Source: Candidatus Saccharimonadales bacterium | GTDB taxonomy: Bacteria; Patescibacteriota; Saccharimonadia; Saccharimonadales; DASZAF01 | Assembly: GCA_035945435.1 (NCBI GenBank) | Contig: DASZAF010000031.1 | Span: 17,913-81,912 of the forward strand | DNA: 64,000 nt | Direction of reading: 5' to 3' | Part shown: piece by piece, positions 1-64,000 of the stretch | Position numbering within the stretch: the stretch's first letter is position 1 | Layout: the number at the start of each line of letters is the position of its first letter | The notes under the pieces: generated by a model | Database searches by the model: none | Told to the model about the DNA's origin: nothing | What the model saw: the letters and a program-made list of their open reading frames with translations, nothing else | Position numbers and translations under genes: made by a program

Positions 1-180
1 ATGATTGTTTTCCCGCTGCGCGGGGGCACGGTTGAGCTATCTTCACAATCACCGTCGTTCCTAGCAGACTTTACCAACACCGTTCTACCCAGTCTGACTT
101 GGAGCCCGTAACAGCTAACGAGAGATCGGTTATTGCTTCGCCTTGTACCACGCTGGACGTGGTACACTTGTTGTAGATCT

Positions 181-897
181 ATGGAGGAGGTGAACGTACA
201 ACAGCCAATCTCGCCGTTGATTGCAGCGGCCCATGAGTTAAAGACGCCCCTGCTCCTTATAAACGGCCTCTCAACCCATCTTCTTAATCACGGTAAGCTC
301 AACCCGGACCAGCGCGAGATGCTCGAACGTATCCTGCTCTCGTCTGGATACAGCCTTCGTTTGGCCGAAAGCCTAGTCGATAGCTACCAAGTGGCTCAAG
401 CGCAATTTGAATTTCCCCTCGAACCAGTCAACGTATCTCAGGTTGTCGAAGAGGTTGTCCACGAACTCACTCCATACAGCAAGAAAATCGATCGCGAGAT
501 TATTACCTCGCTTCGTCAGCGGAATGACATGGTTGTAGCTCATAAGACTTTCTTTGGTGAGGTTGTTTATAGCCTGCTAGACAACGCCCTTCGTCATGGC
601 AAGGGCAAAGGTAAGATAGTGATAACCAACAGGCAACATCGCGAGTTCTCAAGACTTACAATCCGTAACGAGGGGGCTGTTCTAAGCCAGAGAGACCTGA
701 GCCAGCTTGAACGGAATCTGGGAACATACTTGGAAGCCGCGCCAAGCTTAGGAGGCACTAGCGGCATCGGCCTCTATATCGCTCGCCAGCTAGTGGGTGC
801 GATGAGCGGAAAGCTTGGATTAGAGCGGAAACCGAGCCACACTGGAGTATACGTTGACCTGCTCAGCTCACAACAACTATCATTTCTTAGCCCATGA
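181..897 (+). CDS. Histidine kinase, cytoplasmic and sensor-less (HisKA + HATPase_c only)
   Basis: ORF 133..897. H-box AAAHELKTPL lies near the N-terminus and the G-box GTSGIGLYIARQLV near the C-terminus. No TM or sensor region. First ATG at 181 (TTG at 133 is possible). Stop overlaps the next gene (ATGA at 894). Confidence 0.8.
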   Translation: MEEVNVQQPISPLIAAAHELKTPLLLINGLSTHLLNHGKLNPDQREMLERILLSSGYSLRLAESLVDSYQVAQAQFEFPLEPVNVSQVVEEVVHELTPYSKKIDREIITSLRQRNDMVVAHKTFFGEVVYSLLDNALRHGKGKGKIVITNRQHREFSRLTIRNEGAVLSQRDLSQLERNLGTYLEAAPSLGGTSGIGLYIARQLVGAMSGKLGLERKPSHTGVYVDLLSSQQLSFLSP

Positions 898-1271
898 AGA
901 ACAAACGCCGCGTTCTGATCATAGAAGGTGATCCGTGGCTTGCAGATTTGTACCGCGTCACTCTCGAATCGAAATTTGAAGTGGGAGTTGCTGGTGATGT
1001 TCCAGAGGCTATCGATGCAATCGAGGTCAAAGCTCCTGAGGCCATCGTTCTTGACCTAACACTACCCGAATATAATGGCGTCGCACTGTTACACGAACTC
1101 CGATCACATCCTTACTATTCAAAAATCCCGGTTATTCTGCATAGCGCTATACATCCAGAGCGCTGCGCCTTGAACCGAAACCAATGGCATCAGTATGGGG
1201 TTGTTGACTACGTCTACAAGATGGATTCATCGATGCAGACACTTGTGGTGGCGGTTGAGAGGCTCTTCTAA
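894..1271 (+). CDS. Response regulator, receiver domain only (125 aa)
   Basis: CheY-like pattern VLIIEGD...IVLDLTLPEYNG...PVILHSA. No output domain. Translationally coupled to the upstream kinase. Confidence 0.85.
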   Translation: MKNKRRVLIIEGDPWLADLYRVTLESKFEVGVAGDVPEAIDAIEVKAPEAIVLDLTLPEYNGVALLHELRSHPYYSKIPVILHSAIHPERCALNRNQWHQYGVVDYVYKMDSSMQTLVVAVERLF

Positions 1272-1954
1272 TGCCGTATCGGCAGTACCGAACGAATGGC
1301 CTCGTCATACGTCGCGTAGATTACGGCGAAGCCGATCGAATTTTGACCTTATTGACGCCTGAACATGGCAAGGTGGGAGCGATCGCGAAGGGGGTCCGCA
1401 AGAGTAAGAGCAGACTAGCTGGCAGTATTGAGTTCTTTGCGGAGAGCATCTTCACACTCGTCGAAGGGAGAGGTGAGCTAGATGTTGTCTCGTCGGCGCG
1501 GCTCGAACACTTCTACGGTAACATCATGCGCGACTATGACCGTCTGGAGTTTGGCTACGAAGCGATCAAGTTACTGCATAAAAGTACGGAAGATCTTCTA
1601 GGGCCCGAATTTTATCAGTTGCTCAAACATACTTTCATCTATCTAGATAACACCAGAATCCCTCCGGGGGTCGTCGAAGTTTGGTTTAGGCTGCATCTCG
1701 AAGATATACTCGGGCGCTTACCCTCACTTGAACGTGATGCAGTGGGGGATAGGCTCCTTCCTGAGCAGTGCTACGTCTTTGAACCGAACGAAAGAGGTTT
1801 AGTGAGTAGCCCACGAGGTGATCTAACTGCCGATCACATAAAACTACTACGCTTGGCTGAGAAACACTCGCCAGCCGTGCTGGCACAAGTGGCAGACGTC
1901 GGCACACTTTTGCCAGCATGCTTAAACTTCGTTCGCCTTGCGAGCGCTCAGTAG
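1271..1954 (+). CDS. recO: DNA repair protein RecO
   Basis: N-terminal OB-fold pattern GLVIRRVDYGEADRILTLLTPEHGKVGAIAKGVRKSKSR is typical of RecO. TAATG overlap with the upstream gene. Confidence 0.85.
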   Translation: MPYRQYRTNGLVIRRVDYGEADRILTLLTPEHGKVGAIAKGVRKSKSRLAGSIEFFAESIFTLVEGRGELDVVSSARLEHFYGNIMRDYDRLEFGYEAIKLLHKSTEDLLGPEFYQLLKHTFIYLDNTRIPPGVVEVWFRLHLEDILGRLPSLERDAVGDRLLPEQCYVFEPNERGLVSSPRGDLTADHIKLLRLAEKHSPAVLAQVADVGTLLPACLNFVRLASAQ

Positions 1955-2108
1955 TGTTCTGATAGATAATCAGTTATAATTGCCTTCAGAATGAATGCAC
2001 TCAAAGTTGCAACTGGTTACGGGTCAGTTCGAGGTGTTGGCGAAAGCCTACGCTAAGTTTCTCTTATATTTCCGAACAATCAGTAACTTTGAAAGGTAAC
2101 TTTTTATC

Positions 2109-3497
2109 ATGAGTGACGTAAAAATGGACGACATTATCAGTCTGGCCAAGCGACGAGGTTTTGTGTACCCCGGAAGCGAGATATACGGCGGGATGGCTGG
2201 TATGTACGACTTCGGCCCATACGGCGTAGAGTTACTCAACAATCTCAAGAAGGCATGGTGGAAAGAGCAAGTCTACGACCGTGATGACTTTTATGGTCTC
2301 GACTCTGCAATATTTAAAGAGCCAAAGGTCTGGGACGCATCAGGTCACACTAGCGGTTTTTCCGACCCGCTTGCTGAGTGCAAGAACTGCCATATGCGTA
2401 TCCGCGTTGATAAAGAGCTTGAGAGAGTCGGGGTAAAAGCCGATGAAAAGATGAGTGAAGAGGAGCTCAATGTGCTCTTTGATAAAAACCGTGACAAGAT
2501 CCCGTGTCCGAATTGCGGCCACAAAGAATTTGGGCCGGTTCGTGCTTTCAACTTGTTGGTAAAGACTAATATGGGTGACTTGAGCGGCGATCCAGACCTG
2601 AAACATCCAGTATATTTGCCGGGTGAAGCGTGCCAAGGTATCTATCTTAATTTTAAGAATGTCGTTGATACCACGCCAGCCAAGATACCATTCGGCATCG
2701 CACAGATTGGTAAAGCATTTCGTAACGAAATATCTCCACGCAATTTCCTTTTCCGTACACGCGAAATGGAGCAGGCTGATACGCAGTACTTTGTACGCCC
2801 TCATGAGAACAAAGAGGCGTATGAGCGCATCAAAAAGGCTCGATTCGATTGGTATATCAAAATGGGTATCAAGGCCGAGAACTTACGTTGGCACCAGCAC
2901 GATAATCTAGTGTTCTATGCGTCTGATGCATGGGATATTGAATACAACTTCCCATCCTATGGGTTTGATGAACTAGAAGGCGTACATGATCGCACCGATT
3001 ACGATCTGACTCAACACTCTAAGTTCTCAGGGACCGATTTATCGTATGTCGATCCGGTTTCGCGAGAGAAGTACATTCCTTGGATTCTAGAAACGTCAGT
3101 GGGTATGGGGCGTATGTTCTTAGCGTTTCTGAGTGACGCATATCATGTGGAGGAATTGAATGGGGAGCAACGTGTTGTGCTCAAGCTCAATCCGGAGTTG
3201 TCACCTGTAAAGGTTGCAGTTAGCCCGTTACTGAAGAATAAGCCAGAGCTCGTTGAAAAAGCAGCCGAAATACATACCCTGCTTAAGGGAGAATTTGGGG
3301 CTGTCGCCTGGGACGACAACGGTAATATTGGGAAGCGTTATCGTCGTCAGGATGAGATTGGGACACCATACTGTGTCACTATCGATTTCCAGACACTTGA
3401 AGATGGCACGGTGACCGTCCGCGATAGGGATACTACAGAGCAGAAGCGGATTGCAAAGAACGAACTTGTCGACAACCTCAAAGCGGCAATTCGATAA
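2109..3497 (+). CDS. glyQS: Glycine--tRNA ligase (class II, homodimeric GlyQS type)
   Basis: 462 aa. RGFVYPGSEIYGG..GMYDFGPYG N-terminus, class II core and a C-terminal anticodon-binding domain. Confidence 0.95.
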   Translation: MSDVKMDDIISLAKRRGFVYPGSEIYGGMAGMYDFGPYGVELLNNLKKAWWKEQVYDRDDFYGLDSAIFKEPKVWDASGHTSGFSDPLAECKNCHMRIRVDKELERVGVKADEKMSEEELNVLFDKNRDKIPCPNCGHKEFGPVRAFNLLVKTNMGDLSGDPDLKHPVYLPGEACQGIYLNFKNVVDTTPAKIPFGIAQIGKAFRNEISPRNFLFRTREMEQADTQYFVRPHENKEAYERIKKARFDWYIKMGIKAENLRWHQHDNLVFYASDAWDIEYNFPSYGFDELEGVHDRTDYDLTQHSKFSGTDLSYVDPVSREKYIPWILETSVGMGRMFLAFLSDAYHVEELNGEQRVVLKLNPELSPVKVAVSPLLKNKPELVEKAAEIHTLLKGEFGAVAWDDNGNIGKRYRRQDEIGTPYCVTIDFQTLEDGTVTVRDRDTTEQKRIAKNELVDNLKAAIR

Positions 3498-3502
3498 AAG
3501 GA

Positions 3503-4024
3503 GTGGTAGTGCCAAAACACAGTGCCGGAGTACTTTTATTTAGGCGTGTAGGTGGGAATGTTGAGGTATTACTTGCTCACCCAGGTGGTCCCTTCTGGGC
3601 GAAGAAGGATTCGGGTGTTTGGTCTATCCCAAAAGGTGAGTTTAGCGAAGACGAAGATCCGAAGCATGCCGCACAGCGTGAATTCATGGAAGAGATTGGC
3701 CATCAAGTCCCAGCTAAAGAGCTTATTGATATAGGCGAAATTAAGATGAGTAGCGGTAAGATCGTGACTGCATGGGCAGGCGAAGGCGATTTGGACCCGA
3801 ACATGCTCGTGAGCAATACTTTTAGCATGGAGTGGCCACCTCGCTCTGGAACGCAGCAAGAGTTTCCGGAAGTTGACAGGGCCAGATGGTTCACTCTCGT
3901 TACAGCCAAGAATAAAATCCTCAAGGCTCAGGTACCGTTCATCGAAAATCTAGCCACTCATCTTTCAGTTGATATTAATAAACCAGAAAAGGATGACCCT
4001 TCTTCTCAGCTGAGCCTTCTGTAG
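3503..4024 (+). CDS. NUDIX hydrolase
   Basis: Nudix box GEFSEDEDPKHAAQREFMEEIG. GTG start preceded by an AGGAG SD. Confidence 0.85.
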   Translation: MVVPKHSAGVLLFRRVGGNVEVLLAHPGGPFWAKKDSGVWSIPKGEFSEDEDPKHAAQREFMEEIGHQVPAKELIDIGEIKMSSGKIVTAWAGEGDLDPNMLVSNTFSMEWPPRSGTQQEFPEVDRARWFTLVTAKNKILKAQVPFIENLATHLSVDINKPEKDDPSSQLSLL

Positions 4025-4078
4025 CACTGTGGTATGCTAGTCGTGATATTGCGAAAGTAGCTGAGGAGTCTGAGTTAT

Positions 4079-4636
4079 ATGTATAAACAGATCATCTTCG
4101 CGTTATGGGTCTTTATACCCGCTGGTCTCGCAAACGCAACACCGGTCTTCTTGGCCAAGTTCAGAGTACTAAAATTTCTGGATAAGCCAATGGACTTCGG
4201 CAAGAAGTTGAGGGGTAAGCCAATATTGGGTGCCAATAAGACGTGGCGTGGCCTACTCGGAGCGATGGTAGTTTCGAGTCTTGTTTTTTGGCTCCAGAGA
4301 TTCGCTTATATGCATCATCATTGGGCGATTACAGCTTCTAGAGGTATTAACTATGCGCATCTCAACCCTTGGGTCGTCGGTCCTGCTTTTGGTTTTGGCG
4401 CTCTTGTGGGAGATGCCATCGAAAGTTTCTTCAAGCGTCAGATAGGTATTGAATCCGGGCATACTTGGTTTCCATTTGACCAGATCGACTACGTGATTGG
4501 CGGCCTTCTGGCGATAAGTCCGTTTATCCGGATGAGCTTTTATGAATATCTCTTCATCCTTCTGGTCTGGTTCTTGCTTCATCTCGTCACAGTTTGGGTG
4601 GGCTACTTGACCGGTTTTAGAGAGCGACCGATATAG
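4079..4636 (+). CDS. CDP-archaeol synthase-like (CarS/DUF46 family) integral membrane protein
   Basis: 185 aa, about 5 hydrophobic helices. Motifs KTWRG and GDAIESFFKRQIGI..G..W.PFDQIDY match my recollection of the CarS/CdsA-like cytidylyltransferase signature. Confidence 0.65.
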   Translation: MYKQIIFALWVFIPAGLANATPVFLAKFRVLKFLDKPMDFGKKLRGKPILGANKTWRGLLGAMVVSSLVFWLQRFAYMHHHWAITASRGINYAHLNPWVVGPAFGFGALVGDAIESFFKRQIGIESGHTWFPFDQIDYVIGGLLAISPFIRMSFYEYLFILLVWFLLHLVTVWVGYLTGFRERPI

Positions 4637-4675
4637 CTACTTTACTGGCCTTATTGGGTATAATGAGTACAGCCT

Positions 4676-5938
4676 ATGAGCCGATCAGAACCAGTACTTA
4701 CATTCCCCAAACGTTTTTTCTGGGGAGCGGCCACTTCAGGACATCAAGTCGAGGGTAAAAACCGAGATCAATGGACGATCTGGGAGCTTGAAAACGCGCC
4801 AACGCTTGCACAGCAGGCCCGTTATGGGTTAAACACCTTACCTGATTGGGATGAGATAGAAGAGCAGGCCACCAATCCTCGTAACTATATATCGGGTAAA
4901 GGGGTCGACCATTACAACCGATACGAAGAGGACTTTGATATTCTTGCCAAGCTGAACATGAATGCTTTTCGCTTTAGTATCGAGTGGTCCCGAATTGAGC
5001 CGAGAGAAGGTGAATGGGACCCGCTTGCTGTCGAACACTACAGGTTGTACATACACGCTTTGAAACGACGTAACATCGAGCCGTTTGTTACCCTGTGGCA
5101 TTGGACAATGCCGGAATGGTTTGTCCAAAAAGGGGGGTTTGAGAAGCGAGCGAATGTTAAGTATTTCGTGCGCTTCGCTACAAAGATACTGGACGAGCTG
5201 GGTGAAGAGTTTCGCTACGTGACGACAATCAATGAGCCTGAAGTCTACTCGGCGCTGGGCTATTCGACAGGTGAATGGCCGCCACAGAAAGAGAGTAAAC
5301 TTCTTACCCTCAAAGTCTACCTAAATCTTGGCTATGCTCACCGTAAAGTTTATAAAGCCGCAAAGACAATCAACCGTAAATTCATTGTTGGTCTGTCGAC
5401 CAATATTGCCCACAACTATGCTGGGGATAACGCGATCGTAAGTAAAATTACAGCCAGGCTTGTGAAGTGGAGCACGTCTCGTTTCTTTTTAAACCGAGTT
5501 CACCGCCACCTCGACTTTATCGGCCTCAACTACTACTTCTCAAACCGCTACTATGGATATCGTGTCCATAATCCAAACGAACGCATCAGTGACTTGGGCT
5601 GGGATATGCAGCCGCAAGATGTTGAGCATGTCCTTGTCGACCTCTGGTATCGCTACCGGAAGCCGATCATTATCACCGAGAGTGGAGTGGCAGATAGAAA
5701 AGACCAGTATCGTAAGTGGTGGATAGCCGAAACGGTTGGTGCTATGCATCGAGCTATGAAGCAGGGAGTTAACCTTGATGGTTATATCCACTGGAGCTTG
5801 CTTGATAACTTCGAATGGGCCTACGGCTTTTGGCCGCGGTTCGGATTAGTAGCCGTTGACTACAAGACTGGTGAGCGGACAGTACGACAGAGCGCCATTC
5901 TATACGGCAGGCTGATTAAGCGAGTGCGAAAGCTATAA
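4676..5938 (+). CDS. Glycoside hydrolase family 1 beta-glucosidase
   Basis: FPKRFFWGAATSGHQVEG N-terminus, TINEP acid/base motif and ITESG nucleophile motif. Confidence 0.9.
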   Translation: MSRSEPVLTFPKRFFWGAATSGHQVEGKNRDQWTIWELENAPTLAQQARYGLNTLPDWDEIEEQATNPRNYISGKGVDHYNRYEEDFDILAKLNMNAFRFSIEWSRIEPREGEWDPLAVEHYRLYIHALKRRNIEPFVTLWHWTMPEWFVQKGGFEKRANVKYFVRFATKILDELGEEFRYVTTINEPEVYSALGYSTGEWPPQKESKLLTLKVYLNLGYAHRKVYKAAKTINRKFIVGLSTNIAHNYAGDNAIVSKITARLVKWSTSRFFLNRVHRHLDFIGLNYYFSNRYYGYRVHNPNERISDLGWDMQPQDVEHVLVDLWYRYRKPIIITESGVADRKDQYRKWWIAETVGAMHRAMKQGVNLDGYIHWSLLDNFEWAYGFWPRFGLVAVDYKTGERTVRQSAILYGRLIKRVRKL

Positions 5939-5947
5939 GGAAATCAA

Positions 5948-6958
5948 ATGTCGACAGTGGTTAAGGGGGTCAAAATAGTTGTTATTGGAGGAGGGACTGG
6001 CAGCTTTGTATTACTCGACTCTCTGAAGAACTACGTTCAAGACTTGGCCGCGCTCGTTAATATGGCCGATGATGGCGGCTCAACCGGCGTTTTGCGTGAC
6101 GAACTGGGGGTTTTACCGCCGGGAGATGTTCGACAGTGCCTAGTGGCTCTCTCAAAGTCATCGTTAACAATGCGTAATCTCTTTAACTATCGCTTTCCGA
6201 CGGGAAGTTTCGCGGAAGGACATTCATTTGGCAACCTGTTTTTGACAGCAGTGGAGAAGATGACTGACAACTTTGCTGAAGCAGTCGATCTTGCTAGCCA
6301 GGTCTTAAATATTACAGGTCAGGTTATTCCGATTACTAACGAAAAAGTAAAACTTGTCATGAAGTTAGGCGATGGGAGAGTGGTTAAAGGGCAATCCGCG
6401 GTTGATGAAACTGACTTTAAAGGAAGCGTTAAACCTAGCATGTCACTTGAACCACATGCCGAGATAAACCCGGCTGCCAGGAAAGCAATACTAGAGGCTG
6501 GGATGGTCGTCTTCGCTCCAGGTGACCTCTATGGTTCGCTCGCACCTGCACTTGTCGTCAAAGGCGTGGCCGAAGCAGTCAAAGAGTCTCGTGCCAAGAA
6601 AGTCTATGTTTCTAACCTCGTGACACAAGCTGGTCAGACCGACGGCTTTATGGTGCACGATTTTGCCGACGAGATTGAGCGCTTTCTCGGTGTCGGAGAC
6701 GTCCTCGACTATGTCTTATATAACACCCAAAAGCCAAGTCCCGAACGGCTACATGCCTATCTAAGGGAAGGTGAGTCGGCAGTTGGATCGGACAAAGTAG
6801 CTTTCGGCGAGGCGCGCTATAAGCCGGTCGGGGCCAAACTGGTCTCGTCTGCCACACCACACCAGAACCCAAGTGATAAGCTGAGGCGTTCCTTTATCCG
6901 ACACAACGGTGACAGAACAGCGCGGCAGCTTCTGAGGATTTACTTAAATGATGACTAG
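5948..6958 (+). CDS. YvcK/CofD-like protein (UPF0052, gluconeogenesis factor family)
   Basis: VVIGGGTGSFVLL...NMADDGGSTGVLRDELGVLPPGDVRQCLVAL is the family signature. Confidence 0.85.
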   Translation: MSTVVKGVKIVVIGGGTGSFVLLDSLKNYVQDLAALVNMADDGGSTGVLRDELGVLPPGDVRQCLVALSKSSLTMRNLFNYRFPTGSFAEGHSFGNLFLTAVEKMTDNFAEAVDLASQVLNITGQVIPITNEKVKLVMKLGDGRVVKGQSAVDETDFKGSVKPSMSLEPHAEINPAARKAILEAGMVVFAPGDLYGSLAPALVVKGVAEAVKESRAKKVYVSNLVTQAGQTDGFMVHDFADEIERFLGVGDVLDYVLYNTQKPSPERLHAYLREGESAVGSDKVAFGEARYKPVGAKLVSSATPHQNPSDKLRRSFIRHNGDRTARQLLRIYLNDD

Positions 6959-7610
6959 GCGCTCACAGATTAAACGTCTTTATCTCGATCTGGATCGGAC
7001 CCTCTACATGACTGATAGAGCGCTCAAGCTAGTGGCAGAAGAGTGTGAGAAACTGTGGCGTGACAAGGGTATAACCGCGCAGCGCTTAATTCAGGAAGCC
7101 CCACGATATTACTCGAGTGAAGATCCAAATGCGCTGCGAACTCACGAATTCTTCCGACAGATGTTGGCATATGGAGTTGATCTGAGGACTGAAGGAGGTC
7201 GTCTCCGAGATTCACTAAGTAAATATGATCTGCTATTTCCCGACGCTCGTGATTTGCTCGACTATGTCGATACTCTAAATGATCTTGAAGTGAAGATCAT
7301 CACCTTTGGAGAAGAAGATTTTCAAAAGTTTAAGTTATCACTTCTGCCAAGGCTTGCAAAATACCCGGTGATTATCACTATGGGTGAAAAGGCTACTTAT
7401 ATACGTCGCCACGAGAAGAAAACCCCATCTTTAATTGTTGATGATAAGACAAACCCATCACTACCAGCTTGGTGTGAAGGAGTGCTGCTCGACCGTACGG
7501 GCAATACCTCTAGTAAAGACTTAGATCAAGAGAGTGGAGAACTAGTTGTTAACGGGCTAGATGCTATCAAGTCTCTTATCACATCTACAAGAAGTGTTGA
7601 TTTGATATAA
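6948..7610 (+). CDS. HAD-superfamily hydrolase-like protein
   Basis: N-terminal DxDxT-type motif LYLDLDRTLY. Overlaps the yvcK-like stop by 11 nt. Otherwise weakly assignable. Confidence 0.55.
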   Translation: MMTRRSQIKRLYLDLDRTLYMTDRALKLVAEECEKLWRDKGITAQRLIQEAPRYYSSEDPNALRTHEFFRQMLAYGVDLRTEGGRLRDSLSKYDLLFPDARDLLDYVDTLNDLEVKIITFGEEDFQKFKLSLLPRLAKYPVIITMGEKATYIRRHEKKTPSLIVDDKTNPSLPAWCEGVLLDRTGNTSSKDLDQESGELVVNGLDAIKSLITSTRSVDLI

Positions 7611-7660
7611 AAGTATCACCCAGTCAATAGCAGTTAAGACTTACTGTATCTGTAAGTATA

Positions 7661-7689
7661 TTGACTTATCATTATTTTTATGCTTAAAT
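7661..7689 (+). promoter_or_regulatory. Sigma70-type promoter of the FHA gene
   Basis: TTGACT-N17-TTAAAT with a TGc extended -10. Confidence 0.55.
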
Positions 7690-7724
7690 TTATTTCATAG
7701 TATATAACACCAAAATAGGCAAAA

Positions 7725-8669
7725 ATGGACACCCTCAGACTACCCGTACAGCACGATGATGAGCGTCAACAAGAGCGACAGACGCCTGAGTGGTTGGCGA
7801 CTTCGGAGTTTGATCTTGATCGTATGACACCCCCTGGAGTGCTTCATGTGAGTTTGAAGGGCGCAGAGCATCGTCGTCGAATCTGGGAGTCGGGAATAGG
7901 GCCAATCAATCGCCGGTTTAATTTGAGTCGGTGGGAAGACACTCCTCTTTTAACAGGGAGAGAGGCACGCCATAGACTTGGCTTCCCAATTGGAGCGTTG
8001 CTCGGTGTTATTGATCTACCAGAGACAGACCGGGATATACTTAGGACCCCACGCGAGAAAGCTACACTTGAAGAGCAGCTCAAGGTCTATCTTTTCGCTG
8101 GACCAGATAACCGAGTTCTCGTTATGGGTGGCCATGAGATCCGCAGATTGAGGGATTATCGACGAGCATTCAGGGGTCGGGAACACAAAGAAGGCCCACA
8201 GTTCGGCGATTCAATCGTTTCTCTCGGTGTTGGTGACAAGTTGGTTATAGGTCGTGACTGGTGGCTCCCTGGCATGGGCTATCAGACTAACATACTACAA
8301 CTTGACGAAAATCTTGCTCGGACGTTTGGATCAGTGTCACGCGAGCACGCGACCGTTGAGATCAACGATAACGACGAGATAATCGTCAACAATGTTAGCG
8401 CGATGAACGACATAGAAGTAGAATTTGGCACTCCTGCCTCCGGAAGCCATGCAAGCGAAACGCCTCTTCCAGTGAGCGAGGTACTTCGTCGTACGGTTTT
8501 GCCACGAGGTGGGCGACATACTGCTGAATATGTTCGCAGGCATAGGTCTCCAAGTCCCCACCGATCACTCGACGAGACTATGTTATTTGGTCCCCAAGGC
8601 CTTACCGAACGTTTTGTTCACTTTTATCGGACTGCTACATTCGGTAAGCTAGGTGGCCAGCATCGATAA
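7725..8669 (+). CDS. FHA-domain protein with an unassigned N-terminal half
   Basis: Canonical FHA residues in VIGRD...SVSREHATVEI...IVNNVSAMNDIEV. Strong promoter upstream (7661-7689). Confidence 0.7.
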   Translation: MDTLRLPVQHDDERQQERQTPEWLATSEFDLDRMTPPGVLHVSLKGAEHRRRIWESGIGPINRRFNLSRWEDTPLLTGREARHRLGFPIGALLGVIDLPETDRDILRTPREKATLEEQLKVYLFAGPDNRVLVMGGHEIRRLRDYRRAFRGREHKEGPQFGDSIVSLGVGDKLVIGRDWWLPGMGYQTNILQLDENLARTFGSVSREHATVEINDNDEIIVNNVSAMNDIEVEFGTPASGSHASETPLPVSEVLRRTVLPRGGRHTAEYVRRHRSPSPHRSLDETMLFGPQGLTERFVHFYRTATFGKLGGQHR

Positions 8670-8680
8670 CAGTAGACGTT

Positions 8681-9538
8681 ATGGATAAGCAGATAAATAC
8701 CGCTATTATCATGACTGCAGGATGGGGAACCCGCTGGCTCCCTCTAACCAAGGCAGTTGAAAAATACATGGTTCCTCTCGGTTCTCGCCCGGTTATCGAC
8801 TGGAAGGTACAGGAATGTGTCGATGCAGGGATCACGCATATCATCTTTGTTGTTAACGAACAACATGCTCAGCTCAAACGATACTTCTCGCCACGCCCTG
8901 TTCTTGAGAACTATCTTGAACAGAAGGGCAAGAACAAATGGCTCGACGAAATACGCCAACCACAATATAAAGGCATTAAGTTTGACTATATTGTCCAACC
9001 ATCAGTTGGAATTTACGGCACAGCCGTGCCCCTGAATATCGGATACGATCTCGTATCGGAAGGTGAGACTATAGCCGTATTTAACGCTGACGACACTACT
9101 TTCCGAACCGATGGCACCAATGAAGTTACCGACTTCTTCAAGTCGTGGCGGGAGAGCGAAGCATCAAATGCCATTATGGTTACCAAACTGGATATCGAAG
9201 ATGCTCCCAAGTACGGTGTAGTTGCTCACACTGATGACGGAGACTTTATTGAGATCGTTGAGCAACCAACCGTTGAAGTTGCCAAGACCATTCAAAATCC
9301 GACCAAGAACATTAACGACTTCATCTTTGGACCTGAAGTTCGAAGGATCTGCAAAGAATATATCGAAACTAAGGAAGACGACGGTAAAGAGTACCGCATA
9401 ACCGATGTTCTGACTCAGGTTGCTAAGGAAGGCCACGGCGTCCATGTCTACACCATGAAAGGGGAGTGGCTTGATTGTGGTAACCCAGGTGACTGGCTCC
9501 GCTCCAACCAAGTAGTCGTCGGTGCAAAAGAACGTTAA
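8681..9538 (+). CDS. Sugar-1-phosphate nucleotidyltransferase (UTP-glucose-1-phosphate uridylyltransferase-like)
   Basis: N-terminal AIIMTAGWGTRWLPLTKAVEKYMVP matches the GxGTRxLPxTK signature. Confidence 0.8.
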   Translation: MDKQINTAIIMTAGWGTRWLPLTKAVEKYMVPLGSRPVIDWKVQECVDAGITHIIFVVNEQHAQLKRYFSPRPVLENYLEQKGKNKWLDEIRQPQYKGIKFDYIVQPSVGIYGTAVPLNIGYDLVSEGETIAVFNADDTTFRTDGTNEVTDFFKSWRESEASNAIMVTKLDIEDAPKYGVVAHTDDGDFIEIVEQPTVEVAKTIQNPTKNINDFIFGPEVRRICKEYIETKEDDGKEYRITDVLTQVAKEGHGVHVYTMKGEWLDCGNPGDWLRSNQVVVGAKER

Positions 9539-9617
9539 AGATATACACAGTCCTGGTAAGATCAGTGTCGTCTCTCTTATAGTTTGTCCACTAATCTGTG
9601 GATAACTCACTGCTTGA

Positions 9618-9697
9618 GTGGGTATAGGTGTGGGTAAAGTACTTGTCAGTGGGTAAACGTGGGTAGTAGACTAGATCCAGTGGGTAAACGTGGGTAG
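9618..9697 (+). promoter_or_regulatory. Array of six (G)TGGGTA boxes upstream of mraZ (putative MraZ operator)
   Basis: GTGGGTA at 9618, 9649, 9659, 9680, 9690 and TGGGTA at 9631. The 20-mer CAGTGGGTAAACGTGGGTAG is exactly duplicated (9647-9666, 9678-9697). Boxes within a pair are 10 bp apart. Confidence 0.6.
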
Positions 9698-9760
9698 AAC
9701 TAAACAGGCTACCTCCATAAAACAAAAACCACTGCACAATAACAAAACAAAATATACGTC

Positions 9761-10162
9761 ATGACCACCGTGGACTACTTCGAAAGGAAACTCGACGACA
9801 AACGTCGGCTGACCATTCCAGCCGAACTCAGAGGAGAGTTTGCCAAAGGAGTGGTGATTACGCGTGGATTTCGAAACGACTCCATCCACATCTATTCAAA
9901 AGAGGTGTGGGAGGAGCAAGTCGAACCTCAACTGAAGGGATCTATCCTCGATGAGCGGGTTGCGGATTTGAATGTACAGTTTCGAATGGGCAAGAGTGAG
10001 TCATCACTCGACGTAAAACAGGGGCGCATCGTCATCGAGCAGCACCTCTTGGATTACGCAGGCATCACCGGTGACGTAGTAGCAGTGAGAGGCGGCTCGT
10101 TCTGGATCATCATGTCCAAAACGAAAAGCCAAACGTTTCGCCCAAAGCACATTAACAAATAG
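9761..10162 (+). CDS. mraZ: Transcriptional regulator MraZ
   Basis: First gene of the dcw cluster. DDKRRLTIPAELR and a second SpoVT/AbrB-like half. TGGG-box array upstream. Confidence 0.85.
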   Translation: MTTVDYFERKLDDKRRLTIPAELRGEFAKGVVITRGFRNDSIHIYSKEVWEEQVEPQLKGSILDERVADLNVQFRMGKSESSLDVKQGRIVIEQHLLDYAGITGDVVAVRGGSFWIIMSKTKSQTFRPKHINK

Positions 10163-10458
10163 GGAATAATCGGCGACTCCGAGGTCAACTACCTGGCAGT
10201 CAGTGGACGGTCCGTGAACAGCCGTCAAAGTACGTGTTCAAGTACCTAAGATGTTTTTAAGAAAACACCTCCCAAAAAACTCCACCTCACACATAAGTCT
10301 CTCAAGTAATAACTTTTACAGTAATGGGTTATTAACAGAGAATCCGCAAGGATTCTCCTACCACAACAACTCCATTAGTATAGAGTTCCATTACAATACA
10401 AAAACAAAAACTATACACAAAAACAAAAAACACTGACGCCAGATAGGTGACCTCGAGT

Positions 10459-11370
10459 ATGAAAAATAACACACCACAGCAACTCCATCAGCCGGTCCTA
10501 CTTGAGCAGGTCATATCGCTTCTTGCCCCGAAGAAAGGTGAATCATACCTTGATTTGACGGCAGGTTACGGTGGGCATGCAGAGGCGGTCCTGGCCACTA
10601 CTGGAGAGCCTAAAGAGATTGTTCTTGTCGATCGTGACAATGATGCTATTGCCTCATTGTCTTCGTTCGCAAAACGTGGAGCGACTGTTATGCACTGCGA
10701 TTTTTTTAGTGCAGCTCAGAAACTCCATGAACAGGGTAGATCATTCGATATGATTCTCCTCGATCTCGGTGTGTCGTCACCACAGTTAGATAGAGCAGAG
10801 CGGGGCTTCAGCTTCAAGTATGCAGGTCCTCTGGATATGCGTATGGATGAGCGAGAGACCAAGACTGCTGCTGAACTGGTTAATCACGCCAGTGAAGCAG
10901 AGCTCGTGCAGATTCTCAGCCAGTTTGGTGAGGAACCAAGGGCACGAAGGGTCGTGAAAGCGATCATCGAAGCCAGGCCGATCCAAACGACAGATGAACT
11001 CGCCACAGTCATTGCTCAAACTATTCGTCGAGGGAAGAGTAAGATTCATCCAGCGACGCGCACCTTCCAAGCAATACGCATCGCCGTCAATCGAGAGCTC
11101 GAGCTACTTGAAGCGACACTCAAGCTGTTGCCAGAACTGCTGGCACCAGAGGGCAGAGTTGTTTTCATCAGCTTTCACAGCCTCGAAGATCGCTTAGTGA
11201 AACGGTTCCTACAAGATCATTCAGAGGGATACGAAGCCGACCTGAAGATCACGACCAAGAAACCGATTAGCGGTGCAACTGAAGACGTCCACAACCCGCG
11301 AGCCAGGAGTGCTAAACTCCGAGCCGCAGTGAAAATAAACATGAAAGGGGCACACATCTATGCGCATTAA
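10459..11370 (+). CDS. rsmH: 16S rRNA (cytosine1402-N4)-methyltransferase RsmH
   Basis: HQPVLLEQV...YLDLTAGYGGHAEAVL...LLDLGVSSPQLD...SFHSLEDRLVK. ATG at 10459 has an AGGTGA SD; the track start GTG 10447 lies inside that SD. Confidence 0.9.
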   Translation: MKNNTPQQLHQPVLLEQVISLLAPKKGESYLDLTAGYGGHAEAVLATTGEPKEIVLVDRDNDAIASLSSFAKRGATVMHCDFFSAAQKLHEQGRSFDMILLDLGVSSPQLDRAERGFSFKYAGPLDMRMDERETKTAAELVNHASEAELVQILSQFGEEPRARRVVKAIIEARPIQTTDELATVIAQTIRRGKSKIHPATRTFQAIRIAVNRELELLEATLKLLPELLAPEGRVVFISFHSLEDRLVKRFLQDHSEGYEADLKITTKKPISGATEDVHNPRARSAKLRAAVKINMKGAHIYAH

Positions 11371-11504
11371 AGTCGTAGATCGCTCCCCGGAAGTGACGCG
11401 AATCGTCGTTAAGAAACGCGACTAGCTGATCTTAAGGGTGGACAGCTCAACCACGGATGAGTCTGTCTACCCGAAAATAAAAACAAAAAGGTACTACATA
11501 ACAA

Positions 11505-11837
11505 ATGTCCTACGAAACAGCCGCAATCGAGTCACGTATGTGGCGACGCAACCAAAATACCGTTCGTCATCAGATCTCAGCAGCCTCTCTCGGGCCTGTT
11601 GCACAGATGGTGATCATCGCTATGCTTCTGGCCGTCCTTGGCATGATCTATCTCACTCAGATCACAAAGACGAGCACGTATGGCTATCAGTTACAGAGTC
11701 TTGAAACTCAAAAAAGCCAACTAACAGAGCAGAACCAGCTACTTCAAAGTGAAGCAGCACGTCTGCAATCGATGGGCCAAATCCAGAAGGGTAGCAGCAA
11801 TCTGGTTACTCCAAACCAGGTAAGTTACGCTCAATGA
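11505..11837 (+). CDS. ftsL: FtsL-like cell division protein (single TM + coiled coil)
   Basis: 110 aa. TM segment LGPVAQMVIIAMLLAVLGMIYL followed by a coiled coil. Sits between rsmH and ftsI. Confidence 0.6.
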   Translation: MSYETAAIESRMWRRNQNTVRHQISAASLGPVAQMVIIAMLLAVLGMIYLTQITKTSTYGYQLQSLETQKSQLTEQNQLLQSEAARLQSMGQIQKGSSNLVTPNQVSYAQ

Positions 11838-11866
11838 AGCTCAGTTAGGCTTCGGGTGGTCTGAGT

Positions 11867-13630
11867 ATGAAACCACAATCAGCCATCACAAATCGTATCA
11901 AAATTTTATTCATTCTGATGGCAGTTTTTGGTGTCATCTTCATCGTGCGCCTCTTCTATCTGCAGGTGTTCGAGTATAACTACTATCAGAATCAAGCTGC
12001 TGCTCAGCAGCTTAAAGAACTGACTATCCCCGCGACGCGCGGGCTTATTTATGCCGAAAACGGGGCAAACAGCATCACGCCCATGGTCCTGAATCAACCG
12101 GTCTACACTCTCTATGCAGACCCTAAGTTCGTCCAGAATCCTCCACAGACGGCCGCCGCCATCAACAAAGTTATCGGTGGTGATACAAGCACATACGCGA
12201 AGCTACTATCAGATACAAAGCTTGGCTATGTAGTCCTGGCTACCAAGCTTAATGTTGGCCAGTACAACGCCATCAACAAACTCCAGCTCTATGGGGTAGG
12301 TCTGCAGCAAGTTTCTGAACGAGTCTACCCGAATGGGGGTCTCGGCTCTCAGCTTCTAGGTTTTGTTGATGCCGATGGAAATGGTCAATACGGAGTAGAA
12401 GGCTATCTCAACAGTATGCTGGCAGGTACAAACGGTCTCTTCAAGGCGGTAACTGATGTACGAGGTATTCCGCTGACAACAAGTAAGGAAGACGTTCTAA
12501 AGCCCGCTAAGGATGGCTCTAACATCCTGCTTACCATTGACCGTAATATTCAGTGGGAGGCCGAACAGGCGCTTGCACAGGGCCTCAAAAACGCCAAAGC
12601 CACGTCAGGAGGACTCGTCGTTATGGACCCATCGACAGGACGTGTTCTCGCGATGGCAAACGTGCCGACCTATAATGTGGCAAACTATCAGAATGTCAGC
12701 AACTACTCGGTCTTCCAGAATGGGGTAGTCTCACATCTTTACGAGCCGGGTTCAGACGTCAAACTCTTGACCATGACTGCAGGTATCAACCAGGGGGTTG
12801 TTACCCCTGACACGACGTTCAATAATACGGGTTCGGTGTCGGTTGATGGCTATACAATTAGTAACGTCGAGACACATAACGGACCAACAACCATGCAGGT
12901 CGTCTTGAACCTGTCGCTGAATACGGGAGCCGTCTATGTTCTACAGCAGCTTGGCGGGGGTAATCTTGACCTGCAGGGTCGCAATACGCTCTACCAGTAC
13001 TTCACGCAGCGCTATGGCTTTGGGCAGAAGACCGGGATTGAACAGAGTGGGGAAGAGCAAGGCATCATCTTCTCACCGACTAACGTCCAGGGAAATGACA
13101 TCCGTTACGCTAACATGAGCTTTGGCCAGGGTATGGAGGCAACCATGCTTCAGGTCGCCTCTGCAGAGTCGGCTATCGTGAATGGTGGTACATACTACCA
13201 ACCTCAATTGCTCGCAGGAACGGTTAATAACGCGGGCCAAGTTGTAACGGCGACCAAACCGAAGGCATTACGAACAAATATCATCAGTAGCACAACAGCT
13301 TCAACGATGCGCCAGATGGCTTACACCGCGCTTCACTCAACGACGAACTTTACGTCTAACAACACTGCCGGTTTCTACACCGGTGGCAAGACGGGTACCT
13401 CGCAAACAATCGATCCGCACACAGGTCAGTACACCAACAATAATCCAATCGGAAGCTATCTTGGTTTCAGTGGTGGTAACGGTAGTAATGGGACCCCTAA
13501 GTATGTGATAATGGTACGTGTTGATGACAACAAACTTCCAGGTTACGCAGGCAGCGTAGCCGCCGAACCAATCTTTGCCACTATGTCGAACTGGTTACTT
13601 AACTACTACGGGCTGGCACCATCTAACTAG
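11867..13630 (+). CDS. ftsI: Penicillin-binding protein 2/3 class transpeptidase (FtsI)
   Basis: N-terminal anchor, PBP dimerisation region, transpeptidase motifs SDVK (SxxK) and KTGT. Confidence 0.9.
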   Translation: MKPQSAITNRIKILFILMAVFGVIFIVRLFYLQVFEYNYYQNQAAAQQLKELTIPATRGLIYAENGANSITPMVLNQPVYTLYADPKFVQNPPQTAAAINKVIGGDTSTYAKLLSDTKLGYVVLATKLNVGQYNAINKLQLYGVGLQQVSERVYPNGGLGSQLLGFVDADGNGQYGVEGYLNSMLAGTNGLFKAVTDVRGIPLTTSKEDVLKPAKDGSNILLTIDRNIQWEAEQALAQGLKNAKATSGGLVVMDPSTGRVLAMANVPTYNVANYQNVSNYSVFQNGVVSHLYEPGSDVKLLTMTAGINQGVVTPDTTFNNTGSVSVDGYTISNVETHNGPTTMQVVLNLSLNTGAVYVLQQLGGGNLDLQGRNTLYQYFTQRYGFGQKTGIEQSGEEQGIIFSPTNVQGNDIRYANMSFGQGMEATMLQVASAESAIVNGGTYYQPQLLAGTVNNAGQVVTATKPKALRTNIISSTTASTMRQMAYTALHSTTNFTSNNTAGFYTGGKTGTSQTIDPHTGQYTNNNPIGSYLGFSGGNGSNGTPKYVIMVRVDDNKLPGYAGSVAAEPIFATMSNWLLNYYGLAPSN

Positions 13631-13648
13631 GGGGCGCAGGAAGGAACT

Positions 13649-14683
13649 ATGGGCGCACTACTCACCACACAGCAGTTCAGCGGAGACGTTACTTCGGGCT
13701 TAGCACTGGCGTTTCTCGGGTTCGCATTTGCCATGCTCCTAACGCCTATCTATACGCACATTGCCTATAACTGGAGGCTTTGGAAGAAGCAACGTGAGTC
13801 AGCAACTACCGGTGAAAAAGCGAAGGTCTTCCAGAAACTCCACGGCGAGAAGCATATTCCGACCATGGCCGGAATTGTCACAATCATTGCCGTTGCAGCT
13901 GCTACCTTCCTGTTCAACTTGAGCAGAAGCCAGACATGGTTACCACTTGCGGCTATGTTCGGGGCGGGTATGGTCGGTTTTGTCGACGACATCATCAACC
14001 TAAGAGGAGTTGGTCAGGGTATTGCGGGCTTAAATGCCAAACTGAAGCTGCTTCTCATCACTCTGGTGGCGGCTGCTGGTGGCTGGTACTTCTACTTCAA
14101 GCTGGGCTATAACATGATCTACCTGCCGTTCTTTGGAGAATGGCACCTTGGCGTATGGCTCATACCGCTCTTTATCATCGTCATTATCTCGACATCTAAC
14201 GCAGTTAACATCAGTGACGGGCTTGATGGGCTGGCTGGTGGTCTGTTGACGATTGCCTTCGGCGTTTACGCCGTTATCGCGTTTATGCAACACAATCTTG
14301 GTATTGCAGGCTTCTGTGCTACGCTCGTCGGGGCATTACTGGCGTATCTCTGGTTCAATATCTACCCAGCTCGCTTCATGATGGGCGATGTAGGCTCGTT
14401 TGCTCTCGGTACGGCGCTTGGAGTGGTGGCTATGCTTACCAATACTGTAGCCTTGTTGCCGATCATAGGTATAATCTTCGTGGCTGAAGCCGGATCGAGC
14501 CTTATCCAGATTGTTTCTAAGAAGGCCTTTCATCGAAAAGTCTTTATCTCTGCACCAGTTCATCATCATCTTGAAGCTATGGGCTGGCCCGAGACCAAGG
14601 TAACAATGCGTTTCTGGGTTCTTGGTCAGGTTGCCGCTGTCGTCGGCCTCATAATCGCTCTCACGGGAGGTTACGTTAAGTAA
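13649..14683 (+). CDS. mraY: Phospho-N-acetylmuramoyl-pentapeptide transferase MraY
   Basis: NAVNISDGLDGLAGG and HHHLE motifs; polytopic membrane protein. Confidence 0.95.
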   Translation: MGALLTTQQFSGDVTSGLALAFLGFAFAMLLTPIYTHIAYNWRLWKKQRESATTGEKAKVFQKLHGEKHIPTMAGIVTIIAVAAATFLFNLSRSQTWLPLAAMFGAGMVGFVDDIINLRGVGQGIAGLNAKLKLLLITLVAAAGGWYFYFKLGYNMIYLPFFGEWHLGVWLIPLFIIVIISTSNAVNISDGLDGLAGGLLTIAFGVYAVIAFMQHNLGIAGFCATLVGALLAYLWFNIYPARFMMGDVGSFALGTALGVVAMLTNTVALLPIIGIIFVAEAGSSLIQIVSKKAFHRKVFISAPVHHHLEAMGWPETKVTMRFWVLGQVAAVVGLIIALTGGYVK

Positions 14684-16017
14684 TGGCTTTTCGGTCCAAA
14701 AAGCGTACGCCGACCCCGAATCTTCAGTTCACCAGTACACGCAAATCACAGAGAACTCCTCAATCGGTAGGGGAGGGGACAGTGTATCTGCGTCGACATA
14801 GGCCAGATTACATTATTACGTTGCTGATGATTGTTCTCGTGCTTCTGGGTATTGTAGTTATTTATTCGGTGAGCCCGGCCTTGGCCGAGGGTCTTAGCAG
14901 TATTGCCGGAGGGAAGTCAACCGGCATTAATATTAACCAAGTCGTCTATCGCCAGTTCGGTTATGTCGGCTTGGGTATTGTTGCATTCTTGATTACGGCA
15001 TTCATTCCCCTGGAGTTCTGGAGCAGGATTAAGAACTGGCTTATCGGCGGTTCTCTTATAGCTTGTCTGCTCCTTGAGGTTCTACCAAAGGGTCTGACTC
15101 TGAGTGTCAACGGAGCAACGAGATGGCTAAACCTAGGGTTTGTCTCGTTCCAGCCCTCTGAACTACTCAAGTTCTCTCTGGTCATCTTCCTGGCAAGTTT
15201 TCTGGCATCACGTATTAAAACCAACAAGGTTAACGATAGTCGTGATACATTTTGGCCGCTAGTGCTGCTATTTGGCGTTGTAGCACTTATCGTTGCTATC
15301 TTCCAGGATGATCTCGGGACGATGTTCCCGATCATGGCTATCTTCCTCCTGATGTATTTCATAGCAGGCGTGAATCGAGCCAATTTGATCAAAATCTTTG
15401 TCGGGCTAGGCATAAGTAGTGTTGCCCTGATTGCTCTCTTTCCCCATCGAGTTGCTCGCATTCTTACCTTTCTGCACTCAAACACTAATGTCGCCGGGAG
15501 CGGATATCAGATTCATCAGGCACTCATTGCTGTCGGGAGTGGGGGATTGACGGGCACTGGTTTAGGGCAAGGTGTGCAGGCATTCGGCTATCTGCCAGAG
15601 GCATCAAACGACTCGATTTTTGCCATAGTCGCTGAGAAATTCGGTTTCATCGGCACGGTTATCGTGTTAATCCTGTTCGCTATCCTGTTTGTACGCATCA
15701 TTCAAGTTATGGAGCGAAGCTCCAATGAGTACATGAAGCTTGTTGTGGCCGGTGTCTTCGCGTGGGTCTTTACTCACACAGTCGTAAATATAGGTGCTAT
15801 GTTGAGCGTTCTACCACTTACAGGGGTAACATTGCCATTTATTAGCTATGGTGGCACAAGCCTGCTCTTTATCATGGCAGCAGTCGGACTCGTTATTAAC
15901 GCATCGCGCTATACTGATCATCAAGCAGCTGTAACAAAAGAGGAGACGGGCAGTGAAGATTCTGGTCTGCGGCGGAGGTTCAGGGGGGCACATAACCCCA
16001 GTCCTAGCGGTTCTTGA
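14683..16017 (+). CDS. ftsW: SEDS-family peptidoglycan glycosyltransferase FtsW
   Basis: Polytopic protein with LPEASNDSIFA and PFISYGGTS motifs. TAATG overlap with mraY. The C-terminal tail overlaps the murG start by 65 nt. Confidence 0.9.
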   Translation: MAFRSKKRTPTPNLQFTSTRKSQRTPQSVGEGTVYLRRHRPDYIITLLMIVLVLLGIVVIYSVSPALAEGLSSIAGGKSTGININQVVYRQFGYVGLGIVAFLITAFIPLEFWSRIKNWLIGGSLIACLLLEVLPKGLTLSVNGATRWLNLGFVSFQPSELLKFSLVIFLASFLASRIKTNKVNDSRDTFWPLVLLFGVVALIVAIFQDDLGTMFPIMAIFLLMYFIAGVNRANLIKIFVGLGISSVALIALFPHRVARILTFLHSNTNVAGSGYQIHQALIAVGSGGLTGTGLGQGVQAFGYLPEASNDSIFAIVAEKFGFIGTVIVLILFAILFVRIIQVMERSSNEYMKLVVAGVFAWVFTHTVVNIGAMLSVLPLTGVTLPFISYGGTSLLFIMAAVGLVINASRYTDHQAAVTKEETGSEDSGLRRRFRGAHNPSPSGS

Positions 16018-17125
16018 GGAGCTCTATAAGAAAGATCCACGGCTTGAGGTCTGTTTTGTATGCGACAAGAAATTTGCCCCTCAAGCTAAGACGATTCTTG
16101 AGCAGAGTAAGGTCCCGATTACTTTCAAGACCATAAATGCCGGTAAGCTGCGTCGCTATCACGGTGTATCTTTCGCTAAACAGATTGTAGATGTTCCGAC
16201 AGTTGCCAAAAATGTCAGAGATGTTTTCTTGGTTGGTGCCGGCTATACACAGAGCTTAGCTCTTCTTAGGAAGTTCCGTCCCGACGTCGTCTTTACAAAG
16301 GGCGGGTTCGTCTGTCTGCCCATGGGCCTAGCCGCCTCACAGCTGCGGATACCCTTGGTTATCCATGATTCCGACACCTTACCTGGTTTGACGAACCGGA
16401 TTCTAGCTCCACGCGCTAAGTACATTGCAACGGGTGCACCACTCGAGAACTACAACTATGACAAAACCAAAACAAGCTATGTAGGAATCCCTATAAGCTC
16501 GCTTTTTTATACCAACACGGCGAATCAACGTGCAGAGCTTAAAAAAGAAGTCACGGTCGATCCGACGCGCACTCTCATCTTCGTAACGGGTGGTGGGCTT
16601 GGTGCTCAACGGATAAACGATGCGGTAGTCAAATCAGCTAAAAAACTTATTAAAGAGCACTGCGAGATTATCCATATCTCCGGAGTAGTAAACGAGAAGG
16701 ACGTTAGAAAGAAGCTCGAGTCTACCTTGAGCGTAGATGATCTGAGATACTACCATCTGGAACCGTTTGCCAGTAATACCGATATGGCAAGGTACCTAAA
16801 AGCAGCGGATCTGGTCGTTAGTCGTAGTGGAGCAACCGCACTTACAGAGATCGCTGCACTTGGTAAACCTACCATACTCATTCCCAATCCACAGCTTGCA
16901 GGGGGCCACCAGCTTAAGAATACGCAGATTTACAGTGACGCAGGTGCGGCGGTAGTGGTGGATGAGACAGAATTAGAACATAGACCCGACATACTCACAT
17001 CCGAACTGCTTAAACTTGCGCGCAACTCACAAGCACGACGTAAATTAGGTGACACGATGCACAAATTTGCCATGCCGGATGCAGCTGCGGATGTAGCGGC
17101 ATTGCTTGTAAAAGCTGCCGGGTAG
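15953..17125 (+). CDS. murG: UDP-N-acetylglucosamine--LPS-type lipid I transferase MurG
   Basis: MKILVCGGGSGGHITP N-terminus. GTG start with an AGGAG SD 8 nt upstream. Confidence 0.9.
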   Translation: MKILVCGGGSGGHITPVLAVLEELYKKDPRLEVCFVCDKKFAPQAKTILEQSKVPITFKTINAGKLRRYHGVSFAKQIVDVPTVAKNVRDVFLVGAGYTQSLALLRKFRPDVVFTKGGFVCLPMGLAASQLRIPLVIHDSDTLPGLTNRILAPRAKYIATGAPLENYNYDKTKTSYVGIPISSLFYTNTANQRAELKKEVTVDPTRTLIFVTGGGLGAQRINDAVVKSAKKLIKEHCEIIHISGVVNEKDVRKKLESTLSVDDLRYYHLEPFASNTDMARYLKAADLVVSRSGATALTEIAALGKPTILIPNPQLAGGHQLKNTQIYSDAGAAVVVDETELEHRPDILTSELLKLARNSQARRKLGDTMHKFAMPDAAADVAALLVKAAG

Positions 17126-17150
17126 AAGCTACTATTAGTACAGAGTAAAT

Positions 17151-18122
17151 GTGGTTATGCCAAAACTAAAAGTTCCATTCTTAAAACCGAAAAATCCCGA
17201 GATTCGTCCTCGACGCACAAGTCAAGGTGGTGTAGATAGTGGGGGAGAGGTCTTTCGTCGAAGCAGTACTCTAACGGGTACTGTCTCAGAAAATATACCT
17301 GCGGGCGCGCATGATCGTGCCCAGTTGCAGACACCCCGGATCGAAGCGCAGCAGAAGAGTCGAAAGCGCCGTAAGACGGCTAAGAGCGCCTTTTGGATTA
17401 TCGTTCTGATCGTAGCTGCAATCGCAGTCTTTCTCGATAGAGTTACAGGGTACCAGGTTGTCATTCAGAATGCTTCACAGCTAAAGACAATTCCAAACAT
17501 TGCGACTTATGAACAGAGTGCAGCGAGTGCGAATAATCTTGATCTTGCTGAGCATTTCAGCGCCACCCTAAATCCTTCGCTAATAGCCAGTACTCTTGAG
17601 TCGCAGCACCATGAGATAGCGAATGTTGTCGTCAAGAAGAGTCTCTTTGACCCGCATCCACAGGTTTTCGTTACTCTTCGCCAACCAGTCCTGATTTGGA
17701 AGACGAGTCATGACCCACAAGCTTACTATGTCGACTCCTCCGGTGTTACGTTCACATATAACGCCTATGGGAACGATAGTAAGCTTGTACAAGTCAATGA
17801 TGAGAGCAATGTCCCAACGACGGTTGGATCGACTGTCACATCGAGCCAGCAGATTGCTTTTCTCGGTGAGCTAGTGGGAAGTCTCCAGTCGCTATCAAGT
17901 GGCTCTGTCCAGCTAAGTAGGGTAGTCTTCCCGCAGACCTCAACCAGAGAGATAGATGTCTATCTCGTGGGGCGCAGCTTCTACGCTAAGGTTGATCTGG
18001 ATAGTTCGCCCGTCCAACAAGCGGGGGAGATAGTCCAGGCAGTCGACTACCTGCAGACCCACAACTCCCTGCCCTCGCAGTACATCGATGTCCGAGTCGA
18101 TGGACGGGTTTTCTATCAGTAG
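17151..18122 (+). CDS. ftsQ: FtsQ/DivIB-like cell division protein
   Basis: Basic cytoplasmic N-terminus, one TM (FWIIVLIVAAIAVFL), a POTRA-like region, and position after murG. The start could be ATG 17157. Confidence 0.65.
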   Translation: MVMPKLKVPFLKPKNPEIRPRRTSQGGVDSGGEVFRRSSTLTGTVSENIPAGAHDRAQLQTPRIEAQQKSRKRRKTAKSAFWIIVLIVAAIAVFLDRVTGYQVVIQNASQLKTIPNIATYEQSAASANNLDLAEHFSATLNPSLIASTLESQHHEIANVVVKKSLFDPHPQVFVTLRQPVLIWKTSHDPQAYYVDSSGVTFTYNAYGNDSKLVQVNDESNVPTTVGSTVTSSQQIAFLGELVGSLQSLSSGSVQLSRVVFPQTSTREIDVYLVGRSFYAKVDLDSSPVQQAGEIVQAVDYLQTHNSLPSQYIDVRVDGRVFYQ

Positions 18123-18130
18123 ATCCCGAA

Positions 18131-18823
18131 TTAAGCTGCTTTTCTCGTGTGCGGGAACTGAGCTGCAGCCCGGGCTTCTACCTGGGGCAAGCTGCCTTGG
18201 AAGCCGACTCTACCGACTACCATTGGAGCGTCCCACTGTGTCGGGCCGGTCTTATAGCGGCTTGCTCTGACCTGAAATGCTTTCAGCTCACCGCTGTAGC
18301 GCGTATCGATACGCGCTACCTGGCTGGCTGCAACTGTTGCGAGATAGCCGCCGGCGAAGAAGCCGTATCGCTCGTTTTTACCTGAACCAATAATCAGTGG
18401 ATCCTGTACTTCTGCTGAGGCGGTTAGTTTGCCATCCGGGTTTTCGCCAGGTGTCTGGCTTGGCGTGAGTGGTGAGTACGGGTGAGTAGCGAACGGTGAG
18501 TCAACTAGTTGATATCTGGTGCCTCGAGCAAGCACAATCACCCCGTCTAGCGCAGCTTGAGTCGTAACATCTAGCGGAGCTTCGCCGCTAGCCTGTTCCA
18601 TCTTATGAGCCTGAGCTCCTGCCTGTTTAAAGACTTGTGTGTCGCCGATCGCTTTAACAACTGAGGGACCTACGCCAATTAGAACTGCAATGGCAAAGAG
18701 CCCAAGTCCACCAACACGTCTCCGACGGCGACGTACCTCTGGACTTGGTCCAGTGACAGGAGGAAGAGAGGTGGTACGGAGCCCTCTGGCTCTTTGTTTT
18801 CGCTGAGGTTCGCTTTCAGACAT
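18131..18823 (-). CDS. Hypothetical N-terminally anchored exported protein (230 aa)
   Basis: Arg-rich N-terminus, then TM GGLGLFAIAVLIGVG. No family recognised. Convergent with ftsQ across an 8-nt gap. Confidence 0.65.
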   Translation of the reverse strand: MSESEPQRKQRARGLRTTSLPPVTGPSPEVRRRRRRVGGLGLFAIAVLIGVGPSVVKAIGDTQVFKQAGAQAHKMEQASGEAPLDVTTQAALDGVIVLARGTRYQLVDSPFATHPYSPLTPSQTPGENPDGKLTASAEVQDPLIIGSGKNERYGFFAGGYLATVAASQVARIDTRYSGELKAFQVRASRYKTGPTQWDAPMVVGRVGFQGSLPQVEARAAAQFPHTRKAA

Positions 18824-18832
18824 ATTATGCCT

Positions 18833-18841
18833 ATATTAACA
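18833..18841 (-). promoter_or_regulatory. Extended -10 element (TGtTAATAT) 9 nt upstream of ATG 18823
   Basis: Read on the minus strand. No SD between the box and the ATG, which implies a near-leaderless mRNA. Confidence 0.4.
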
Positions 18842-19028
18842 TAAAACGATCTGTAATTCAAGATCCTACCCCTGTTGGAAGTGCTTTAAATCGATGGTCT
18901 CGTATCTTAGAACAGGGGATGCCACAGAGGGTAGAGCAATGCAATGCCCTATAACCGTGGGCAGGCTGCCAGCGTTGAGTTAACGTCTAGTTGCCATCTG
19001 TCCACAGGAGGAGGCTACCCTCACCTAC

Positions 19029-19047
19029 AGTTCTAAATATGTTCTTT
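19029..19047. repeat. 19-nt direct repeat, left copy (AGTTCTAAATATGTTCTTT)
   Basis: 18 of 19 identical to 19604-19622. Confidence 0.7.
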
Positions 19048-19101
19048 AAAACTAGCACAAACTATTTCGAGTAAAAAAATATATGAAAATAGGAAAGTCG
19101 T

Positions 19102-19180
19102 GAAAAGTCAAATATACATATTGCGCAAGGGTAGGGGGGAGAAGTCAAATTACCATAATCATACTGTGGAAAAGTCAAAT
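19102..19180. repeat. Three direct copies of a 12-mer, GA(A/G)AAGTCAAAT
   Basis: Copies at 19102-19113, 19139-19150 (1 mismatch) and 19169-19180. Start-to-start spacing is 37 and 30 bp. The reverse complement contains TTGACT. Confidence 0.7.
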
Positions 19181-19351
19181 GGATAGTCCTGAAATACAAC
19201 GGTGCATATATAGTAAGTAAAGATATAGAAGCCCTCGGTACAGCAGAATGATATAAGTACTGTGTAAGGTAGCGTATTAGATGAGTACTGGCTAATTTGG
19301 CAGTAGTTTCCCCCTACTCCGGGTGAGTAGGACGATATATCAACCATCTGC

Positions 19352-19429
19352 CGTGGATATCATTAGCGTCGTAAAAGATATATTGTACGACCTAAGATCA
19401 CACCCCCACATCCCGACTTGATATCCACG
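19352..19429. other. Long hairpin: 11-bp perfect inverted repeat with a nested 6-bp stem
   Basis: CGTGGATATCA (19352-62) pairs with TGATATCCACG (19419-29). Inner stem GTCGTA (19368-73) pairs with TACGAC (19386-91). Confidence 0.6.
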
Positions 19430-19603
19430 TCCAGCCGGTCTTTTTGTTATCATTGTCTTTTATTTTTTGTATGACCCTTCCCTCCCGCTGCCATTACTTC
19501 GCTTCTACTTGGCTCACTGTCACTTTTGCGCTACGAACACACGAAATTACTAGTGTTCTAATTCCGTATTATTTTTGGTAGAACAGAAACTCTCGATTCC
19601 TAG

Positions 19604-19622
19604 AGTTCTATATATGTTCTTT
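19604..19622. repeat. 19-nt direct repeat, right copy (AGTTCTATATATGTTCTTT)
   Basis: Abuts the stop codon (19623-19625) of the 448-aa gene. Confidence 0.7.
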
Positions 19623-20969
19623 CTACTTCACGTACGGAACGTGACTAATTGGAGATTGGTTCTGACGAAGGTGCTTAGGTTGCGGAGGGCGTTCAAAGAG
19701 CTGTTGCCACTCTGTTGGCACTCTATAGACTGGCCCGAGGTTTAGTGGGGGCTTCTTGTGCTTCGGCGGGCCCATAACATACTCTGCAAAACGATCTGAA
19801 ATGTACTTACCGAACTGGTTGCCCTCATAGATGAGCAGTGCTGATAACGGCAACGTAAACGCCAGCGCAACGCTAGCTAATCTGACGGCTGCCTTAACGG
19901 GGTCTCGACGTTCAAGCTGGTCAAACGCTTTCTCGCCGCGTTGAAGCTGTCGGCCGATGGGTCCACGCGCAATGAGCGGTGGTTTTCTTTGTCCAACACG
20001 GGCCAATACTTTTGCGCGATGTCGTTGCACGAGGCTCATGGCCCCCCACTCTGCCCTCGTGTAGCCCGCTCTAAGTCCGTCTAACTCGATGCGAGGAGAC
20101 CCACCATCGAGCAGCCTTAGTTGTTCTCGTAGCTCAGCTTGTTCGGCAAAATATGCTGCATCATCCACCTCCATGGCATCGTATTGCGCATTGACCTCTG
20201 CTGCTCCTTCGATACCTTCATCCTCGCTATAGCGCCACCTAAATCCAAATGGGTTAAGTGTTCGACTCATATTGTGTATAAACGCGTTATTACTAGCCAC
20301 CGTTTGGGCAATGCGTTCGCTCTGACGTGCTTCGTGTAAGCGCCTGATGCTATGCTCAGCGAGGAGCAGTTCGGCATCCATGCTTTCTTCTGCAGATTCG
20401 GCCAATTCACCCAATCTCGCGGCTCTATCAAGAGTATGTGCGGCCTCCTGTCGGGCCTCTACGGCTGCCTCAAGAACTGAGTCGGCTTCAGCAAACGCCT
20501 GTGGAGCGTTCCTTTCTACAAACGGTATAAGAGGTATTCGCTCTCCTCGGCGTTCGATTTCATCTAGCCGGGCTTTTTCTGCGATCTCTTTACCGACGAT
20601 ATAGTCCCATTCCTGCTCGGGGTTTTGTTGATCGATCATCTGGTACCTAAGGAGGACTCGCTGTAGGTGCATGGGTATCTGGAGATAGAGACGGAAGTTC
20701 ATCTTGCCGATTAGCCGATCTTCGATCCAGTGAGCTCTATCCCTCTTCCCCAAGAGATAATCACTCCTGCCAATGACCTGTCTACCATCGGGTTCAAGGA
20801 ATGTTGGGAATAAAAGATTCTCTATTGCGGCTTCGACTCGAGCAAGTCTATATGGACCATCCTCCAGATCGATCACCCGTGTTTCGTTAAGGTCATCTGG
20901 GTGGTTCGTCGACCTCTCGGAGAGCATCTCGACTGTGACTGGGGGCACCTCCTCCATAAGAAGGGTCAT
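19623..20969 (-). CDS. Hypothetical coiled-coil protein with a C-terminal TM anchor (448 aa)
   Basis: Start reassigned to MTLLMEEV (ATG 20969), which overlaps the upstream stop as ATGA. The longer 19623..21131 ORF runs into the upstream gene. TM segment AAVRLASVALAFTLPLSALLIY lies near the C-terminus. Confidence 0.65.
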   Translation of the reverse strand: MTLLMEEVPPVTVEMLSERSTNHPDDLNETRVIDLEDGPYRLARVEAAIENLLFPTFLEPDGRQVIGRSDYLLGKRDRAHWIEDRLIGKMNFRLYLQIPMHLQRVLLRYQMIDQQNPEQEWDYIVGKEIAEKARLDEIERRGERIPLIPFVERNAPQAFAEADSVLEAAVEARQEAAHTLDRAARLGELAESAEESMDAELLLAEHSIRRLHEARQSERIAQTVASNNAFIHNMSRTLNPFGFRWRYSEDEGIEGAAEVNAQYDAMEVDDAAYFAEQAELREQLRLLDGGSPRIELDGLRAGYTRAEWGAMSLVQRHRAKVLARVGQRKPPLIARGPIGRQLQRGEKAFDQLERRDPVKAAVRLASVALAFTLPLSALLIYEGNQFGKYISDRFAEYVMGPPKHKKPPLNLGPVYRVPTEWQQLFERPPQPKHLRQNQSPISHVPYVK

Positions 20970-21631
20970 CTTCGGATCTCCGTTGAACCGTGTGTCCTTG
21001 CGTGGTGGTGGGGGTGTACTTGACCGCTGACGGCAGGCTGCGGGTTGCCCTCTCTCCCCTGGACATAGAAACCAAGAGCCTCGACGCCTATAACGGACAG
21101 GGCTACTGTCGCGATCGTCACTCCAACCCACAGTCTTGATCTGTTTTCAAAGTCAAACGTGTAGTCGGACCACTCCCCTATCTTGTCGTATAGGCGATGT
21201 GCCCATTTCCCGATCCGTCCAAAACGTACTTTAGCTTCAGATGCCTTCTCTGCTGCGACTATAAGATCTCCCCTGTTTATCCGCAGAGCGGGTTCTTCTA
21301 GGGGGATCTCAGAGGCCAGTAAGTCTAAATCGTATACATCTAATCGGTCTCCTATCATACCGTACCGTCGAAGCGACCTCTGTTGGTCATCTGTTAATCT
21401 GGCAAGCAGATGCCCGGGGGTGTTGCTCTGTATACTAAGCGCGAATGCTCTCTTGCTATGTGCATAATCTAGCTGACTACGTTGTCCCGGGAGGGTCGGC
21501 ATACCTGAAAGTATTCCAGGAATGTCGAACAGGGCGCGTGTAAGTGTGCGCAATTTCAATTGGAGATCATCCCATGCATGTATTTCCGAAGAAGCCTGTC
21601 CTACCTCGCACGAGGGTGCATACGTGTCCAT
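20966..21631 (-). CDS. Hypothetical protein with a C-terminal TM anchor (221 aa)
   Basis: TM segment LWVGVTIATVALSVIGVEALGFYV near the C-terminus, then a His-rich tail. Translationally coupled to the downstream gene. Confidence 0.6.
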   Translation of the reverse strand: MDTYAPSCEVGQASSEIHAWDDLQLKLRTLTRALFDIPGILSGMPTLPGQRSQLDYAHSKRAFALSIQSNTPGHLLARLTDDQQRSLRRYGMIGDRLDVYDLDLLASEIPLEEPALRINRGDLIVAAEKASEAKVRFGRIGKWAHRLYDKIGEWSDYTFDFENRSRLWVGVTIATVALSVIGVEALGFYVQGREGNPQPAVSGQVHPHHHARTHGSTEIRR

Positions 21632-21673
21632 ATGTCAACTACATTTTCATAATGTGGTTGTGCTGTCAATGTT

Positions 21674-21710
21674 ACAAAAACAGAACCCCTAGGCTTCGAG
21701 GGTTCTGTTT
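21674..21710 (-). terminator. Rho-independent terminator after the 189-aa ORFan
   Basis: 9-bp stem ACAGAACCC/GGGTTCTGT (21680-88/21700-08). A T-run (TTTTTG) follows on the minus strand. Confidence 0.6.
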
Positions 21711-21729
21711 CAGTCTTTTGGCTTGTATT

Positions 21730-22299
21730 TTACCTTACAGCAGCACCGCGCTTTGGCAAACCTGCAGATGTTAACCCGCTGACACGGGCAAGTTCACTGG
21801 CGTCCTGCATGTGCGCACCATGGCGACGCCTCACCTGCTCACTTAGAGGGACCTCAGCGTCAGGATCTGGGGCATTAGGGTCCTTCTCTCCTACCTCGAA
21901 CCAGTCACGGAGTGGTGCGCCATCAGCAGCGCGTACTCGTTCGCGAGCGACGAGCACTGCAGCTTCCTGTTGGGTGCGGATTTTGGGACGAAGAGCGTGC
22001 TCTATAATTCTCCTAAGAGCAACCGAGCGCGTGAATAGATGTTCTGCGGGAATAGTCAGGAGAGCCCTTACGCCAATCTCGCGCTGTACCGCAAGGTCAC
22101 CCGAGCTATGCGCCAAAGCATAGAATTCAGCCTCCGTCATCGCAGGCGGAAGGTCAGTTGCCATGCCATGCCATGCAGCTACGTTAAACGGTGATGGCTC
22201 GCAATATGCAGCTCGCAGTGTCGGAGATTCAGCTGCTAGCAGCTCTGGTAAGCCTTCGACTCTCTGATAATCTTGGCTATCTAATTTCGCGTGTCTCAT
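21730..22299 (-). CDS. Hypothetical soluble protein (189 aa)
   Basis: Long ORF bracketed by its own promoter (22330-22358) and terminator (21674-21710). No family recognised. Confidence 0.6.
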   Translation of the reverse strand: MRHAKLDSQDYQRVEGLPELLAAESPTLRAAYCEPSPFNVAAWHGMATDLPPAMTEAEFYALAHSSGDLAVQREIGVRALLTIPAEHLFTRSVALRRIIEHALRPKIRTQQEAAVLVARERVRAADGAPLRDWFEVGEKDPNAPDPDAEVPLSEQVRRRHGAHMQDASELARVSGLTSAGLPKRGAAVR

Positions 22300-22329
22300 A
22301 AACGATACAATATTCTACTTATAATGTAT

Positions 22330-22358
22330 ATATTAGCATATTAGTTAATCAGTGTCAA
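22330..22358 (-). promoter_or_regulatory. Sigma70-type promoter of the 189-aa ORFan
   Basis: Minus strand TTGACA-N17-TAATAT with a TGc extended -10. Confidence 0.6.
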
Positions 22359-22586
22359 TACAATGGCAGGTTACACCGCTGACGCGTTTCTCAATTGGCT
22401 CACGCAATCTCGACAAAATCCTGCATTTGGTCTCCCGCCTAGTGCTTTCGCTACCGCAATTGCTCCACCTACCGTATATATCTGCCCCATAACGCAGTCG
22501 TTGAGGCAGTGATGTACGTCGTGGCCTTCTCGTGTATCTTCGTTAGGGGCCCCTTCGTCAACCTCCTGAGGAAAGCGACTTCCCCT

Positions 22587-23027
22587 TCAAGACGCGCGAA
22601 CAGGCGTTTCTGAACTAATCAGCACCTCAACTTTATGTCGGATAATATCTCGTGCTTTTGCTGTAAGCTCATAGCTAATACCCTTGGGGTCATCGACGTC
22701 CCAGTAGAGATAGTTGGGGGCGTGTATAAGCCAGTCTGGGGCGTACTGCTCGGTAACCATGCTGACTACGAGGTCGTATTTATCTAACATCTCTTGGGTT
22801 AACTGTGTGCTCTTATTGTTTCGTACGTCTATTCCAATTTCATCCATCACGTCGATAGTGAATGCTCGGTCTGGCAGCTCTCTCTTCCGCTCTAGCAGTG
22901 TCTGGCCAGGTTTCTGAACTGCGGTACCGGCAGAGTCGGCATCATGAGTGTGGGCCAACTTGTTGTAGAGAGCGGCAGCCATCTGGCTACGGGCAGTATT
23001 GCCAAGGCAGACGAATAAGACTCTCAT
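22587..23027 (-). CDS. Low-molecular-weight protein tyrosine phosphatase
   Basis: CX5R(S) P-loop VCLGNTARS at residues 6-14 and DP loop DVDDPKG. Only one Cys in the protein, so it is not a thioredoxin-coupled ArsC. Confidence 0.8.
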   Translation of the reverse strand: MRVLFVCLGNTARSQMAAALYNKLAHTHDADSAGTAVQKPGQTLLERKRELPDRAFTIDVMDEIGIDVRNNKSTQLTQEMLDKYDLVVSMVTEQYAPDWLIHAPNYLYWDVDDPKGISYELTAKARDIIRHKVEVLISSETPVRAS

Positions 23028-23109
23028 CCTTGACAGTATACTCCCCCAATGAGTGAAAGCTCATTCGTATTAACAGAGTAGAGCGTTATATACACACATA
23101 ATGTATATA

Positions 23110-23138
23110 TTGACATAAGAATAATAAAGTTATAGAAT
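23110..23138 (+). promoter_or_regulatory. Sigma70-type promoter of the 491-aa ORFan
   Basis: TTGACA-N17-TAGAAT. The -10 ends 9 nt before ATG 23148. Confidence 0.6.
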
Positions 23139-23147
23139 ATATAAACC

Positions 23148-24623
23148 ATGTGTGCGGCAGGTAGAAATCGTAACCATGTTGTTATGGCTGGCGCCCCGTT
23201 CACCAAAGATATTCTTCACGATGAAGTTGGTAACGGTGGCGAGAGCTTCGCGCGCCTCAGATTAGTCGTGGGGACTATTGGTGCTGGCGCAGTTGCCGTA
23301 GCGCTAGATGGCATGACCGAAGAAGGACAGGCCGATCGCCGTGAGCTCTTATATGGCCCAGACCCCAATCTTTATGCCAACTGGGCTATTAGGGCGGCTT
23401 CCGCCGCCCCTGATATCCGTCTGGCACAGGCCACCTCTGAGGGTGAGTTGTCTTTCGACTTACACGAGGTCCGCTACAGGCTTGGTAGGAATTCACTTCT
23501 AGCTGCTATAAGCCTGGAGCGTGACCTCTTACTTGAGAGAGCAACTCGTGAACTTGATCCTGAAACCCGTGGCACGATGGGGCCGATCGAGAACTGGTTA
23601 ACCGGTACGACCATCTTTGATAGGGCTGAGGATGGTAGGATCGGTAACCTACCTGACGATCTAGCCGCTGGTCTGCCAGTGGAATTTAAGGGTCTACGTC
23701 GAAGCCAACTTGCGTGGCAGCTGCTCCAGGCCCGCTCGCACCAGCGGGTGCAGACCGCAAACGGAGACTTCATCGGATGCCAGACTTCACGGCCAGATGG
23801 TCTCCGCTTGGTCACTCAAGAGGGAGATCTAGAGGCGGGTTACGTCGCGGCTGCATTCCACGATCTTCTTAAGATGGGTATCGGCTTCGATCCCGATCGC
23901 CTTGCGTCGGAGTATATCCCCATCCTACGACCCGAAAACCCCAAGGAGCCCATGGGCCTTATACTCGCCGAGAGCAAGACTGCTCTCGAGGTCGCCATAC
24001 AGGCTGCAGGCTTTATCCTAGACGGCAGAATTGCTCCTCAGTTAGACGAGTTAAAGATGTGGACCGGTCTTGGGAGGAAAGCTGAGGGTTTGCGCAGGCT
24101 GATCCGAAAACACGATAACAATTTAACCGACATGTTCGATAAGGCTCAGAATGGCGAAGTGGCCTATAAACCGGCCAATGATTACATCGATAAGCGTGTC
24201 AACGACCTTGCTGCAACTGCCTGGTCGCAAGCAGCTTGGTGGGACCTTGTCATACGCGAGCACCGCCGGCTCTACGGCCGAATGGCCGAGAACGCCTTCA
24301 GACCGAGCGATATTATTGAAAAGATGGGCTTCTCGCTTATCGTGGCCAAATTCGATGTCAGTCATCATGGGGATGGAGTCAGGTTGAGCGACGAGGAGAT
24401 GCAACTGCCGCTCGGTCACGACTATGAAACCGATCCTCCTCTCGAATTTGTAAGGGTACCAACGCACGTTCCAATCACCGTTCGCAGCATACATCCGAAG
24501 ACGTTGACAGACAGGTGGGCTACTTGGGAGGCGACTGCCGATCAGAAGCTCAGGGAGAAAGAGGCGGCCATGGCAAAAGCTGCCAGGTTCGTCGTTAGGT
24601 TACGGACTGCGAAAGCGTCGTAA
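23148..24623 (+). CDS. Hypothetical protein (491 aa) with an N-terminal hydrophobic segment
   Basis: Promoter TTGACA-N17-TAGAAT ends 9 nt before ATG 23148. Hydrophobic LRLVVGTIGAGAVAVAL. No family recognised. An alternative start is M13 (23184). Confidence 0.6.
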   Translation: MCAAGRNRNHVVMAGAPFTKDILHDEVGNGGESFARLRLVVGTIGAGAVAVALDGMTEEGQADRRELLYGPDPNLYANWAIRAASAAPDIRLAQATSEGELSFDLHEVRYRLGRNSLLAAISLERDLLLERATRELDPETRGTMGPIENWLTGTTIFDRAEDGRIGNLPDDLAAGLPVEFKGLRRSQLAWQLLQARSHQRVQTANGDFIGCQTSRPDGLRLVTQEGDLEAGYVAAAFHDLLKMGIGFDPDRLASEYIPILRPENPKEPMGLILAESKTALEVAIQAAGFILDGRIAPQLDELKMWTGLGRKAEGLRRLIRKHDNNLTDMFDKAQNGEVAYKPANDYIDKRVNDLAATAWSQAAWWDLVIREHRRLYGRMAENAFRPSDIIEKMGFSLIVAKFDVSHHGDGVRLSDEEMQLPLGHDYETDPPLEFVRVPTHVPITVRSIHPKTLTDRWATWEATADQKLREKEAAMAKAARFVVRLRTAKAS

Positions 24624-24686
24624 GTTGCTATCTATCTAGGGCTTCTCTATAATTCAAATCACAAGCACTTAAAACAGATAGCAACC

Positions 24687-25217
24687 GTGGTCTCCAAGAA
24701 GAGAAACTCCTCCCGAAACAGTATCAAGACCCTCAAGACTTATCTGTTATCTCATACAGTACTGCTCCCCGTTGTCTTTCTAGTCATGTTTGGGCTAACG
24801 GTAGCCTATATTTTAACGCTCGACAACACACCAACGGCTGCTGACTGTGTTGCTCATCAATATAACGACTCATCATACCAGCAGACCCACTACTCTGTAT
24901 GCGTGAAAGATGTCCAGGGGATCCTCGACGGCGTTACAAGTGACCTGAAGAACAGTTACGGTGGCAATAGATATAGCGGCACGCAGATTCCGGCAAACGG
25001 ATACTTCAACGCAAAAACGGCGACTGAGATCGAATACTTCCAAAGCAGTCCACTCTTCGCCAAATATGCTGGTGCCGCCAATGGTGCGGTCGGGCCCCAG
25101 ACATGGGGTGCGCTCTGCTTTGCTGCCTATAACTACATTGCCGTTGGCAATTTCGGTTCAAACGATTTCTATTCCTTGGTGAGCTGCCATAACCATAGCG
25201 GTTCACCTGAGCACTGA
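24687..25217 (+). CDS. N-anchored small protein with a peptidoglycan-binding (PG_binding_1-like) motif
   Basis: TM LLSHTVLLPVVFLVMFGLTVAYIL, then CVKDVQGIL...NGYFNAKTATEIEYFQ...NGAVGPQTWGAL, resembling the PGBD repeat pattern. GTG start. Confidence 0.6.
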   Translation: MVSKKRNSSRNSIKTLKTYLLSHTVLLPVVFLVMFGLTVAYILTLDNTPTAADCVAHQYNDSSYQQTHYSVCVKDVQGILDGVTSDLKNSYGGNRYSGTQIPANGYFNAKTATEIEYFQSSPLFAKYAGAANGAVGPQTWGALCFAAYNYIAVGNFGSNDFYSLVSCHNHSGSPEH

Positions 25218-25220
25218 GAT

Positions 25221-27818
25221 CTAGCGTCTGATCTGGAAGACCATCTCTTGGTCGTCGCCATCTCCCACCCTGTGCTGTGGCATCTGACGGTGTTGCCAGG
25301 AAGCCTCGACGGTACGAGTCTTCTTCTGAGCTGGGCGTTGTCGAGTGGTTGACTGGGCCGCTTGTGAGACCCGTCTGCCGACTGATATCTCTCTCGAGTG
25401 TAACTGGGGTCGTTTCGTATAGTCCTCTGTCAGCCGCCTCTGGGTGCTCGCTTCAACCTCTTTACGGGACCTACCATAGGCAACGCGGGCCCGTTCCATG
25501 ATATGGGCTAGATAGTCCTGGTGAATGGGTGGCAGCGTTAACACCCGTCCTGAAAATGCACTTGCCCGCTGACCATCAATAAACATCGAGACGACGAAGT
25601 GACGTTCCGGCAGTTCGGTTAACTCGCTTTCGTCGAAGTTCAGACTAAAATACTGCTTCAGCAAGCTACTGTCGTTACCGAAGAGTTTGAAGGCAATGAC
25701 GGTGTTAAAGTTACCGAAAACGGCTTCGCGAAAGACGGGCGCGACCTGCGATGGACGTGGGTTGCTGATCGTCATGTATGTACCATGAACCGCTCCTTCG
25801 GCCAGGATCTCAGCGAACGAGTCGGTGATGAAATATTGAAAGTCGTCGATGTAAACGTAGAATGGTCTCGGCATAATGCCATGGCTGTTTGCGAACCTCG
25901 ACATACTGGCGATATGCATATGAGCGATTAGGAGAGCTCCAAGAGTTGAAGCGTTCTCCTCGCCGAGCCAGTTGACGGCAAGATTGGCAGCGAAGATCTG
26001 CCCACCGTCCATGATCCGTCTGAAGTTGAAGGAGGTTTTCTCCTGGCTGACGATATTGCGGATCATCGGGTTGGAGGTAAATGCCCCCATCCTACTGATG
26101 ATCGGACCGATAGCGTCGCTTCTAAACTGGCTATCCCACGTAACAAAGTCTGTCTTCCAGAAGTTGACGACAATAGGATCGGTGACGTACTCGAGAACGT
26201 GAACCCGGAACTTCTCGTCGAATAGCATGCGACTGACGTCCAGCAGAGTGCCTCTGGGGTACTCGAGAAGTGCCAGAATCGTACAGCGAAGTATGTACTC
26301 GAGCTGTGGCTGCCAGTGGTCTTTAAGGAGCGTCTTCTTAAAGACGGCGATCAGCTCGGTTGCCATCTGGCTTTTCAGGGCCGGTTCGGTGAGATCGAAG
26401 GGGTTGAAGGCTATCGGGAATTCACTGTCTGCCACATTAAAGTAGACGACCTCGTTGATTCTTGAAGATGGGACATACCGCAGACTACTATCGACCATTC
26501 CCCCATTGGGGTCGAAGATGGCAAAGCCTTGGTTGTGGTAGAGATCTGAGAGCGCCAGAAGTTCGAGAAGCTTGGTCTTCCCCCCGCCTTTCAGGCCGGT
26601 CACGTAGATATGGTGCATTCGGTCGGATCTGTTGACGCCAAACTGAATGTCGTGCGTCTGCGAGCGTGTGATGCCGAAGAGACTGACGTGACCACCAGAT
26701 GCCTCCTCATCGTTCACTTGGGGCACTGAAGACGGCAGCTTGACTGCTTTCATATCCGCCCAGCTGATATTGGCACTGTCGACCTCTGAATATGGCAGAT
26801 GGAAGAGAGTGGCCAGCTCCTCGCTATTAAGTAAGAAGCCTCTATCTAGAAAGAAACGCGCCCGATAGGCCGCTAGCGCCTCTATATCGCCTGTAAGCGC
26901 CTTCTGACTGAAACCGTTACCATCGAGACGGTTGAACTGTTTGAACGCACCTATGACGTCCTGGAGGCGCTGTCTGGCCATATGATGATGGCGTCCAACG
27001 TAGAGTATCCGTATCTTGACCTGAAAAGCAGGTTTGGAGCTCTTCTGCTCTGCTTCAGCGATTCGGGTCTTGTCTTTCTCGGATGGCTCAGACGGTCCCT
27101 TGTGCTGGGGTGGCTCCCAGAGCGTTTTGAGCATACTCATCAGGAAGTTCATCACCTCCTCCCCACCAACGTGGGTCTCAGAGCGCAGATGATGGATGTA
27201 CTTGGCGCTTCTGCGTTCCAGGGTGTCCCCGACCGGTTTAACGAGGGTCTGTATCCAAACCTCCTCATCCTTGTCGATCTTGGATAGCGCGTTATGGAGG
27301 GCATTTAAAGGATCCTCCTCAAAACTACCGTAAGTCTTGATCGGCAGAGCGTCGTTGTGTATAAGGTTGAGTTCTGCAACTCGTACGGTCTGACCGTTCG
27401 TGCTCCTGCTGGCGTAGTCCTCATCCTGGAGGCGTAATGTTGCCTCTGGATATGCAGCTCCGATCTGGCTTTCGACGAAGCTCTGCAGATGGGCTGGGGT
27501 CCAGATCAGATAGCGAAGTTGGTCACCAACAGAGACAATTTCGAAGCTGAGGTGGTCCTGAGTACCTCCGTCGGCAACCAGCTCACGAGTGGTTCGGAGC
27601 ATGTTATGGAGGTTGGCGAAGAGCTCTTCGGCAGCTGGTCCTTCTCGCCCGTGACTTTTAGGTACCTCGAGAGCCAGCAGAACATGTTCAGTATTACTGG
27701 CGTGTTTGATTCGTCGATGGTTCTGTAGGGTCAAAAAGAGCAGGACAACAACAACTGGTAGCCAGACCCACCAGGTGCTAAGAACGCGCAGTAGCCAGTC
27801 CAGAACTTCATGTATCAT
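25221..27818 (-). CDS. VirD4/TraD/TraG-like (T4SS coupling-protein-like) P-loop ATPase, membrane anchored
   Basis: N-terminal TM WWVWLPVVVVLLFLTL. Walker A GLKGGGKT, motifs IFDPNGG and FNPFD, Walker B-like FYVYIDDFQYF. GGAGAG SD upstream of the ATG. Confidence 0.7.
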   Translation of the reverse strand: MIHEVLDWLLRVLSTWWVWLPVVVVLLFLTLQNHRRIKHASNTEHVLLALEVPKSHGREGPAAEELFANLHNMLRTTRELVADGGTQDHLSFEIVSVGDQLRYLIWTPAHLQSFVESQIGAAYPEATLRLQDEDYASRSTNGQTVRVAELNLIHNDALPIKTYGSFEEDPLNALHNALSKIDKDEEVWIQTLVKPVGDTLERRSAKYIHHLRSETHVGGEEVMNFLMSMLKTLWEPPQHKGPSEPSEKDKTRIAEAEQKSSKPAFQVKIRILYVGRHHHMARQRLQDVIGAFKQFNRLDGNGFSQKALTGDIEALAAYRARFFLDRGFLLNSEELATLFHLPYSEVDSANISWADMKAVKLPSSVPQVNDEEASGGHVSLFGITRSQTHDIQFGVNRSDRMHHIYVTGLKGGGKTKLLELLALSDLYHNQGFAIFDPNGGMVDSSLRYVPSSRINEVVYFNVADSEFPIAFNPFDLTEPALKSQMATELIAVFKKTLLKDHWQPQLEYILRCTILALLEYPRGTLLDVSRMLFDEKFRVHVLEYVTDPIVVNFWKTDFVTWDSQFRSDAIGPIISRMGAFTSNPMIRNIVSQEKTSFNFRRIMDGGQIFAANLAVNWLGEENASTLGALLIAHMHIASMSRFANSHGIMPRPFYVYIDDFQYFITDSFAEILAEGAVHGTYMTISNPRPSQVAPVFREAVFGNFNTVIAFKLFGNDSSLLKQYFSLNFDESELTELPERHFVVSMFIDGQRASAFSGRVLTLPPIHQDYLAHIMERARVAYGRSRKEVEASTQRRLTEDYTKRPQLHSREISVGRRVSQAAQSTTRQRPAQKKTRTVEASWQHRQMPQHRVGDGDDQEMVFQIRR

Positions 27819-27866
27819 GCCCTGGATCTCTCCAACTCAAACAAAGCAGCAGGTTCGGTGACGTGC

Positions 27867-28907
27867 CTACTTGGCGAGTGTGTAAGTTGCTTTGGCGACA
27901 CGCTTGAACTGCGGCTTGCCCTGGAGGTTCAGAAGGATGGTAGTCTCTTTTACTTGGCGGTGCTTAAGCACGCGACGTACGATCTCATCTCGGTGCAGGG
28001 GTTCGCCTGCCTCTTTAAGTACATCTGCAATGATATCAGCAACGGTTCCCTTTTTGTAACCCCACTCCTTGAGAGCGTAGATACCACGGCCAATCAGGAC
28101 GAAACGACCATCTTTGATCAGTTCGTTGTGAATAGCCTGAACGGTAACGTCTTTGCGCTTGAAGTCTGAGGAACGGATAGCCTTGGCGATCTCCTCGAAG
28201 TGCATCGGCTTACCAGCTTCATCCAAGATGACGTAGATCTTGTCTCGGATGTTCTTGGGATTGACGCGTGGCCAGCGGACGAGACCCCAATGGTCCTTCA
28301 GATTAGCCAGCTGCTTGCTGATACTTGCGAGGGCCCGGACGTGATCCGGGTGCTCGTGATTGAGCTTCTCGTGGAGCTGTTCGACGGTAACCGGCTGACC
28401 GTACTCTTTGATGGTTTCGACGATCTCGTCGACATACTGCTTGATCTTCTTCTCGTCGTGATGCTCAGCGATACCGACGGCATAGTAGTAGTCATCGTTC
28501 TCTTCGACGACAACCAGGTTAGGAGCCAGTGTTGCCAGGAAAGCAACATGTGCCTTGTGCCGCTCGGTTGGGTTCTCGATGATTCGAGCGGTTAGATCGC
28601 TCATGCGGGCTACTCGGCCCATCTCGTGTAGCTGTCGGATCAGGTACTTTTCGATCTGGGCGGTGTGAGGAAGGTCGCTTGCAGCAGCTATTCGGAGGCG
28701 GATCATAACTGCCTTCTCAAGCTGCCGGACACGCTCACGGGTGATACCGAGCATCTCCCCTATCTGTTCGAGGGTCTCTTTGCGGTCGTAGAGGCCAAAG
28801 CGTCGGGCAACGATCTCTCGCTCGCGTTCGCGCTCAATGACAGCCAATATATCTTTGACTGCTTGCTCAATATCAGGCTCAGTAGTTGTGGGTGTCTGCT
28901 CTTCCAT
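27867..28907 (-). CDS. DNA-binding protein: sigma-70 region-4-like HTH plus tandem HARE-HTH-like domains
   Basis: N-terminus REIVARRFGL..ETLEQIGEMLGITRERVRQLEKAVMIRLR (sigma r4). C-terminal halves IYVILDEAGKPMHFEEIAKAI...DGRFVLIGRGIYALKEWG and ADVLKEAGEPLHRDEIVRRVL. Confidence 0.7.
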   Translation of the reverse strand: MEEQTPTTTEPDIEQAVKDILAVIEREREREIVARRFGLYDRKETLEQIGEMLGITRERVRQLEKAVMIRLRIAAASDLPHTAQIEKYLIRQLHEMGRVARMSDLTARIIENPTERHKAHVAFLATLAPNLVVVEENDDYYYAVGIAEHHDEKKIKQYVDEIVETIKEYGQPVTVEQLHEKLNHEHPDHVRALASISKQLANLKDHWGLVRWPRVNPKNIRDKIYVILDEAGKPMHFEEIAKAIRSSDFKRKDVTVQAIHNELIKDGRFVLIGRGIYALKEWGYKKGTVADIIADVLKEAGEPLHRDEIVRRVLKHRQVKETTILLNLQGKPQFKRVAKATYTLAK

Positions 28908-28945
28908 CTCTAGAGGAAATTCTTTCTCTCAATAAAACTAAATTG

Positions 28946-28974
28946 ATTATAAAACATATTCCCTCCAGAGTCAA
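28946..28974 (-). promoter_or_regulatory. Sigma70-type promoter of the sigma-r4/HARE-HTH gene
   Basis: Minus strand TTGACT-N17-TATAAT, about 39 nt upstream of ATG 28907. Confidence 0.55.
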
Positions 28975-29137
28975 GAACTTTATGCATACAATTATAGCAT
29001 TTATTTTGTTACTTGCCTACAAAATCTTGGAATATAAACTAACAGGGTAGAACAGAGTGAAAATTGTCAACTTGCCTGTTGGCAAAATCACACCCACCCC
29101 TGTTTAGTGAAATGGCGAAGTGACGCTATACCTGATC

Positions 29138-31468
29138 TTATTTTTTAGATTTGGTAGTCGATTTGGCTCGTCTGCGGGTTCTCTTTTTAGGAGCAGCTTT
29201 GGCGTCTTTGAGAAGCTCAGCGGCTTCTTTTTCGGTTATCTTCTCGGGGTCGGTCTCTTTGGGGACGTGAGCGTTCTTGGTGCCGTCGGTCACGTAGGGG
29301 CCGAACCGACCTCTGAGAATCTTGATCTTGCCGAAGTCGGCGATGACCCGTTGGGCCTGAAGCTCCTCTTTGGCTTTGAGGTGCTCGAGGACGGTCTCGA
29401 GGTCAACGGTGTAAGGATCCTCGTCTTTAAGAGAGACAGTCTCCTTGCCGACTCGCGCATAGGGACCAAACCGGCCACTTGTGACGATCACATCGTCGCC
29501 TGACGGACTCTTCCCGACGGTCCGCGGCAGAACGAGTAGCTCGAGGGCCTGCTCGAGAGTGATGGTGTCGACCGATAGCTCGGGCGGAATAGAGGCAAAG
29601 TGAGGTTTCTCTTCATCCTCGCTCTCACCTGCCTGAACCATTGGCCCGAATCTACCAAGCCGAGCGGAGACGATCCTCCCTGTTTTAGGATCCTTGCCGA
29701 GTTCGCGTGTCTTGGTCGTTTCGGCGCGCGTCAGTTCTCCTGCTGCTTCTATGGTCTTATGGAACGGTCCGTAGAAGGCCTTCAGCATAGCCTCTCGTTT
29801 CTCTTTGCCGTCGGCGATCTTGTCGAACTCCTCTTCGACGTCGGCTGTAAAGTCGTAGTCGACGATCTTATCGAAGTGGTCGTTTAGGAAGCCGTTGACG
29901 ATCGATCCGCTGGCCGTTGGGATCAGCTTGCCCTTGTCTGAGCCGGTATTCTCGACTTCGGTGGTAGTTGTGACGGTGCCGTCTCTGAAGATGAGTTGTT
30001 GGAACGGCCTCTCAACCCCCTCGCTGATCCCCTTGGTAACGTATTCACGAGTCTGGATGGTCGAAATAATCGTCGCGTAGGTGCTTGGTCGGCCGATACC
30101 GAGTTCCTCGAGTTTTTTAACGAGGCTTCCTTCGGTGTAGCGGGCCGGAGGTCGGCTGAAGATCTGTCTTGAGACCGCCTCTTTCAGGCTGATCTTCTCC
30201 TTGACCTGAATCTTGGGCAGAAGCACCTCTTCTTTCTTGATGATGTCACCGTAGACCTTTAGGAAACCGTCAAATAGAACTATCTCGCCCTTGGCTTCGA
30301 AGAGTTCCTTGCGGGTTGAGATGGTGATAGTGATGGTCGTTCTCTCGAGCTGCGCAGGGGTCATCTGAGACGCCAGTGTGCGGCGGCGGATAAGGTCGTA
30401 GAGCTTCTGCTCTGTCGCATCGTCGCTGGCGTGTGTAACTTTGACGTCTACTGGGCGGATGGCCTCATGGGCCTCTTGAGCATTGATCGACTTCGTCTTA
30501 AAGACGCGGGTCTGCGAGTACTTCTGACCGTACTCTTTGGCGATGTACTCCTGCATGGCCTTGATAGCGATCGGGCTCAAATTGACTGAGTCGGTGCGCA
30601 TGTAGGTGATCTTACCGGCTTGGTAGAGCCGCTGGGCGGCAGTCATGGTCCGTTTGACCGAGTAGCCGAGGCGGCTGGCCGCTTCCTGCTGCAATGTCGA
30701 GGTCGTAAACGGCGCGTTCGGATTGCGAGTTCCCGGCGTGGTGGCGATGTCACTGATAGTAAAGGTGGCTCCTTTGAGGGCCTCCAGAAATGTCTGGGCT
30801 TTCTTCTCGGTGTCGAACTTGGTGTTGAGCTCGGCAGGCAAAGCGTCCTTGGTCTTCAGGACGAAATCGGCGGTCGTCTTATAACTGATCTCTGGTTTGA
30901 AGTCCTTGATCTCATTTTCGCGTTCTACGATCAGCCGAACGGCTGGCGACTGGACGCGTCCGGCCGAACGTCCGCCCGGGACTTTTCGTTGAACCACCGG
31001 AGAGAGCTCAAAACCGACAAGTCGGTCAAGGATACGACGAGCTTGCTGAGCGTCAACCAGATCAAAGTCGATCGTCCGGGGGTGTTCAAGGGCCTCTTCA
31101 ATAGCTGGCTTGGTAATCTCGTGAACAACGATACGTGGTGTCGTCTTGGGATCAAGACCGAGTACCTGGGTAAGATGCCAGGCTATCGCCTCTCCTTCAC
31201 GGTCACCATCAGTTGCTAGGTAAACTTTCTTGTTACCCTTGATGGCCTTCTTCAGGTCGGCGATGATGGCCTTCTTCTCGGGGTCAATCTCGTAAGTTGG
31301 CTCAAAGCCGTGGGCTATATCGATCGGGGGCTTCCCGCCCTTAGTCTTCTTGGTGGGGATGTCCCGAATATGGCCCACACTTGAGAGCACGTCGAAGTCC
31401 TTACCCAAGAACCGTTCAATCGTTTTTGCTTTTGAAGGTGACTCAACAATGATTACGTTTTTCGCCAT
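29138..31468 (-). CDS. topA: DNA topoisomerase I
   Basis: Toprim N-terminus MAKNVIIVESPSKAKTIERFLG and a TopoIA core. The C-terminal domain has three GRFGP(Y/M) repeats, no Cys, and a Lys/Arg tail. Confidence 0.95.
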   Translation of the reverse strand: MAKNVIIVESPSKAKTIERFLGKDFDVLSSVGHIRDIPTKKTKGGKPPIDIAHGFEPTYEIDPEKKAIIADLKKAIKGNKKVYLATDGDREGEAIAWHLTQVLGLDPKTTPRIVVHEITKPAIEEALEHPRTIDFDLVDAQQARRILDRLVGFELSPVVQRKVPGGRSAGRVQSPAVRLIVERENEIKDFKPEISYKTTADFVLKTKDALPAELNTKFDTEKKAQTFLEALKGATFTISDIATTPGTRNPNAPFTTSTLQQEAASRLGYSVKRTMTAAQRLYQAGKITYMRTDSVNLSPIAIKAMQEYIAKEYGQKYSQTRVFKTKSINAQEAHEAIRPVDVKVTHASDDATEQKLYDLIRRRTLASQMTPAQLERTTITITISTRKELFEAKGEIVLFDGFLKVYGDIIKKEEVLLPKIQVKEKISLKEAVSRQIFSRPPARYTEGSLVKKLEELGIGRPSTYATIISTIQTREYVTKGISEGVERPFQQLIFRDGTVTTTTEVENTGSDKGKLIPTASGSIVNGFLNDHFDKIVDYDFTADVEEEFDKIADGKEKREAMLKAFYGPFHKTIEAAGELTRAETTKTRELGKDPKTGRIVSARLGRFGPMVQAGESEDEEKPHFASIPPELSVDTITLEQALELLVLPRTVGKSPSGDDVIVTSGRFGPYARVGKETVSLKDEDPYTVDLETVLEHLKAKEELQAQRVIADFGKIKILRGRFGPYVTDGTKNAHVPKETDPEKITEKEAAELLKDAKAAPKKRTRRRAKSTTKSKK

Positions 31469-31600
31469 AAGCTTATATTAATGTACCGATTTTTGCTCAC
31501 ATTGCAATGCTGTCTCTGATAATCTTTCAAAATTAGCCTTGCAAAAAAGCAAATGCATCTTGATTTATACACATGTTAGGTGTACAAATAGCAGTAGTTA

Positions 31601-32350
31601 TTGTCTGATATGGTGCTCGTCATCACACGAGTGGTATCTAAAATGGTAACGGAGCGTGGAATGATTGCCCCCTTTCAAGAAACAGCGATGGTAAGTGACA
31701 GGCACAATGTAGCCGTGTTCTCTGTCACTGAAGCGCGAGATGTTGCCATGGGACGTGATGTGCTCCGTTGTCTGGGCGCCGGTGATACGAGCCGACTTGT
31801 CTTTAGTGAGTTGGCGACAAATGCACTCGGAAAGCCTGATGAGCTCGGTGATGCCCAACTTGCTGCAGAGCTTGCCTCTCTCGGAATCGAAGCACCCGTG
31901 CCTCCTCTGCCCAGAACGGCTACTGAAGCCTCCACTCAACTTGGCTGTCTTGTAACCGCCGATGTTATTAGGCCTCCTGCGGCCATTACGACTATGCAGG
32001 TTACCAGCCCACTTGATGAGAGGACGCTGCGACGCCTGCGTTCTGATCTTGCTGCTGCTCGGAGAGCAAAGCTCGAAAGACAGACCAGGCCTGCTGTTAA
32101 GCCTGCTGTTAAGAAAGATGACCCGGAAGCTGACAAGCGGGCTCAATTAGCCGGCGAGCAGCTTGGTCGCCGTGGCTTGAGGCTTGTCGTTGAGTTGAGT
32201 CACGAGGTGACCACCCGTGCTCTACGAGGCCCGGACGGCCAAGTGATTGGAGTTGTCATAGATGTACTAGTCTTTGACCCCGTGGACGATGAGCCCGTTG
32301 CAGCTGCTAAGAGTGCACAGACTATGATGCCGGTTCGTGTCGCAGCCTAA
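31601..32350 (+). CDS. Hypothetical protein (about 247 aa), Ala/Arg/Val-rich
   Basis: The plus-frame ORF is protein-like while the overlapping minus ORF 31598..32146 is Ser/Arg-rich antisense-type. ATG at 31610 is an alternative start. Tandem PAVKPAVK. Confidence 0.5.
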   Translation: MSDMVLVITRVVSKMVTERGMIAPFQETAMVSDRHNVAVFSVTEARDVAMGRDVLRCLGAGDTSRLVFSELATNALGKPDELGDAQLAAELASLGIEAPVPPLPRTATEASTQLGCLVTADVIRPPAAITTMQVTSPLDERTLRRLRSDLAAARRAKLERQTRPAVKPAVKKDDPEADKRAQLAGEQLGRRGLRLVVELSHEVTTRALRGPDGQVIGVVIDVLVFDPVDDEPVAAAKSAQTMMPVRVAA

Positions 32351-32479
32351 TCTACGCATTACTTACACATCTATAATGCAATCGTATCTCAGTATTACAA
32401 GTGACATTCGACTTCTGTAAAAGTGCTTAACCTTACTATATTCAATATTGAATTTGTCTAATAAATATTCAAATAGTTA

Positions 32480-32508
32480 TTGACATAAATAGAACACAGT
32501 GTTAATAT
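32480..32508 (+). promoter_or_regulatory. Sigma70-type promoter of the candidate sRNA/leader
   Basis: TTGACA-N17-TAATAT with a TGt extended -10. The palindrome AACACAGTGTT (32493-32503) lies in the spacer. Confidence 0.6.
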
Positions 32509-32514
32509 ACACGC

Positions 32515-32787
32515 GGTAAGCACGATTTAAGTTGCTTATGCACCTTATACCCCCCAATTCTAACTTATGTTAGATTGCATGCAACGTGCGCTCGACAAAG
32601 TATCCCTCCACTTATCTTGCGCGGTAGGTACCTCTTAATTGAGATGCCAAACATGCGTTGCTTGCAAACTAACCCCTTTAACCAAACGATCCTATTATAT
32701 CGAGTATGAGGTGGTCGTCATGCCCTACATGGGTGGGTTAAAGGGTCTAGAGTGCCCAGTAGTGCCCACCCCTACTGGGCACTTTTG
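32515..32787 (+). ncRNA. Candidate ~270-nt structured RNA or terminator-controlled leader (unclassified)
   Basis: Bounded by the promoter at 32480-32508 and the terminator at 32751-32787. Internal stems 32517-22/32533-38, 32560-64/32569-73 and 32576-86/32656-66 (10 of 11 bp). No match to the tmRNA, RNase P, SRP or T-box motifs I can recall. Confidence 0.4.
32751..32787 (+). terminator. Rho-independent terminator
   Basis: Perfect 12-bp stem AGTGCCCAGTAG/CTACTGGGCACT, 9-nt loop, then TTTTGATTT. Confidence 0.65.
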
Positions 32788-32843
32788 ATTTCTGACCTCA
32801 GCTGATTCTCACCAGTCGGCTATATAATGGATCCTTGTTGCAT

Positions 32844-33362
32844 ATGACGCGGGATGCACAAGAACAGCTATGGGCACGAGAACGTCTTCACGATCGAGGG
32901 AGACTCTTGCGTGGCGATATCAGCATGCAGGATGGCCCATACATTTTCTACGCGATCCCCCATACGCAGCACGAAGGGTTGGAGATTGCCCTACGACGCA
33001 TAACGGCCCACCATGTACTAGGTTCAAAGGCGACTCGTCTCCGGGCCGCACTTCCGCCAGATGTGTGTGAGGTTACGAGTGACTTTGACGCATATGCTGA
33101 CCCGACACCCGCAGGACGACTGCGAATCTTCTGCAATTATCTCCTTTTTGGACCTGACGGCGACTACATGAGAAGTAAGCGGGATGTCATTGATTTGAGC
33201 TCAATGACCGATCTGGTAGGTGGCAGGACAATCTGGTTTAGCGTCCAGCGCCCCCAATTTGATTTAGGGATTAGATTCCTATATAAATCCGAAACCCAAG
33301 CTCTAACCAGTCTACAACGCGCTCTTGTTGATTTAGGTAGAACTGTTACACGAGCTGCTTAG
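32844..33362 (+). CDS. Hypothetical protein (172 aa)
   Basis: ORF 32835..33362, first ATG at 32844. A TATAAT box at 32823-32828. No family recognised. Contains a YLLFGPDG motif. Confidence 0.55.
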   Translation: MTRDAQEQLWARERLHDRGRLLRGDISMQDGPYIFYAIPHTQHEGLEIALRRITAHHVLGSKATRLRAALPPDVCEVTSDFDAYADPTPAGRLRIFCNYLLFGPDGDYMRSKRDVIDLSSMTDLVGGRTIWFSVQRPQFDLGIRFLYKSETQALTSLQRALVDLGRTVTRAA

Positions 33363-33363
33363 T

Positions 33364-33933
33364 TTAAACTTTGGCCGTATCTGCTAGCAGTGAGTCGTTA
33401 AGGAACTTATCTATCAGTGAAGCCACATGGCTTTTTATACTATCCATCTGCTTCATCTCTTCGGGGTTAAAGCGCGCCAGGACGAACTGCTCAGCCGGCT
33501 CAGAGCTACTCTGTTCATTGGCTATGCCGCAGCGGATACGCAGAAAGTCTTCCCCGATAGATTGAGATACAGAGAGCACCCCCTTATTGCCGGCGTGCGA
33601 TCCTCCTAGACGGGTTCGGATCGTCCCGAATGGGAGGTCAAGTTCATCGTGAACGACTAAAATCTGGCCATTATCTAACTTATAGAAGTCTTTAATTGCC
33701 CTTACGGCCTTGCCAGAATTGTTCATGTAGGTCGTTGGCTTGATGCATACAAGACGGTTGTCATCTTGCTGGGTCTCGGCTACGAAGGCATCAAACTTCG
33801 GCCTCTCCTGCCAGACTAGGCTATGTTCGGCGGCATACTCGTCAAGACAGATGAACCCGACATTGTGTCTCGTCCCTTGATACATCTGACCTATATTGCC
33901 AAGACCGACTATGAGCTTAATCTTTTGCGGCAC
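33364..33933 (-). CDS. pth: Peptidyl-tRNA hydrolase
   Basis: KLIVGLGNIG..Y.GTRHNVGF signature. Start set to GTG 33933 (MPQKIKLIVGLGN). The track's ATG 34008 would overlap der by 92 nt. Confidence 0.85.
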   Translation of the reverse strand: MPQKIKLIVGLGNIGQMYQGTRHNVGFICLDEYAAEHSLVWQERPKFDAFVAETQQDDNRLVCIKPTTYMNNSGKAVRAIKDFYKLDNGQILVVHDELDLPFGTIRTRLGGSHAGNKGVLSVSQSIGEDFLRIRCGIANEQSSSEPAEQFVLARFNPEEMKQMDSIKSHVASLIDKFLNDSLLADTAKV

Positions 33934-35263
33934 GATACGGGTGCTCCTTTTCGTCTTTGGTGTCTCTAAAGAATAGTTTAATGGGTGTGCCAGTAAAGTC
34001 GAATGCATCTCGGAGCCGTCTTTCGAGCTGACGGCGGCTGCTCCAGTGTAAGAACTTGGTATTATTGCCGAAGATGCTGAAGTATGGAGGCCCAGTATCC
34101 GTCTGCGTTATGTAGCGAAGACGAGGTGGCCGGTTTCTGAAACCGACGGGGCTGTGCGCTTTAGTGGTTTCCTGTAGTATGCGGTTTAACTGGGAAGTTG
34201 GGATGACACGCTTGCGTCGCTCATCTATCTCTGTAGCTATGTCTAGAAGCTTGGTCACGTTTTGACCTGTAACTGCACTGGTGAAGATGAGTGGTGCCCA
34301 GGGTACAAAACTGAACTCACTACTTACCTTCGCGGTGATCGTGCCGTGGGTGTGTGTATCTTTCTCGAAACTGTCCCACTTAGTCACGACGATGATAAGC
34401 CCTCTGCCAGCTTCCTTAATGATGCCCGCTAACTTCTGATCGAGGGCAACATTCAATTCGTTGACATCCATGAGAAGAAGACAGACATCGGCTGATTCTA
34501 TGGCTTGCAGGGTCCTCAGAACGCTAAACTTCTCAATCCCCTGCTCTATCTTACCGCTTCGTCTGACTCCGGCTGTGTCGAGAAGCTCGACTGTTCGCTG
34601 GTGATACTTAATATCTACATGGCCGATATCCCGTGTGGTCCCCGCCTTTTGTGAGACCAAGGCCTGCTGTTTACCAGCCAGCGCATTAAAGAGGCTTGAT
34701 TTACCAACGTTAGGACGGCCGATGAGGGCAATACTGAGGGTATTCGTACGATCGATTGCTTGCTTCTTGGGAATATGCTCGACGATGGCGTCACATAACT
34801 CGCCAGTACCCCTGTTGTGATGGGCTGACGTTCGGATAATCACCTTGACACCAAGGCGTAGGAACTCACTGTTATCAAGCGCGCCACCCTTATCTACTTT
34901 GTTGATAACAAGGATGACGGGCTTTCTCGACTTAAGGGCTTGTTTAGCGACTTGCTTATCCTCATCACTCGGATAGAGATCTGCCTCAACCATTACTAAG
35001 ATGACGTCCGCATTCTCAGCGGCGTCAGTAATCTGGTCCTGGATGGTGGCTTCAAACTCATCTTCGGCTCGCTTGAGCCCGGCAGTGTCAACCAACCAGA
35101 AGTGGTAGCCATCGTGCTCAACCTGCCCAACGACAGGATCACGCGTGGTCCCCGGTTCCCTAGCGACAATAGCCTGCTGACCTCCTACGAGGCGATTAAA
35201 GAGGCTTGATTTACCAACATTGGTACGACCAACGATTGCAACAGTGGGCAGTGTCGTTGCCAT
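33917..35263 (-). CDS. der: Ribosome-associated GTPase Der/EngA
   Basis: Two G domains (GRTNVGKSSLFN and GRPNVGKSSLFN) plus a KH-like C-terminus. Confidence 0.95.
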   Translation of the reverse strand: MATTLPTVAIVGRTNVGKSSLFNRLVGGQQAIVAREPGTTRDPVVGQVEHDGYHFWLVDTAGLKRAEDEFEATIQDQITDAAENADVILVMVEADLYPSDEDKQVAKQALKSRKPVILVINKVDKGGALDNSEFLRLGVKVIIRTSAHHNRGTGELCDAIVEHIPKKQAIDRTNTLSIALIGRPNVGKSSLFNALAGKQQALVSQKAGTTRDIGHVDIKYHQRTVELLDTAGVRRSGKIEQGIEKFSVLRTLQAIESADVCLLLMDVNELNVALDQKLAGIIKEAGRGLIIVVTKWDSFEKDTHTHGTITAKVSSEFSFVPWAPLIFTSAVTGQNVTKLLDIATEIDERRKRVIPTSQLNRILQETTKAHSPVGFRNRPPRLRYITQTDTGPPYFSIFGNNTKFLHWSSRRQLERRLRDAFDFTGTPIKLFFRDTKDEKEHPYRAAKD

Positions 35264-35308
35264 AGCGTCATTATATCTGAAAATACATCTATTAACAGTG
35301 GTCGGACC

Positions 35309-36049
35309 CTATTTGGCCGAACTATGGTCGATCTCTTTGAGCTCGTTGTCGACAAGGACGTGGAAGGTGCGACCGTGAAGCTGGTCAATTGACCAGGGCC
35401 CAAACTCAATACGGTGGAGACGGACAACCGTATAACCAAGTGCGGCAAACGTCCGTCTGATCTGCCGATTACGTCCTTCACTCATGGTAACCCGCCATTC
35501 ACGCCGATCACCTCCAGGCATTTCTTCCAGGCCCAGTACGCTCTGGCCGTCGGCCAGTTCGACCCCGTTAGTAGTGATAGTTTTCTGATGAGCTGGGTCT
35601 AGTGGCCGATCCAATAGCGTGATATATGATTTCTGCTTTCCAAAACGGGGATGTGTCAGCTGGAGCGCCAAGTCACCGTCGTTCGTCATAAGGAGTAGAC
35701 CCGACGTATCTTTGTCGAGCCGCCCGACAGTCTTGAGGTGTTGGTATTCATCTGGCAACAGTTCGTAGACGGTTGGCGTATCACCCTGCTTTGCCCGGCT
35801 GCTGACGTAACCGATCGGCTTATCCAGCAGCACATAAACGAGTGGCGCCTTTTTCGAGCTGATCGTCTGCCCGTCGACGATAACACTGTCGAGCGCACTG
35901 ACCCGCTGGCCGAGTCGTGCCTGTTCGCCGTTGACTTGGACGTGCCTGCGTTCAATAAGCTCATCCGCTTGGCGTCTACCAATGCCGAGGTGGGCGGCCA
36001 GCATCTTGTTTAAGCGTTCTGAGCTATCTTGGAGATCGGTGTCAGACAT
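35309..36049 (-). CDS. Pseudouridine synthase, RsuA/RluB family (S4 domain + catalytic domain)
   Basis: S4 region LNKMLAAHLGIGRRQADELI and catalytic GRLDKDTSGLLLMTNDG. Start set to M30 (ATG 36049), an 8-nt overlap with the upstream gene. Confidence 0.85.
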   Translation of the reverse strand: MSDTDLQDSSERLNKMLAAHLGIGRRQADELIERRHVQVNGEQARLGQRVSALDSVIVDGQTISSKKAPLVYVLLDKPIGYVSSRAKQGDTPTVYELLPDEYQHLKTVGRLDKDTSGLLLMTNDGDLALQLTHPRFGKQKSYITLLDRPLDPAHQKTITTNGVELADGQSVLGLEEMPGGDRREWRVTMSEGRNRQIRRTFAALGYTVVRLHRIEFGPWSIDQLHGRTFHVLVDNELKEIDHSSAK

Positions 36050-36977
36050 TTGGTACGACTGGTGGTGCGGGGGCGGCTGGAGCGACGGCTGCGGCCGGTG
36101 TTGGGAGATTAGGAATGACAGGCGCAGAGGGCTCACCTCGAGTAGGAGTGCCTGCAGTAACAGGGCTTAGCTCTGAGGCAGACGGTGGTGCCGATGGGGC
36201 AGCTGGTGGCGGAGTGGTGATCGGAATAGGAGTTGCACTGGCCCCACCCTCCTTCTGCTCTTCCTTATCAAGTAATGCCTGAATATCAATCTTGCTCTTG
36301 CTTATGTCGTTAAGTGGCTGGATGATCCGTTGTCGTCTCGATGGCGGTTCCTCATCCTCATCGTCATCGGAGGAGTCAGTCGGCGGTGGGACTGGCGGCG
36401 GCGTAGGGATCGGTGTCACGGCTGGTGGCGGAGTTGGTGTAGGTGTCGGCGGAGTGACTGGAGCTGGGTCTGGAGTGGGAGTGGCCGGTGGAGTTACGGG
36501 ACCAGGCGTAGCGGGTACGGCTGGAGCAGCGGGAGTACTTGGCGGAGTTGGTGTAGGTGTCGGCGCGGGAGGCGTAGAAGGTGCAGCCGGGGTTGCTCCT
36601 TGTGCTGGCCTATCACCAAGGACTTCATGCACAACGTGGACAACATCCTCAATCCCCACCTGTGACTTGACAAGGTATCTGTCAGCACCGAGTCGTTCAC
36701 CGCGGGTCTTATTCTCTTCTGAGCCGAGGGCACTCATCATGATCACCTTGATGTTCTTCGTCTCAGTTGTTGAGCGCAAGATATCGAGCATATCAAAGCC
36801 ACTGATCTTGGGCATCATGATGTCGGTGATGATCAGCGTGGGCCGTTCTTTAATGGCCATGGCTAGGGCTTGTTCGCCATCACCGGCGGAGACGATGTCA
36901 TAACCCTCGGCCAGAAGGCGTACCCCATAAATTTCCCGGAGGCTTGTATCATCCTCGACAAGCAATATTTTTGTCAT
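36042..36977 (-). CDS. Response regulator: receiver domain plus ~190-aa Pro/Thr/Ala-rich tail, no recognisable output domain
   Basis: MTKILLVEDD...IITDIMMPKISGFD receiver, then PAAPSTPPAPTPTPTPP... low-complexity sequence and an acidic patch DSSDDDEDEE. Confidence 0.8.
   Translation of the reverse strand: MTKILLVEDDTSLREIYGVRLLAEGYDIVSAGDGEQALAMAIKERPTLIITDIMMPKISGFDMLDILRSTTETKNIKVIMMSALGSEENKTRGERLGADRYLVKSQVGIEDVVHVVHEVLGDRPAQGATPAAPSTPPAPTPTPTPPSTPAAPAVPATPGPVTPPATPTPDPAPVTPPTPTPTPPPAVTPIPTPPPVPPPTDSSDDDEDEEPPSRRQRIIQPLNDISKSKIDIQALLDKEEQKEGGASATPIPITTPPPAAPSAPPSASELSPVTAGTPTRGEPSAPVIPNLPTPAAAVAPAAPAPPVVPNV
36426..36565. repeat. 26-nt exact direct repeat inside the Pro/Thr-rich tail of the response regulator
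   Basis: TGGCGGAGTTGGTGTAGGTGTCGGCG at 36426-36451 and 36540-36565, 114 nt (38 codons) apart and in frame. Confidence 0.75.
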
Positions 36978-37019
36978 TGAAGCTCCATGGATATCTTGAT
37001 ACCTAGCATAACATACTGG

Positions 37020-38762
37020 TTATGGTTTAGCATTAGCGGTCGCCAGTTGTGGCGCGGCCTGCTGGTTACTCTGGGCCACGGCGGCCTGGTCGTTACTGAC
37101 TCTTGGGATCTGCAAGAAGAAGGTACTCCCCTTACCAAGTTCACTCTCAACCCAGATCTGCCCACCACTCTGCTCCATGATTCGTCTGGCGATGTAAAGC
37201 CCCAGACCGGTTCCCCCGATCTCTCGGGTGTCTGAGCTGTCGACCCGGTAGAATTTCTGGAAGAGATGTGGGATATCCTCTTTGGCGATACCAAGGCCGG
37301 TGTCCTGGACTGAGATAGTAATGTTAGCGTCGTCAGCGTTAACGTCGACCGCCACTCTCCCCTGCTTGGTGTATTTGATGGCATTGTCGATCAAGTTGTT
37401 GATGACTTCTCGCAGATGGTCGGGGTCGATGTTGGCATAGTAGACCGGCAGGACCATCTTACCGCCATCGACTGCCTTGCCGAGGGCCGGGATGAACTGG
37501 TAGTCGAGCTGCTTCTGAGATGCCTTTGTCTGCTGCCCTTCCCAGAGCTGCTGGATGAGGGCAACGAGATCGATAATCTGCGGGTTATTGGTCAGGCGGC
37601 CGTCATCGGCGCGGGAGACAGTCAGCAGATCACCGAAGAGACGCCCCAAGTGGTTGGTGGCTTCATGTGCCTTGGTGATATAGTCGCGGGCTTTATCGTC
37701 GATCTGGGCTACTGCAGGGTTGAGAGCCAGCGAGAGGTAACCTTCGATCGTGGCAACTGGAGTGCGCATTTCATGGGCGGCCGTAGAGACGAATTCGGCT
37801 TGCTGCCGCTCCTCGGCCCTCTCCTTGGTGATATCACGGAAGATGACGATGACACCATTATTCGTCCCATCCTGATTAGTGATCGGTGCAGCTACGAGCG
37901 AGACGAGTAGCTTCTTTTCAGATCGGGTCGTCAGTGTTAGGTCAATTGGTTGTCCAGGCTTGTTGGTGGCTAGGACCTGCTGGACCGGATCACTGCCCGC
38001 CATTGCCTTGTCGAGTGCGGTCGTCAGCTTGATGATCGACTTGTAGTCGAGATCGAGTGCTTCCTTCTCATCCCAGCCTGTCATCTGAGCGGCTGCCGGG
38101 TTGAAGACTTGAACTCTACCTTGGGTGTCGACAACCATGACACCGTCGGTGATCGACTGGACGATGACTTCGGACTGTGATGAGACGTTGGTGAGACGGT
38201 TGGAGAGGTGTGAGATGGTCGCCTCAGCATGGGATGAACTCTTCTCGATGTTCTTGAAGACATTGCGACGATGTGCCGCATAACCTATCAGGAACGGCAC
38301 CTGAGCGACAGCTAGCAGAACGATCACCCGTTCGGTCGTTCCGAGGAACCAGTGGAGCATGACGGCAAAGACGATGTAAACTGCGTTAGCCATGAACGGC
38401 AGGAACATGCCGGCAAAGCCTAGTGGTGCCCCCATGAGTTCAGTCACAAACCAGAGGCCGATGAAGGGCGAAGCAGCCCCACCGGTCGTTCCGACAAGGG
38501 TGCCTATTGTTACGAGGACGAGTGGATAGATGTACCATCCCCCAGCTACGCCTTTCTTTGGCTTCAGAAGGCGGAAGATGATTCCAAGAAGTATTGTTAC
38601 TCCGCCAAGGACCAGGATTGGCATTGGCAGAAGTGAGTTGTTCTGGTGTTTAACGTTCGACAATAAGAGGTAGATAAGAACGATCAGGATGCCCAGAAAA
38701 ATGGCCATCTCACAAAGACGGCGATACCAGAAGAGACTCGTTGTTGTATTTGAATCGTCCAC
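37020..38762 (-). CDS. Membrane sensor histidine kinase (multi-TM, PAS, HisKA, HATPase_c)
   Basis: About 6 N-terminal TM helices, a PAS-like region, H-box AAHEMRTPVATIEGY, G-box GGTGLGLYIARRIM. GTG start. Confidence 0.9.
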   Translation of the reverse strand: MDDSNTTTSLFWYRRLCEMAIFLGILIVLIYLLLSNVKHQNNSLLPMPILVLGGVTILLGIIFRLLKPKKGVAGGWYIYPLVLVTIGTLVGTTGGAASPFIGLWFVTELMGAPLGFAGMFLPFMANAVYIVFAVMLHWFLGTTERVIVLLAVAQVPFLIGYAAHRRNVFKNIEKSSSHAEATISHLSNRLTNVSSQSEVIVQSITDGVMVVDTQGRVQVFNPAAAQMTGWDEKEALDLDYKSIIKLTTALDKAMAGSDPVQQVLATNKPGQPIDLTLTTRSEKKLLVSLVAAPITNQDGTNNGVIVIFRDITKERAEERQQAEFVSTAAHEMRTPVATIEGYLSLALNPAVAQIDDKARDYITKAHEATNHLGRLFGDLLTVSRADDGRLTNNPQIIDLVALIQQLWEGQQTKASQKQLDYQFIPALGKAVDGGKMVLPVYYANIDPDHLREVINNLIDNAIKYTKQGRVAVDVNADDANITISVQDTGLGIAKEDIPHLFQKFYRVDSSDTREIGGTGLGLYIARRIMEQSGGQIWVESELGKGSTFFLQIPRVSNDQAAVAQSNQQAAPQLATANAKP

Positions 38763-38898
38763 CCAGTTCCTATCGCGTTTATCCTATTATGGCTGGTCGC
38801 CTCAAGAGAAGCAAGTGGTCAAACGCTCTCTCCCCTAGCCTAAACATGAGCATGTTGTGATTTAATATATACATACAGCCAACAAGGAGGACACGATT

Positions 38899-39108
38899 GT
38901 GGTAAACATTAATATTAGCAATTCCGCGCTGACCTGGCTGATCGTGCTAGCCATCTGGGATCTATTCTGGCGAGGCCTGGCTCTATGGCGAGCTGTCAAG
39001 CGAGGCGATAAGCCTTGGTTCGTGGTCATGCTTATCATTAACAGTGTCGGTATCTTACCGATTCTCTACCTGCTCTTTACCGAACCAAAGACCAAGAAGA
39101 AGAACTAA
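38899..39108 (+). CDS. Small two-TM membrane protein (DUF5652-like)
   Basis: 69 aa. WDLFWRGLALWRAVKRGDKPWFVVMLIINSVGILPILYL. AAGGAGG SD, GTG start. Confidence 0.6.
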   Translation: MVNINISNSALTWLIVLAIWDLFWRGLALWRAVKRGDKPWFVVMLIINSVGILPILYLLFTEPKTKKKN

Positions 39109-39806
39109 AAGTTATCTAGATAGAGATCCTGAGGGGTCGAGACGATCTGTGCACGCAGACCCTGCTCGTTAGCGATCAGAATGTGGTTGTCTTCGAGGCG
39201 GATCAGCCCCAATTTGACGAACTTGGCCAGCTCACGGTTAACGCTCTCTCGTGTCAGGTTAACCGTTCTGGCCATCCGGTGATTACTTAGTTGCGGCAGC
39301 AGGACCCCATCCTCTCTCTTAACACCAAAGCGACGTCCAAGTAGCAAGATTCGGTAAGCCAGGCGCTGACTGGCGTACTGGTATTCGAGGTTGTCGAGCC
39401 TCGCCTTATAAACCATCGACTGCCTAACGAGTCGGCAGAGCACCATAAAGGTTGCCTCGGCGTTAGTCGTCAGGAGTTTTTTGAACTTCTCGTCCGGATA
39501 GCGCTCTAAAACACAGTCTTCAAGGACCTCAAAGAATGTGCTGACAGTCAGCTTGCCGACGAGCCACTCCATGGCGAAGAACTCGCCCGGCCCGTAGACG
39601 ACAAAAGAGTTTTTGTCTCCCTTATTGACGGAGAACGCACTGATAAGCCCGCTGACTATTCTGTAACTATAGCCGGAGTGTGCGGGTATCTGTTGAAGCT
39701 TTTTGTATTGAATACGTTCCGAGATCTCTGAGAGGCCAGGTATGTTGAAGTCACCGGTATCCTTCCCAAGCTGAGACTGCCACTGGTGGCGCTTCTTATC
39801 TGGCAT
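39105..39806 (-). CDS. Crp/Fnr-family transcriptional regulator
   Basis: cNMP-binding-like barrel plus a C-terminal HTH (RMARTVNLTRESVNRELAKF). Start set to ATG 39806 with a GGGAGG SD. The track's GTG 39857 lies in a TATAAT box. Confidence 0.8.
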   Translation of the reverse strand: MPDKKRHQWQSQLGKDTGDFNIPGLSEISERIQYKKLQQIPAHSGYSYRIVSGLISAFSVNKGDKNSFVVYGPGEFFAMEWLVGKLTVSTFFEVLEDCVLERYPDEKFKKLLTTNAEATFMVLCRLVRQSMVYKARLDNLEYQYASQRLAYRILLLGRRFGVKREDGVLLPQLSNHRMARTVNLTRESVNRELAKFVKLGLIRLEDNHILIANEQGLRAQIVSTPQDLYLDNF

Positions 39807-39886
39807 ACGGAACCTCCCAGGGTAGCGTTGTAAACAAGATGTACATACATTATACACTCGGAGACAACCCTACTTGGTGATATTCG

Positions 39887-40522
39887 TCACAATCCGGCGC
39901 GTCGTTCTTGGGAGTCGTAGAACTCTATAGACTCCTCTAAGTCTCTGTCGGTGACATCTGGCCAGAGGAGATCAAGGAAACGAACCTCGGCATATGGAGA
40001 GTGCCACGGGACAACTTCGGATATCCGACTCACCTTACCAGTCCGGATAATGAGATCGATCGGCTTCTTGATGTCACTCTGCTCGATGATATCATCTCGA
40101 GTCACCTCGCTCTCGATGTCCTTAAAGTGATTGACGAGGCGGACGACTTCGTTATCAAGCGACCAACCAACTAGGTAGTGGACAAGGAGCGCACCCTCTC
40201 TCTTGGCGGTTGGCAGTTGTTCATATCCAACGCGATGTTTCTCACTGAGTAGCTGGCTACCGGTCACCTCAAAAGTTAAGGGTATGTCGGTATAGTCTTG
40301 GACATGAAGAAAGTGACTAAGATACGAATCAACTTGCTCAGAAGGCCTCTTAAGGTTGTTCGTCGTACAGACGAGCACCCAGACCTCTTCAATCCCTTGT
40401 CTTTTAAGCCAGGTAAATGACTCTCCTACCTTCCTAGCGCAGCGTTTGTAGGCTTCATCAAAGCCGACTTCATTTTCCTGCGCCCATCGCCTGTTACCGT
40501 CTGGGATAATAAGAATATTCAC
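39887..40522 (-). CDS. Divergent cis-prenyltransferase (UppS-like)
   Basis: MNILIIPDGNRRWA signature. Later motifs diverge (TTNNLKRP, IRTGKVSRISEVVPW). 211 aa. Confidence 0.7.
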   Translation of the reverse strand: MNILIIPDGNRRWAQENEVGFDEAYKRCARKVGESFTWLKRQGIEEVWVLVCTTNNLKRPSEQVDSYLSHFLHVQDYTDIPLTFEVTGSQLLSEKHRVGYEQLPTAKREGALLVHYLVGWSLDNEVVRLVNHFKDIESEVTRDDIIEQSDIKKPIDLIIRTGKVSRISEVVPWHSPYAEVRFLDLLWPDVTDRDLEESIEFYDSQERRAGL

Positions 40523-40604
40523 CCAAGAAAACTCCTAAAAACAGGATTCATTGTACAAGAATGGTTAAACAGGGGCAATCGGATAAATATTTCCCCTGCA
40601 AAAA

Positions 40605-41312
40605 TCAGTCGGAAAGTTGGTCCGGATGAGCCGGATAAGGGATACGACTCAATATCCTAACGATACGTGGTGGTTTGTACGTCTGCGGGACAGGCAGAGG
40701 TGTATCGCGATTGTGTTGGTTATGCCAGTACGCCAGGGCACCGACTGCCTTCACGCCAAGGTGGAGGTGTGGACCTCCGAGTAGCGCGTCAATCCCTCGA
40801 AGGTCATCGTCTGTCAGCTGCTCCGGATAGGCCAAGACTGCGGCATGTGCGAGTCGGCTGTGTTCCCATCTCTCAGGGAATGTGGCTCTACTACCAAGCG
40901 CAACAGTATATCGTGGGTGGCCGCTGCTGGTCTCCATACCCATAACGTGCAACAAAAAAGCAGGAGCGGTTGCCCCCAGGATGGTCATGGCCTCAAGTCG
41001 CGTCCCAATTCGTCTGGTTGCGCTCGCGGCTGCCTTTCTGTCGTAACCCGCCATAATTAGCATAGCCTCAAAGTTAGCGGGCTCTCTGGCGAAGACGACA
41101 TTGTCGATGACGTCAATCCCAGCAGGCGAAACGAAGCCCTTGAAGCCATCTTCACGGCTGTATCCATCAGGTAGTCCAGGTGGCGGTGATAAGGCTTCAG
41201 AAAGGTCTATGAACGGAGCTCGAGCCATGGCAGCTCGCAATGCAACCGCTCTGAAGTCGGTAAGGTATGCTGGCACCGGCTCTCTAAGAGCCGACGGTTC
41301 CTCGTAGCTCAT
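40605..41312 (-). CDS. Hypothetical protein (235 aa), putative paralog of 51602..52849
   Basis: GC-rich ORF. Extended -10 TGgTATAGT lies 7 nt upstream of the ATG. Shares colinear motifs APFIDL, SGHPRY.VAL.S and AYP......DL..G with the 415-aa ORFan. Confidence 0.6.
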   Translation of the reverse strand: MSYEEPSALREPVPAYLTDFRAVALRAAMARAPFIDLSEALSPPPGLPDGYSREDGFKGFVSPAGIDVIDNVVFAREPANFEAMLIMAGYDRKAAASATRRIGTRLEAMTILGATAPAFLLHVMGMETSSGHPRYTVALGSRATFPERWEHSRLAHAAVLAYPEQLTDDDLRGIDALLGGPHLHLGVKAVGALAYWHNQHNRDTPLPVPQTYKPPRIVRILSRIPYPAHPDQLSD

Positions 41313-41319
41313 TACACAT

Positions 41320-41328
41320 ACTATACCA
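41320..41328 (-). promoter_or_regulatory. Extended -10 (TGgTATAGT) 7 nt upstream of ATG 41312
   Basis: Read on the minus strand; no SD. Leaderless-type arrangement. Confidence 0.45.
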
Positions 41329-41373
41329 TCGTTTTACTAAAAGCGCACGGTGATGAAGGCGTATCTATCGATA

Positions 41374-41382
41374 TGACATAAT
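41374..41382 (+). promoter_or_regulatory. Extended -10 (TGaCATAAT) 7 nt upstream of ATG 41390
   Basis: No SD. Leaderless-type arrangement, divergent from the element at 41320-41328. Confidence 0.45.
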
Positions 41383-41389
41383 AGTCAGC

Positions 41390-41656
41390 ATGTGCAGGAG
41401 TATCAAACCGCTTTTCAACTTTGACCCACCACCCACTGAAGATGAGGTCCACGACGCAGCGCTACAATTTGTGCGTAAACTGTCTGGGTTTCGTAGCCCT
41501 TCCAAGGTAAACGAGCGTATTTTTAATCAAACTGTCGATGACATATCACAGACGACCAGCCACCTACTGAGCCATCTCAAGACCGATGCCAAACCTAAAA
41601 ATCGCGATGTGGAGACTGCTAAAAAACGAGCGCGGTACGCCACCCCAAATAATTGA
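41390..41656 (+). CDS. DUF2277-family small protein
   Basis: MCRSIKPLFNFDPPPTEDEVHDAALQFVRKLSGF matches my recollection of the DUF2277 N-terminus. TGaCATAAT lies 7 nt upstream of the ATG. Confidence 0.7.
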   Translation: MCRSIKPLFNFDPPPTEDEVHDAALQFVRKLSGFRSPSKVNERIFNQTVDDISQTTSHLLSHLKTDAKPKNRDVETAKKRARYATPNN

Positions 41657-41689
41657 AGCTGCAAACTTCTCGGTAACTTAGCAGCCATC

Positions 41690-41718
41690 AAAAAAGACCC
41701 TTCTTTATCAGAAGAGTC
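41690..41718 (-). terminator. Rho-independent terminator (minus-strand orientation)
   Basis: Stem 41696-41704/41710-41718 (8 of 9 bp), followed on the minus strand by TTTTTTG. Confidence 0.5.
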
Positions 41719-41856
41719 CCGTTGGTGAACCACCTCATGTTGAATTGGAACCGTATCTTGCCTGAGATTAGTGAATGGTATGAGATATTAAGACGGTTAC
41801 CTCAGGAAATACACATCCCCGTGAGAGATGGATCCGGCTTTGACCTGTAAAATATG

Positions 41857-42342
41857 TCACGTCAGGCTCCTTAATGTATCGTCTATAGCATTTAGCTGTC
41901 TCTTCACTTCAGATCTCCTTAGCGCCGTATCGTTAATCGCTTGGGCGGTCTCCCTGACCCATCTACCGAACCATCGTGCTACACGCTGCTGGTGTTGCTC
42001 GCAGCGCACACCTTTTGCCTTTGCTTCTTTCCTGACCGCTGTACTTATCAATGGGCACCTTAAACGTAGGCTTGTCTCTTCTCCTATGCCTCCCTCAACT
42101 CCTTCAAGCCTCACACTAAGACGGCAACCCTCTCCGCACGGTGGCCTTGATGCTGAAAGCTGGCTATCTACCCTTGTTCGCAGGCCAGGGAAACCTTCTC
42201 GCTCTACAAATGAAAGTTGGCGGGTATCAATTATTGCGGATAGCCACAGATGCACACTACTCCCGATCAATTTTGGGCGCATCTTTGCTACTGGATAGTT
42301 ACTTTGGGGTACTGACTCAAACCGGGTTACTTCGTTGATCAT
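41857..42342 (-). CDS. Hypothetical protein (161 aa), uncertain
   Basis: More protein-like than the antisense ORF 41828..42298. A minus-strand terminator lies downstream at 41690-41718. No SD, no family. Confidence 0.4.
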   Translation of the reverse strand: MINEVTRFESVPQSNYPVAKMRPKLIGSSVHLWLSAIIDTRQLSFVEREGFPGLRTRVDSQLSASRPPCGEGCRLSVRLEGVEGGIGEETSLRLRCPLISTAVRKEAKAKGVRCEQHQQRVARWFGRWVRETAQAINDTALRRSEVKRQLNAIDDTLRSLT

Positions 42343-42411
42343 TTCAAGACATTCCGTTTACAAGGAACACCCTACCCCATCATTTAACCCAAGTTGAGTA
42401 ACCCGTTTTAC

Positions 42412-43143
42412 CTAAGAAAGTTGCGACGTAAGTTCGATCACGGTTTTATCCACTGGCCAGTTAATAAAAGCTTCGACTTCCGCAAGTGTGTTTGGTACTC
42501 TCCCATGTTCGTTCAGCCATGTGCTACTACCGTGGATTGTATCCGTCACTATCGATGGCCCAGTGTAGTCGGCATACCAGACAGTCACCATCCGATGAGC
42601 CACAAGCTGGCCTTGGTCATAATAACGGATGTTAGCCAGCCCGAGCTCCTTAACGTTTAGAACCGTTTCAAGGTTAATATTGCGTTTATTTAAGATACGT
42701 TCAAAGGTACCTTCTAAACTATCCCCTAGCCGGAGCTTACCGAAGGGGAAACCAGTAAACCCGCGAAGCGGTGCTCTTTTAGATTCGTAAAGCAATATAC
42801 CGTGTTGACCCGAGTGTAACATCACCGACATGCCAGACGTAGGGCGTAGTTTAAGCTTCATATTCTCTAGGGACACGCTGTCTACTAGGAGTCGGCCTTT
42901 AGCGGTGAGCCTGTACTTGTCACCTATCTTCTCGACGAGATTCTGCTCCGTCACGTGACGAAGATGATAGTTAAATGAGTTGCCAGTGAGTTCTTTTGGT
43001 TTTAGATCTGAATACACACTGGAGTCGTTGATGTAAAGATGATGTAAGATGCTACGTTGAATGTGATTTAGGTTCTCGAGATCTATAACAAAGAGGTCAA
43101 GAGGAGTCTTTGAACTTGAGCTGCTGCTTTCCTGAGATGACAT
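42412..43143 (-). CDS. Winged-HTH (MarR-like) protein fused to a degenerate Nudix-like domain
   Basis: N-terminal wHTH (IQRSILHHL...FNYHLRHVTEQNLVEKIGDKYRLTAKG). The Nudix-box-like stretch GKLRLGDSLEGTFERILNKR lacks the catalytic REx2EE glutamates. Confidence 0.6.
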   Translation of the reverse strand: MSSQESSSSSSKTPLDLFVIDLENLNHIQRSILHHLYINDSSVYSDLKPKELTGNSFNYHLRHVTEQNLVEKIGDKYRLTAKGRLLVDSVSLENMKLKLRPTSGMSVMLHSGQHGILLYESKRAPLRGFTGFPFGKLRLGDSLEGTFERILNKRNINLETVLNVKELGLANIRYYDQGQLVAHRMVTVWYADYTGPSIVTDTIHGSSTWLNEHGRVPNTLAEVEAFINWPVDKTVIELTSQLS

Positions 43144-43207
43144 AATCTAGCCATATCATAACAGAGTGGCTATGGGAATCGAATTAGTGATGTCTTCGGG
43201 AGTTTAC

Positions 43208-43236
43208 ATAAAAAGCCTCTGTGAAAATCACAGAGG
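43208..43236 (-). terminator. Rho-independent terminator downstream of tRNA-Glu
   Basis: Perfect 8-bp stem CCTCTGTG/CACAGAGG (43216-23/43229-36), followed on the minus strand by CTTTTTAT. Confidence 0.6.
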
Positions 43237-43248
43237 TTGAAATGCTTA

Positions 43249-43324
43249 TGGTGACCCTATCGGGAGTCGAACCCGAGTTTTCGCCGTGAGAGGGCAATGT
43301 CCTAGACCACTAGACGATAGGGCC
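43249..43324 (-). tRNA. tRNA-Glu (anticodon CUC), CCA encoded
   Basis: Reverse complement reads GGCCCTATCGTCTAGTGGTCTAGGACATTGCCCTCTCACGGCGAAAACTCGGGTTCGACTCCCGATAGGGTCACCA. Cloverleaf folds with anticodon loop CT-CTC-AC. Confidence 0.9.
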
Positions 43325-43379
43325 GTAATCACCTTAAAAACACTGGCAATGGTAGCATAAACAGGGGCGGACGTCTAGC

Positions 43380-43799
43380 TTAGACGCGTTCCTGAGGAAC
43401 GTCTTTAGCTCCAGGTTCACGGGGGAATAGCTGACCGATGATCTTGACCAATTTACTAGGCGTAATATTGGCTTTGATAAGATATCCGTCCGCCTGAGCC
43501 TGCATGACCGCTCGTGATTCCTCATCTTGGTCAAAGTTGGTCATGATAACGACACGGGCATCACGGACGTTTTCATTGGTGCTCTCACGGATCTCCTTGA
43601 GCACCTGCATGCCGTGTTTTATCGGTAGCATGATATCGAGCAGGATAACGTCAAAACGTGTTCTGAAGGCGGTGTCGATGCCCTCCTGGCCAGTCGTCGC
43701 GATAGCCACCACGTACCCGGCCTTTTCGAGTGTCCTCGCATACATCTCACTGATGAAGCGGTCATCCTCGATAATAAGTATGGTTTTTGATCCAGCCAT
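43380..43799 (-). CDS. Response regulator, receiver domain only (139 aa)
   Basis: KTILIIEDD...VILLDIMLPIKHG...GYLIKA. No output domain. Overlaps the upstream kinase stop by 38 nt. Confidence 0.85.
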   Translation of the reverse strand: MAGSKTILIIEDDRFISEMYARTLEKAGYVVAIATTGQEGIDTAFRTRFDVILLDIMLPIKHGMQVLKEIRESTNENVRDARVVIMTNFDQDEESRAVMQAQADGYLIKANITPSKLVKIIGQLFPREPGAKDVPQERV

Positions 43800-45303
43800 G
43801 TGAGCCTCGAATTACATCCTTATTGCTATTATCTTCACTTTGCATACGCTTAGCAACCGACGCATAGGTCGGTAACCTGACGCCGAACGTCGCACCCTCA
43901 CCTTCTTCAGAGCGCACCCAGATTGAGCCGCCATGAGACTCGACGATGGCTTTGCAGAGGTAGAGACCGAGACCCGTACCTGTTATCGTCGAGCTACTTC
44001 GGTGTGAACGATAGAACTTCTTAAAGAGCTGGCTGACGACCGATTGTGGTATGCCGATACCAAAGTCCTGGACCGTCGTCTCGATAAAGTCGCCGTCAGT
44101 GTAGGCGCTGATAACGATCTCGCCACCCTCGCGGCTGTATTTGATAGCGTTGTCGACGAGGTTGGTGATGACTTCCTGCATACTGCTGATATCGGCAGCA
44201 ACTTTGGGTAGGTCGGCCGGGACTTTCAACGTCAGCGTACGGTGGTGAGCATGGGCGCGGAGTTCAAGGTCCGGCAAGTAGCCACGTAAGAGCTGTCCCC
44301 AGTCCTCTTCCTGAAGATGGAGAAAGAGATGGTTGTGGTCAAAACGGGCGACGTTAAGGATATTGTTGATGTAACCTGCAAGCTGGCTGGCGGAGACATC
44401 AAGCCGCTCGATCAACTGCCGCTGATCCGGTTCGAGCTTTGACGATAACTCGTTGGCTAGAACGTCCAGGTAGCCTCGAATAACGGTAATTGGTCCGCGC
44501 AGCTCGTGGGCGGCTAAAGCGATGAAGTCCATAGACTCATCGCTGGCGGCATACTCGGCAGTACGGTCGATAACGACAAGTGTTGTCTCGAGTCCATGCT
44601 GTTCGTTCTTCATGTAAAGGGCTACGACGTCGAAGATGCGTCTACCTGCCTGACCGGGCTCCTTATCCCCTATCCGCTGCCAGATCCTAATCTCTTGTAT
44701 CTTGTCTCGCCGGCAGTTATTAACCCAGTCAGTCAGCTTGGCCGTCAGTGGGAAGAGCAGATGAAGACTATCGAAGGTATAGTTGCCATCTTTGAGCGCC
44801 GGGAATAGCGAGCGTGAAAGCTCGTTACCGAAGATCAGTCTATCTTCGTGGTTAAAGACCATGACGGCCACCGGTAATCGGGTCAGCAGCGGCAAGGCGA
44901 TGCTCTGCTGGGCGTTCATCTTATCGAGGCGCTTACTCAGGAGCGGGTCCTTGACCGCTAGCTGGTAGACGGCCTGCACCAATGCTTTGAGACCGCTCTT
45001 TTCGGATCGGCGATCGTTAACCTGGGGAGGCGGCATATCGCCCGATTCGCTAGAGACATGCTGGATGGCCTGAGTTATGGTCGAAACGGGCTTGATCAGT
45101 TTGGAAACAATCAGAGGGGTTGTGATGACTTCGATAAAGACGATGGCAACGACGGCCAAGATGACCTCGCCCGCTCCGTTGGTCGGGTTGCTGCGTGCGT
45201 ACATCCAAACCAGCCCGCCACCAACAACTGCGCTGACAAGCTGTTGAAGCAGTAGCTGTGCTGTCGCGACGGTCCGAAAGTAGTTAAGAAATCGCCCAAT
45301 CAT
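43762..45303 (-). CDS. Membrane sensor histidine kinase
   Basis: Two N-terminal TM helices, a PAS-like middle, H-box AAHELRGPITVIRGY, G-box GTGLGLYLCKAIV. Confidence 0.9.
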   Translation of the reverse strand: MIGRFLNYFRTVATAQLLLQQLVSAVVGGGLVWMYARSNPTNGAGEVILAVVAIVFIEVITTPLIVSKLIKPVSTITQAIQHVSSESGDMPPPQVNDRRSEKSGLKALVQAVYQLAVKDPLLSKRLDKMNAQQSIALPLLTRLPVAVMVFNHEDRLIFGNELSRSLFPALKDGNYTFDSLHLLFPLTAKLTDWVNNCRRDKIQEIRIWQRIGDKEPGQAGRRIFDVVALYMKNEQHGLETTLVVIDRTAEYAASDESMDFIALAAHELRGPITVIRGYLDVLANELSSKLEPDQRQLIERLDVSASQLAGYINNILNVARFDHNHLFLHLQEEDWGQLLRGYLPDLELRAHAHHRTLTLKVPADLPKVAADISSMQEVITNLVDNAIKYSREGGEIVISAYTDGDFIETTVQDFGIGIPQSVVSQLFKKFYRSHRSSSTITGTGLGLYLCKAIVESHGGSIWVRSEEGEGATFGVRLPTYASVAKRMQSEDNSNKDVIRGSHGWIKNHTYYRG

Positions 45304-45413
45304 ATGCTTGTTTTGTCATGTGCTGGTATGACCGCTTTAAACCAGTCACCATGCCCACTCTTACTCATCGTGCCTGCCGATATTATAGGCTATTTACCTA
45401 AGGATAACCATTT

Positions 45414-46808
45414 CTAGAGTGCTTTCAGGCGATCAAGAGTTCTCTCTTTTCCAATAACATGGAGAGTTTCGAATAATCCTGGTGCAACCGTAGAACCTGT
45501 CACCCCCATACGGATAACCTTGAAAAGCGCACCCGGCTTGGTGGCAAGTCTGTCGACCAGCCCTCTCATTCGTTGTTCAAGGTCCGCTTCGCTGAAATCG
45601 CTCTCCCCTAATTCGGCAATAGTTGCTTCTACAAACTTCCTGGCAGCTGTCTCGTCAGTCTGGCTGTCCGTCAACTTCTCGATGTCAATCTTTGGGTCAC
45701 TGAAGAAGTAGCCCGTCAGTTCTGGCAGCTCGCTCAGGAACTTAAGGCGTTCGTGGAAGAGCTCGAGTACAGCCCGCCTATAGTTGTCGTCATACGCTTT
45801 GGCCGATTCGGGCCAGAACTTCTCTGAGAGCCTGTAAAGTTCGTCAAGCGAGAGCTTGCGAATATAGTGGCCGTTGAACCAGACAAGTCGTCTCTCATCG
45901 AATATGCCGCCGCTCTTCTGGACTCGATCTAGGCTAAACTTTTCAATGAGCTCCTGTCTGCTATAGATCTCTTGGTCGGTTCCGTCGTTCCAGCCGATAA
46001 GGGCCAGGAAGTTGACAATCGCATCTGGTAGAAAGCCCATTTCTCGGTATTCGAGCACAGGCTTGGCGCCGTGGCGCTTGCTCAATTTACGCCGGCCCGT
46101 CTCGTCCATTACCTGTGGCGCCGTGGCGTTCACCGGTGAGTCCCAGTTGAGGATTTCGTGTGTGGCTAAGAACTTGGGGATACTTGAGAGAAACTCCTGG
46201 CTGCGTAGAATGTGCGTGATCTTCATCTCGTGGTCATCGACAATATGCGCGAAGTTATAGGTTGGGAAACCGTCCGCTTTGATGATGATAAAGTCATCAA
46301 TCATCTCCGGGCCCATAGAGACCTTGCCCATAATGGCGTCATCCCAGCTCCAGTCCTTCGGCTCCAACTTGACCCGCAGTGCTTGTGAACCGTCCCATTT
46401 CGGTGGTGACTCTGGGCGATGATCTCGATACAAGAACGGTCGCTTCTCCACCTGTGCTTTCTCTCTAAACGCCTGAAGCTCCTCGGGCGTGTAAGGATCG
46501 GCATAAGCCAGGCCCTTCGCAATCAATTCTTCGGCCACTTGCTTATACTTTTCGAGGCGCTGTGACTGTAGGTATGGAGCGTATGGACCACCAACATCGG
46601 GTCCTTCCTGCCATTCGAGCCCGAGCCATCTAAGTGTTTCTTTTATGTTCCCTACCCCACCTTCAACCTCACGTTTCTGATCGGTATCTTCAATGCGAAG
46701 AATAAACTGTCCGTTGCTCTGTTGAGCTAGCAGCCAACTGAATAACGCTGTTCGAACGACTCCACTATGGAGTGCTCCTGTTGGGCTGGGGGCAAAACGT
46801 GTACGCAT
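45414..46808 (-). CDS. gltX: Glutamate--tRNA ligase
   Basis: RFAPSPTGALHSG..RTALF (HIGH region) and KLSKRHG (KMSKS). Confidence 0.95.
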   Translation of the reverse strand: MRTRFAPSPTGALHSGVVRTALFSWLLAQQSNGQFILRIEDTDQKREVEGGVGNIKETLRWLGLEWQEGPDVGGPYAPYLQSQRLEKYKQVAEELIAKGLAYADPYTPEELQAFREKAQVEKRPFLYRDHRPESPPKWDGSQALRVKLEPKDWSWDDAIMGKVSMGPEMIDDFIIIKADGFPTYNFAHIVDDHEMKITHILRSQEFLSSIPKFLATHEILNWDSPVNATAPQVMDETGRRKLSKRHGAKPVLEYREMGFLPDAIVNFLALIGWNDGTDQEIYSRQELIEKFSLDRVQKSGGIFDERRLVWFNGHYIRKLSLDELYRLSEKFWPESAKAYDDNYRRAVLELFHERLKFLSELPELTGYFFSDPKIDIEKLTDSQTDETAARKFVEATIAELGESDFSEADLEQRMRGLVDRLATKPGALFKVIRMGVTGSTVAPGLFETLHVIGKERTLDRLKAL

Positions 46809-46861
46809 ATTGTCCCAAGTATGACCTACTGGCCACCCTTAAAGCAAGATAGCTGCCCTGG

Positions 46862-47389
46862 CTATTCCTGGATGTAGTTGAGAACGGTGTCGGCAACTGC
46901 CTCGGGTTGCGGCGAACTGTCAATCAAAATAACTCTGTGACGCCGACAAAACTCTTGGAAACGCTGATTCCATGCGAGTAGTTTCTGCAACTCTTTTGAG
47001 CCGTCCGACCATCTATTGGGATTACGTTGCCTGAGTCTTTTCGTGAGTGTCTCGTCGTCGACATGTAGGCCGAAACATCGCTCAAATGAGCCGAAAAAAT
47101 CCCGGTCATTCTCTGCCCCACCACAGAAAAAAGCGATCTCATTGCCCACTTCTGCTAGGAGTTCTTTCATCTTGTCGGTGTCCCATACGCGTCTATGGGA
47201 TAGCGCCCAGTCATGCTGGTAAGGGTGTTCGGGCACCTTTGCTATCTGCCTGCTACTTCTAAGGTCTGTCCAGTCAATGAGACGATCTACAAAATCTAAG
47301 TCCGTGACATGAAAACCACGTCGTTTAAGTTCTCGCCCGACAGTCGTTTTGCCTGAGCCTGCCGGTCCAAGAATTAGATATGCACGCAT
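46862..47389 (-). CDS. P-loop kinase-like ATPase (AAA_18/adenylate-kinase-like)
   Basis: Walker A LGPAGSGKTT at the N-terminus; 175 aa. Confidence 0.6.
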   Translation of the reverse strand: MRAYLILGPAGSGKTTVGRELKRRGFHVTDLDFVDRLIDWTDLRSSRQIAKVPEHPYQHDWALSHRRVWDTDKMKELLAEVGNEIAFFCGGAENDRDFFGSFERCFGLHVDDETLTKRLRQRNPNRWSDGSKELQKLLAWNQRFQEFCRRHRVILIDSSPQPEAVADTVLNYIQE

Positions 47390-47392
47390 AAC

Positions 47393-48571
47393 TTACATAC
47401 TAGTTGCGATATTGAGGATCTGATCACTAGAGAGGTTGGCATTACCGGCTACGCTGTAAAAGATGCCGCCGTTAACCCAGGCAGCGTCTCCATTATAGAT
47501 ATAGATTGTCAGCCCTTCATCTTGATAGGTCATGTAGTTAGAGCTCTGTTTGGTAACATAGTTCTGCAAAAGAGCCTGTGTATCCCAAGTCGACTGACGC
47601 TGCGTCAAAGTATATGCCGTCGCCGGTGCCGCGTTCGAGCCGTATTTCAATTGAATCTCACCAGCGGTATAAGCTACTGGGCCGGTCAGACTATAACCAG
47701 ATGGTTTGTAGGCTGGCATGGTGGCTGAGAAGCCGGCTCTATTTGCAGCAATACGTAGCGAGATGTTAGGGATATTGAGATAGACAAGGTAGCCAACAAA
47801 GAGCAAGACAGCCAACGCACCCGTGGCTGCTGAGAGAAGCTTCGGCTGCTTGGCAAAGAACTGTTTAACGCGGTGTTCGTGTCTGTCGGCCTTATGATGG
47901 CTGCCGTGTATCGTCTCAGGTTGCGACTTGGAGTGGTCAGCCAACATATGCTCCAGCTTCTCGGACATTGCCTGTGAACCTTCAGCGCTATGCGGCTGGA
48001 TAGCCACGTCCTGGGCGACTGCGGCAGGAGTCAACTGCGTTAGAGCAGCAGACTTCTCGACGGCTTCATCTTTAATGGGCTCAGGAGCAACCGGTTCTTC
48101 TTTTTTGGTGGCAAAGTGGTTGATCGCCTGATGCCGTGGTATGTTGGCAGCCCTGTTGAGATGAGATGGAGCTCTGTGAGCTACGATGTCGTTAACTGGG
48201 CCTGCCGATGGCGCAACGGCTCTGTGCTGAACTCCTTTGTAGAGTGCATGAGTTCGTTCGGGCTGCCGGTGGATAGATCGCGCCTGAACGTCAGCAAAGG
48301 GAGCGGTTGCTTGCTGGTGATGAGCGGCGTGATGAGTAGGCGGGACTTGGTGTGCATGATGAGTAGAAGCCGAAACTGAGGCTGACGGTCGGTTGACCGG
48401 AGTAGCTGGTCTCACTATGTCACTGACGACACGTGTCGGTTGCGCGGCAGGTGAAATCTTCACCTCTTGAGAAGGTGTCTTTGGAACCCTATGGTGTACT
48501 ACTGGGAGCCCCGTCACCGCATCGTATGTTTTGCCATTGATAACAAGGGCGTTTTGTTGTTTTTGCTTCAT
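47393..48571 (-). CDS. Single-pass membrane protein, His/Pro-rich cytoplasmic half, conserved-looking extracytoplasmic C-domain (DUF4367-like?)
   Basis: TM LLSAATGALAVLLFVGYLVYL. The C-terminal ~130 aa resemble anti-sigma-type DUF4367 (weak recollection). Confidence 0.55.
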   Translation of the reverse strand: MKQKQQNALVINGKTYDAVTGLPVVHHRVPKTPSQEVKISPAAQPTRVVSDIVRPATPVNRPSASVSASTHHAHQVPPTHHAAHHQQATAPFADVQARSIHRQPERTHALYKGVQHRAVAPSAGPVNDIVAHRAPSHLNRAANIPRHQAINHFATKKEEPVAPEPIKDEAVEKSAALTQLTPAAVAQDVAIQPHSAEGSQAMSEKLEHMLADHSKSQPETIHGSHHKADRHEHRVKQFFAKQPKLLSAATGALAVLLFVGYLVYLNIPNISLRIAANRAGFSATMPAYKPSGYSLTGPVAYTAGEIQLKYGSNAAPATAYTLTQRQSTWDTQALLQNYVTKQSSNYMTYQDEGLTIYIYNGDAAWVNGGIFYSVAGNANLSSDQILNIATSM

Positions 48572-48749
48572 ATTCTATCTAAATTATGCCCCAACTCTAC
48601 ACATCCGAGTTACGCGCTTACGCTAGTCCTATGGTAATCGAGAAACGTGTCTGCATGCAAGTCTTTTTGCGTTATACTGTGTAGAAGATAGCCGACCGAA
48701 GTCTGAATATAAATAGGACTGAAAATATAAAGTAAGGATATTCCCTCAC

Positions 48750-50264
48750 ATGCCTACATTCAGACCCACGCTCAGGGTCAATCTTGAATCGAAGCGCGTT
48801 CAGATGGCTGTTCGCTTCTTCACCTATGGTCTGATGACGGCCGTAACGGTTGTCTTAAGTGCCATCGTTCTTCTGCTGGCGCTTGGTTACCGCTTCAATC
48901 GCGATACGTTGACGTTCGTAAGAGACGGGCTGGTCCAGCTCTCGACAGCACCCGTTAATGCCAACTATGTCTTCAATGGCGGTAAGTTGCATATGGGATC
49001 GGCACCGGCTCGACTAACCCTTAATTCAGGGCTCTACCATATACAGCTTAGCTATCCTGGCTATAGACCGTGGTCAAAGGACCTGACCGTTATCGCCGGC
49101 CATGTCCATTGGATAACGTACCCCCGTCTCATACCGATCAGCCTTCACCCATCCCAACTCAAGAAATTTGATCAACTCTCATTTGCCGAGGTTTCGCCAA
49201 ACGGACAGTGGCTGCTGCTCTACTTCGACCAGGGACCCAATAATAAGAATCAGATTGAGCTAGTTGATCTGAGCAATCCGAAGAAGCTGGTCTACTCTAC
49301 CCTCACGCTGCCTGCCCAGACGCTGACACAACAGTCGGGACCAGTGCCCGGAGATCTGTCGTTCCTCGAATGGTCACTCGACTCTCAGCATGTCCTTTTG
49401 AAATACACTGCAGGTACTACGGCGGACTTTCTCTCGCTCGACATCACTGATCCTTCGGCTGTCGTCAACCTGACGCAGCTCTTCCAGTTGCCGATTGCAG
49501 AGGTGCACTATAGCGGAAGCGACCCGAACACGATCTATGCCTTAACGTCAGACAATGTCCTGAGGAGCCTGAATGTCTCATCAGATGAGGTAACCGGTGC
49601 CCTGCTTGACGGTATCCGGCAGTTTCAGGTCTACGGCAGTGACGAGATTGTCTACGATCGGACCTTTTCGGCCAACGGTTCAGCTGGCTCGCAGCCTGTC
49701 CAACAGACGGGACTGCTAATCGGCGGCACGAAGACGATTGTCGAGACCCTCCCGGCTACCCATAATGTCTTCGTCGACTACAACGAATTTGATAATCACA
49801 GCTATTTCGTTGTCTCGGATGCCACCACCCATACGGTGACTGTCTGGCAGGACCCGCAGAACCCTGCTACCACTCAGCCTTTCCTGACAATCAACGATAT
49901 CGCTCCGCAGTACGTTGACTTTGATGCAGCTGGTCGGTTCCTGTTGCTCCAGCAAGGTGGCCACCTTATCGTCTATGACTTCTATGAGAGCCAAAAGTTT
50001 GATTACAACCTGCCATTCTCGCTACCGGCAGCTCAAGACGTCTACTGGATCGACGACTTCCACCTGGCCGCAGCTATCGACGGTCAGCTAGAGATGTGGG
50101 AGTTTGATGGCACGAACTACGAAGAGATGATTCCTTCTTCCTCAAGTCTCTACGAAGAGTCGATACTCGATAACGGCAACGACATGCTCTATAGCTTCTC
50201 TACCCCATCAAAGAGCAAGCCTGGGAACATCGGTTTCTACCAGACGAACCTGAAATTACATTAG
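48750..50264 (+). CDS. Membrane-anchored PEGA-domain protein with a beta-propeller-like C-terminal region
   Basis: N-terminal TM, then a PEGA-like segment GSAPARLTLNSGLYHIQLSYPGYRPWSKDLTV, then a long beta-rich region. Confidence 0.6.
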   Translation: MPTFRPTLRVNLESKRVQMAVRFFTYGLMTAVTVVLSAIVLLLALGYRFNRDTLTFVRDGLVQLSTAPVNANYVFNGGKLHMGSAPARLTLNSGLYHIQLSYPGYRPWSKDLTVIAGHVHWITYPRLIPISLHPSQLKKFDQLSFAEVSPNGQWLLLYFDQGPNNKNQIELVDLSNPKKLVYSTLTLPAQTLTQQSGPVPGDLSFLEWSLDSQHVLLKYTAGTTADFLSLDITDPSAVVNLTQLFQLPIAEVHYSGSDPNTIYALTSDNVLRSLNVSSDEVTGALLDGIRQFQVYGSDEIVYDRTFSANGSAGSQPVQQTGLLIGGTKTIVETLPATHNVFVDYNEFDNHSYFVVSDATTHTVTVWQDPQNPATTQPFLTINDIAPQYVDFDAAGRFLLLQQGGHLIVYDFYESQKFDYNLPFSLPAAQDVYWIDDFHLAAAIDGQLEMWEFDGTNYEEMIPSSSSLYEESILDNGNDMLYSFSTPSKSKPGNIGFYQTNLKLH

Positions 50265-51448
50265 AAGATATTTGTCAGCCGGTTAAGAAGCGTTGGAGCA
50301 TTTGCTCCCGGTAACGTCCCTGACTTATTCTGGGTACTGTTTTTTTGTGGAATCGCCTGTGCGGCTGTAGACGGGTCTGGGCTGATCTGCTTGGCCTGAA
50401 CGATCAGTCGGTTTAGCGAAGTTCCTGGCGGCGTGCAGGTGATCAGGGAGAGCGTAGGTGTCGATGGGCTGGTGTCGATCAGTGAGAAGTCGTTCGGCGA
50501 GACAACTGCTTTGTTATAGACCTGATAGACATAGCGAGTTCCCTGGTAGTTCAACTCGACGACATCACCGTTATCGAGGTCACTAAGCAGGACAAACGCG
50601 AACTTGTAGTTACCTGGTGCATAGATTTCGTTGCTGGAGTGGCCGACAATGACGTCGTTGCCTATCTGACCCGGATACGTCGTCGTGCCGTAGTGGACAA
50701 CCCCGTTTTCAAGGCCGTTTTCGATGTCGGTGTTGTCATATGAAGTGATACCGTAGACAACTGGCACGTCGACCCCGATCTTCGGGATGATGATCTCGGG
50801 GTTTGGTCCGATGTCGGCAGCGGTTGTCGGGTCAATGATTATAGAGCCACCCTGGTCTGTTTTGGTGCCCGGGCTGACGTAATACTCGAACTCGGCAGCA
50901 ATAACGCTGTTGAACTGGACAAGCAAGAAGAGCAACCCCACCACAAGTCCACTAACTAGTGGTTTGAAATGTGGACTACGACGAACTTTTTTGGCTCTCT
51001 CTTCGACGTCCTTTCTTAGTCGCGACTTTATCTTTTTAAGATCCTCTTCTTCCTGTTCGGCTTTACCGGTGACCGTTTCAGTTGGCTGATGGATAGGTGT
51101 CTCTTTGGCTGGACTTGCCTGTCCGACCTCTTGCTGCTTCTGGGCGTGTAGCTGGTGTAGATAGTAGCGCTGGTAGTACTGCTGATAGTAGCTCTGCCAG
51201 GCGTTGTGGTACGTCTGCCAGTCGGGTTGTGGTGGCTGCGGCGGTTCTTCCCGATAGGTCTGCTGGTAGGTCGGAGGAATGGTTTGAGCTGAGGGCTGGA
51301 CCTGTGGTTGCACGGGAGTAGCTCCGCTCTTCTGATCGCTCTCATCGTAGATCTGAGCAATCTGTTTGCGGATTAAGTCAGTAGCCTCGTCCTGGTGCGG
51401 TTGCGGATGGGGCGTATCACGGGGTGGTATGTGGAGTGGCCTGTCCAT
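50261..51448 (-). CDS. Sortase-family transpeptidase with a Gln/Pro/Tyr-rich N-terminal region
   Basis: Catalytic motifs VGHSSN (His) and LSLITCTPPGT (TLxTC-type Cys); TM anchor. Confidence 0.8.
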   Translation of the reverse strand: MDRPLHIPPRDTPHPQPHQDEATDLIRKQIAQIYDESDQKSGATPVQPQVQPSAQTIPPTYQQTYREEPPQPPQPDWQTYHNAWQSYYQQYYQRYYLHQLHAQKQQEVGQASPAKETPIHQPTETVTGKAEQEEEDLKKIKSRLRKDVEERAKKVRRSPHFKPLVSGLVVGLLFLLVQFNSVIAAEFEYYVSPGTKTDQGGSIIIDPTTAADIGPNPEIIIPKIGVDVPVVYGITSYDNTDIENGLENGVVHYGTTTYPGQIGNDVIVGHSSNEIYAPGNYKFAFVLLSDLDNGDVVELNYQGTRYVYQVYNKAVVSPNDFSLIDTSPSTPTLSLITCTPPGTSLNRLIVQAKQISPDPSTAAQAIPQKNSTQNKSGTLPGANAPTLLNRLTNIF

Positions 51449-51506
51449 GAAGTTACCCTGTTTCTTCTTTCATTAGTGTACAATCATAGAGGTTATTTCT
51501 CAATTT

Positions 51507-51593
51507 GCCGGAGTGGTGGAATTGGCAGACACGCGGGACTCAAAATCCCGTGAGGGCGACCTCGTGAGAGTTCAAGTCTCTCCTCCGGCACCA
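51507..51593 (+). tRNA. tRNA-Leu (anticodon CAA), class II long variable arm, CCA encoded
   Basis: GCCGGAGTGGTGGAATTGGCAGACACGCGGGACTCAAAATCCCGTGAGGGCGACCTCGTGAGAGTTCAAGTCTCTCCTCCGGCACCA. Anticodon stem CGGGA/TCCCG, loop CT-CAA-AA. Confidence 0.9.
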
Positions 51594-51601
51594 TTTTGAC
51601 A

Positions 51602-52849
51602 TTATGCTTGATGACCGTTACCCGCAATCGCTAACCTCCCTGATGTGGCGGCTAATCGTTGGGCCATGTCGCGCCTGAACGACCTCATCAACTCTGTCAT
51701 AGAGGCTTTTGTGTAGCCACCTTCGCCCCTTGTAGCAGATATGAGTATCCGAAGTGCCCTTAGGGCCGTATCTCTGTCTGTTGTACCAACGCACTCTTTA
51801 ATGCCCCACGAAGTTATCTCCGGTATATAACCGCTGCCGCGAGTTCGTACACTGATACCTAGGGGCTTACTCCACTTATCTGAAGCTGCCCGTCTTCTAC
51901 TTGGTTTCAATACTTGGCCCCCACCAAGGCTACCCCTAAACCTTGGTTCTCTGGGCGGGCGGTCTCTTACAAAGCTGACAGCAAGGCCGTTCTCAGCCTG
52001 GATCTTAGCGCGCAGAACCCAGCCATTATCTCGGGCATGATGGAGACCGCTTGGTAGAGTAACTTGTGAGCTAACCAGAAGTTGTGCGACTGGGTCTAGC
52101 CCGCTTACGTTTTGTATCGCTTCTGCGTGTAAGCCAACGACAGAGACGTCCCAATTTTCGCGTAATCTACCTCCGTTATCAAGATCTTCCGATCTAGACA
52201 TAGCACCAGGGTATGCAGAGCGGTCTTGACGTTCAGTAGAGTTGAGAGCGACATACCTCGCGTGTCCAGACCTATCATGCGGTGCTCTGAGGTTGATGGC
52301 TAATATTGCAAAGAGCTCTGGAGTAAGACCTAAAAGAGCCGCCTTGGCCTCGTCGTGCGGTGTCTTCTGCCAGGCATGTAAGACACGCTCAGCAACTCCG
52401 GCTACTGCCAGTGAATAGCCACGGGTGTGCTCACTGGTGATCGGACCTCGTCTGGCTAACTGACTATAGATTGGGAGGGCCGCCAGGGCGAGTTCATAAC
52501 GAAACGGCCGATCGGCGAATCTGGGTTCACCTGCCGTATTCGGACCATGCGTAGAAAATAGGCGTTGAGCTTCTGTTAAGTGCGCCTCGACCTTACCAGC
52601 GGCTTCAGCTGTGCCGCCATCGATTGAACCACCATGAGCTCCGTACCAGAAAGCCGTTTCGACCTGTGGCCAACCAGCCATGGCCCTGTCGGCGGCATAT
52701 GGGGAATCCACTAGAGCTCCACCTATTCTGTGCAGCTGTCTAAGATCAATCGGAGCAGATGGCCCAGATAAAAAGTAGTGTTTCGACTTGTCGCCTTGCC
52801 GAACCCAGTCTTCGTGACGTTCGGGATCGGACATGTCTGCGTGCACCAT
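51602..52849 (-). CDS. Hypothetical protein (415 aa), putative paralog of 40605..41312
   Basis: Long ORF. Shares colinear motifs APIDL, SGHARYVALNS and AYP......DL..G with the 235-aa ORFan, and carries ~150 extra C-terminal residues. Confidence 0.6.
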   Translation of the reverse strand: MVHADMSDPERHEDWVRQGDKSKHYFLSGPSAPIDLRQLHRIGGALVDSPYAADRAMAGWPQVETAFWYGAHGGSIDGGTAEAAGKVEAHLTEAQRLFSTHGPNTAGEPRFADRPFRYELALAALPIYSQLARRGPITSEHTRGYSLAVAGVAERVLHAWQKTPHDEAKAALLGLTPELFAILAINLRAPHDRSGHARYVALNSTERQDRSAYPGAMSRSEDLDNGGRLRENWDVSVVGLHAEAIQNVSGLDPVAQLLVSSQVTLPSGLHHARDNGWVLRAKIQAENGLAVSFVRDRPPREPRFRGSLGGGQVLKPSRRRAASDKWSKPLGISVRTRGSGYIPEITSWGIKECVGTTDRDTALRALRILISATRGEGGYTKASMTELMRSFRRDMAQRLAATSGRLAIAGNGHQA

Positions 52850-52870
52850 GATTACTAATCGTGGGGCAGG

Positions 52871-53647
52871 TCACCTCATAGAGTTTGTGAGTACTTCAAA
52901 AGCCTTGGTAGGCTGCTGGAGTAGTCCAACGCATGCGGTCGCTGCCCTCGCGCCTTTTACTAACACAAGGCTGTCGCCGCACGGTGTGGTACTTACCTTG
53001 CCGTTGCTCGCAACGACCAAGTGTTGTTGATGCAACGTTATTATATGACACCTATACGTGATTGTAAACTTATGCAATGTATCGACAAGTTGCGCAAGCT
53101 GCATACTGAAAAGTAGCAGTTTTGGGAAGTGAACTGTCTGAAAGATCTTCTGAAGCTGCCCAAAAGTAACCATGACACAGAGATTTGACGAGTTGAGCCA
53201 TTCGCCTGCTTCCAGCCGGGCAATATCGACCGCATCGCGAGTAATGAGAGTCGGTATGTCTAACTTTAGCAGCTCGACCATGACTACGGCGGTTTCGGAG
53301 TTTCTGCCGGTGTCGCCAATGAGCAGAATCCCGTTGGCCCAACTAGCATAGGCTTTGATATCACCAAGTGCCTCTTTGCTAATCCCCCCGTTGGGCGTAC
53401 TCGATACGAATAGGCACTCAAATGGCGCGCTCTTGATATGGCGCTTAAGGGCATCGGGCAGGACGACACGACACTCCCCCACTCCAGATCGTAGTGCGGC
53501 TTCATAGGCTTGCATAACGGCCCCCATGCCGTGAACGTTACCGCCGACAATCAAGAGCCTCCCGGCTAGCGACTTCTGTTCGGGTCTGTTCCACTCGATC
53601 TCGGGGAACAGAGGCCTATCTGTCACCTGCTTGTGCCAGTACGTCAT
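52871..53647 (-). CDS. YjeF_C/carbohydrate-kinase-like protein (NAD(P)HX dehydratase-like)
   Basis: LLIVGGNVHGMGAVMQAYEAALRSGVG... pattern. Start set to ATG 53647 to avoid overlap with nfo (the track's TTG is at 53737). Confidence 0.55.
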   Translation of the reverse strand: MTYWHKQVTDRPLFPEIEWNRPEQKSLAGRLLIVGGNVHGMGAVMQAYEAALRSGVGECRVVLPDALKRHIKSAPFECLFVSSTPNGGISKEALGDIKAYASWANGILLIGDTGRNSETAVVMVELLKLDIPTLITRDAVDIARLEAGEWLNSSNLCVMVTFGQLQKIFQTVHFPKLLLFSMQLAQLVDTLHKFTITYRCHIITLHQQHLVVASNGKVSTTPCGDSLVLVKGARAATACVGLLQQPTKAFEVLTNSMR

Positions 53648-53672
53648 CGCATCCGGTGTCACGCGTGGTGTC

Positions 53673-54521
53673 CTATGCGTCTTTAACGATTGCCCTGAGA
53701 CGATCGAGATTAGCTTTATCTGGGCCCTTGCCTTCAAGTCCTGGTACTTCGAGGATACCAGGGATCGTTTTGAGCTTCGGGTGGGTCAAGATAGCTTTAA
53801 AGCCGTCGCGGCCGATGTAGCCGTCACCGATATTCTCGTGCCGGTCACGGTGCGTATCGAAGTCGGCTTTCGAGTCGTTGATATGCATAACGACGAGGTG
53901 CTCGAGGCCAATAAGACGATCAAAATCGTCGAGCATCTTGTCGCAGCCAGCCTTAGTCCTGAAGTCTATCCCGGAAGTAAACATATGGGCGGTATCAAGA
54001 CAGAACTTGATCCGAGGATGCCTGCCTGTACGCTTAAAGATTTCGGCTAGTTCCTCAAAGCTGTTGCCCATATTGCCACCAGCGCCGGCTGAGTTTTCGA
54101 GGACTGCGTAACAGCTTCCACCCTTGTCTATCTCAACCGCTTCAAGAAGCCCGTCAGCAAGGGCCTGAACGCGCGAGTCGAAGCCGTCTCCTTTGTGTGA
54201 ACCAAGATGAGTCACCACGCCGATACAACCGAGTGTTGTCCCAGTCGTCAGCATATTGCCAAGCCCGTCGATGGACTTTCGTCGTAAGGCTTCGTCGGTC
54301 GTTCCGTAGCTTGTTAGATAGAGCATGTGGATGAACGGAATCATGTTCTGCTCCTTGCAGGCCGCCTGAAAACGCTCACCTTCTTCCTTGGTGTAGACTT
54401 TCTGCTGCCAGCCTCGCGGATTGCCGGCAAAGAACTGGACGGCATCGCAACCGATATCCCGAGCTCGCTTCGGAAGGCCGGGCAGATCACCGGCGGTTGA
54501 AAGATGGGCACCGAATAACAT
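53673..54521 (-). CDS. nfo: Endonuclease IV (AP endonuclease, TIM barrel)
   Basis: MLFGAHLSTAG..., HINDSK and the other metal-ligand His/Asp/Glu positions typical of Nfo. Confidence 0.9.
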   Translation of the reverse strand: MLFGAHLSTAGDLPGLPKRARDIGCDAVQFFAGNPRGWQQKVYTKEEGERFQAACKEQNMIPFIHMLYLTSYGTTDEALRRKSIDGLGNMLTTGTTLGCIGVVTHLGSHKGDGFDSRVQALADGLLEAVEIDKGGSCYAVLENSAGAGGNMGNSFEELAEIFKRTGRHPRIKFCLDTAHMFTSGIDFRTKAGCDKMLDDFDRLIGLEHLVVMHINDSKADFDTHRDRHENIGDGYIGRDGFKAILTHPKLKTIPGILEVPGLEGKGPDKANLDRLRAIVKDA

Positions 54522-54560
54522 ATCCGTATTATACGGTTAGACGATCAGATAGCCAAAATC

Positions 54561-55679
54561 TCAGTTGAGGATCGTTTTTGGGTATGGTCCCTCTTTGAGT
54601 ATGCTGTGGACCATATTCCATTCTGACGGGTCGTGGAACTTGGTCATTCGCCAGTACCACCATTCACTGCCCCATAAGTACATGGTATGGATACCCGCTC
54701 CGTAACTGTACTGAACGTTCTGTTCAATCCCTTGAGCCGTCATGCTCTGAGCTTGCTGGGCGCTCGTCATATCGATCGTACCGACTGGCCCCCACGGCTC
54801 AGCCTGGAGTTCGTGAGTAAAGACCGATACGTGGAAGAGAAGCTCCAGAACACCAGCCCGATATGAATCCCACAGTGTCGGGACAAAGCTGTATGAGAAA
54901 TACGTGTGGATGATGCCAAACTTGGCATACACCTTGCGGTAGATTGAGAATCCAACTTCGTCGCCAATCGGGCCAAAGAGCGGAATTCCGGACTGGTTGC
55001 TGGCGTTGAGAATGAGCGGATGCTTCGAGTCGATGGCTTTAACTGCTGCTACCTCGGTCTTCAAGAAGCCTCTATTGAATGACGGACAGAACGGGCTAAA
55101 TAATCTGTTGGCGACCTCGTTTTCGAGCTGATAGCTCTGCAGAGCCGGATTATTCTTATAGCGGTCGACGACGACCTTTAGAAAACTGAGCACCTGCTGG
55201 TTCTGTTCGGAAGTTGGCAGATTGACCGCCCAGCCGGGGTCGTGACACTCAGGCCACCTAGGCTGTCGGCGGCCAATCGATAAGCTGACTTTGGCGCCAT
55301 ACGCCTGAGCTTCGTTCATCTGCCAATCAAGATCAGTGAAGTTATACTGACCTTTCAAGGGTTCGACATCGTTCCAGTAACTCATCAACCGGAAGTTCTT
55401 AAAGCCCATCTTAAGGAGTGCTAAGTAGTTGGCTCTCCAGTCAAGCCCAAGTGACTCTGAGTAGTCTTCCGAGAATGAGACACCTAAAACGAATGGATCA
55501 TTTCGGTGTTTATGCTGATACCAGACACCTATCGAGATGGCTAAGATCAACCAGGCAACGATCACTCCGAGTAGTATAATGAGGATGCGTTTATAATTGC
55601 GTTTGAACCAATGGCCAAGACTCTTCAGCAACGTAACAATTCGGTCGAGTGGTTTAGCGGTCTGTTTTTTCTTTTGCAT
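54561..55679 (-). CDS. Membrane-anchored TIM-barrel glycoside hydrolase-like protein (GH5/GH42-like)
   Basis: N-terminal TM. FKNFRLMSYWNDVEP..GQYNF and YQLENEV motifs are reminiscent of clan GH-A. Confidence 0.55.
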   Translation of the reverse strand: MQKKKQTAKPLDRIVTLLKSLGHWFKRNYKRILIILLGVIVAWLILAISIGVWYQHKHRNDPFVLGVSFSEDYSESLGLDWRANYLALLKMGFKNFRLMSYWNDVEPLKGQYNFTDLDWQMNEAQAYGAKVSLSIGRRQPRWPECHDPGWAVNLPTSEQNQQVLSFLKVVVDRYKNNPALQSYQLENEVANRLFSPFCPSFNRGFLKTEVAAVKAIDSKHPLILNASNQSGIPLFGPIGDEVGFSIYRKVYAKFGIIHTYFSYSFVPTLWDSYRAGVLELLFHVSVFTHELQAEPWGPVGTIDMTSAQQAQSMTAQGIEQNVQYSYGAGIHTMYLWGSEWWYWRMTKFHDPSEWNMVHSILKEGPYPKTILN

Positions 55680-55714
55680 ATACCCGAACTATATTGTAGG
55701 ATGTCTGTCCCAAA

Positions 55715-56410
55715 ATGAAAACGTTTATTGTCATACCCGTCTACAACGAAGAGGCTGCGATTGCCGAATGCCTCAAGTCTGTGACGGCTCAAACTGTCCC
55801 CTTTGACGGCATCGTAGTCGTTGACAACAACTGCCGTGACAGAACTATGGAGATCGTCAGGCAGTACCCGCAGGTCACAATTGTCGAGGAACCCCAACAA
55901 GGAATGTCGTTTGCCCGTAGCTGTGGCTTTGACTATGCGGCCCATCACGGAGCGGATATTCTCTGCCGGATCGATGCCGACGTCCGACTGCCAGAAAACT
56001 ACAACGAGGTTGTCCAGGAATACTTTAAAGTGCCTGGCCACTTCAAGACAGTCGCCATTACCGGGCCTTTACGGATCTACGATTCGTCACTCAAGCACTT
56101 CTTGCATCTGGAGAGCCATATGATCGGTAGCCTGACCAAACGTTTCATGGGCGGTAAGGTCTTCATCAGGGGCTGCAATATGGTCTTGCGTGCTGAGACC
56201 TGGCTGCAGATCCGTCGGCAGATGTCAGGCTTGGAGCGCATCCATGAGGATATGGATATAAGTTATCAGGCGGCTAAGTGTGGGCAGAACGTCTTCGTGT
56301 CGGATCTCATCGCCTACGTCTCATCACGGACGTATATTAAATCTCCTCGTCGCTCAGCGAACTACGTCTGGCGCTGGGTCTATAGTTTTTATTATCTACG
56401 TTCAAGCTAG
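55715..56410 (+). CDS. Family 2 glycosyltransferase
   Basis: FIVIPVYNEEAAIAECL...VVVDNNCRDRT...RIDADV (DxD). Confidence 0.85.
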   Translation: MKTFIVIPVYNEEAAIAECLKSVTAQTVPFDGIVVVDNNCRDRTMEIVRQYPQVTIVEEPQQGMSFARSCGFDYAAHHGADILCRIDADVRLPENYNEVVQEYFKVPGHFKTVAITGPLRIYDSSLKHFLHLESHMIGSLTKRFMGGKVFIRGCNMVLRAETWLQIRRQMSGLERIHEDMDISYQAAKCGQNVFVSDLIAYVSSRTYIKSPRRSANYVWRWVYSFYYLRSS

Positions 56411-56774
56411 CGTTGTAGAGAATGGTGCCGACTTTCTTACGTGGCTTTCGGGCAGCTAATTTGTCCTGCATGCGGTTGTAACTTTCAGATGACGTAATAA
56501 TGCCGATGTACTTCCGCCAGCGGACCAGCAGATAGAGGCACACGAAGTAGAGTCCAAAAAGAGCCACCCATAGGAATCTAAAAAGTGTCTGTGAGTGAGC
56601 CAGAGATGGGGAGATCAAAGTCAGACCGAGAAAGCTGGCCGGGTCAAGATTATCAGTATGACCCCCGAAGATACCGGAAATGAAGACCAGTGCTAAATGA
56701 AAAGATCCGCCGACAAATACGGTAAGGATTAGGGCCTGGAGAGCTCGCCTCCCGAAGCTGAACATGGATCCCAT
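56337..56774 (-). CDS. Small polytopic membrane protein (145 aa)
   Basis: Three hydrophobic helices. The C-terminal tail overlaps the convergent GT2 gene by 74 nt. Confidence 0.5.
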   Translation of the reverse strand: MGSMFSFGRRALQALILTVFVGGSFHLALVFISGIFGGHTDNLDPASFLGLTLISPSLAHSQTLFRFLWVALFGLYFVCLYLLVRWRKYIGIITSSESYNRMQDKLAARKPRKKVGTILYNASLNVDNKNYRPSARRSSLSDEEI

Positions 56775-56870
56775 TATACCGTGCCAATCTATCTTCGCCT
56801 AACAGTGATCTGTTTATAAAACTCAGTCACCTTATTGTGTTTGTCGCAACTATGTATTATTGTCATCGAT

Positions 56871-57926
56871 ATGACGATGGCAAGTTTAGAGCCACTGCGC
56901 CCATCTCCGCTGGTTGAGCACCTCAATGAGCACGGAAACGGCTGTATCTATGTCGAAGCTCCGGAGTCCGAGGAAGATGAGACGGCCGGCTACATCATCG
57001 ATGCCAGCCCCAGCACTTTACGCTATGGCACAGTTGGGATTGACGACGAAGAGGCCTTTCTCAACGAGACGCCGTACCTAACTCGTCGAAGCTACATCCG
57101 CCGCGGCCTCGGTGCTGCCGGCGCCTTTCTTCTCGGCCTTGGTGGCCTTGGCATTCAAAATGAACTGGCGCCAAATAGCACGGCGGCTCAGTTGGGTTCC
57201 CTGGCCTTCATGGCTGCCAGCTACACCGCCGGTTTCTTCATCGGCAGGCCGCTGTGGACGCACCGTAGGCTGGAGCAAGAACACCAGGATGCGCTCAGAG
57301 AGGCCGAGCGCGGCATGCGAACGATCAGACGTGAAGACCTCTGGATGAACCATGCTGAGCTTGAGGAAGCGACCAGGGCGAACGGGGTACTTGTGATGTC
57401 GCCGGACCTGAAGCTTGCCCGCCGAGGCGACACAATACGCGTCCGAGAAGAAGATATTGTATCTGTTGTCTCGTCTGTACCCGAAGAAGACGGACAGTTC
57501 CGCATTAACCTGGCCGACATCGCTCTGGCTGGCCTTGAACAGCTCAGTACTCAGGAAGCGAGAACCGCGTATTGGCAAGTAGCTGATTCGATCTTGCGGC
57601 GGCTTTATAGAAACCAGCTCGATCAGGATTTCGTACATTTGAGAGTCAGAGAACCTGGTCTCCGATACACTCGCTATCCGATTCCATTTGAGGAGAGAAG
57701 TGAGCGCATTCGCGGGGTGCTGCACATCGCCGGTACGCTGGCCGTAAGCGCTGCTCTGCTTGCCCGCGAAGAACTGTTAACCATCGATGGTCTTGGCGAT
57801 GACTTGGAACCCGAGCGTACTGAAATGAGGGCGGTCGTTGAAGGGGCTAACCCGATAGATAGCAGGTGGACCACATGGATTCCTAGGCTGGCACTCGAGC
57901 GACAACCTACCGCCACAGCAGCTTAG
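56871..57926 (+). CDS. Hypothetical two-TM protein (351 aa)
   Basis: Start set to ATG 56871, 10 nt after a TATTAT box. TM pairs LGAAGAFLLGLGGLGI and LGSLAFMAASYTAGFFI. No family recognised. Confidence 0.6.
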   Translation: MTMASLEPLRPSPLVEHLNEHGNGCIYVEAPESEEDETAGYIIDASPSTLRYGTVGIDDEEAFLNETPYLTRRSYIRRGLGAAGAFLLGLGGLGIQNELAPNSTAAQLGSLAFMAASYTAGFFIGRPLWTHRRLEQEHQDALREAERGMRTIRREDLWMNHAELEEATRANGVLVMSPDLKLARRGDTIRVREEDIVSVVSSVPEEDGQFRINLADIALAGLEQLSTQEARTAYWQVADSILRRLYRNQLDQDFVHLRVREPGLRYTRYPIPFEERSERIRGVLHIAGTLAVSAALLAREELLTIDGLGDDLEPERTEMRAVVEGANPIDSRWTTWIPRLALERQPTATAA

Positions 57927-58507
57927 AAGTCAATTCCCTTATTGGCTAGATATTTCTCGTCAAAGTGATGCTTTATCTTGGTCATCGAAGTGGCGATGTC
58001 AACCAGGTCGATAAACTCCCTCGGGAAGTTTCGACCCGTCAGACAGAGGCTTGTCTTTGAAGCCCGCTCAGTTATCAGTGTCTTGTACTGCTCGTCGTTA
58101 AGTAGCCCATCGTGAAGAGCGTTATTAATCTCATCACATATGACGAGGTCATAGTCGCCCGAGCGGAGGCAGTGGAGGGCAAAATTGTAGGTCTCTTGAG
58201 CGGCTTGCCTATGCTCGGCTTCGGAGACGTTTTTGGCGCTCATCTCTCCAGCGTTGTAAAAGCCTTTACCGCCCTTGTAGAAGGTCAGTTTATCCTCAAA
58301 GACGGGCTGGATCCTGCGTATGAACTTGTGCTCCCCAACCTCCCAGTGCTTGATGAACTGGATATACGCTACCCGCCAGTCGTTACCAAGTGCCCGGCAC
58401 ATCAGGCCAATACTAGCGCTTGTCTTGCCTTTGCTTTCTCCGGTGTAAACAAGAACCACGCTCTCCTTGGTCTTGTAATCATCGAACATATATCTAGAGC
58501 GCGCCAA
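57923..58507 (-). CDS. Cob(I)alamin/corrinoid adenosyltransferase-like protein (CobA/CobO/BtuR family)
   Basis: VLVYTGESKGKTSASIGLMCRALGNDWRVAYIQFIK....GE and LVICDEIN motifs. Confidence 0.8.
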   Translation of the reverse strand: MARSRYMFDDYKTKESVVLVYTGESKGKTSASIGLMCRALGNDWRVAYIQFIKHWEVGEHKFIRRIQPVFEDKLTFYKGGKGFYNAGEMSAKNVSEAEHRQAAQETYNFALHCLRSGDYDLVICDEINNALHDGLLNDEQYKTLITERASKTSLCLTGRNFPREFIDLVDIATSMTKIKHHFDEKYLANKGIDF

Positions 58508-58751
58508 CTTCTTTTAGACGAGATTCAATCTTAGGACGATCAAAGCCGATGATAATGTCGCCGTCGATGTCTGTTATGGGGACAACGGGCTGGTTGGCCT
58601 TCTGGATCGCCTCGTGATAGGCATCGACATCAGTCGTGATGTCTTTCTCAGTAAAGTCGACTTTCTTGTCCTTCAGCCAGACTTTCTCCATGTGGCAGAA
58701 GCCGCAAGTAGGTGTGGTGTAGATAGTAACTTTTGCCATAGTCTTACCCAA
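58494..58751 (-). CDS. Glutaredoxin/NrdH-like small redoxin
   Basis: VTIYTTPTCGFCHMEKVWL (CxxC) on a thioredoxin fold; 85 aa. Confidence 0.85.
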   Translation of the reverse strand: MGKTMAKVTIYTTPTCGFCHMEKVWLKDKKVDFTEKDITTDVDAYHEAIQKANQPVVPITDIDGDIIIGFDRPKIESRLKEVGAL

Positions 58752-58830
58752 GTTTCTTACCTATTAATTATAGCCTTTTCACGCTGATTTCTCAACATAA
58801 GTGTCGCTAACTTGAGGCAATATCCACTTC

Positions 58831-59103
58831 ATGCTATATTTTAGGTATATGCAGAGTCCACATGCAGAGCGTGGTCGGGATGACGTTGCCTTGAAGACAG
58901 CGTTACTTCTCTTGGTTACGCTCGCTGATACGACCTGGCGGATTTTTGTGCCAGTCGGCGGTCTCGCCGGCATCGGCATTTGGGCGGACCTTCACTACCA
59001 TACTAAGCCGTGGATTACGTTCAGCGGCGTGGCGGTCGGCTTCGTCATCGCTTTCTTCCTCATTCGCCAGCAGCTTAAGGCAGTTATGAAAGGGACTCAC
59101 TAG
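58831..59103 (+). CDS. AtpI/AtpZ-like small membrane protein of the ATP synthase operon
   Basis: Two TM helices, directly abuts atpB. The start may be M7 (58849). Confidence 0.6.
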   Translation: MLYFRYMQSPHAERGRDDVALKTALLLLVTLADTTWRIFVPVGGLAGIGIWADLHYHTKPWITFSGVAVGFVIAFFLIRQQLKAVMKGTH

Positions 59104-59952
59104 ATGGTCGGAGTCCCCTTTTTCGCTACGGCCGCTCCAAAAGTCAGTATCGGTGCGGAGACACTCTTCCATGTTGGCCCCATCCCATTCACCAACTCGA
59201 TGGTCTTAGAAGCAGTCGGCTATCTGCTCGTGCTCGTTATAATGTTCGGAACCGTAATTATGATTAAGCGAAAATCACGGAGTCGTCTACACTACGGCAT
59301 CGTCTGGGTTTTCGAGACACTGCTCGACACCATAACTGAGGTAACTGGCAGCCGTACACGAGCTAAGAAGCTAGCGCCGCTGGCTATGACTCTCTTCTTC
59401 TTCATCCTCATTAACAACTGGCTTGGTTTCTTGCCTTTCCTGAATGGAGCTGTGACTTACCATGGAACAGCTTTCTTTCGGGGCATGGCGTCTGATATGA
59501 ATACGACTTTTGCGATGGCCATTATTACGATGGTGACCGCCCAGATCTGGGCCATTCGCAAACTTGGACTACTCGGTAACCTCAAACGATACTTCCCAAA
59601 TCCTTTCACCGACCCGATGCATGCTTTCGAGGGGTTTTTGGAACTCGTAGCCGAATTCTCAAGAGGCTTGGCCCTCTCCCTCCGACTCTTCGGCAATGTC
59701 TTTGGTGGCGAAGTTCTCCTGGCGGTGATTGCCTACTTGAGCCACTGGGCAGCACCACTCAGCTTGCCGCTCTTCATGGTCTTTGAGCTTATGATCGATA
59801 CCATCCAGGCCTACATCTTCTTCATGCTGACCGTGGTCTATATCTCAATTGGCGTGACCGATCCGGATGCCTCACATTTGACTGACGAACGAACGCACCC
59901 GACTCACAAAGTGTCAACCCGAACGCTTAAAGCGGAGGCGGCAAGCAGATGA
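59104..59952 (+). CDS. atpB: F0F1 ATP synthase subunit a
   Basis: Polytopic protein with LSLRLFGNVFGGE (essential Arg). Confidence 0.9.
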   Translation: MVGVPFFATAAPKVSIGAETLFHVGPIPFTNSMVLEAVGYLLVLVIMFGTVIMIKRKSRSRLHYGIVWVFETLLDTITEVTGSRTRAKKLAPLAMTLFFFILINNWLGFLPFLNGAVTYHGTAFFRGMASDMNTTFAMAIITMVTAQIWAIRKLGLLGNLKRYFPNPFTDPMHAFEGFLELVAEFSRGLALSLRLFGNVFGGEVLLAVIAYLSHWAAPLSLPLFMVFELMIDTIQAYIFFMLTVVYISIGVTDPDASHLTDERTHPTHKVSTRTLKAEAASR

Positions 59953-60001
59953 GAGTGTGCTCTGTTAACAACGTAATCGTAAATAAGGAGAGAAATAAAT
60001 A

Positions 60002-60217
60002 ATGAATGAGCTCGCATTCGGTCTAACCTACGCGATCAGCGCCGGACTCTGTGGAGTCGGTCTCGGCTTGGTCGGTCTCGGCACCATGCAGGCTGCTGGG
60101 CGTAACCCAGAAGCCATCGGCAAACTGCGCTCGCTGATGATCCTGACTATGTCGTTCATCGACGCCCTAGCCATCATCGGCTTGGTGGTCGCGCTTATTA
60201 TTAAGTTCTTGGGTTAG
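60002..60217 (+). CDS. atpE: F0F1 ATP synthase subunit c
   Basis: 71-aa hairpin, loop AAGRNPE, carboxylate in MSFIDALAIIGL. Confidence 0.9.
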   Translation: MNELAFGLTYAISAGLCGVGLGLVGLGTMQAAGRNPEAIGKLRSLMILTMSFIDALAIIGLVVALIIKFLG

Positions 60218-60236
60218 GAAAACTTCAAAAGAGTCT

Positions 60237-60785
60237 ATGACCGATCTTCTCTACTCACCACTGGGCTACTTGGCAGCTGCTGGCCCCAACCTCTTCCAGG
60301 GTCTTGGGATCAACTGGGAACTGCTTGTCGTGCAGGCTGGTGCCTTCCTGATTCTGATGTGGGTGCTTGGTAAGTTCGTCTATCCGTATATCATCAATTC
60401 GATTGATGAACGACGCAAGACCATCGAGGACGGCCTTGCTAATGCCAAGAAAGCCGAAGACAACCTGAAGACCGCCGAGGAAAAGACGGCCGCCATGTTG
60501 ATGAAAGCACGGGCTGAAGCCGATGAGATTATAAAGCGCGGACAGCAGGAAGCGATGTCTGCGATCGAAGCAGCCGAAGATAAAGCCAAACTTCGAACGG
60601 CTCAGATTATCGAGGACGGCCGCCGTCAACTGCAAGTAGATATCGAAGCGGCTCGCAAGGCGCTCCGCAAAGAGACGGTTAGTTTTGTTTCTATGGCGAC
60701 CGAGCAGATCATCCATGAAAAGCTTGATGTCGAAAAAGATGCGGCTCTGATTCGAAAAGTTATTGATAAGAAGGAGTCTGCGTGA
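60237..60785 (+). CDS. atpF: F0F1 ATP synthase subunit b
   Basis: N-terminal TM plus a long charged helix; operon position. Confidence 0.85.
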   Translation: MTDLLYSPLGYLAAAGPNLFQGLGINWELLVVQAGAFLILMWVLGKFVYPYIINSIDERRKTIEDGLANAKKAEDNLKTAEEKTAAMLMKARAEADEIIKRGQQEAMSAIEAAEDKAKLRTAQIIEDGRRQLQVDIEAARKALRKETVSFVSMATEQIIHEKLDVEKDAALIRKVIDKKESA

Positions 60786-61177
60786 AACGTGTCAGCCGAC
60801 GTAGTCTAGCTAAAGCTATCGTTCGCGAGATGCTGGCCGGTCGTCAGCCGAAACCACTCATGAAGAGTGTGGCTGCCTACCTACTACTTCATAGGATGAC
60901 CGATCAAGCCGACCTCTTGATCCAGGATATCGCCTATGAGCTTTTCAACGAGACAGGACATCTGGTTGCGACCATGGAGAGTGCCAAGAGACTGAGTCAG
61001 AGCCTTGAAGCCGACCTCAAGCAGTACTTGAAACACGTGACGGGTGCGAAGCGCGTTGAACTGGGCAAATCGATCGACCCGAGTCTTATCGGAGGTGTTC
61101 GCCTGTCGATACCTGGCGGAGAGCTTGACCTCACGATTAGCCGCCAACTGAAACAACTGCAAGGGATACAGACATAG
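60782..61177 (+). CDS. atpH: F0F1 ATP synthase subunit delta (short form)
   Basis: Operon position between b and alpha. C-terminal [22 protein letters not shown] matches the OSCP/delta signature. Only 131 aa. Confidence 0.75.
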
Positions 61178-61185
61178 GAGAAAAT

Positions 61186-62754
61186 ATGCCAGGACTTTCA
61201 ATTCAAGAACTATCCAGAGACATTCAGGATGCTATCCAGACACTGCGTCAGGAGCGCGGGCTCGAAGAATCGGGAATCGTCACTCGTGTCGGTGACGGAG
61301 TAGCCTGGATCTACGGGTTGCACGGCTGTGGTTCGTCAGAGGTCATTGAGATCGACGATAGTACTGGCAAAAAGGTAAAAGCCTTCGCCCTCAACCTACT
61401 TGAAGACGAGATCGGAGCCGTTCTTCTGGGTGATGACTCGCAGGTTAAAGCTGGAACGCGGGCACGGCTGACGGGCAAGCTCTTGGATGTCCCTACAGGA
61501 CCGGAACTGATCGGGAGAGTCGTTGACCCGCTCGGCAGGCCGCTCGATGGACGGGGTCCAATCAAGGCCTCATCTCGCGGACCGATTGAACGTAAAGCGC
61601 CTGGTGTTATTGACAGGCAGAGCGTATTTGAACCCTTGATGACTGGCATTATGGCTATTGACTCCATGATTCCTATCGGCCGAGGTCAGCGCGAACTGAT
61701 CCTGGGCGACCGTCAGACAGGTAAGACGGCCATCACTGTTGACACCATGATCAACCAGGCCAAACAGAAGACCGGTGTCGTCAACATCTACGTCGCGATT
61801 GGCCAGAAGCTATCCAAGATCGCCACCCTGATCGAACGGCTTAAGCGTGAGGGCGTTATGGACCAGACGATCATCGTTGCTACCAGCCCTGCCGATCCCG
61901 CCCCGCTGCTCTACCTTGCCCCATACGCCGGTACGGCTATGGGCGAATACTTCCGCGACAATAAGAAGCACGCCCTTTGTATTTACGATGACCTCTCCAA
62001 GCACGCCGTGGCCTATCGTCAGATGTCACTTCTTCTCCGCCGCCCTCCTGGCCGCGAGGCATATCCTGGTGATGTCTTCTACCTCCACTCCCGTTTGCTT
62101 GAGCGTGCCTCTAAACTGTCGAAGGAGCTTGGCGGAGGCAGCTTAACGGCTCTGCCAATCATCGAAACACAGGCTGGTGACGTGGCAGCCTATATTCCGA
62201 CCAATGCCATCTCAATTACAGACGGTCAGATCTATCTTGAAACCAACCTCTTCTACCAGGGTATTCGACCGGCTATTTCAGTTGGGAACTCCGTCTCGCG
62301 AGTCGGCGGAAACGCCCAGACGAAAGCGATCAAGAGCGTGGCAGGCAGTCTCCGTGTCAGTCTTGCCCAGTTCCGAGAGTTAGCTGCTTTCGCCCAGTTC
62401 TCGTCCGATCTCGACGAGGAGACCAAGAGACGAATTGAGCGCGGTCAGCGTCTGACCGATATTCTGAAACAGAAGCAGTACTCCCCATTAAGTGGAGCTG
62501 AGCAGGTTGCGCTACTTCTGGCAGCGAATGAAGGGCTTTTCGACCAGGTACCGTCTGAGCGAGTCGGTGACGCCAAGCGGGAGCTCCTGACTGCTCTTAA
62601 AAGCGACGCTGCCGCTCAGATGAGAGAGCTTGAGATTGGCGATAAACCATCTGACGCTACCAAGGCAAAGGTGCTCACAGTCGCCAAGAAAGCGCTCCAC
62701 TCCTTTACCGTTAAGGCCGACGAAACTAAAGGGAGTGGACAGAAAGCGTCATGA
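61186..62754 (+). CDS. atpA: F0F1 ATP synthase subunit alpha
   Basis: Walker A GDRQTGKT and full alpha-subunit colinearity. Confidence 0.95.
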
Positions 62755-63623
62755 GTTCAACCCAGCAAATACGACGCCGGATCAACTCGGTTAGAAGCAC
62801 CAAACAGATAACCAAAGCAATGGAGATGGCTGCCGCCAGTAAGCTGCGCCATGCCCAAGAGGCTGTCGAGAAACCACGCGCCTTTAGTCTTGCGGCCCGT
62901 GAGCTTTTGACTGAACTACGACGTCTAAACGGTGCCAGCGATTTCGGCTGGTTTAAAGAGCGGCCGATTAAAAGTCGTCTACTCGTACCAATAACCAGTG
63001 ACCGAGTGCTAGCCGGAGCCTATAACGGGAATGTTATCCGTACCTATCTCAAAGAGCTTCACAGTGATGCCGGTGCTCACGTCGAGAACATGACCATCTG
63101 CATTGGCCGGCAGGTCGCCTTGCATGCTACTCGTCTGAAAGAGACGGAGATCATCGGACTCTATGATCAGATGCCGGATGCCTTAACGGCTAACGATATC
63201 CGACCGATCATCAATACGGTCATTAACGCCTTTTTGGAAAAGGAAGTGGATGCCGTTGATCTTATCTATACCGAATACCACTCTACCCTTTCCCAGCAGG
63301 TGGTCATCCATCGCATCTTGCCAGCCGGCTTTGAACAGGTACCCGTCTCTCAATCGATCGCGACCGCCGAGTTCGAGCCGTCCGTTGATGAACTACTTGA
63401 TAGCGCCGTCCTACGACTAATCGAGGTGCAGCTCTATCAGGCCATGCTCGACGCGGCCGCTTCAGAGCATTCCATGCGGATGCTGGCTATGAAGAATGCC
63501 ACTGACAACGCCTCGGCTTTGGTTGATGATCTGACTCTAGCCTACAACAACGCCCGCCAAGCAACGATTACGCAGGAATTGGCTGAGATTACCGGCGGCG
63601 CTGAAGCAATGAAGGACGACTAA
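62751..63623 (+). CDS. atpG: F0F1 ATP synthase subunit gamma
   Basis: [27 protein letters not shown]-terminus and C-terminal [15 protein letters not shown]. Confidence 0.9.
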
Positions 63624-63635
63624 GAAGGAGAAGCT

Positions 63636-64000
63636 ATGCCTACGAAGACTGCAACAAAGAAACGCCTCGGGACCGTTACCCAGATAATCGGGGTCGTCGT
63701 TGATATAGAGTTTGCCGACAAACACTTACCTGGGATCAATCAGGCCTTAGACTGCGATCTTAACGGGCAGAAACTTGTTCTTGAAGTCGCACAGCATCTC
63801 AGTGAGGCGACCGTCAGAGCTATTGCTCTTGCGAGTACCGATGGGCTTCGACGCGGTGATCAAATCACTGACACAGGCAAAGCTATCTCAATACCAGTCG
63901 GTAAGGAGACGTCAGGCAGGATGTTTAACGTCATTGGCCAACCCATCGACGGCAAACCAGACTCGTTTAAGTACTACGCTCCAATTCACAAAACGCCGCC
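63636..64000 (+). CDS. atpD: F0F1 ATP synthase subunit beta (5' part, truncated by the window end)
   Basis: ATG 63636 after an AAGGAG SD. Translates to [26 protein letters not shown]...[13 protein letters not shown]. Confidence 0.9.

Follow-up and report, generated by a model that had tools for sequence, protein, structure and literature searches.

The window analysed here (the whole stretch of DNA, 64 kb in length) contains a stretch of 799 bp without genes at 18824-19622. No other true gap in the window is as long, and the median intergenic distance is 59 bp; larger values in the list of intergenic distances are an artefact of greedy ORF choice. The first-pass annotation of this DNA had pointed to an unusually long gene-free stretch at this place, which these distances bear out. 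The gap is bordered on the left by a 230-aa gene on the minus strand that starts at 18823, and on the right by the end of an upstream minus-strand gene at 19623. Lineage-specific flanking genes have almost no matches in Pfam, NCBIfam or PHROGs, and for the orphan 448-aa protein encoded to the right of the gap no homologue was found among 5.8 billion proteins.

The left part of the gap, 18824-19023, is the leader of the 230-aa gene (minus strand), a lineage-specific gene inserted beside a conserved module. This leader and promoter region holds an extended -10 element (TGTTAATAT, 18841-18833) that is located 9 nt before the ATG, as had been claimed, a hairpin at 18869-18918, and an 8-bp pairing of 18927-18934 with CTACCCTC at 19015-19022. 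The pairing had been annotated before and is real, with its first arm then placed one base off. The RNA fold of the segment on the minus strand is marginal (z = -2.0). Both the segment and the 230-aa gene are missing from all six relatives described below.

The remainder of the gap, 19024-19622, is a non-coding module that is collinear in six Saccharimonadales relatives, which together with the window form the 7-lineage alignment. Conservation of the gap in relatives had been proposed as a test by the first-pass annotation, and it is found: each of the six has a gene-free gap of 640-750 bp at the corresponding place, always between convergent genes. No flanking promoter is therefore needed there, and the earlier view that the gap is not required as a promoter or 5'UTR was right. 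The module is also present in a remote low-GC clade. The FtsQ-like neighbour is 40-45% identical to that of the window in the soil-clade relatives, 31% in locus L020 and 23% in the low-GC clade. In both clades the neighbouring genes converge on the module, although those to its right are not the same; in the window this convergence extends over ~18 kb to the left and ~23 kb to the right. A metagenome scan with the FtsQ-like alignment returned only one 25%-identical locus, which is without the module.

Conservation within the module is uneven, with a well conserved left half and a poorly conserved right third (19392-19598). The left half contains an A+T-rich tract (19073-19125), at the position of which AAAGTCAAATA is kept by soil-clade and low-GC relatives alike; a G-run, GGGTAGGGGGGAG, on the plus strand (19129-19150), found in all seven lineages as a G-rich block followed by GTGAAAAGT; and the 17-mer CTGTGGAAAAGTCAAAT (19164-19180). 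Each of these includes one of three clustered 12-mers of the form GA(A/G)AAGTCAAAT, which had been reported at 19102, 19139 and 19169 and are present there (19102-19113, 19139-19150 and 19169-19180). No further match with zero or one mismatch occurs in the 64 kb, and two of the three are positionally conserved AAGTCAAAT motifs. The 17-mer has a mean pairwise identity of 0.89 and overlaps a DnaA-box-like 9-mer, TTTTCCACA, on the minus strand (19165-19173); the perfect DnaA-box sequence TGTGGATAA is found in four of the seven lineages, and the DnaA-like 17-mer is missing from some low-GC relatives. Viral contigs with the 17-mer CTGTGGAWAAGTCAAAT were also considered: the 21 matches are mutually unrelated, carry neither the core site nor the boxes described below, and are about as many as expected by chance. 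Between the 17-mer and the next conserved block lies a variable spacer (19181-19333) with a mean pairwise identity of 0.26 and many indels. It is overlapped by the ORF 19159-19347, which was judged spurious at first pass; the ORF exists on the minus strand, has no Pfam match and is not kept in relatives. No small ORF is common to the lineages, in the spacer or elsewhere in the module. The block GATATATCAACCATC follows at 19334-19348 (consensus GTAT.ATTAAYCATC), ~20-35 nt left of the core site, with a mean pairwise identity of 0.70 beside the 0.26 of the spacer. Canonical chromosomal dif sites require no flanking DNA such as most of this conserved left half, a point that weighs against the dif-type reading given below. 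To the right of the core, a block that is C-rich on the top strand is located at 19475-19502; its bottom strand reads GGGAGGGAAGGG and GAAGTAATGG, and both the C-rich block and the bottom-strand GTAG-type motif recur in relatives. It appears to be a rough mirror image of the left-hand G-run. In almost every lineage purines prevail on the top strand to the left of the core and pyrimidines to its right, and local GC skew flips at the core.

The core is a 28-bp dif-type site at 19366-19393, from which conservation runs on to 19400 (CTAAGATCA). Its inner 24-mer, 19368-19391, is an imperfect palindrome composed of the left arm GTCGTAAAA (19368-19376), the centre GATATA (19377-19382) and the right arm TTGTACGAC (19383-19391). 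The architecture is thus 9+6+9, or 11+6+11 if the flanks are counted, with arms that agree at 7-8 of 11 positions, which is the format of an Xer/dif site. Identity of the 24-mer across lineages is 0.90, compared with 0.26-0.34 in the spacers. The only variable positions are two in the centre, one in the right arm and a symmetric pair at the outer ends, where one lineage has both bases changed. The core of the low-GC clade differs by a single base despite the 23% identity of its FtsQ-like protein. The site occurs once in the 64-kb window and likewise once in each related locus that is unoccupied. The palindrome, the most conserved element of the gap, was not singled out in the first-pass annotation. 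An 11-bp perfect inverted repeat that brackets the core (19352-19362, CGTGGATATCA; 19419-19429, TGATATCCACG) is found in this genome only and is not kept in relatives. The core agrees with the dif sites of E. coli and B. subtilis at only 14-18 of 28 positions, and these two agree with each other at 19 of 28. Assignment of the XerC and XerD arms from likeness to E. coli dif was rejected, as the forward and reverse orientations score alike; the arms are told apart solely by which of them has degenerated in the integrated elements.

Both ends of the module are marked by GTTC-N7-GTTC boxes. The left box is located at 19024-19047 (core 19030-19044) and the right box at 19599-19622 (core 19605-19619), where it abuts the stop codon of the 448-aa gene. 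They correspond to the flanking direct repeats that had been annotated as 19-mers and taken to be meaningful. That view holds, and the repeats are longer than claimed, extending over 24 nt with 22 of 24 positions identical; the 19-mer pattern has 2 matches where 0.02 are expected. The near identity of the two boxes is a property of the window that is not seen in relatives. In the left box, GTTC and TGTTCT are invariant in all seven lineages. All relatives have it 334-414 nt to the left of the core, and copies elsewhere are rare. A right-hand box is found at +201 to +267 in seven of seven lineages, and the relatives' conserved TTGTTC and GTTC-N7-GTTC boxes in this interval align with 19535-19580 of the window. 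This segment comprises GAACAC-N12-GTGTTC at 19535-19558, which is present as first annotated, together with decayed inner and outer right boxes (GTGTTCTAATTCC..GTATTATTTTTGGTA, 19553-19580). The orientation of the right-side box differs between clades. A GTTC-N7-GTTY box occurs to the right of the site at 200-380 nt (within 1-450 nt) in 25 of 28 distinct site contexts, host or element; the three contexts without it are two tailed-phage genomes and one contig end. Conversely, 48 of the 70 boxes in 272 kb adjoin a site. A LexA-type operator was considered for GTTC-N7-GTTC and discarded: the 64 kb contain just three matches, of which two fall in the gap, and this does not fit a regulon-wide element. 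Because mobile elements carry a box of their own at a similar distance from their own site, we infer that the boxes are putative binding sites for a protein, with an accessory or boundary function in recombination or in the replication of the elements.

These elements are found at the same site in relatives. A 22-nt core pattern matches 17 IMG/VR contigs, on which the order is host MurG/FtsQ, box, left module, full site, inovirus, hybrid site and host DNA, and phages of different types are found joined to one and the same host flank at this site. The core of the window is one base off the site that holds integrase-less inoviruses and a mini-element in relatives. The low-GC host locus is available in three states: empty (L051), with a 1.0-kb element (L053), and with a 5.4-kb phage plus the 1.0-kb element (L052). 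The FtsQ-like protein is identical in these three, their flanks are 98.5-100% identical, and the junctions of the alleles share only GATATATTGTGCGACGCTTGA. Filamentous prophages of 5-6 kb and the 1-kb mini-element integrate in series, each of them bordered by an intact site toward FtsQ and, at its other end, by a hybrid site that combines a degenerate, element-derived left arm with the shared centre and right arm. Such hybrids, e.g. CACAAAAAA, GTCCGTTCC or TTCCTACTT joined to GATATATTGTGCGAC, are found in at least eight loci. Prophage ORFs match Zot-like proteins, rolling-circle Rep (G2P), DUF2726 or nothing, with no recombinase among them. According to a published survey, dif-like sites of phages typically have a degenerate XerD arm (PMC3025954). 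Given integrase-less elements, hybrid junctions, and both empty and occupied alleles, the site behaves in relatives as an attachment site of integrative mobile elements that exploit Xer recombination (IMEX). The window itself is unoccupied, with conserved host module on both sides of the site and no phage genes adjoining.

The module is a locus at the DNA level, inherited vertically and with a dif-type recombination and integration site at its centre. We consider it probable that 19024-19622 is the unoccupied dif-type locus of this Saccharimonadales chromosome, in a variant form with conserved accessory boxes. The working part would be the 28-bp site at 19366-19393, whose arms of ~9-11 bp form an imperfect inverted repeat on either side of a 6-bp centre. 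The arms would be bound by one or two Xer-family tyrosine recombinases of the host, which would exchange strands where the central region meets the arms and in this way resolve chromosome dimers. Around the core, the proposed locus would include a conserved non-coding frame of ~580 bp with a GTTC-N7-GTTC box at each end and, in its left half, the A+T-rich tract, the AAGTCAAAT motifs, the G-run and the DnaA-box-like 17-mer. The right third (19392-19598) is probably prone to turnover and, by analogy with the low-GC clade, could derive from an integrated element that has since decayed.

The strongest competing explanation, though an unlikely one, is that the palindrome is a mere attB for a dedicated non-Xer recombinase, has no part in dimer resolution, and lies in a module kept for another reason. 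The modest likeness of the core to canonical dif would fit, as would the two tailed-phage genomes that also carry the core site. Moreover, a motif regex alone, run over all frames of the 64-kb window and the Saccharimonadales loci, returned no box II/III motif of an Xer-type recombinase. At the distant CPR locus L003, a XerC/XerD-like gene directly follows the FtsQ-like gene. Nor does skew give a terminus position: bulk GC skew is positive on both sides of the site in seven of seven lineages, with no switch. Third-position (GC3) skew follows the coding strand, and skew is thus uninformative on the terminus here. Against an attB-only role, the integrated elements encode no recombinase of their own, and the 11-6-11 architecture with one degenerate arm in the elements is the Xer/IMEX pattern. 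In addition, the 24-bp site is near-invariant across loci whose neighbours are only 23-45% identical, including seven loci without any element, which implies a host function.

Somewhat less probable still is that the box-to-box unit is a fossil or satellite of filamentous phages, a non-coding, miniphage-like element that encloses an att site between two terminal origin-like boxes, and that the host site is incidental. The boxes of the host and those of the phages and the 1-kb mini-element are indeed alike (up to 26 nt at 92% identity), and the window has its two boxes as direct repeats at a spacing of 575 bp. The right limit of element-derived versus host DNA in the low-GC clade falls exactly at a box, and the "empty" right part there is a decayed homologue of the phage unit. 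The left half, however, is vertically inherited at one chromosomal position and collinear across clades with 23% neighbour identity, and it has no similarity to phage DNA other than the box. This pattern of inheritance points to purifying selection at the host level and not to a decaying remnant.

The leading candidate of the first-pass annotation was one or more ncRNAs. Such a gene, for instance an sRNA driven by minus-strand TTGACT motifs, now appears very unlikely. The repeated AAGTCAAAT does read as a -35-like TTGACT on the minus strand, and in the low-GC relative L021 this motif is located 17 nt from a perfect TATAAT; the promoter-like site of the window is weak, scoring just 9 of 12. The convergent flanking genes would also leave space for an independent transcription unit. 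The Rfam search that had been suggested returned no match in the gap at the gathering threshold (applied to the window) or at E<=10 (applied to the gap), except for one chance snoRNA match with E=1.1. At the gathering threshold five related loci gave no match and the window just two tRNAs, both outside the gap, in which ARAGORN found nothing either. Covariation, likewise suggested, was not detected by RNAalifold in five slices of the 7-lineage alignment on either strand; energies were ~0 to -6 kcal/mol, and no consensus structure was found beyond the palindrome itself. The conserved blocks are short islands between indel-filled spacers at 26-34% identity, and the strongest of them has been identified as a junction of DNA recombination. 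A short transcript without structure would be compatible with these results. The other early suggestions, a regulatory hub or the scar of an integrated element, came closer but also fall short: the module as a whole is a vertically inherited dif-type locus that is empty here, and only its right third may be a decayed remnant. Least credible is a replication origin (oriC or a plasmid-like oriV), for which one could cite TGTGGATAA or TGTGGAAAA kept in the 17-mer, the adjoining A+T-rich tract, the three direct, iteron-like 12-mers, and GTTC boxes with an 11-bp phasing reminiscent of CtrA sites in the Caulobacter origin, but the gap holds one DnaA-box match (<=1 mismatch) and no cluster, some members of the low-GC clade lack the DnaA-like motif, the window has no dnaA, dnaN or gyrB motifs, and genes converge on the module in the window and every relative, the opposite of an origin.

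The favoured dif-type locus can be compared with known systems. Chromosomal dif/XerCD of E. coli and B. subtilis, difH/XerH, difSL/XerS and archaeal dif/XerA share with it a 28-bp site with inverted arms and a 6-bp centre, strong lineage-wide conservation, a single copy in the DNA examined, and converging genes. The nearly palindromic arms of the core resemble those of the single-recombinase systems XerH, XerS and XerA. In XerS/XerH systems the recombinase gene adjoins the site, whereas none lies beside the core of the window, and canonical chromosomal dif has no flanking frame, in contrast to the ~580-bp conserved non-coding frame with boxes found here. The CTX-phi/VGJ-phi/TLC-phi arrays of Vibrio cholerae and the filamentous prophages of Xanthomonas and Yersinia are tandem, integrase-less IMEX at dif, and as in the relatives of the window an intact site is regenerated on one side and a hybrid with one degenerate arm on the other. 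A small satellite-like element and the coexistence of empty and occupied alleles in one host are further points in common. The present elements differ in having CPR hosts, in a site sequence that is unrelated to Vibrio dif1, and in a GTTC-N7-GTTY box at ~290-380 nt from their own site that matches the host box; we know of no shared accessory motif of that kind for Vibrio IMEXs.

The plasmid sites cer and psi have accessory sequences that are bound by ArgR/PepA or ArcA/PepA. Their combination of a core Xer-type site with a few hundred bp of required-looking flanking DNA resembles the arrangement found here, and the ArcA box GTTA-N7-GTTA and the GTTC-N7-GTTC box are both direct repeats with 11-bp phasing. 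The accessory DNA of cer and psi is located within ~180 bp on one side, however, while the boxes described here lie 200-500 bp from the core on both sides; moreover, cer and psi are plasmid sites, and the present locus is chromosomal, with boxes whose accessory role is putative. A further likeness is to the (+) origin of f1/M13, which is served by a gpII-type Rep and has GTTC-containing repeats; the elements encode a Rep of the G2P family, and the left box of the window, TGTTCTTTAAAAC, resembles the f1 nick region, GTTCTTTAATAG. Unlike that origin, the orientation of the box relative to the phage genes varies between phage groups, and the host keeps its boxes without any Rep gene.

A more specific reading, which we put forward tentatively and regard as possible rather than probable, is that the dif site of Saccharimonadia works only together with GTTC-N7-GTTY boxes, occupied by a tandem-binding protein as in cer and psi, a type of control otherwise known from plasmids. 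Phages and satellites would have copied both core and box, and the box would determine the places at which elements are gained, replicate from the chromosome, and are lost by box-to-box deletion. This would explain why boundaries between element and host DNA fall exactly at boxes.

No description of a dif-type site or docking hotspot in Saccharibacteria was found in the searchable literature. Chromosome biology has hardly been studied in this major lineage of the CPR, for which the locus would be the first dif-type site and hotspot of phage integration to be defined. It explains the assembly breaks at this locus in these genomes. The 24-nt core serves as a probe that finds junctions between prophage and host and thereby links filamentous phages to CPR hosts. 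It also offers a natural, conserved docking site for the insertion of DNA into those Saccharibacteria that are now cultivable and transformable. The conserved frame of ~600 bp, with boxes that are mimicked by the elements, suggests that Xer recombination or IMEX replication is organised in this lineage unlike the models established for Proteobacteria and Firmicutes.

The window is part of a CPR chromosome of Saccharimonadales type, and its dcw cluster (MraY, FtsW, MurG and an FtsQ-like gene) is encoded on the plus strand and ends at 18122. The long gene-free gap noticed in the first-pass annotation is real: it measures 799 bp, compared with a median intergenic distance of 59 bp in the window, and extends from the start of a minus-strand gene for a 230-aa protein (18823) to the stop of another minus-strand gene (19623). 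The features listed for it are all present, only one arm of the 8-bp pairing having been placed one base off, and the ORF at 19159-19347 is indeed spurious, with neither a family match nor a counterpart in relatives. An independent public assembly (Logan SRR12347822) is 100% identical to the window across 1.6 kb spanning the gap, which is therefore no assembly artefact of a single data set. Further unusually long stretches without a long ORF (424-544 bp) are found at 32351-32834, 41313-41856 and 56411-56834.

In the species-level genome collection, the window has a single relative, a MAG labelled 'Candidatus Saccharimonadales' (MurG 53% identical). This MAG and five more relatives, found via FtsQ-like homologues, carry a gene-free gap of 640-750 bp after the FtsQ-like gene, beyond which a convergent DUF8128/TrwB-like ATPase gene is located, the counterpart of window 25221-27818. 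Extra genes flank the gap of the window: to its left the 230-aa gene, together with 18824-19023, and to its right those of 19623-25217. The seven genes in 18131-18823 and 19623-25217 are missing from all six relatives and include only one with a family match, a low-molecular-weight phosphatase; a search of 5.8 billion proteins returned no homologue of the 448-aa protein encoded there. These segments are a lineage-specific island that lies exactly outside two GTTC-N7-GTTC boxes (19024-19047 and 19599-19622). The gap is conserved in relatives in part: 19024-19622 is collinear with their gaps, 18824-19023 is not. Since collinearity is confined to the former, the latter is the leader of a lineage-specific insertion; its minus-strand fold is unremarkable (z = -2.0). 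Judging from the alignments, the conserved object is the 599-bp stretch between the two direct repeats reported earlier, here termed the module.

The anatomy of the module was read from an alignment of seven lineages, the window and the six relatives. From left to right, it comprises a GTTC-N7-GTTC(T) box, an A+T-rich tract, a first 12-mer AAAGTCAAATA (19102), a G-run followed by a second 12-mer GTGAAAAGT (19139), and the 17-mer CTGTGGA(A/T)AAGTCAAAT (identity 0.89), made up of a DnaA-box-like 9-mer and the third 12-mer (19169). A variable spacer (identity 0.26) and a short conserved block lead to the imperfect palindrome GTCGTAAAA-KATAYA-TTGTRCGAC (19368-19391; identity 0.90) with its conserved GTAAGATC extension. 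A variable pyrimidine-rich stretch (identity 0.34) and one or two GTTC-N7-GTTY boxes complete the right side. All seven lineages have boxes on both sides of the palindrome, at a distance of 334-414 nt on its left and of 201-267 nt on its right; elsewhere such boxes are rare. On the top strand of nearly all lineages, purines are enriched left of the palindrome and pyrimidines right of it. The right box of the window, which adjoins the orphan-gene island, nearly duplicates the left one (22/24); the original box, now decayed, is found just inside it. The left half, with its A+T tract, the AAGTCAAAT motifs, the G-run and the DnaA-box-like 17-mer, is under clear purifying selection and shows no homology to phage DNA beyond the box. 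It possibly contains a minus-strand promoter based on TTGACT, which is a perfect consensus in one relative. A translocase might be oriented by the G-rich and C-rich motifs, which converge on the site.

A search of IMG/VR with a 22-nt degenerate palindrome pattern matched 17 contigs, against a chance expectation of about 0.1 by rough hand estimate. On the host side, the longer contigs encode the MurG C-terminus and the FtsQ-like gene, followed by a GTTC box, then by a left module that is A+T-rich and contains AAGTCAAAT motifs, and finally by the full site. Past this site, they continue with a filamentous prophage of 5.1-5.9 kb, a hybrid site and then host DNA. The prophages encode a Zot-like ATPase, a G2P-type rolling-circle Rep and small coat-like ORFs; none of them contains a recombinase gene. 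In the hybrid site, a degenerate left arm is fused to GATATATTGTGCGAC; according to a published survey, phage copies of dif tend toward one degenerate arm (PMC3025954). Different phage types are attached to one host flank, with the junction exactly at the site.

Three contigs that encode one identical FtsQ-like protein were compared as alleles. L051 is the empty allele, L053 contains a 1.0-kb element (5850-6839) flanked by an intact and a hybrid site, and in L052 a 5.4-kb inovirus sits in the full site of an L053-type arrangement, with the 1.0-kb element at 13857-14846. The flanks are 98.5-100% identical, and the sole sequence common to all junctions is GATATATTGTGCGACGCTTGA. The 1.0-kb element, with a GTTC box of its own, codes for a single protein, of 99 aa and without family match, and is a candidate satellite IMEX (integrase-less mobile element using host Xer recombination) of filamentous phages. 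The alleles indicate that elements without an integrase integrate serially and site-specifically, regenerating an intact site. Such behaviour defines IMEXs at dif. The site shows the architecture of dif/Xer sites, and its elements the behaviour of IMEXs. In the window, host module is found on both sides of the site, which is therefore empty. It differs by a single base from that of a remote low-GC clade, though the neighbouring proteins are only 23% identical. Several assemblies of the low-GC relatives (L050, L054 and L056) end within the module, just past the FtsQ-like gene, as would fit a heterogeneous population in which the mixture of empty and occupied alleles interrupts assembly here. 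The rival reading as a pure phage attB without host function leaves the near-invariance of the palindrome in element-free lineages unaccounted for.

Every filamentous prophage begins with a conserved gene for a 67-78-aa protein without family match (L024 2163-2399, L052 8524-8760, L020 1451-1654), in the order site, strong sigma-70-like promoter, gene and GTTC box. The protein could be an ssDNA-binding protein or a recombination activator. This site-to-box unit is exchanged between phages and host remnants. The core is also intergenic in two tailed-phage genomes, an IMG/VR contig of 43.5 kb (L025; 6223-6246, minus strand) and MW202497.1 (locus 3502-3525). One of the two is a complete circular siphovirus whose core reads GTCGTACAA-CATATA-TTGTGCGAC. 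Both sites have a GTTC box on the left, not on the right, and no integrase was seen near them in the stretch examined.

A GTTC-N7-GTTY box lies within 450 nt right of the site in 25 of 28 distinct contexts, phage and mini-element sites included, and 48 of the 70 boxes in 272 kb scanned adjoin a site. Host and phage boxes have up to 26 nt in common at 92% identity. In the low-GC clade, element-derived DNA gives way to host DNA exactly at a box, and the 'empty' right part is a decayed homologue of the phage first gene unit; hence a mobile element may be the source of the right third of the module, which would be prone to turnover, and its low conservation in the window's clade agrees with this. 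Extending this to the whole box-to-box unit, as a fossil 'miniphage', leaves the vertical conservation of the left half without an explanation. One or more ncRNAs were among the candidates of the first-pass annotation, which suggested an Rfam check; a structured RNA is supported by neither Rfam matches nor a consensus structure, and no ORF in the module is conserved. A replication origin is contradicted by the gene orientation and by the presence of just one DnaA-like box. Elsewhere in the window, two DnaA boxes, one perfect (TTATCCACA) and one with a single mismatch (TTACCCACA), are found 32 bp apart on the minus strand (9597-9637), in an intergenic position upstream of the first dcw-cluster genes (9761-10162 and 10447-11370).

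The dif-type core has a 9+6+9 architecture (11+6+11 with flanks) and is extremely conserved, with variation mainly in the central region. One or more host Xer-family recombinases would bind the arms, with strand exchange predicted at the borders of the GATATA centre. Recombination would resolve sister-chromosome dimers, and element integration would be its incidental outcome. A motif search for tyrosine recombinases found none encoded in the 64-kb window or the related Saccharimonadales loci, and the core has a single copy in these 64 kb. The left arm is the one swapped for degenerate sequence in the elements and, by analogy with Vibrio IMEXs, is probably the 'XerD-like' side; a comparison with E. 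coli dif does not decide the orientation. In the window, the genes on either side point towards the site, over ~18 kb to its left and ~23 kb to its right, and such convergence is seen in both clades even though their right-hand genes differ. This is the pattern expected of a terminus, although GC3 skew follows the coding strand here and cannot confirm the position. Throughout the window, third-codon-position GC and AT skews track the coding strand (C3>G3, T3>A3) at any position, so bulk GC skew is unusable for placing ori or ter. In a distant CPR relative (L003 3707-5652; FtsQ-like protein 25% identical), the FtsQ-like gene and the next gene, for an XerC/XerD-like tyrosine recombinase, are separated by a 70-nt A+T-rich spacer that contains GTTCAAAAATATTTATGAA; possibly, dif occupies the same chromosomal position there, adjacent to a recombinase gene.

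No account of a dif site in Saccharibacteria turned up in the literature searched; it yielded only the observation that oral TM7 genomes carry prophages, detected with an inovirus detector (PMC7739484). The core of the module behaves like dif/Xer and IMEX systems. A conserved box-bounded frame and boxes shared by host and elements are not known from chromosomal dif loci. The nearest analogy to this frame are the accessory sequences of plasmid cer and psi. Two mechanisms are conceivable for the boxes. A putative accessory protein that binds them may give the recombination synapse its shape; their direct repeat with 11-bp phasing resembles the ArcA-type sites used at plasmid psi. Alternatively, the boxes may be putative origin or termination sites for phage Rep; their variable orientation argues against a simple nick-site role. 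If the Rep-based mechanism were true, the boxes would provide for rolling-circle production and box-to-box loss of elements, for which tandem CTX-phi arrays are a model.

Follow-up and report, generated by a model that had tools for sequence, protein, structure and literature searches.

The window analysed, a stretch of 64,000 nucleotides, carries on its + strand, at positions 32515 to 32787, a unit of about 272 nt whose extent was given by nhmmer and covariance-model matches, with one copy per locus. Judging from sequence comparisons, this unit is very probably a stand-alone gene for a highly folded non-coding RNA of ~270 nt that matches no catalogued family. The unit sits at a fixed site, with dprA and topA (divergent) on one side and pth, der and rluB (convergent) on the other. 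The genome of the window has lost dprA at this site and retains the whole RNA; downstream on the same strand lies an open reading frame (32835/32844-33362) that the source assembly annotates as a gene. Our covariance model R1 (228 positions, with the 5' hairpin P1 left out) matches the window over 32540-32783 with 164.7 bits (E = 2e-42), and no second copy was found with it in the 64 kb. The model also gave a minus-strand match at helix P3 (window 32569-32673, 19.8 bits), rejected as a real copy and attributed merely to a near-palindromic helix. Homologous RNAs measure from 250 to ~530 nt, because the tips of the helices carry variable insertions.

Upstream of the unit, the promoter (32480-32508, + strand) consists of a -35 box TTGACA (32480-85), a 17-nt spacer, a TG (32500-01) and a -10 box TAATAT (32503-08), and scored 10/12 with TG in our promoter scan; by its sequence it is a near-consensus sigma-70-type promoter with an extended -10. 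The pattern TTGAC(A/T/G)-N17-TAnnnT is present in all 79 distinct homologous upstream regions (extended -10 TG in 78 of the 79, 17-nt spacer in 77) and is separated from the RNA body by a fixed distance (median 34 nt); transcription of the window copy is predicted to start near 32515. Promoter-like and terminator-like sites taken singly occur across the window at chance level (9 versus 7.5 +/- 2.6 expected and 10 versus 9.0 +/- 3.5 expected, respectively); the unit nevertheless stands beyond chance because homologues occur in every related locus, their promoter is conserved and their helices covary. The start codon of dprA is in most genomes ~25 nt away from the -35 box of the RNA, and the -35 region is palindromic (TTGACA..TGTCAA) in 37/79 regions, which suggests back-to-back promoters.

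The RNA begins with the hairpin P1 (32517-32538; TAAGCA 32517-22 with TGCTTA 32533-38), a stem of at least 5 bp that forms in 57/57 distinct homologues, whose stem sequences differ widely (mean energy -9.2 kcal/mol versus -4.9 in shuffles). It is followed by a nearly invariant, single-stranded block, GCACCUUAUACCCCC(C/U)AAUU (32540-32559, C-rich element 1), which in alignments A2, A3 and A5 shows either full invariance or a conservation of at least 90% per column and for which no internal pairing partner was found. Next comes a small hairpin (32560-32573) formed by X (CTAAC, 32560-64) and Y (GTTAG, 32569-73) around the loop TTAT; this pairing is compensated in L026, L110 and L042, and several genomes insert a variable hairpin into the loop. 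Y has two mutually exclusive partners, X or a second CTAAC copy, Z (32669-73). The X-Y pairing is on average ~1.6 kcal/mol less favourable than Y-Z, and the Y-Z alternative has its own double changes (L042, L038/L061 and L085).

The Y-Z pairing bounds the P2'/P3 domain (32569-32673) and is continued by P3 (32575-87/32655-67 and 32588-91/32619-22), which closes a three-way junction. For this domain, a MAFFT alignment made independently of the model was folded with RNAalifold and gave 17 pairs, 14 of them with compensatory changes, and model helices 1-3 are 94-99% paired with 15/16 pairs changing on both sides. Within the junction, the hairpin P3a (32598-32613; AAGT 32598-601 with ACTT 32610-13) exposes C-rich element 2 in its loop, AUCCCUCC in the window and CUACCCUCC in the consensus. 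It forms in 73/78 distinct homologues, its stem occurs in compensatory variants (AAGU/ACUU, AGG/CCU and UUAGU/ACUAA), and the motif ACCCTCC is present in 87/90 sequences; the CCUCC in P3a resembles an anti-Shine-Dalgarno sequence. A further hairpin, P3b (32627-32648; GGTACCTC with GAGATGCC), is predicted by the fold of the window and is missing or of another length elsewhere, its region being gapped or variable in A2, A3 and A5.

The 3' half is organised around the long-range helix P4 (32674-32745), in which CCCTTTAACC (32674-83) pairs with GGTTAAAGGG (32736-45) and surrounds a variable domain. All nine modelled P4 pairs are 100% paired, seven of them never vary and one alternates between U-A and U.G (33 and 62 sequences); since its pairs scarcely vary, P4 is consistent with the data and not proven by covariation. 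The enclosed hairpin P5 (32686-32718; 32686-700 with 32704-18) is replaced by a larger domain in the long-form homologues, and its stem exists in two interchanging versions (AGCG-GAC-CUC/GAG..GUC-A-CGCU and AGCG-AAC-AUCU/AGAU-C-GUU-A-CGCU); model helices 8-10 are 77-91% paired, with 13/13 pairs changing on both sides. A mini-hairpin with a G-rich element (32722-32737; GCCC 32722-25 with GGGT 32731-34, GGGTGGG at 32731-37) is confined to the short-form homologues, model helix 11 being 65.8% paired. Finally, P6 (32750-32786) is the intrinsic terminator, with a stem at 32750-62/32772-84, a T-run at 32783-86 and, as C-rich element 3, an invariant loop of nine nucleotides, UGCCCACCC (32763-71). It forms in 99/99 distinct homologues (mean -23.3 kcal/mol versus -8.9 for shuffles), and model helix 12, which corresponds to it, is 97% paired with 11/12 pairs changing on both sides. 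The 13 loci reached through pth, and thus independently of the loop sequence, likewise have this loop unchanged. Because of this invariant loop, P6 is, from its conservation pattern, a functional part of the RNA as well as its terminator.

The preliminary description of this DNA, made from the letters alone, had placed the promoter, the stems and the terminator where we find them: P1, the CTAAC/GTTAG hairpin and the helix 32576-86/32656-66 within P3 are all present in the sequence. Missing from it were P4 (32674-83/32736-45), P3a (32598-613) and the pairing of GTTAG (32569-73) with CTAAC (32669-73).

As a whole, the unit folds at -98.1 kcal/mol (z = -5.8), a stability equalled by 0/200 shuffles; the minus strand gives z = -4.9. 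On sequence grounds, the + strand is fixed by the frequent G.U pairs, where the other strand would give A.C, together with the promoter and the terminator. In the 99 distinct sequences, whose alignment is fitted to the model structure, 90.0% of the model base pairs form, compared with 71.8% in shuffled and 36-49% in slid alignments, and the covariation score on the same fitted alignment is 0.407 against 0.148, a value that 0/500 shuffles reach. An alignment of homologues with a covariation test had been proposed as a check in the preliminary description; with the same fitted alignment, 49/64 model pairs have compensatory double changes. Plain MAFFT followed by RNAalifold failed on P1, P2 and P3a through indel misalignment and was replaced by anchor-based folding of each sequence and by the covariance model. 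About 70 nucleotides are nearly invariant and lie in linkers, junctions and loops; three of these invariant stretches are the exposed C-rich elements, namely UAUACCCCCUAUU, the loop CUACCCUCC and the loop UGCCCACCC.

Starting from the neighbouring pth gene, the RNA was found in 4/4 Saccharibacteria reference MAGs (L001-L004; nhmmer E from 5e-14 to 6e-6) and in 11/11 further loci obtained from nine Pth homologues (9/9 lineages; E from 2e-66 to 4e-9), and a pattern scan of metagenomes located it in at least 120 contigs. Most homologues were fetched with a pattern requiring GGTGNGTTNAAGGG and TGCCCACCC, so that only for the 13 loci anchored on pth is the invariance of these two motifs free of bias. 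With model R1, 99 full copies were detected, exactly one in each locus, and the Clostridia locus L005 gave no match. Considering 124 RNA loci and, for each gene, the matches listed, 60 of the 63 loci with a topA match have this gene upstream in the opposite orientation, and 70 of the 71 with a pth match have pth downstream and converging on the RNA; dprA, whose identity was confirmed by Pfam PF02481, directly adjoins the RNA and diverges from it in 83 loci, again among the matches listed. In many genomes the 3' end of the convergent pth gene comes within 27-80 nt of the RNA terminator, and where genes intervene between the RNA and pth the RNA still has a terminator of its own. The RNA is kept across lineages that share only 35-58% identity in their Pth proteins. 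Scanning viral contigs with the RNA pattern gave 0 matches, so nothing points to an origin from phages or mobile elements; when the intergenic region was compared with phage records by blastn, only 40-nt AT-rich chance matches came up. With high confidence, we propose from these comparisons a candidate new RNA family of Saccharibacteria, extending at least over the order Saccharimonadales. A single copy at one position in every sampled lineage, ~70 invariant nucleotides and a conserved promoter suggest an important cellular function.

The search against Rfam 15, also proposed as a check in the preliminary description, matched no known family in the window or the homologous loci with either cut-off, the gathering threshold and E <= 10 (beyond the window, 14 homologous loci were scanned at E <= 5 and 8 more at the gathering threshold). 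The scans returned only tRNAs and chance matches to the terminator hairpin (e.g. mir-3151 and SSRC34_2); raiA, OLE, ROOL, GOLLD, HEARO and T-box models were included and none matched. The view of the unit as a candidate novel RNA thus stands, and Rfam, ARAGORN and motif counts agree with the earlier statement that no tmRNA, RNase P, SRP, 6S or T-box signature could be recognised. For tmRNA, scans of the window and of 30 loci with ARAGORN found none, and the T-loop GGTTCGA and the 3' CCACCA each occur in 0/90 sequences. RNase P is not indicated by its CR-I motif GAAAGUC (0/90) or CR-V motif ACAGAA (2/90), nor by any Rfam match, and the ends of the RNA are unpaired with each other. For SRP RNA, the domain IV motif GGAAG.AGC occurs in 2/90 sequences and the GGAA-tetraloop pattern CC[GA]GAAGG in 0/90, again with no Rfam match. 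For 6S RNA there is no Rfam match and no end-to-end rod; P1 and P6 are local hairpins on either side of a multi-domain body. Homology to the RsaE/RoxS family gave no Rfam match at E <= 10. GGTGAAA, another of the signature motifs counted for RNase P, tmRNA and SRP RNA, is present in 8/90 sequences. A weak Rfam match to tmRNA in locus L022 (12.8 bits, E = 0.19) was discarded: nearly all of it precedes the RNA body, and only its end reaches the first nucleotides of that body.

The literature searched on Saccharibacteria and Patescibacteria contains no account of this RNA. The genomes of Saccharibacteria and other Patescibacteria are very small, and few regulators can be recognised in them. The transcriptome paper on strain TM7x (2022) states that this organism has no validated small RNAs (10.1101/2022.03.25.485537).

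The most likely interpretation is that the RNA is a new housekeeping-type structured RNA acting in trans. It would be transcribed from its own promoter and end at its own intrinsic terminator, and would fold into P1, a long helix closing the three-way junction (P2'/P3/P3a/P3b), P4 around the expandable P5 domain, and P6. The helices would provide a scaffold, and the invariant C-rich single strands would form a contact surface for a conserved cellular partner; the exposure of this surface may be gated by the bistable pairing of GUUAG with its two CUAAC copies and by the possible pairing of GGGUGGG with the terminator loop. As for its mode of action, the RNA may be the core of a ribonucleoprotein or may sequester a protein, which we rate a little short of an even chance. 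It is rather unlikely that the C-rich elements instead base-pair with G-rich RNA, as those of RsaE/RoxS or RNAIII do, and a ligand-binding, catalytic or other activity appears less probable again.

Base pairing would make the RNA chiefly a small regulatory RNA whose C-rich loops, including the CCUCC of P3a and the terminator loop, pair with the G-rich ribosome-binding regions of several mRNAs and so repress their translation; this is a sub-variant of the trans-acting interpretation with another mode of action, and we consider it unlikely. The RNA resembles RsaE/RoxS of Bacillales and RNAIII of Staphylococcus in that its gene stands alone, with a promoter and an intrinsic terminator of its own, and in exposing several C-rich motifs, one in the terminator loop and one, CCUCC, anti-SD-like. 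In RsaE/RoxS and in hairpins 7, 13 and 14 of RNAIII such C-rich loops serve as seeds; here three exposed invariant C-rich elements (two apical loops and one linker) are available, and the internal GGGUGGG could be a built-in decoy. However, the invariant blocks of 12-24 nt are longer and more numerous than a seed needs, and both the conservation at 35-58% Pth identity and the complex multi-domain structure are atypical of such regulators. Compared with RsaE/RoxS and RNAIII, the Saccharibacteria RNA is much larger, has a three-way junction, a long-range helix and an expandable domain, contains far more invariant nucleotides and is conserved order- or class-wide; no mRNA targets were found for it, the complements of the three C-rich elements being not enriched, at or below chance, in ~1 Mb of neighbouring sequence. 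In a noisy survey of the window, Shine-Dalgarno sequences seemed little used and several genes seemed leaderless. A further candidate is a very divergent form of a universal housekeeping RNA (6S, RNase P, tmRNA or SRP RNA) that the Rfam models miss in this reduced-genome lineage. A single class-wide copy, a strong promoter, a length of 250-530 nt and helix-tip expansions are typical traits of these RNAs, and RNAs of the CPR are often atypical. Yet even permissive filters at E <= 10 left Rfam without a match, ARAGORN finds no tmRNA, the signature motifs GAAAGUC, GGUUCGA, CCACCA and CC[GA]GAAGG are wholly absent from the 90 sequences with GGAAG.AGC in two only, and the two ends of the RNA sit in the separate, covariation-backed hairpins P1 and P6, unlike the paired ends of 6S, SRP, RNase P and tmRNA, so that we regard this identity as very unlikely. 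Likeness to 6S RNA and Ms1 lies in the single copy, the strong, constitutive-looking promoter, the similar size and, by analogy, a plausible role as an abundant protein-binding housekeeping RNA; 6S, however, is a rod made by 5'/3' pairing with a central bubble, whereas the Saccharibacteria RNA has its ends in separate hairpins and comprises three domains.

The two remaining explanations tie the unit to its neighbours. The preliminary description had left both a stand-alone RNA and a leader possible: the former gains from the conserved promoter and terminator and from the convergent pth gene, and the latter loses from the unrelated downstream reading frames. As a leader or attenuator of the downstream reading frame (32835/32844-33362), the RNA would set read-through by an antiterminator (32721-37/32765-81), perhaps under the control of a ligand or of translation of a Trp-containing mini-ORF. 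The complementary segments do exist (inverted repeat I5, 76%), GGGUGG and the terminator-loop CCACCC can pair in 95% of cells, and a same-strand reading frame does follow in the window genome. The overall order, from promoter to structured RNA to intrinsic terminator, is also that of a terminating riboswitch or attenuator, as are an alternative pairing that touches the terminator hairpin and a bistable GUUAG with two CUAAC partners. However, the antiterminator as first drawn does not hold: its 5-bp arm TGCCC/GGGCA, which would open the stem, is unconserved, and the conserved GGGUGG/CCACCC contact (6-7 bp) involves loop nucleotides only, leaves the terminator stem zipped, has no covariation in its six pairs and is broken in 26 cells (11 and 15 at two positions) without compensation. 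An invariant terminator loop is unusual for an expression platform. The mini-ORF of 11 codons (32706-41) exists, its start at 32706 falling within P5; it is not conserved and lies in a variable domain where length changes break its frame. In many genomes the nearby 3' end of pth leaves nothing to regulate, no downstream gene is conserved, the downstream same-strand reading frames form unrelated clusters, mostly singletons, and the one in the window (ORF175) has neither a Pfam match nor relatives in species-representative genomes. The leader reading is thus largely refuted by synteny, as far as gene order can tell, and we hold it to be extremely improbable. The most improbable explanation is a function at the DNA level, in which the conserved stretch would be the control region of dprA-topA (bidirectional promoter, operators) joined to a bidirectional terminator shared with pth. 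The short distance to dprA and the palindromic -35 regions would fit, as would a terminator that has an upstream A-tract and could work both ways. Against it, conservation reaches at least 250 nt past the promoter, pairing in the helices survives by way of double substitutions and G.U pairs, a signature of function at the RNA level, the window genome keeps the whole RNA with dprA gone from the site, and the RNA retains its own terminator where genes separate it from pth.

To return to the trans-acting housekeeping RNA, we tentatively suggest that it is the core of a lineage-wide housekeeping ribonucleoprotein new to science, or a self-folding functional RNA, specific to Saccharibacteria and possibly to wider Patescibacteria. 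If so, it would rank with 6S, OLE and raiA, may be tied to the reduced-genome, epibiotic lifestyle, for example through the global control of translation or of competence, and would have, in the GUUAG switch and the contact between GGGUGGG and the terminator loop, built-in conformational gates. The raiA motif RNA, OLE and ROOL/GOLLD are comparable in being restricted to a lineage and widespread there, in their length of 250-530 nt and covarying helices, and in combining invariant junction and loop nucleotides, possible pseudoknots and an own terminator with a function on which the context is silent. In contrast to them, the RNA described here is hosted by Patescibacteria/Saccharibacteria and not by Bacillota or Actinomycetota, has no Rfam match, and is single-copy and fixed between dprA and pth. 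The RNA is directly testable: some Saccharibacteria, among them Southlakia epibionticum and Nanosynbacter lyticus, can now be grown in culture, are naturally transformable and can be studied by Tn-seq (PMC10633639).

A coding reading of the unit was discarded: the short ORFs (44 aa, 49 aa and the one of 11 codons) cross helices with compensatory substitutions and indels that are not multiples of three. In several assemblies, gene callers have put short hypothetical ORFs over or beside the RNA, and the family is thus also of relevance to genome annotation.

The feature flagged in the preliminary description, a promoter-to-terminator unit read either as a stand-alone sRNA or as a riboregulatory leader, is genuine and was correctly located (RNA interval 32515-32787, + strand). 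The promoter TTGACA-N17-TAATAT with its preceding TG is found at 32480-32508 (scan score 10/12), and the terminator consists of a 12-13 bp stem (32750-62/32772-84), a 9-nt loop and a T-run. The three proposed stems (32517-22/32533-38, 32560-64/32569-73 and 32576-86/32656-66) and the complementarity between 32721-37 and 32765-81 are likewise present in the sequence. Neither promoter-like matches (9 vs 7.5 expected) nor terminator-like matches (10 vs 9.0 expected) are enriched in the 10-kb neighbourhood. The predicted fold of the region reaches -98.1 kcal/mol (z = -5.8), a value equalled by none of 200 shuffles; the opposite strand gives z = -4.9, as expected of any helix-rich region. A minus-strand promoter-like match (ATGACG-N16-TATAAT, 10/12) at 32694-32721, within the variable domain of the RNA gene, is probably due to chance.

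Using Pth as anchor, we retrieved four Saccharibacteria-type reference MAGs (Pth 43-51% identical; one is labelled Nomurabacteria in its record), and in all four an intergenic homologue adjoins pth on the convergent strand (nhmmer E 5e-14 to 6e-6). A metagenome pattern composed of two conserved 3' blocks (GGTGNGTTNAAGGG, gap, TGCCCACCC) matches at least 120 contigs. As this pattern carries an ascertainment bias, a second, unbiased sample was drawn via Pth: looking up another nine Pth homologues, all located on long contigs, gave 10 loci, to which one source-genome locus was added. The RNA is present in 11/11 of these loci (nhmmer E 2e-66 to 4e-9), all of which also match the strict pattern. 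Our covariance model of the RNA (R1), built from 18 short-form sequences and covering 228 positions with the 5' hairpin P1 left out, gave 99 matches, one per RNA-carrying locus, 97 of them over the full model and 2 partial (L099 and L013). It also gave four weak reverse-strand matches, all on the near-palindromic helix P3. R1 found no match in the Clostridia locus L005, the sole non-CPR locus, and detected just the one copy across the 64-kb window. Apart from a 99% match in an NCBI Candidatus Saccharimonadales bacterium MAG, all other Pth homologues are at most 58% identical, which places the source of the window in an isolated saccharibacterial lineage (Patescibacteria/CPR).

The promoter, TTGAC(A/T/G)-N(16-17)-TAnnnT, occurs in all 79 distinct upstream regions, with an extended -10 TG in 78 and a 17-nt spacer in 77 of them, and its distance to the RNA body is constant (median 34 nt from the -10 end to the GCACC block). 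We infer that the RNA is transcribed from this conserved promoter. Just ~25 nt separate the dprA start codon from the RNA -35 in most genomes (e.g. loci L007:3830-3900 and L020:11740-11810; window equivalent ~32400-32485). The -35 region is palindromic (TTGACA...TGTCAA) in 37/79 upstream regions, and by eye the alignment shows a TAATAT-like -10 for dprA, on the strand of that gene, 5-7 nt ahead of the ATG. The dprA/RNA intergenic region thus has the appearance of a compact bidirectional promoter with its two halves back to back, from which the dprA mRNA would be leaderless.

Homologues range from 250 to ~530 nt, the common core being broken by variable insertions at helix tips, namely in the CUAAC...GUUAG loop, in P3b (one of the two helices, with P3a, of the three-way junction closed by P2'/P3) and between the strands of the long-range helix P4. 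When 99 distinct sequences are aligned to R1, 90.0% of the cells hold standard pairs, vs 71.8% after shuffling and 36-49% with partners slid by 1-3 columns; the covariation score is 0.407, vs 0.148 for shuffled alignments (0/500 reach 0.407) and at most 0.073 for slid ones, and both partners change in 49 of the 64 pairs. This alignment was fitted to the model and so favours its structure, and two analyses not fitted to R1 agree with it. Applied to 60 5' domains aligned with plain MAFFT, RNAalifold recovered the P2'/P3 helix with 14/17 pairs compensated, and anchor-based folding of single sequences gave the 5' hairpin in 57/57, P3a in 73/78 and the terminator hairpin in 99/99 distinct sequences; the stem sequences of these three hairpins vary widely. 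G.U pairs are frequent where the opposite strand would show A.C, which designates the + strand as the functional one. Helix P4 (CCCUUUAAC/GUURAAGGG) is pairable in all homologues with U-A vs U.G as sole variation, and is thus consistent with the data but unproven. Long forms (e.g. L011, L015 and L016) are enlarged between the P4 strands by a further 100-150 nt domain, which has a conserved motif (GAYGCUUCRCU) and, by eye, an apparently covarying helix (AGUGA/UCACU, elsewhere AGCGA/UCGCU or AAGAG/CUUCUU).

In the window and in all homologues, GUUAG (32569-73) can pair with either of two conserved CUAAC copies. Pairing with the upstream copy (32560-64) forms the small hairpin of the preliminary description and is compensated in loci L026, L110 and L042; pairing with the downstream copy (32669-73) lengthens P3 to ~19 bp and is compensated in L042, L038/L061 and L085; at one of its pairs, GC (89 sequences) is replaced by AU, CG or UA (2 sequences each). 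The two states are ~1.6 kcal/mol apart on average and the downstream one is preferred in 58/81 sequences; this alternation may reflect a folding intermediate, an ordered folding pathway or a genuine conformational switch. The antiterminator proposed earlier is not supported: its stem-invading arm (TGCCC/GGGCA) is specific to the window, and only the contact of GGGUGG with the loop CCACCC is conserved. This contact, pairable in 95% of cells, shows no covariation, with variants broken in 11 and 15 cells. As it involves loop nucleotides only and spares the terminator stem, it would be a pseudoknot or kissing contact compatible with that stem rather than an antiterminator.

Across the 124 RNA-carrying loci, the RNA is preceded by topA and dprA, both on the other strand, and followed by convergent pth, der and rluB (63 loci show topA, 71 pth, 48 der and 23 rluB, detection being restricted by contig ends), with few exceptions in order or orientation (L038, L061 and L112 for topA; L042 for pth and der). 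The immediate upstream neighbour in 83 loci is a 285-aa protein (Pfam DprA, PF02481), divergent in every case. On the other side, the pth 3' end lies just 27-80 nt past the RNA terminator in many genomes, which leaves nothing to regulate in cis, and same-strand downstream ORFs fall into unrelated clusters, singletons for the most part, some probably being mere antisense shadows of pth. Synteny and unrelated downstream ORFs therefore dispose of the leader or attenuator interpretation in favour of a stand-alone gene. The terminator-pth interval holds unrelated ORFs of 80-370 aa without known family in the window and seven other loci (L001, L056, L093, L103, L122, L129 and L134), and is apparently a hot spot where lineage-specific genes insert. 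Short hypothetical ORFs without Pfam family are also called directly next to the RNA, between it and pth, in L130:8617-8958, L135:8979-9104, L136:8954-9211 and L137:8580-8882; none clearly overlaps the RNA as placed by nhmmer and R1.

Some 70 positions show no or almost no variation across homologues, including the linker GCACCUUAUACCCCCUAUUCUAAC, GUUAG (32569-73), the P3a loop CUACCCUCC, the blocks ACUAAY-CCCUUUAAC and GGGUGGGUURAAGGG, and the 9-nt terminator loop UGCCCACCC; the model leaves three C-rich invariant elements unpaired. The metagenome pattern demands both the terminator loop and the block GGUGGGUU; among 13 pth-anchored loci chosen on neither, the loop is invariant in all 13 and GGUGGG is found in 10, the reference MAG loci L002-L004 having GGUGCG. 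A coding function was rejected, since the short ORFs run across covarying helices and segments of variable length, and phage-sequence searches led us to reject a phage-borne origin.

Comparative analysis thus shows a conserved, single-copy locus with its own predicted promoter and terminator, a defined multi-domain fold and invariant elements that the model leaves exposed; such an RNA would act in trans. With many invariant nucleotides in its junctions and loops, helix tips that accept insertions, order- or class-wide conservation and a consensus-like promoter, it resembles RNP-forming or tertiary-folded housekeeping RNAs (6S, OLE, raiA, SRP, RNase P) more than typical base-pairing sRNAs. By this analogy, it could be an RNP core or a protein-sequestering RNA, a plausible reading that we hold tentatively. 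Pairing of the C-rich elements with G-rich RNA, as RsaE/RoxS or RNAIII do, is somewhat less likely, and a ligand-binding, catalytic or other role slightly less likely again. Complements of the C-rich elements are not enriched across the ~1 Mb of available sequence. A strongly diverged version of one of the known housekeeping RNAs is a minor possibility. The ends of 6S, SRP, RNase P and tmRNA pair together, whereas here they lie in separate covariation-supported hairpins. Signature motifs of RNase P (GAAAGUC), tmRNA (GGUUCGA, CCACCA) and SRP are missing from all or nearly all of 90 sequences, and ARAGORN called no tmRNA in the window or 30 loci. The earlier failure to recognise a tmRNA, RNase P, SRP, 6S or T-box signature agrees with Rfam 15, which gave nothing in the window at gathering threshold nor at E <= 10, and no RNA family match in 22 loci at the cut-offs used (14 homologous loci at E <= 5; 8 further loci at gathering threshold, with nothing but one tRNA). 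A full-text literature search, of incomplete coverage, found no such RNA described for Saccharibacteria or Patescibacteria. The TM7x genome is said to have "no currently validated small RNAs" (transcriptome preprint 10.1101/2022.03.25.485537), and non-coding RNAs are unmentioned in a Saccharibacteria genetics paper (PMC10633639) and a perspective (PMC11665869). From sequence comparison, this RNA appears to represent a structured family, lineage-wide and undescribed, that would add a new class to the orphan structured ncRNAs of bacteria.

In the window, the RNA sits in a 484-nt gap between two + strand ORFs without known relatives. The 249-aa ORF (31601-32350) has only a sub-threshold Pfam match (DUF6284, E = 0.018, 15.5 bits vs a 27.4 cut-off) and no counterpart in 124 related loci, and the downstream 175-aa ORF (32835-33362), a 172-aa gene call in the source assembly, has no Pfam match. 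Beyond them lie topA (29138-31468, - strand) on one side and pth (33364-34008, - strand), then der and rluB, on the other. The window is atypical on two counts: the 175-aa ORF is inserted ahead of pth, and dprA is missing at this site, tblastn finding none across the whole 64 kb and the 249-aa ORF occupying the topA-RNA interval (31469-32480). At its longest, the pth ORF (214 aa) shares 92 nt with the der end (33917-34008); NCBI and Logan gene calls place the start downstream, for a product of 189 aa, and this start is probably the genuine one. The block of histidine kinase, response regulator, rluB, der and pth adjoins the RNA in related genomes too. Finally, the response-regulator receiver protein (36042-36977) bears a Pro/Thr/Ala-rich low-complexity C-terminal tail of ~190 aa.
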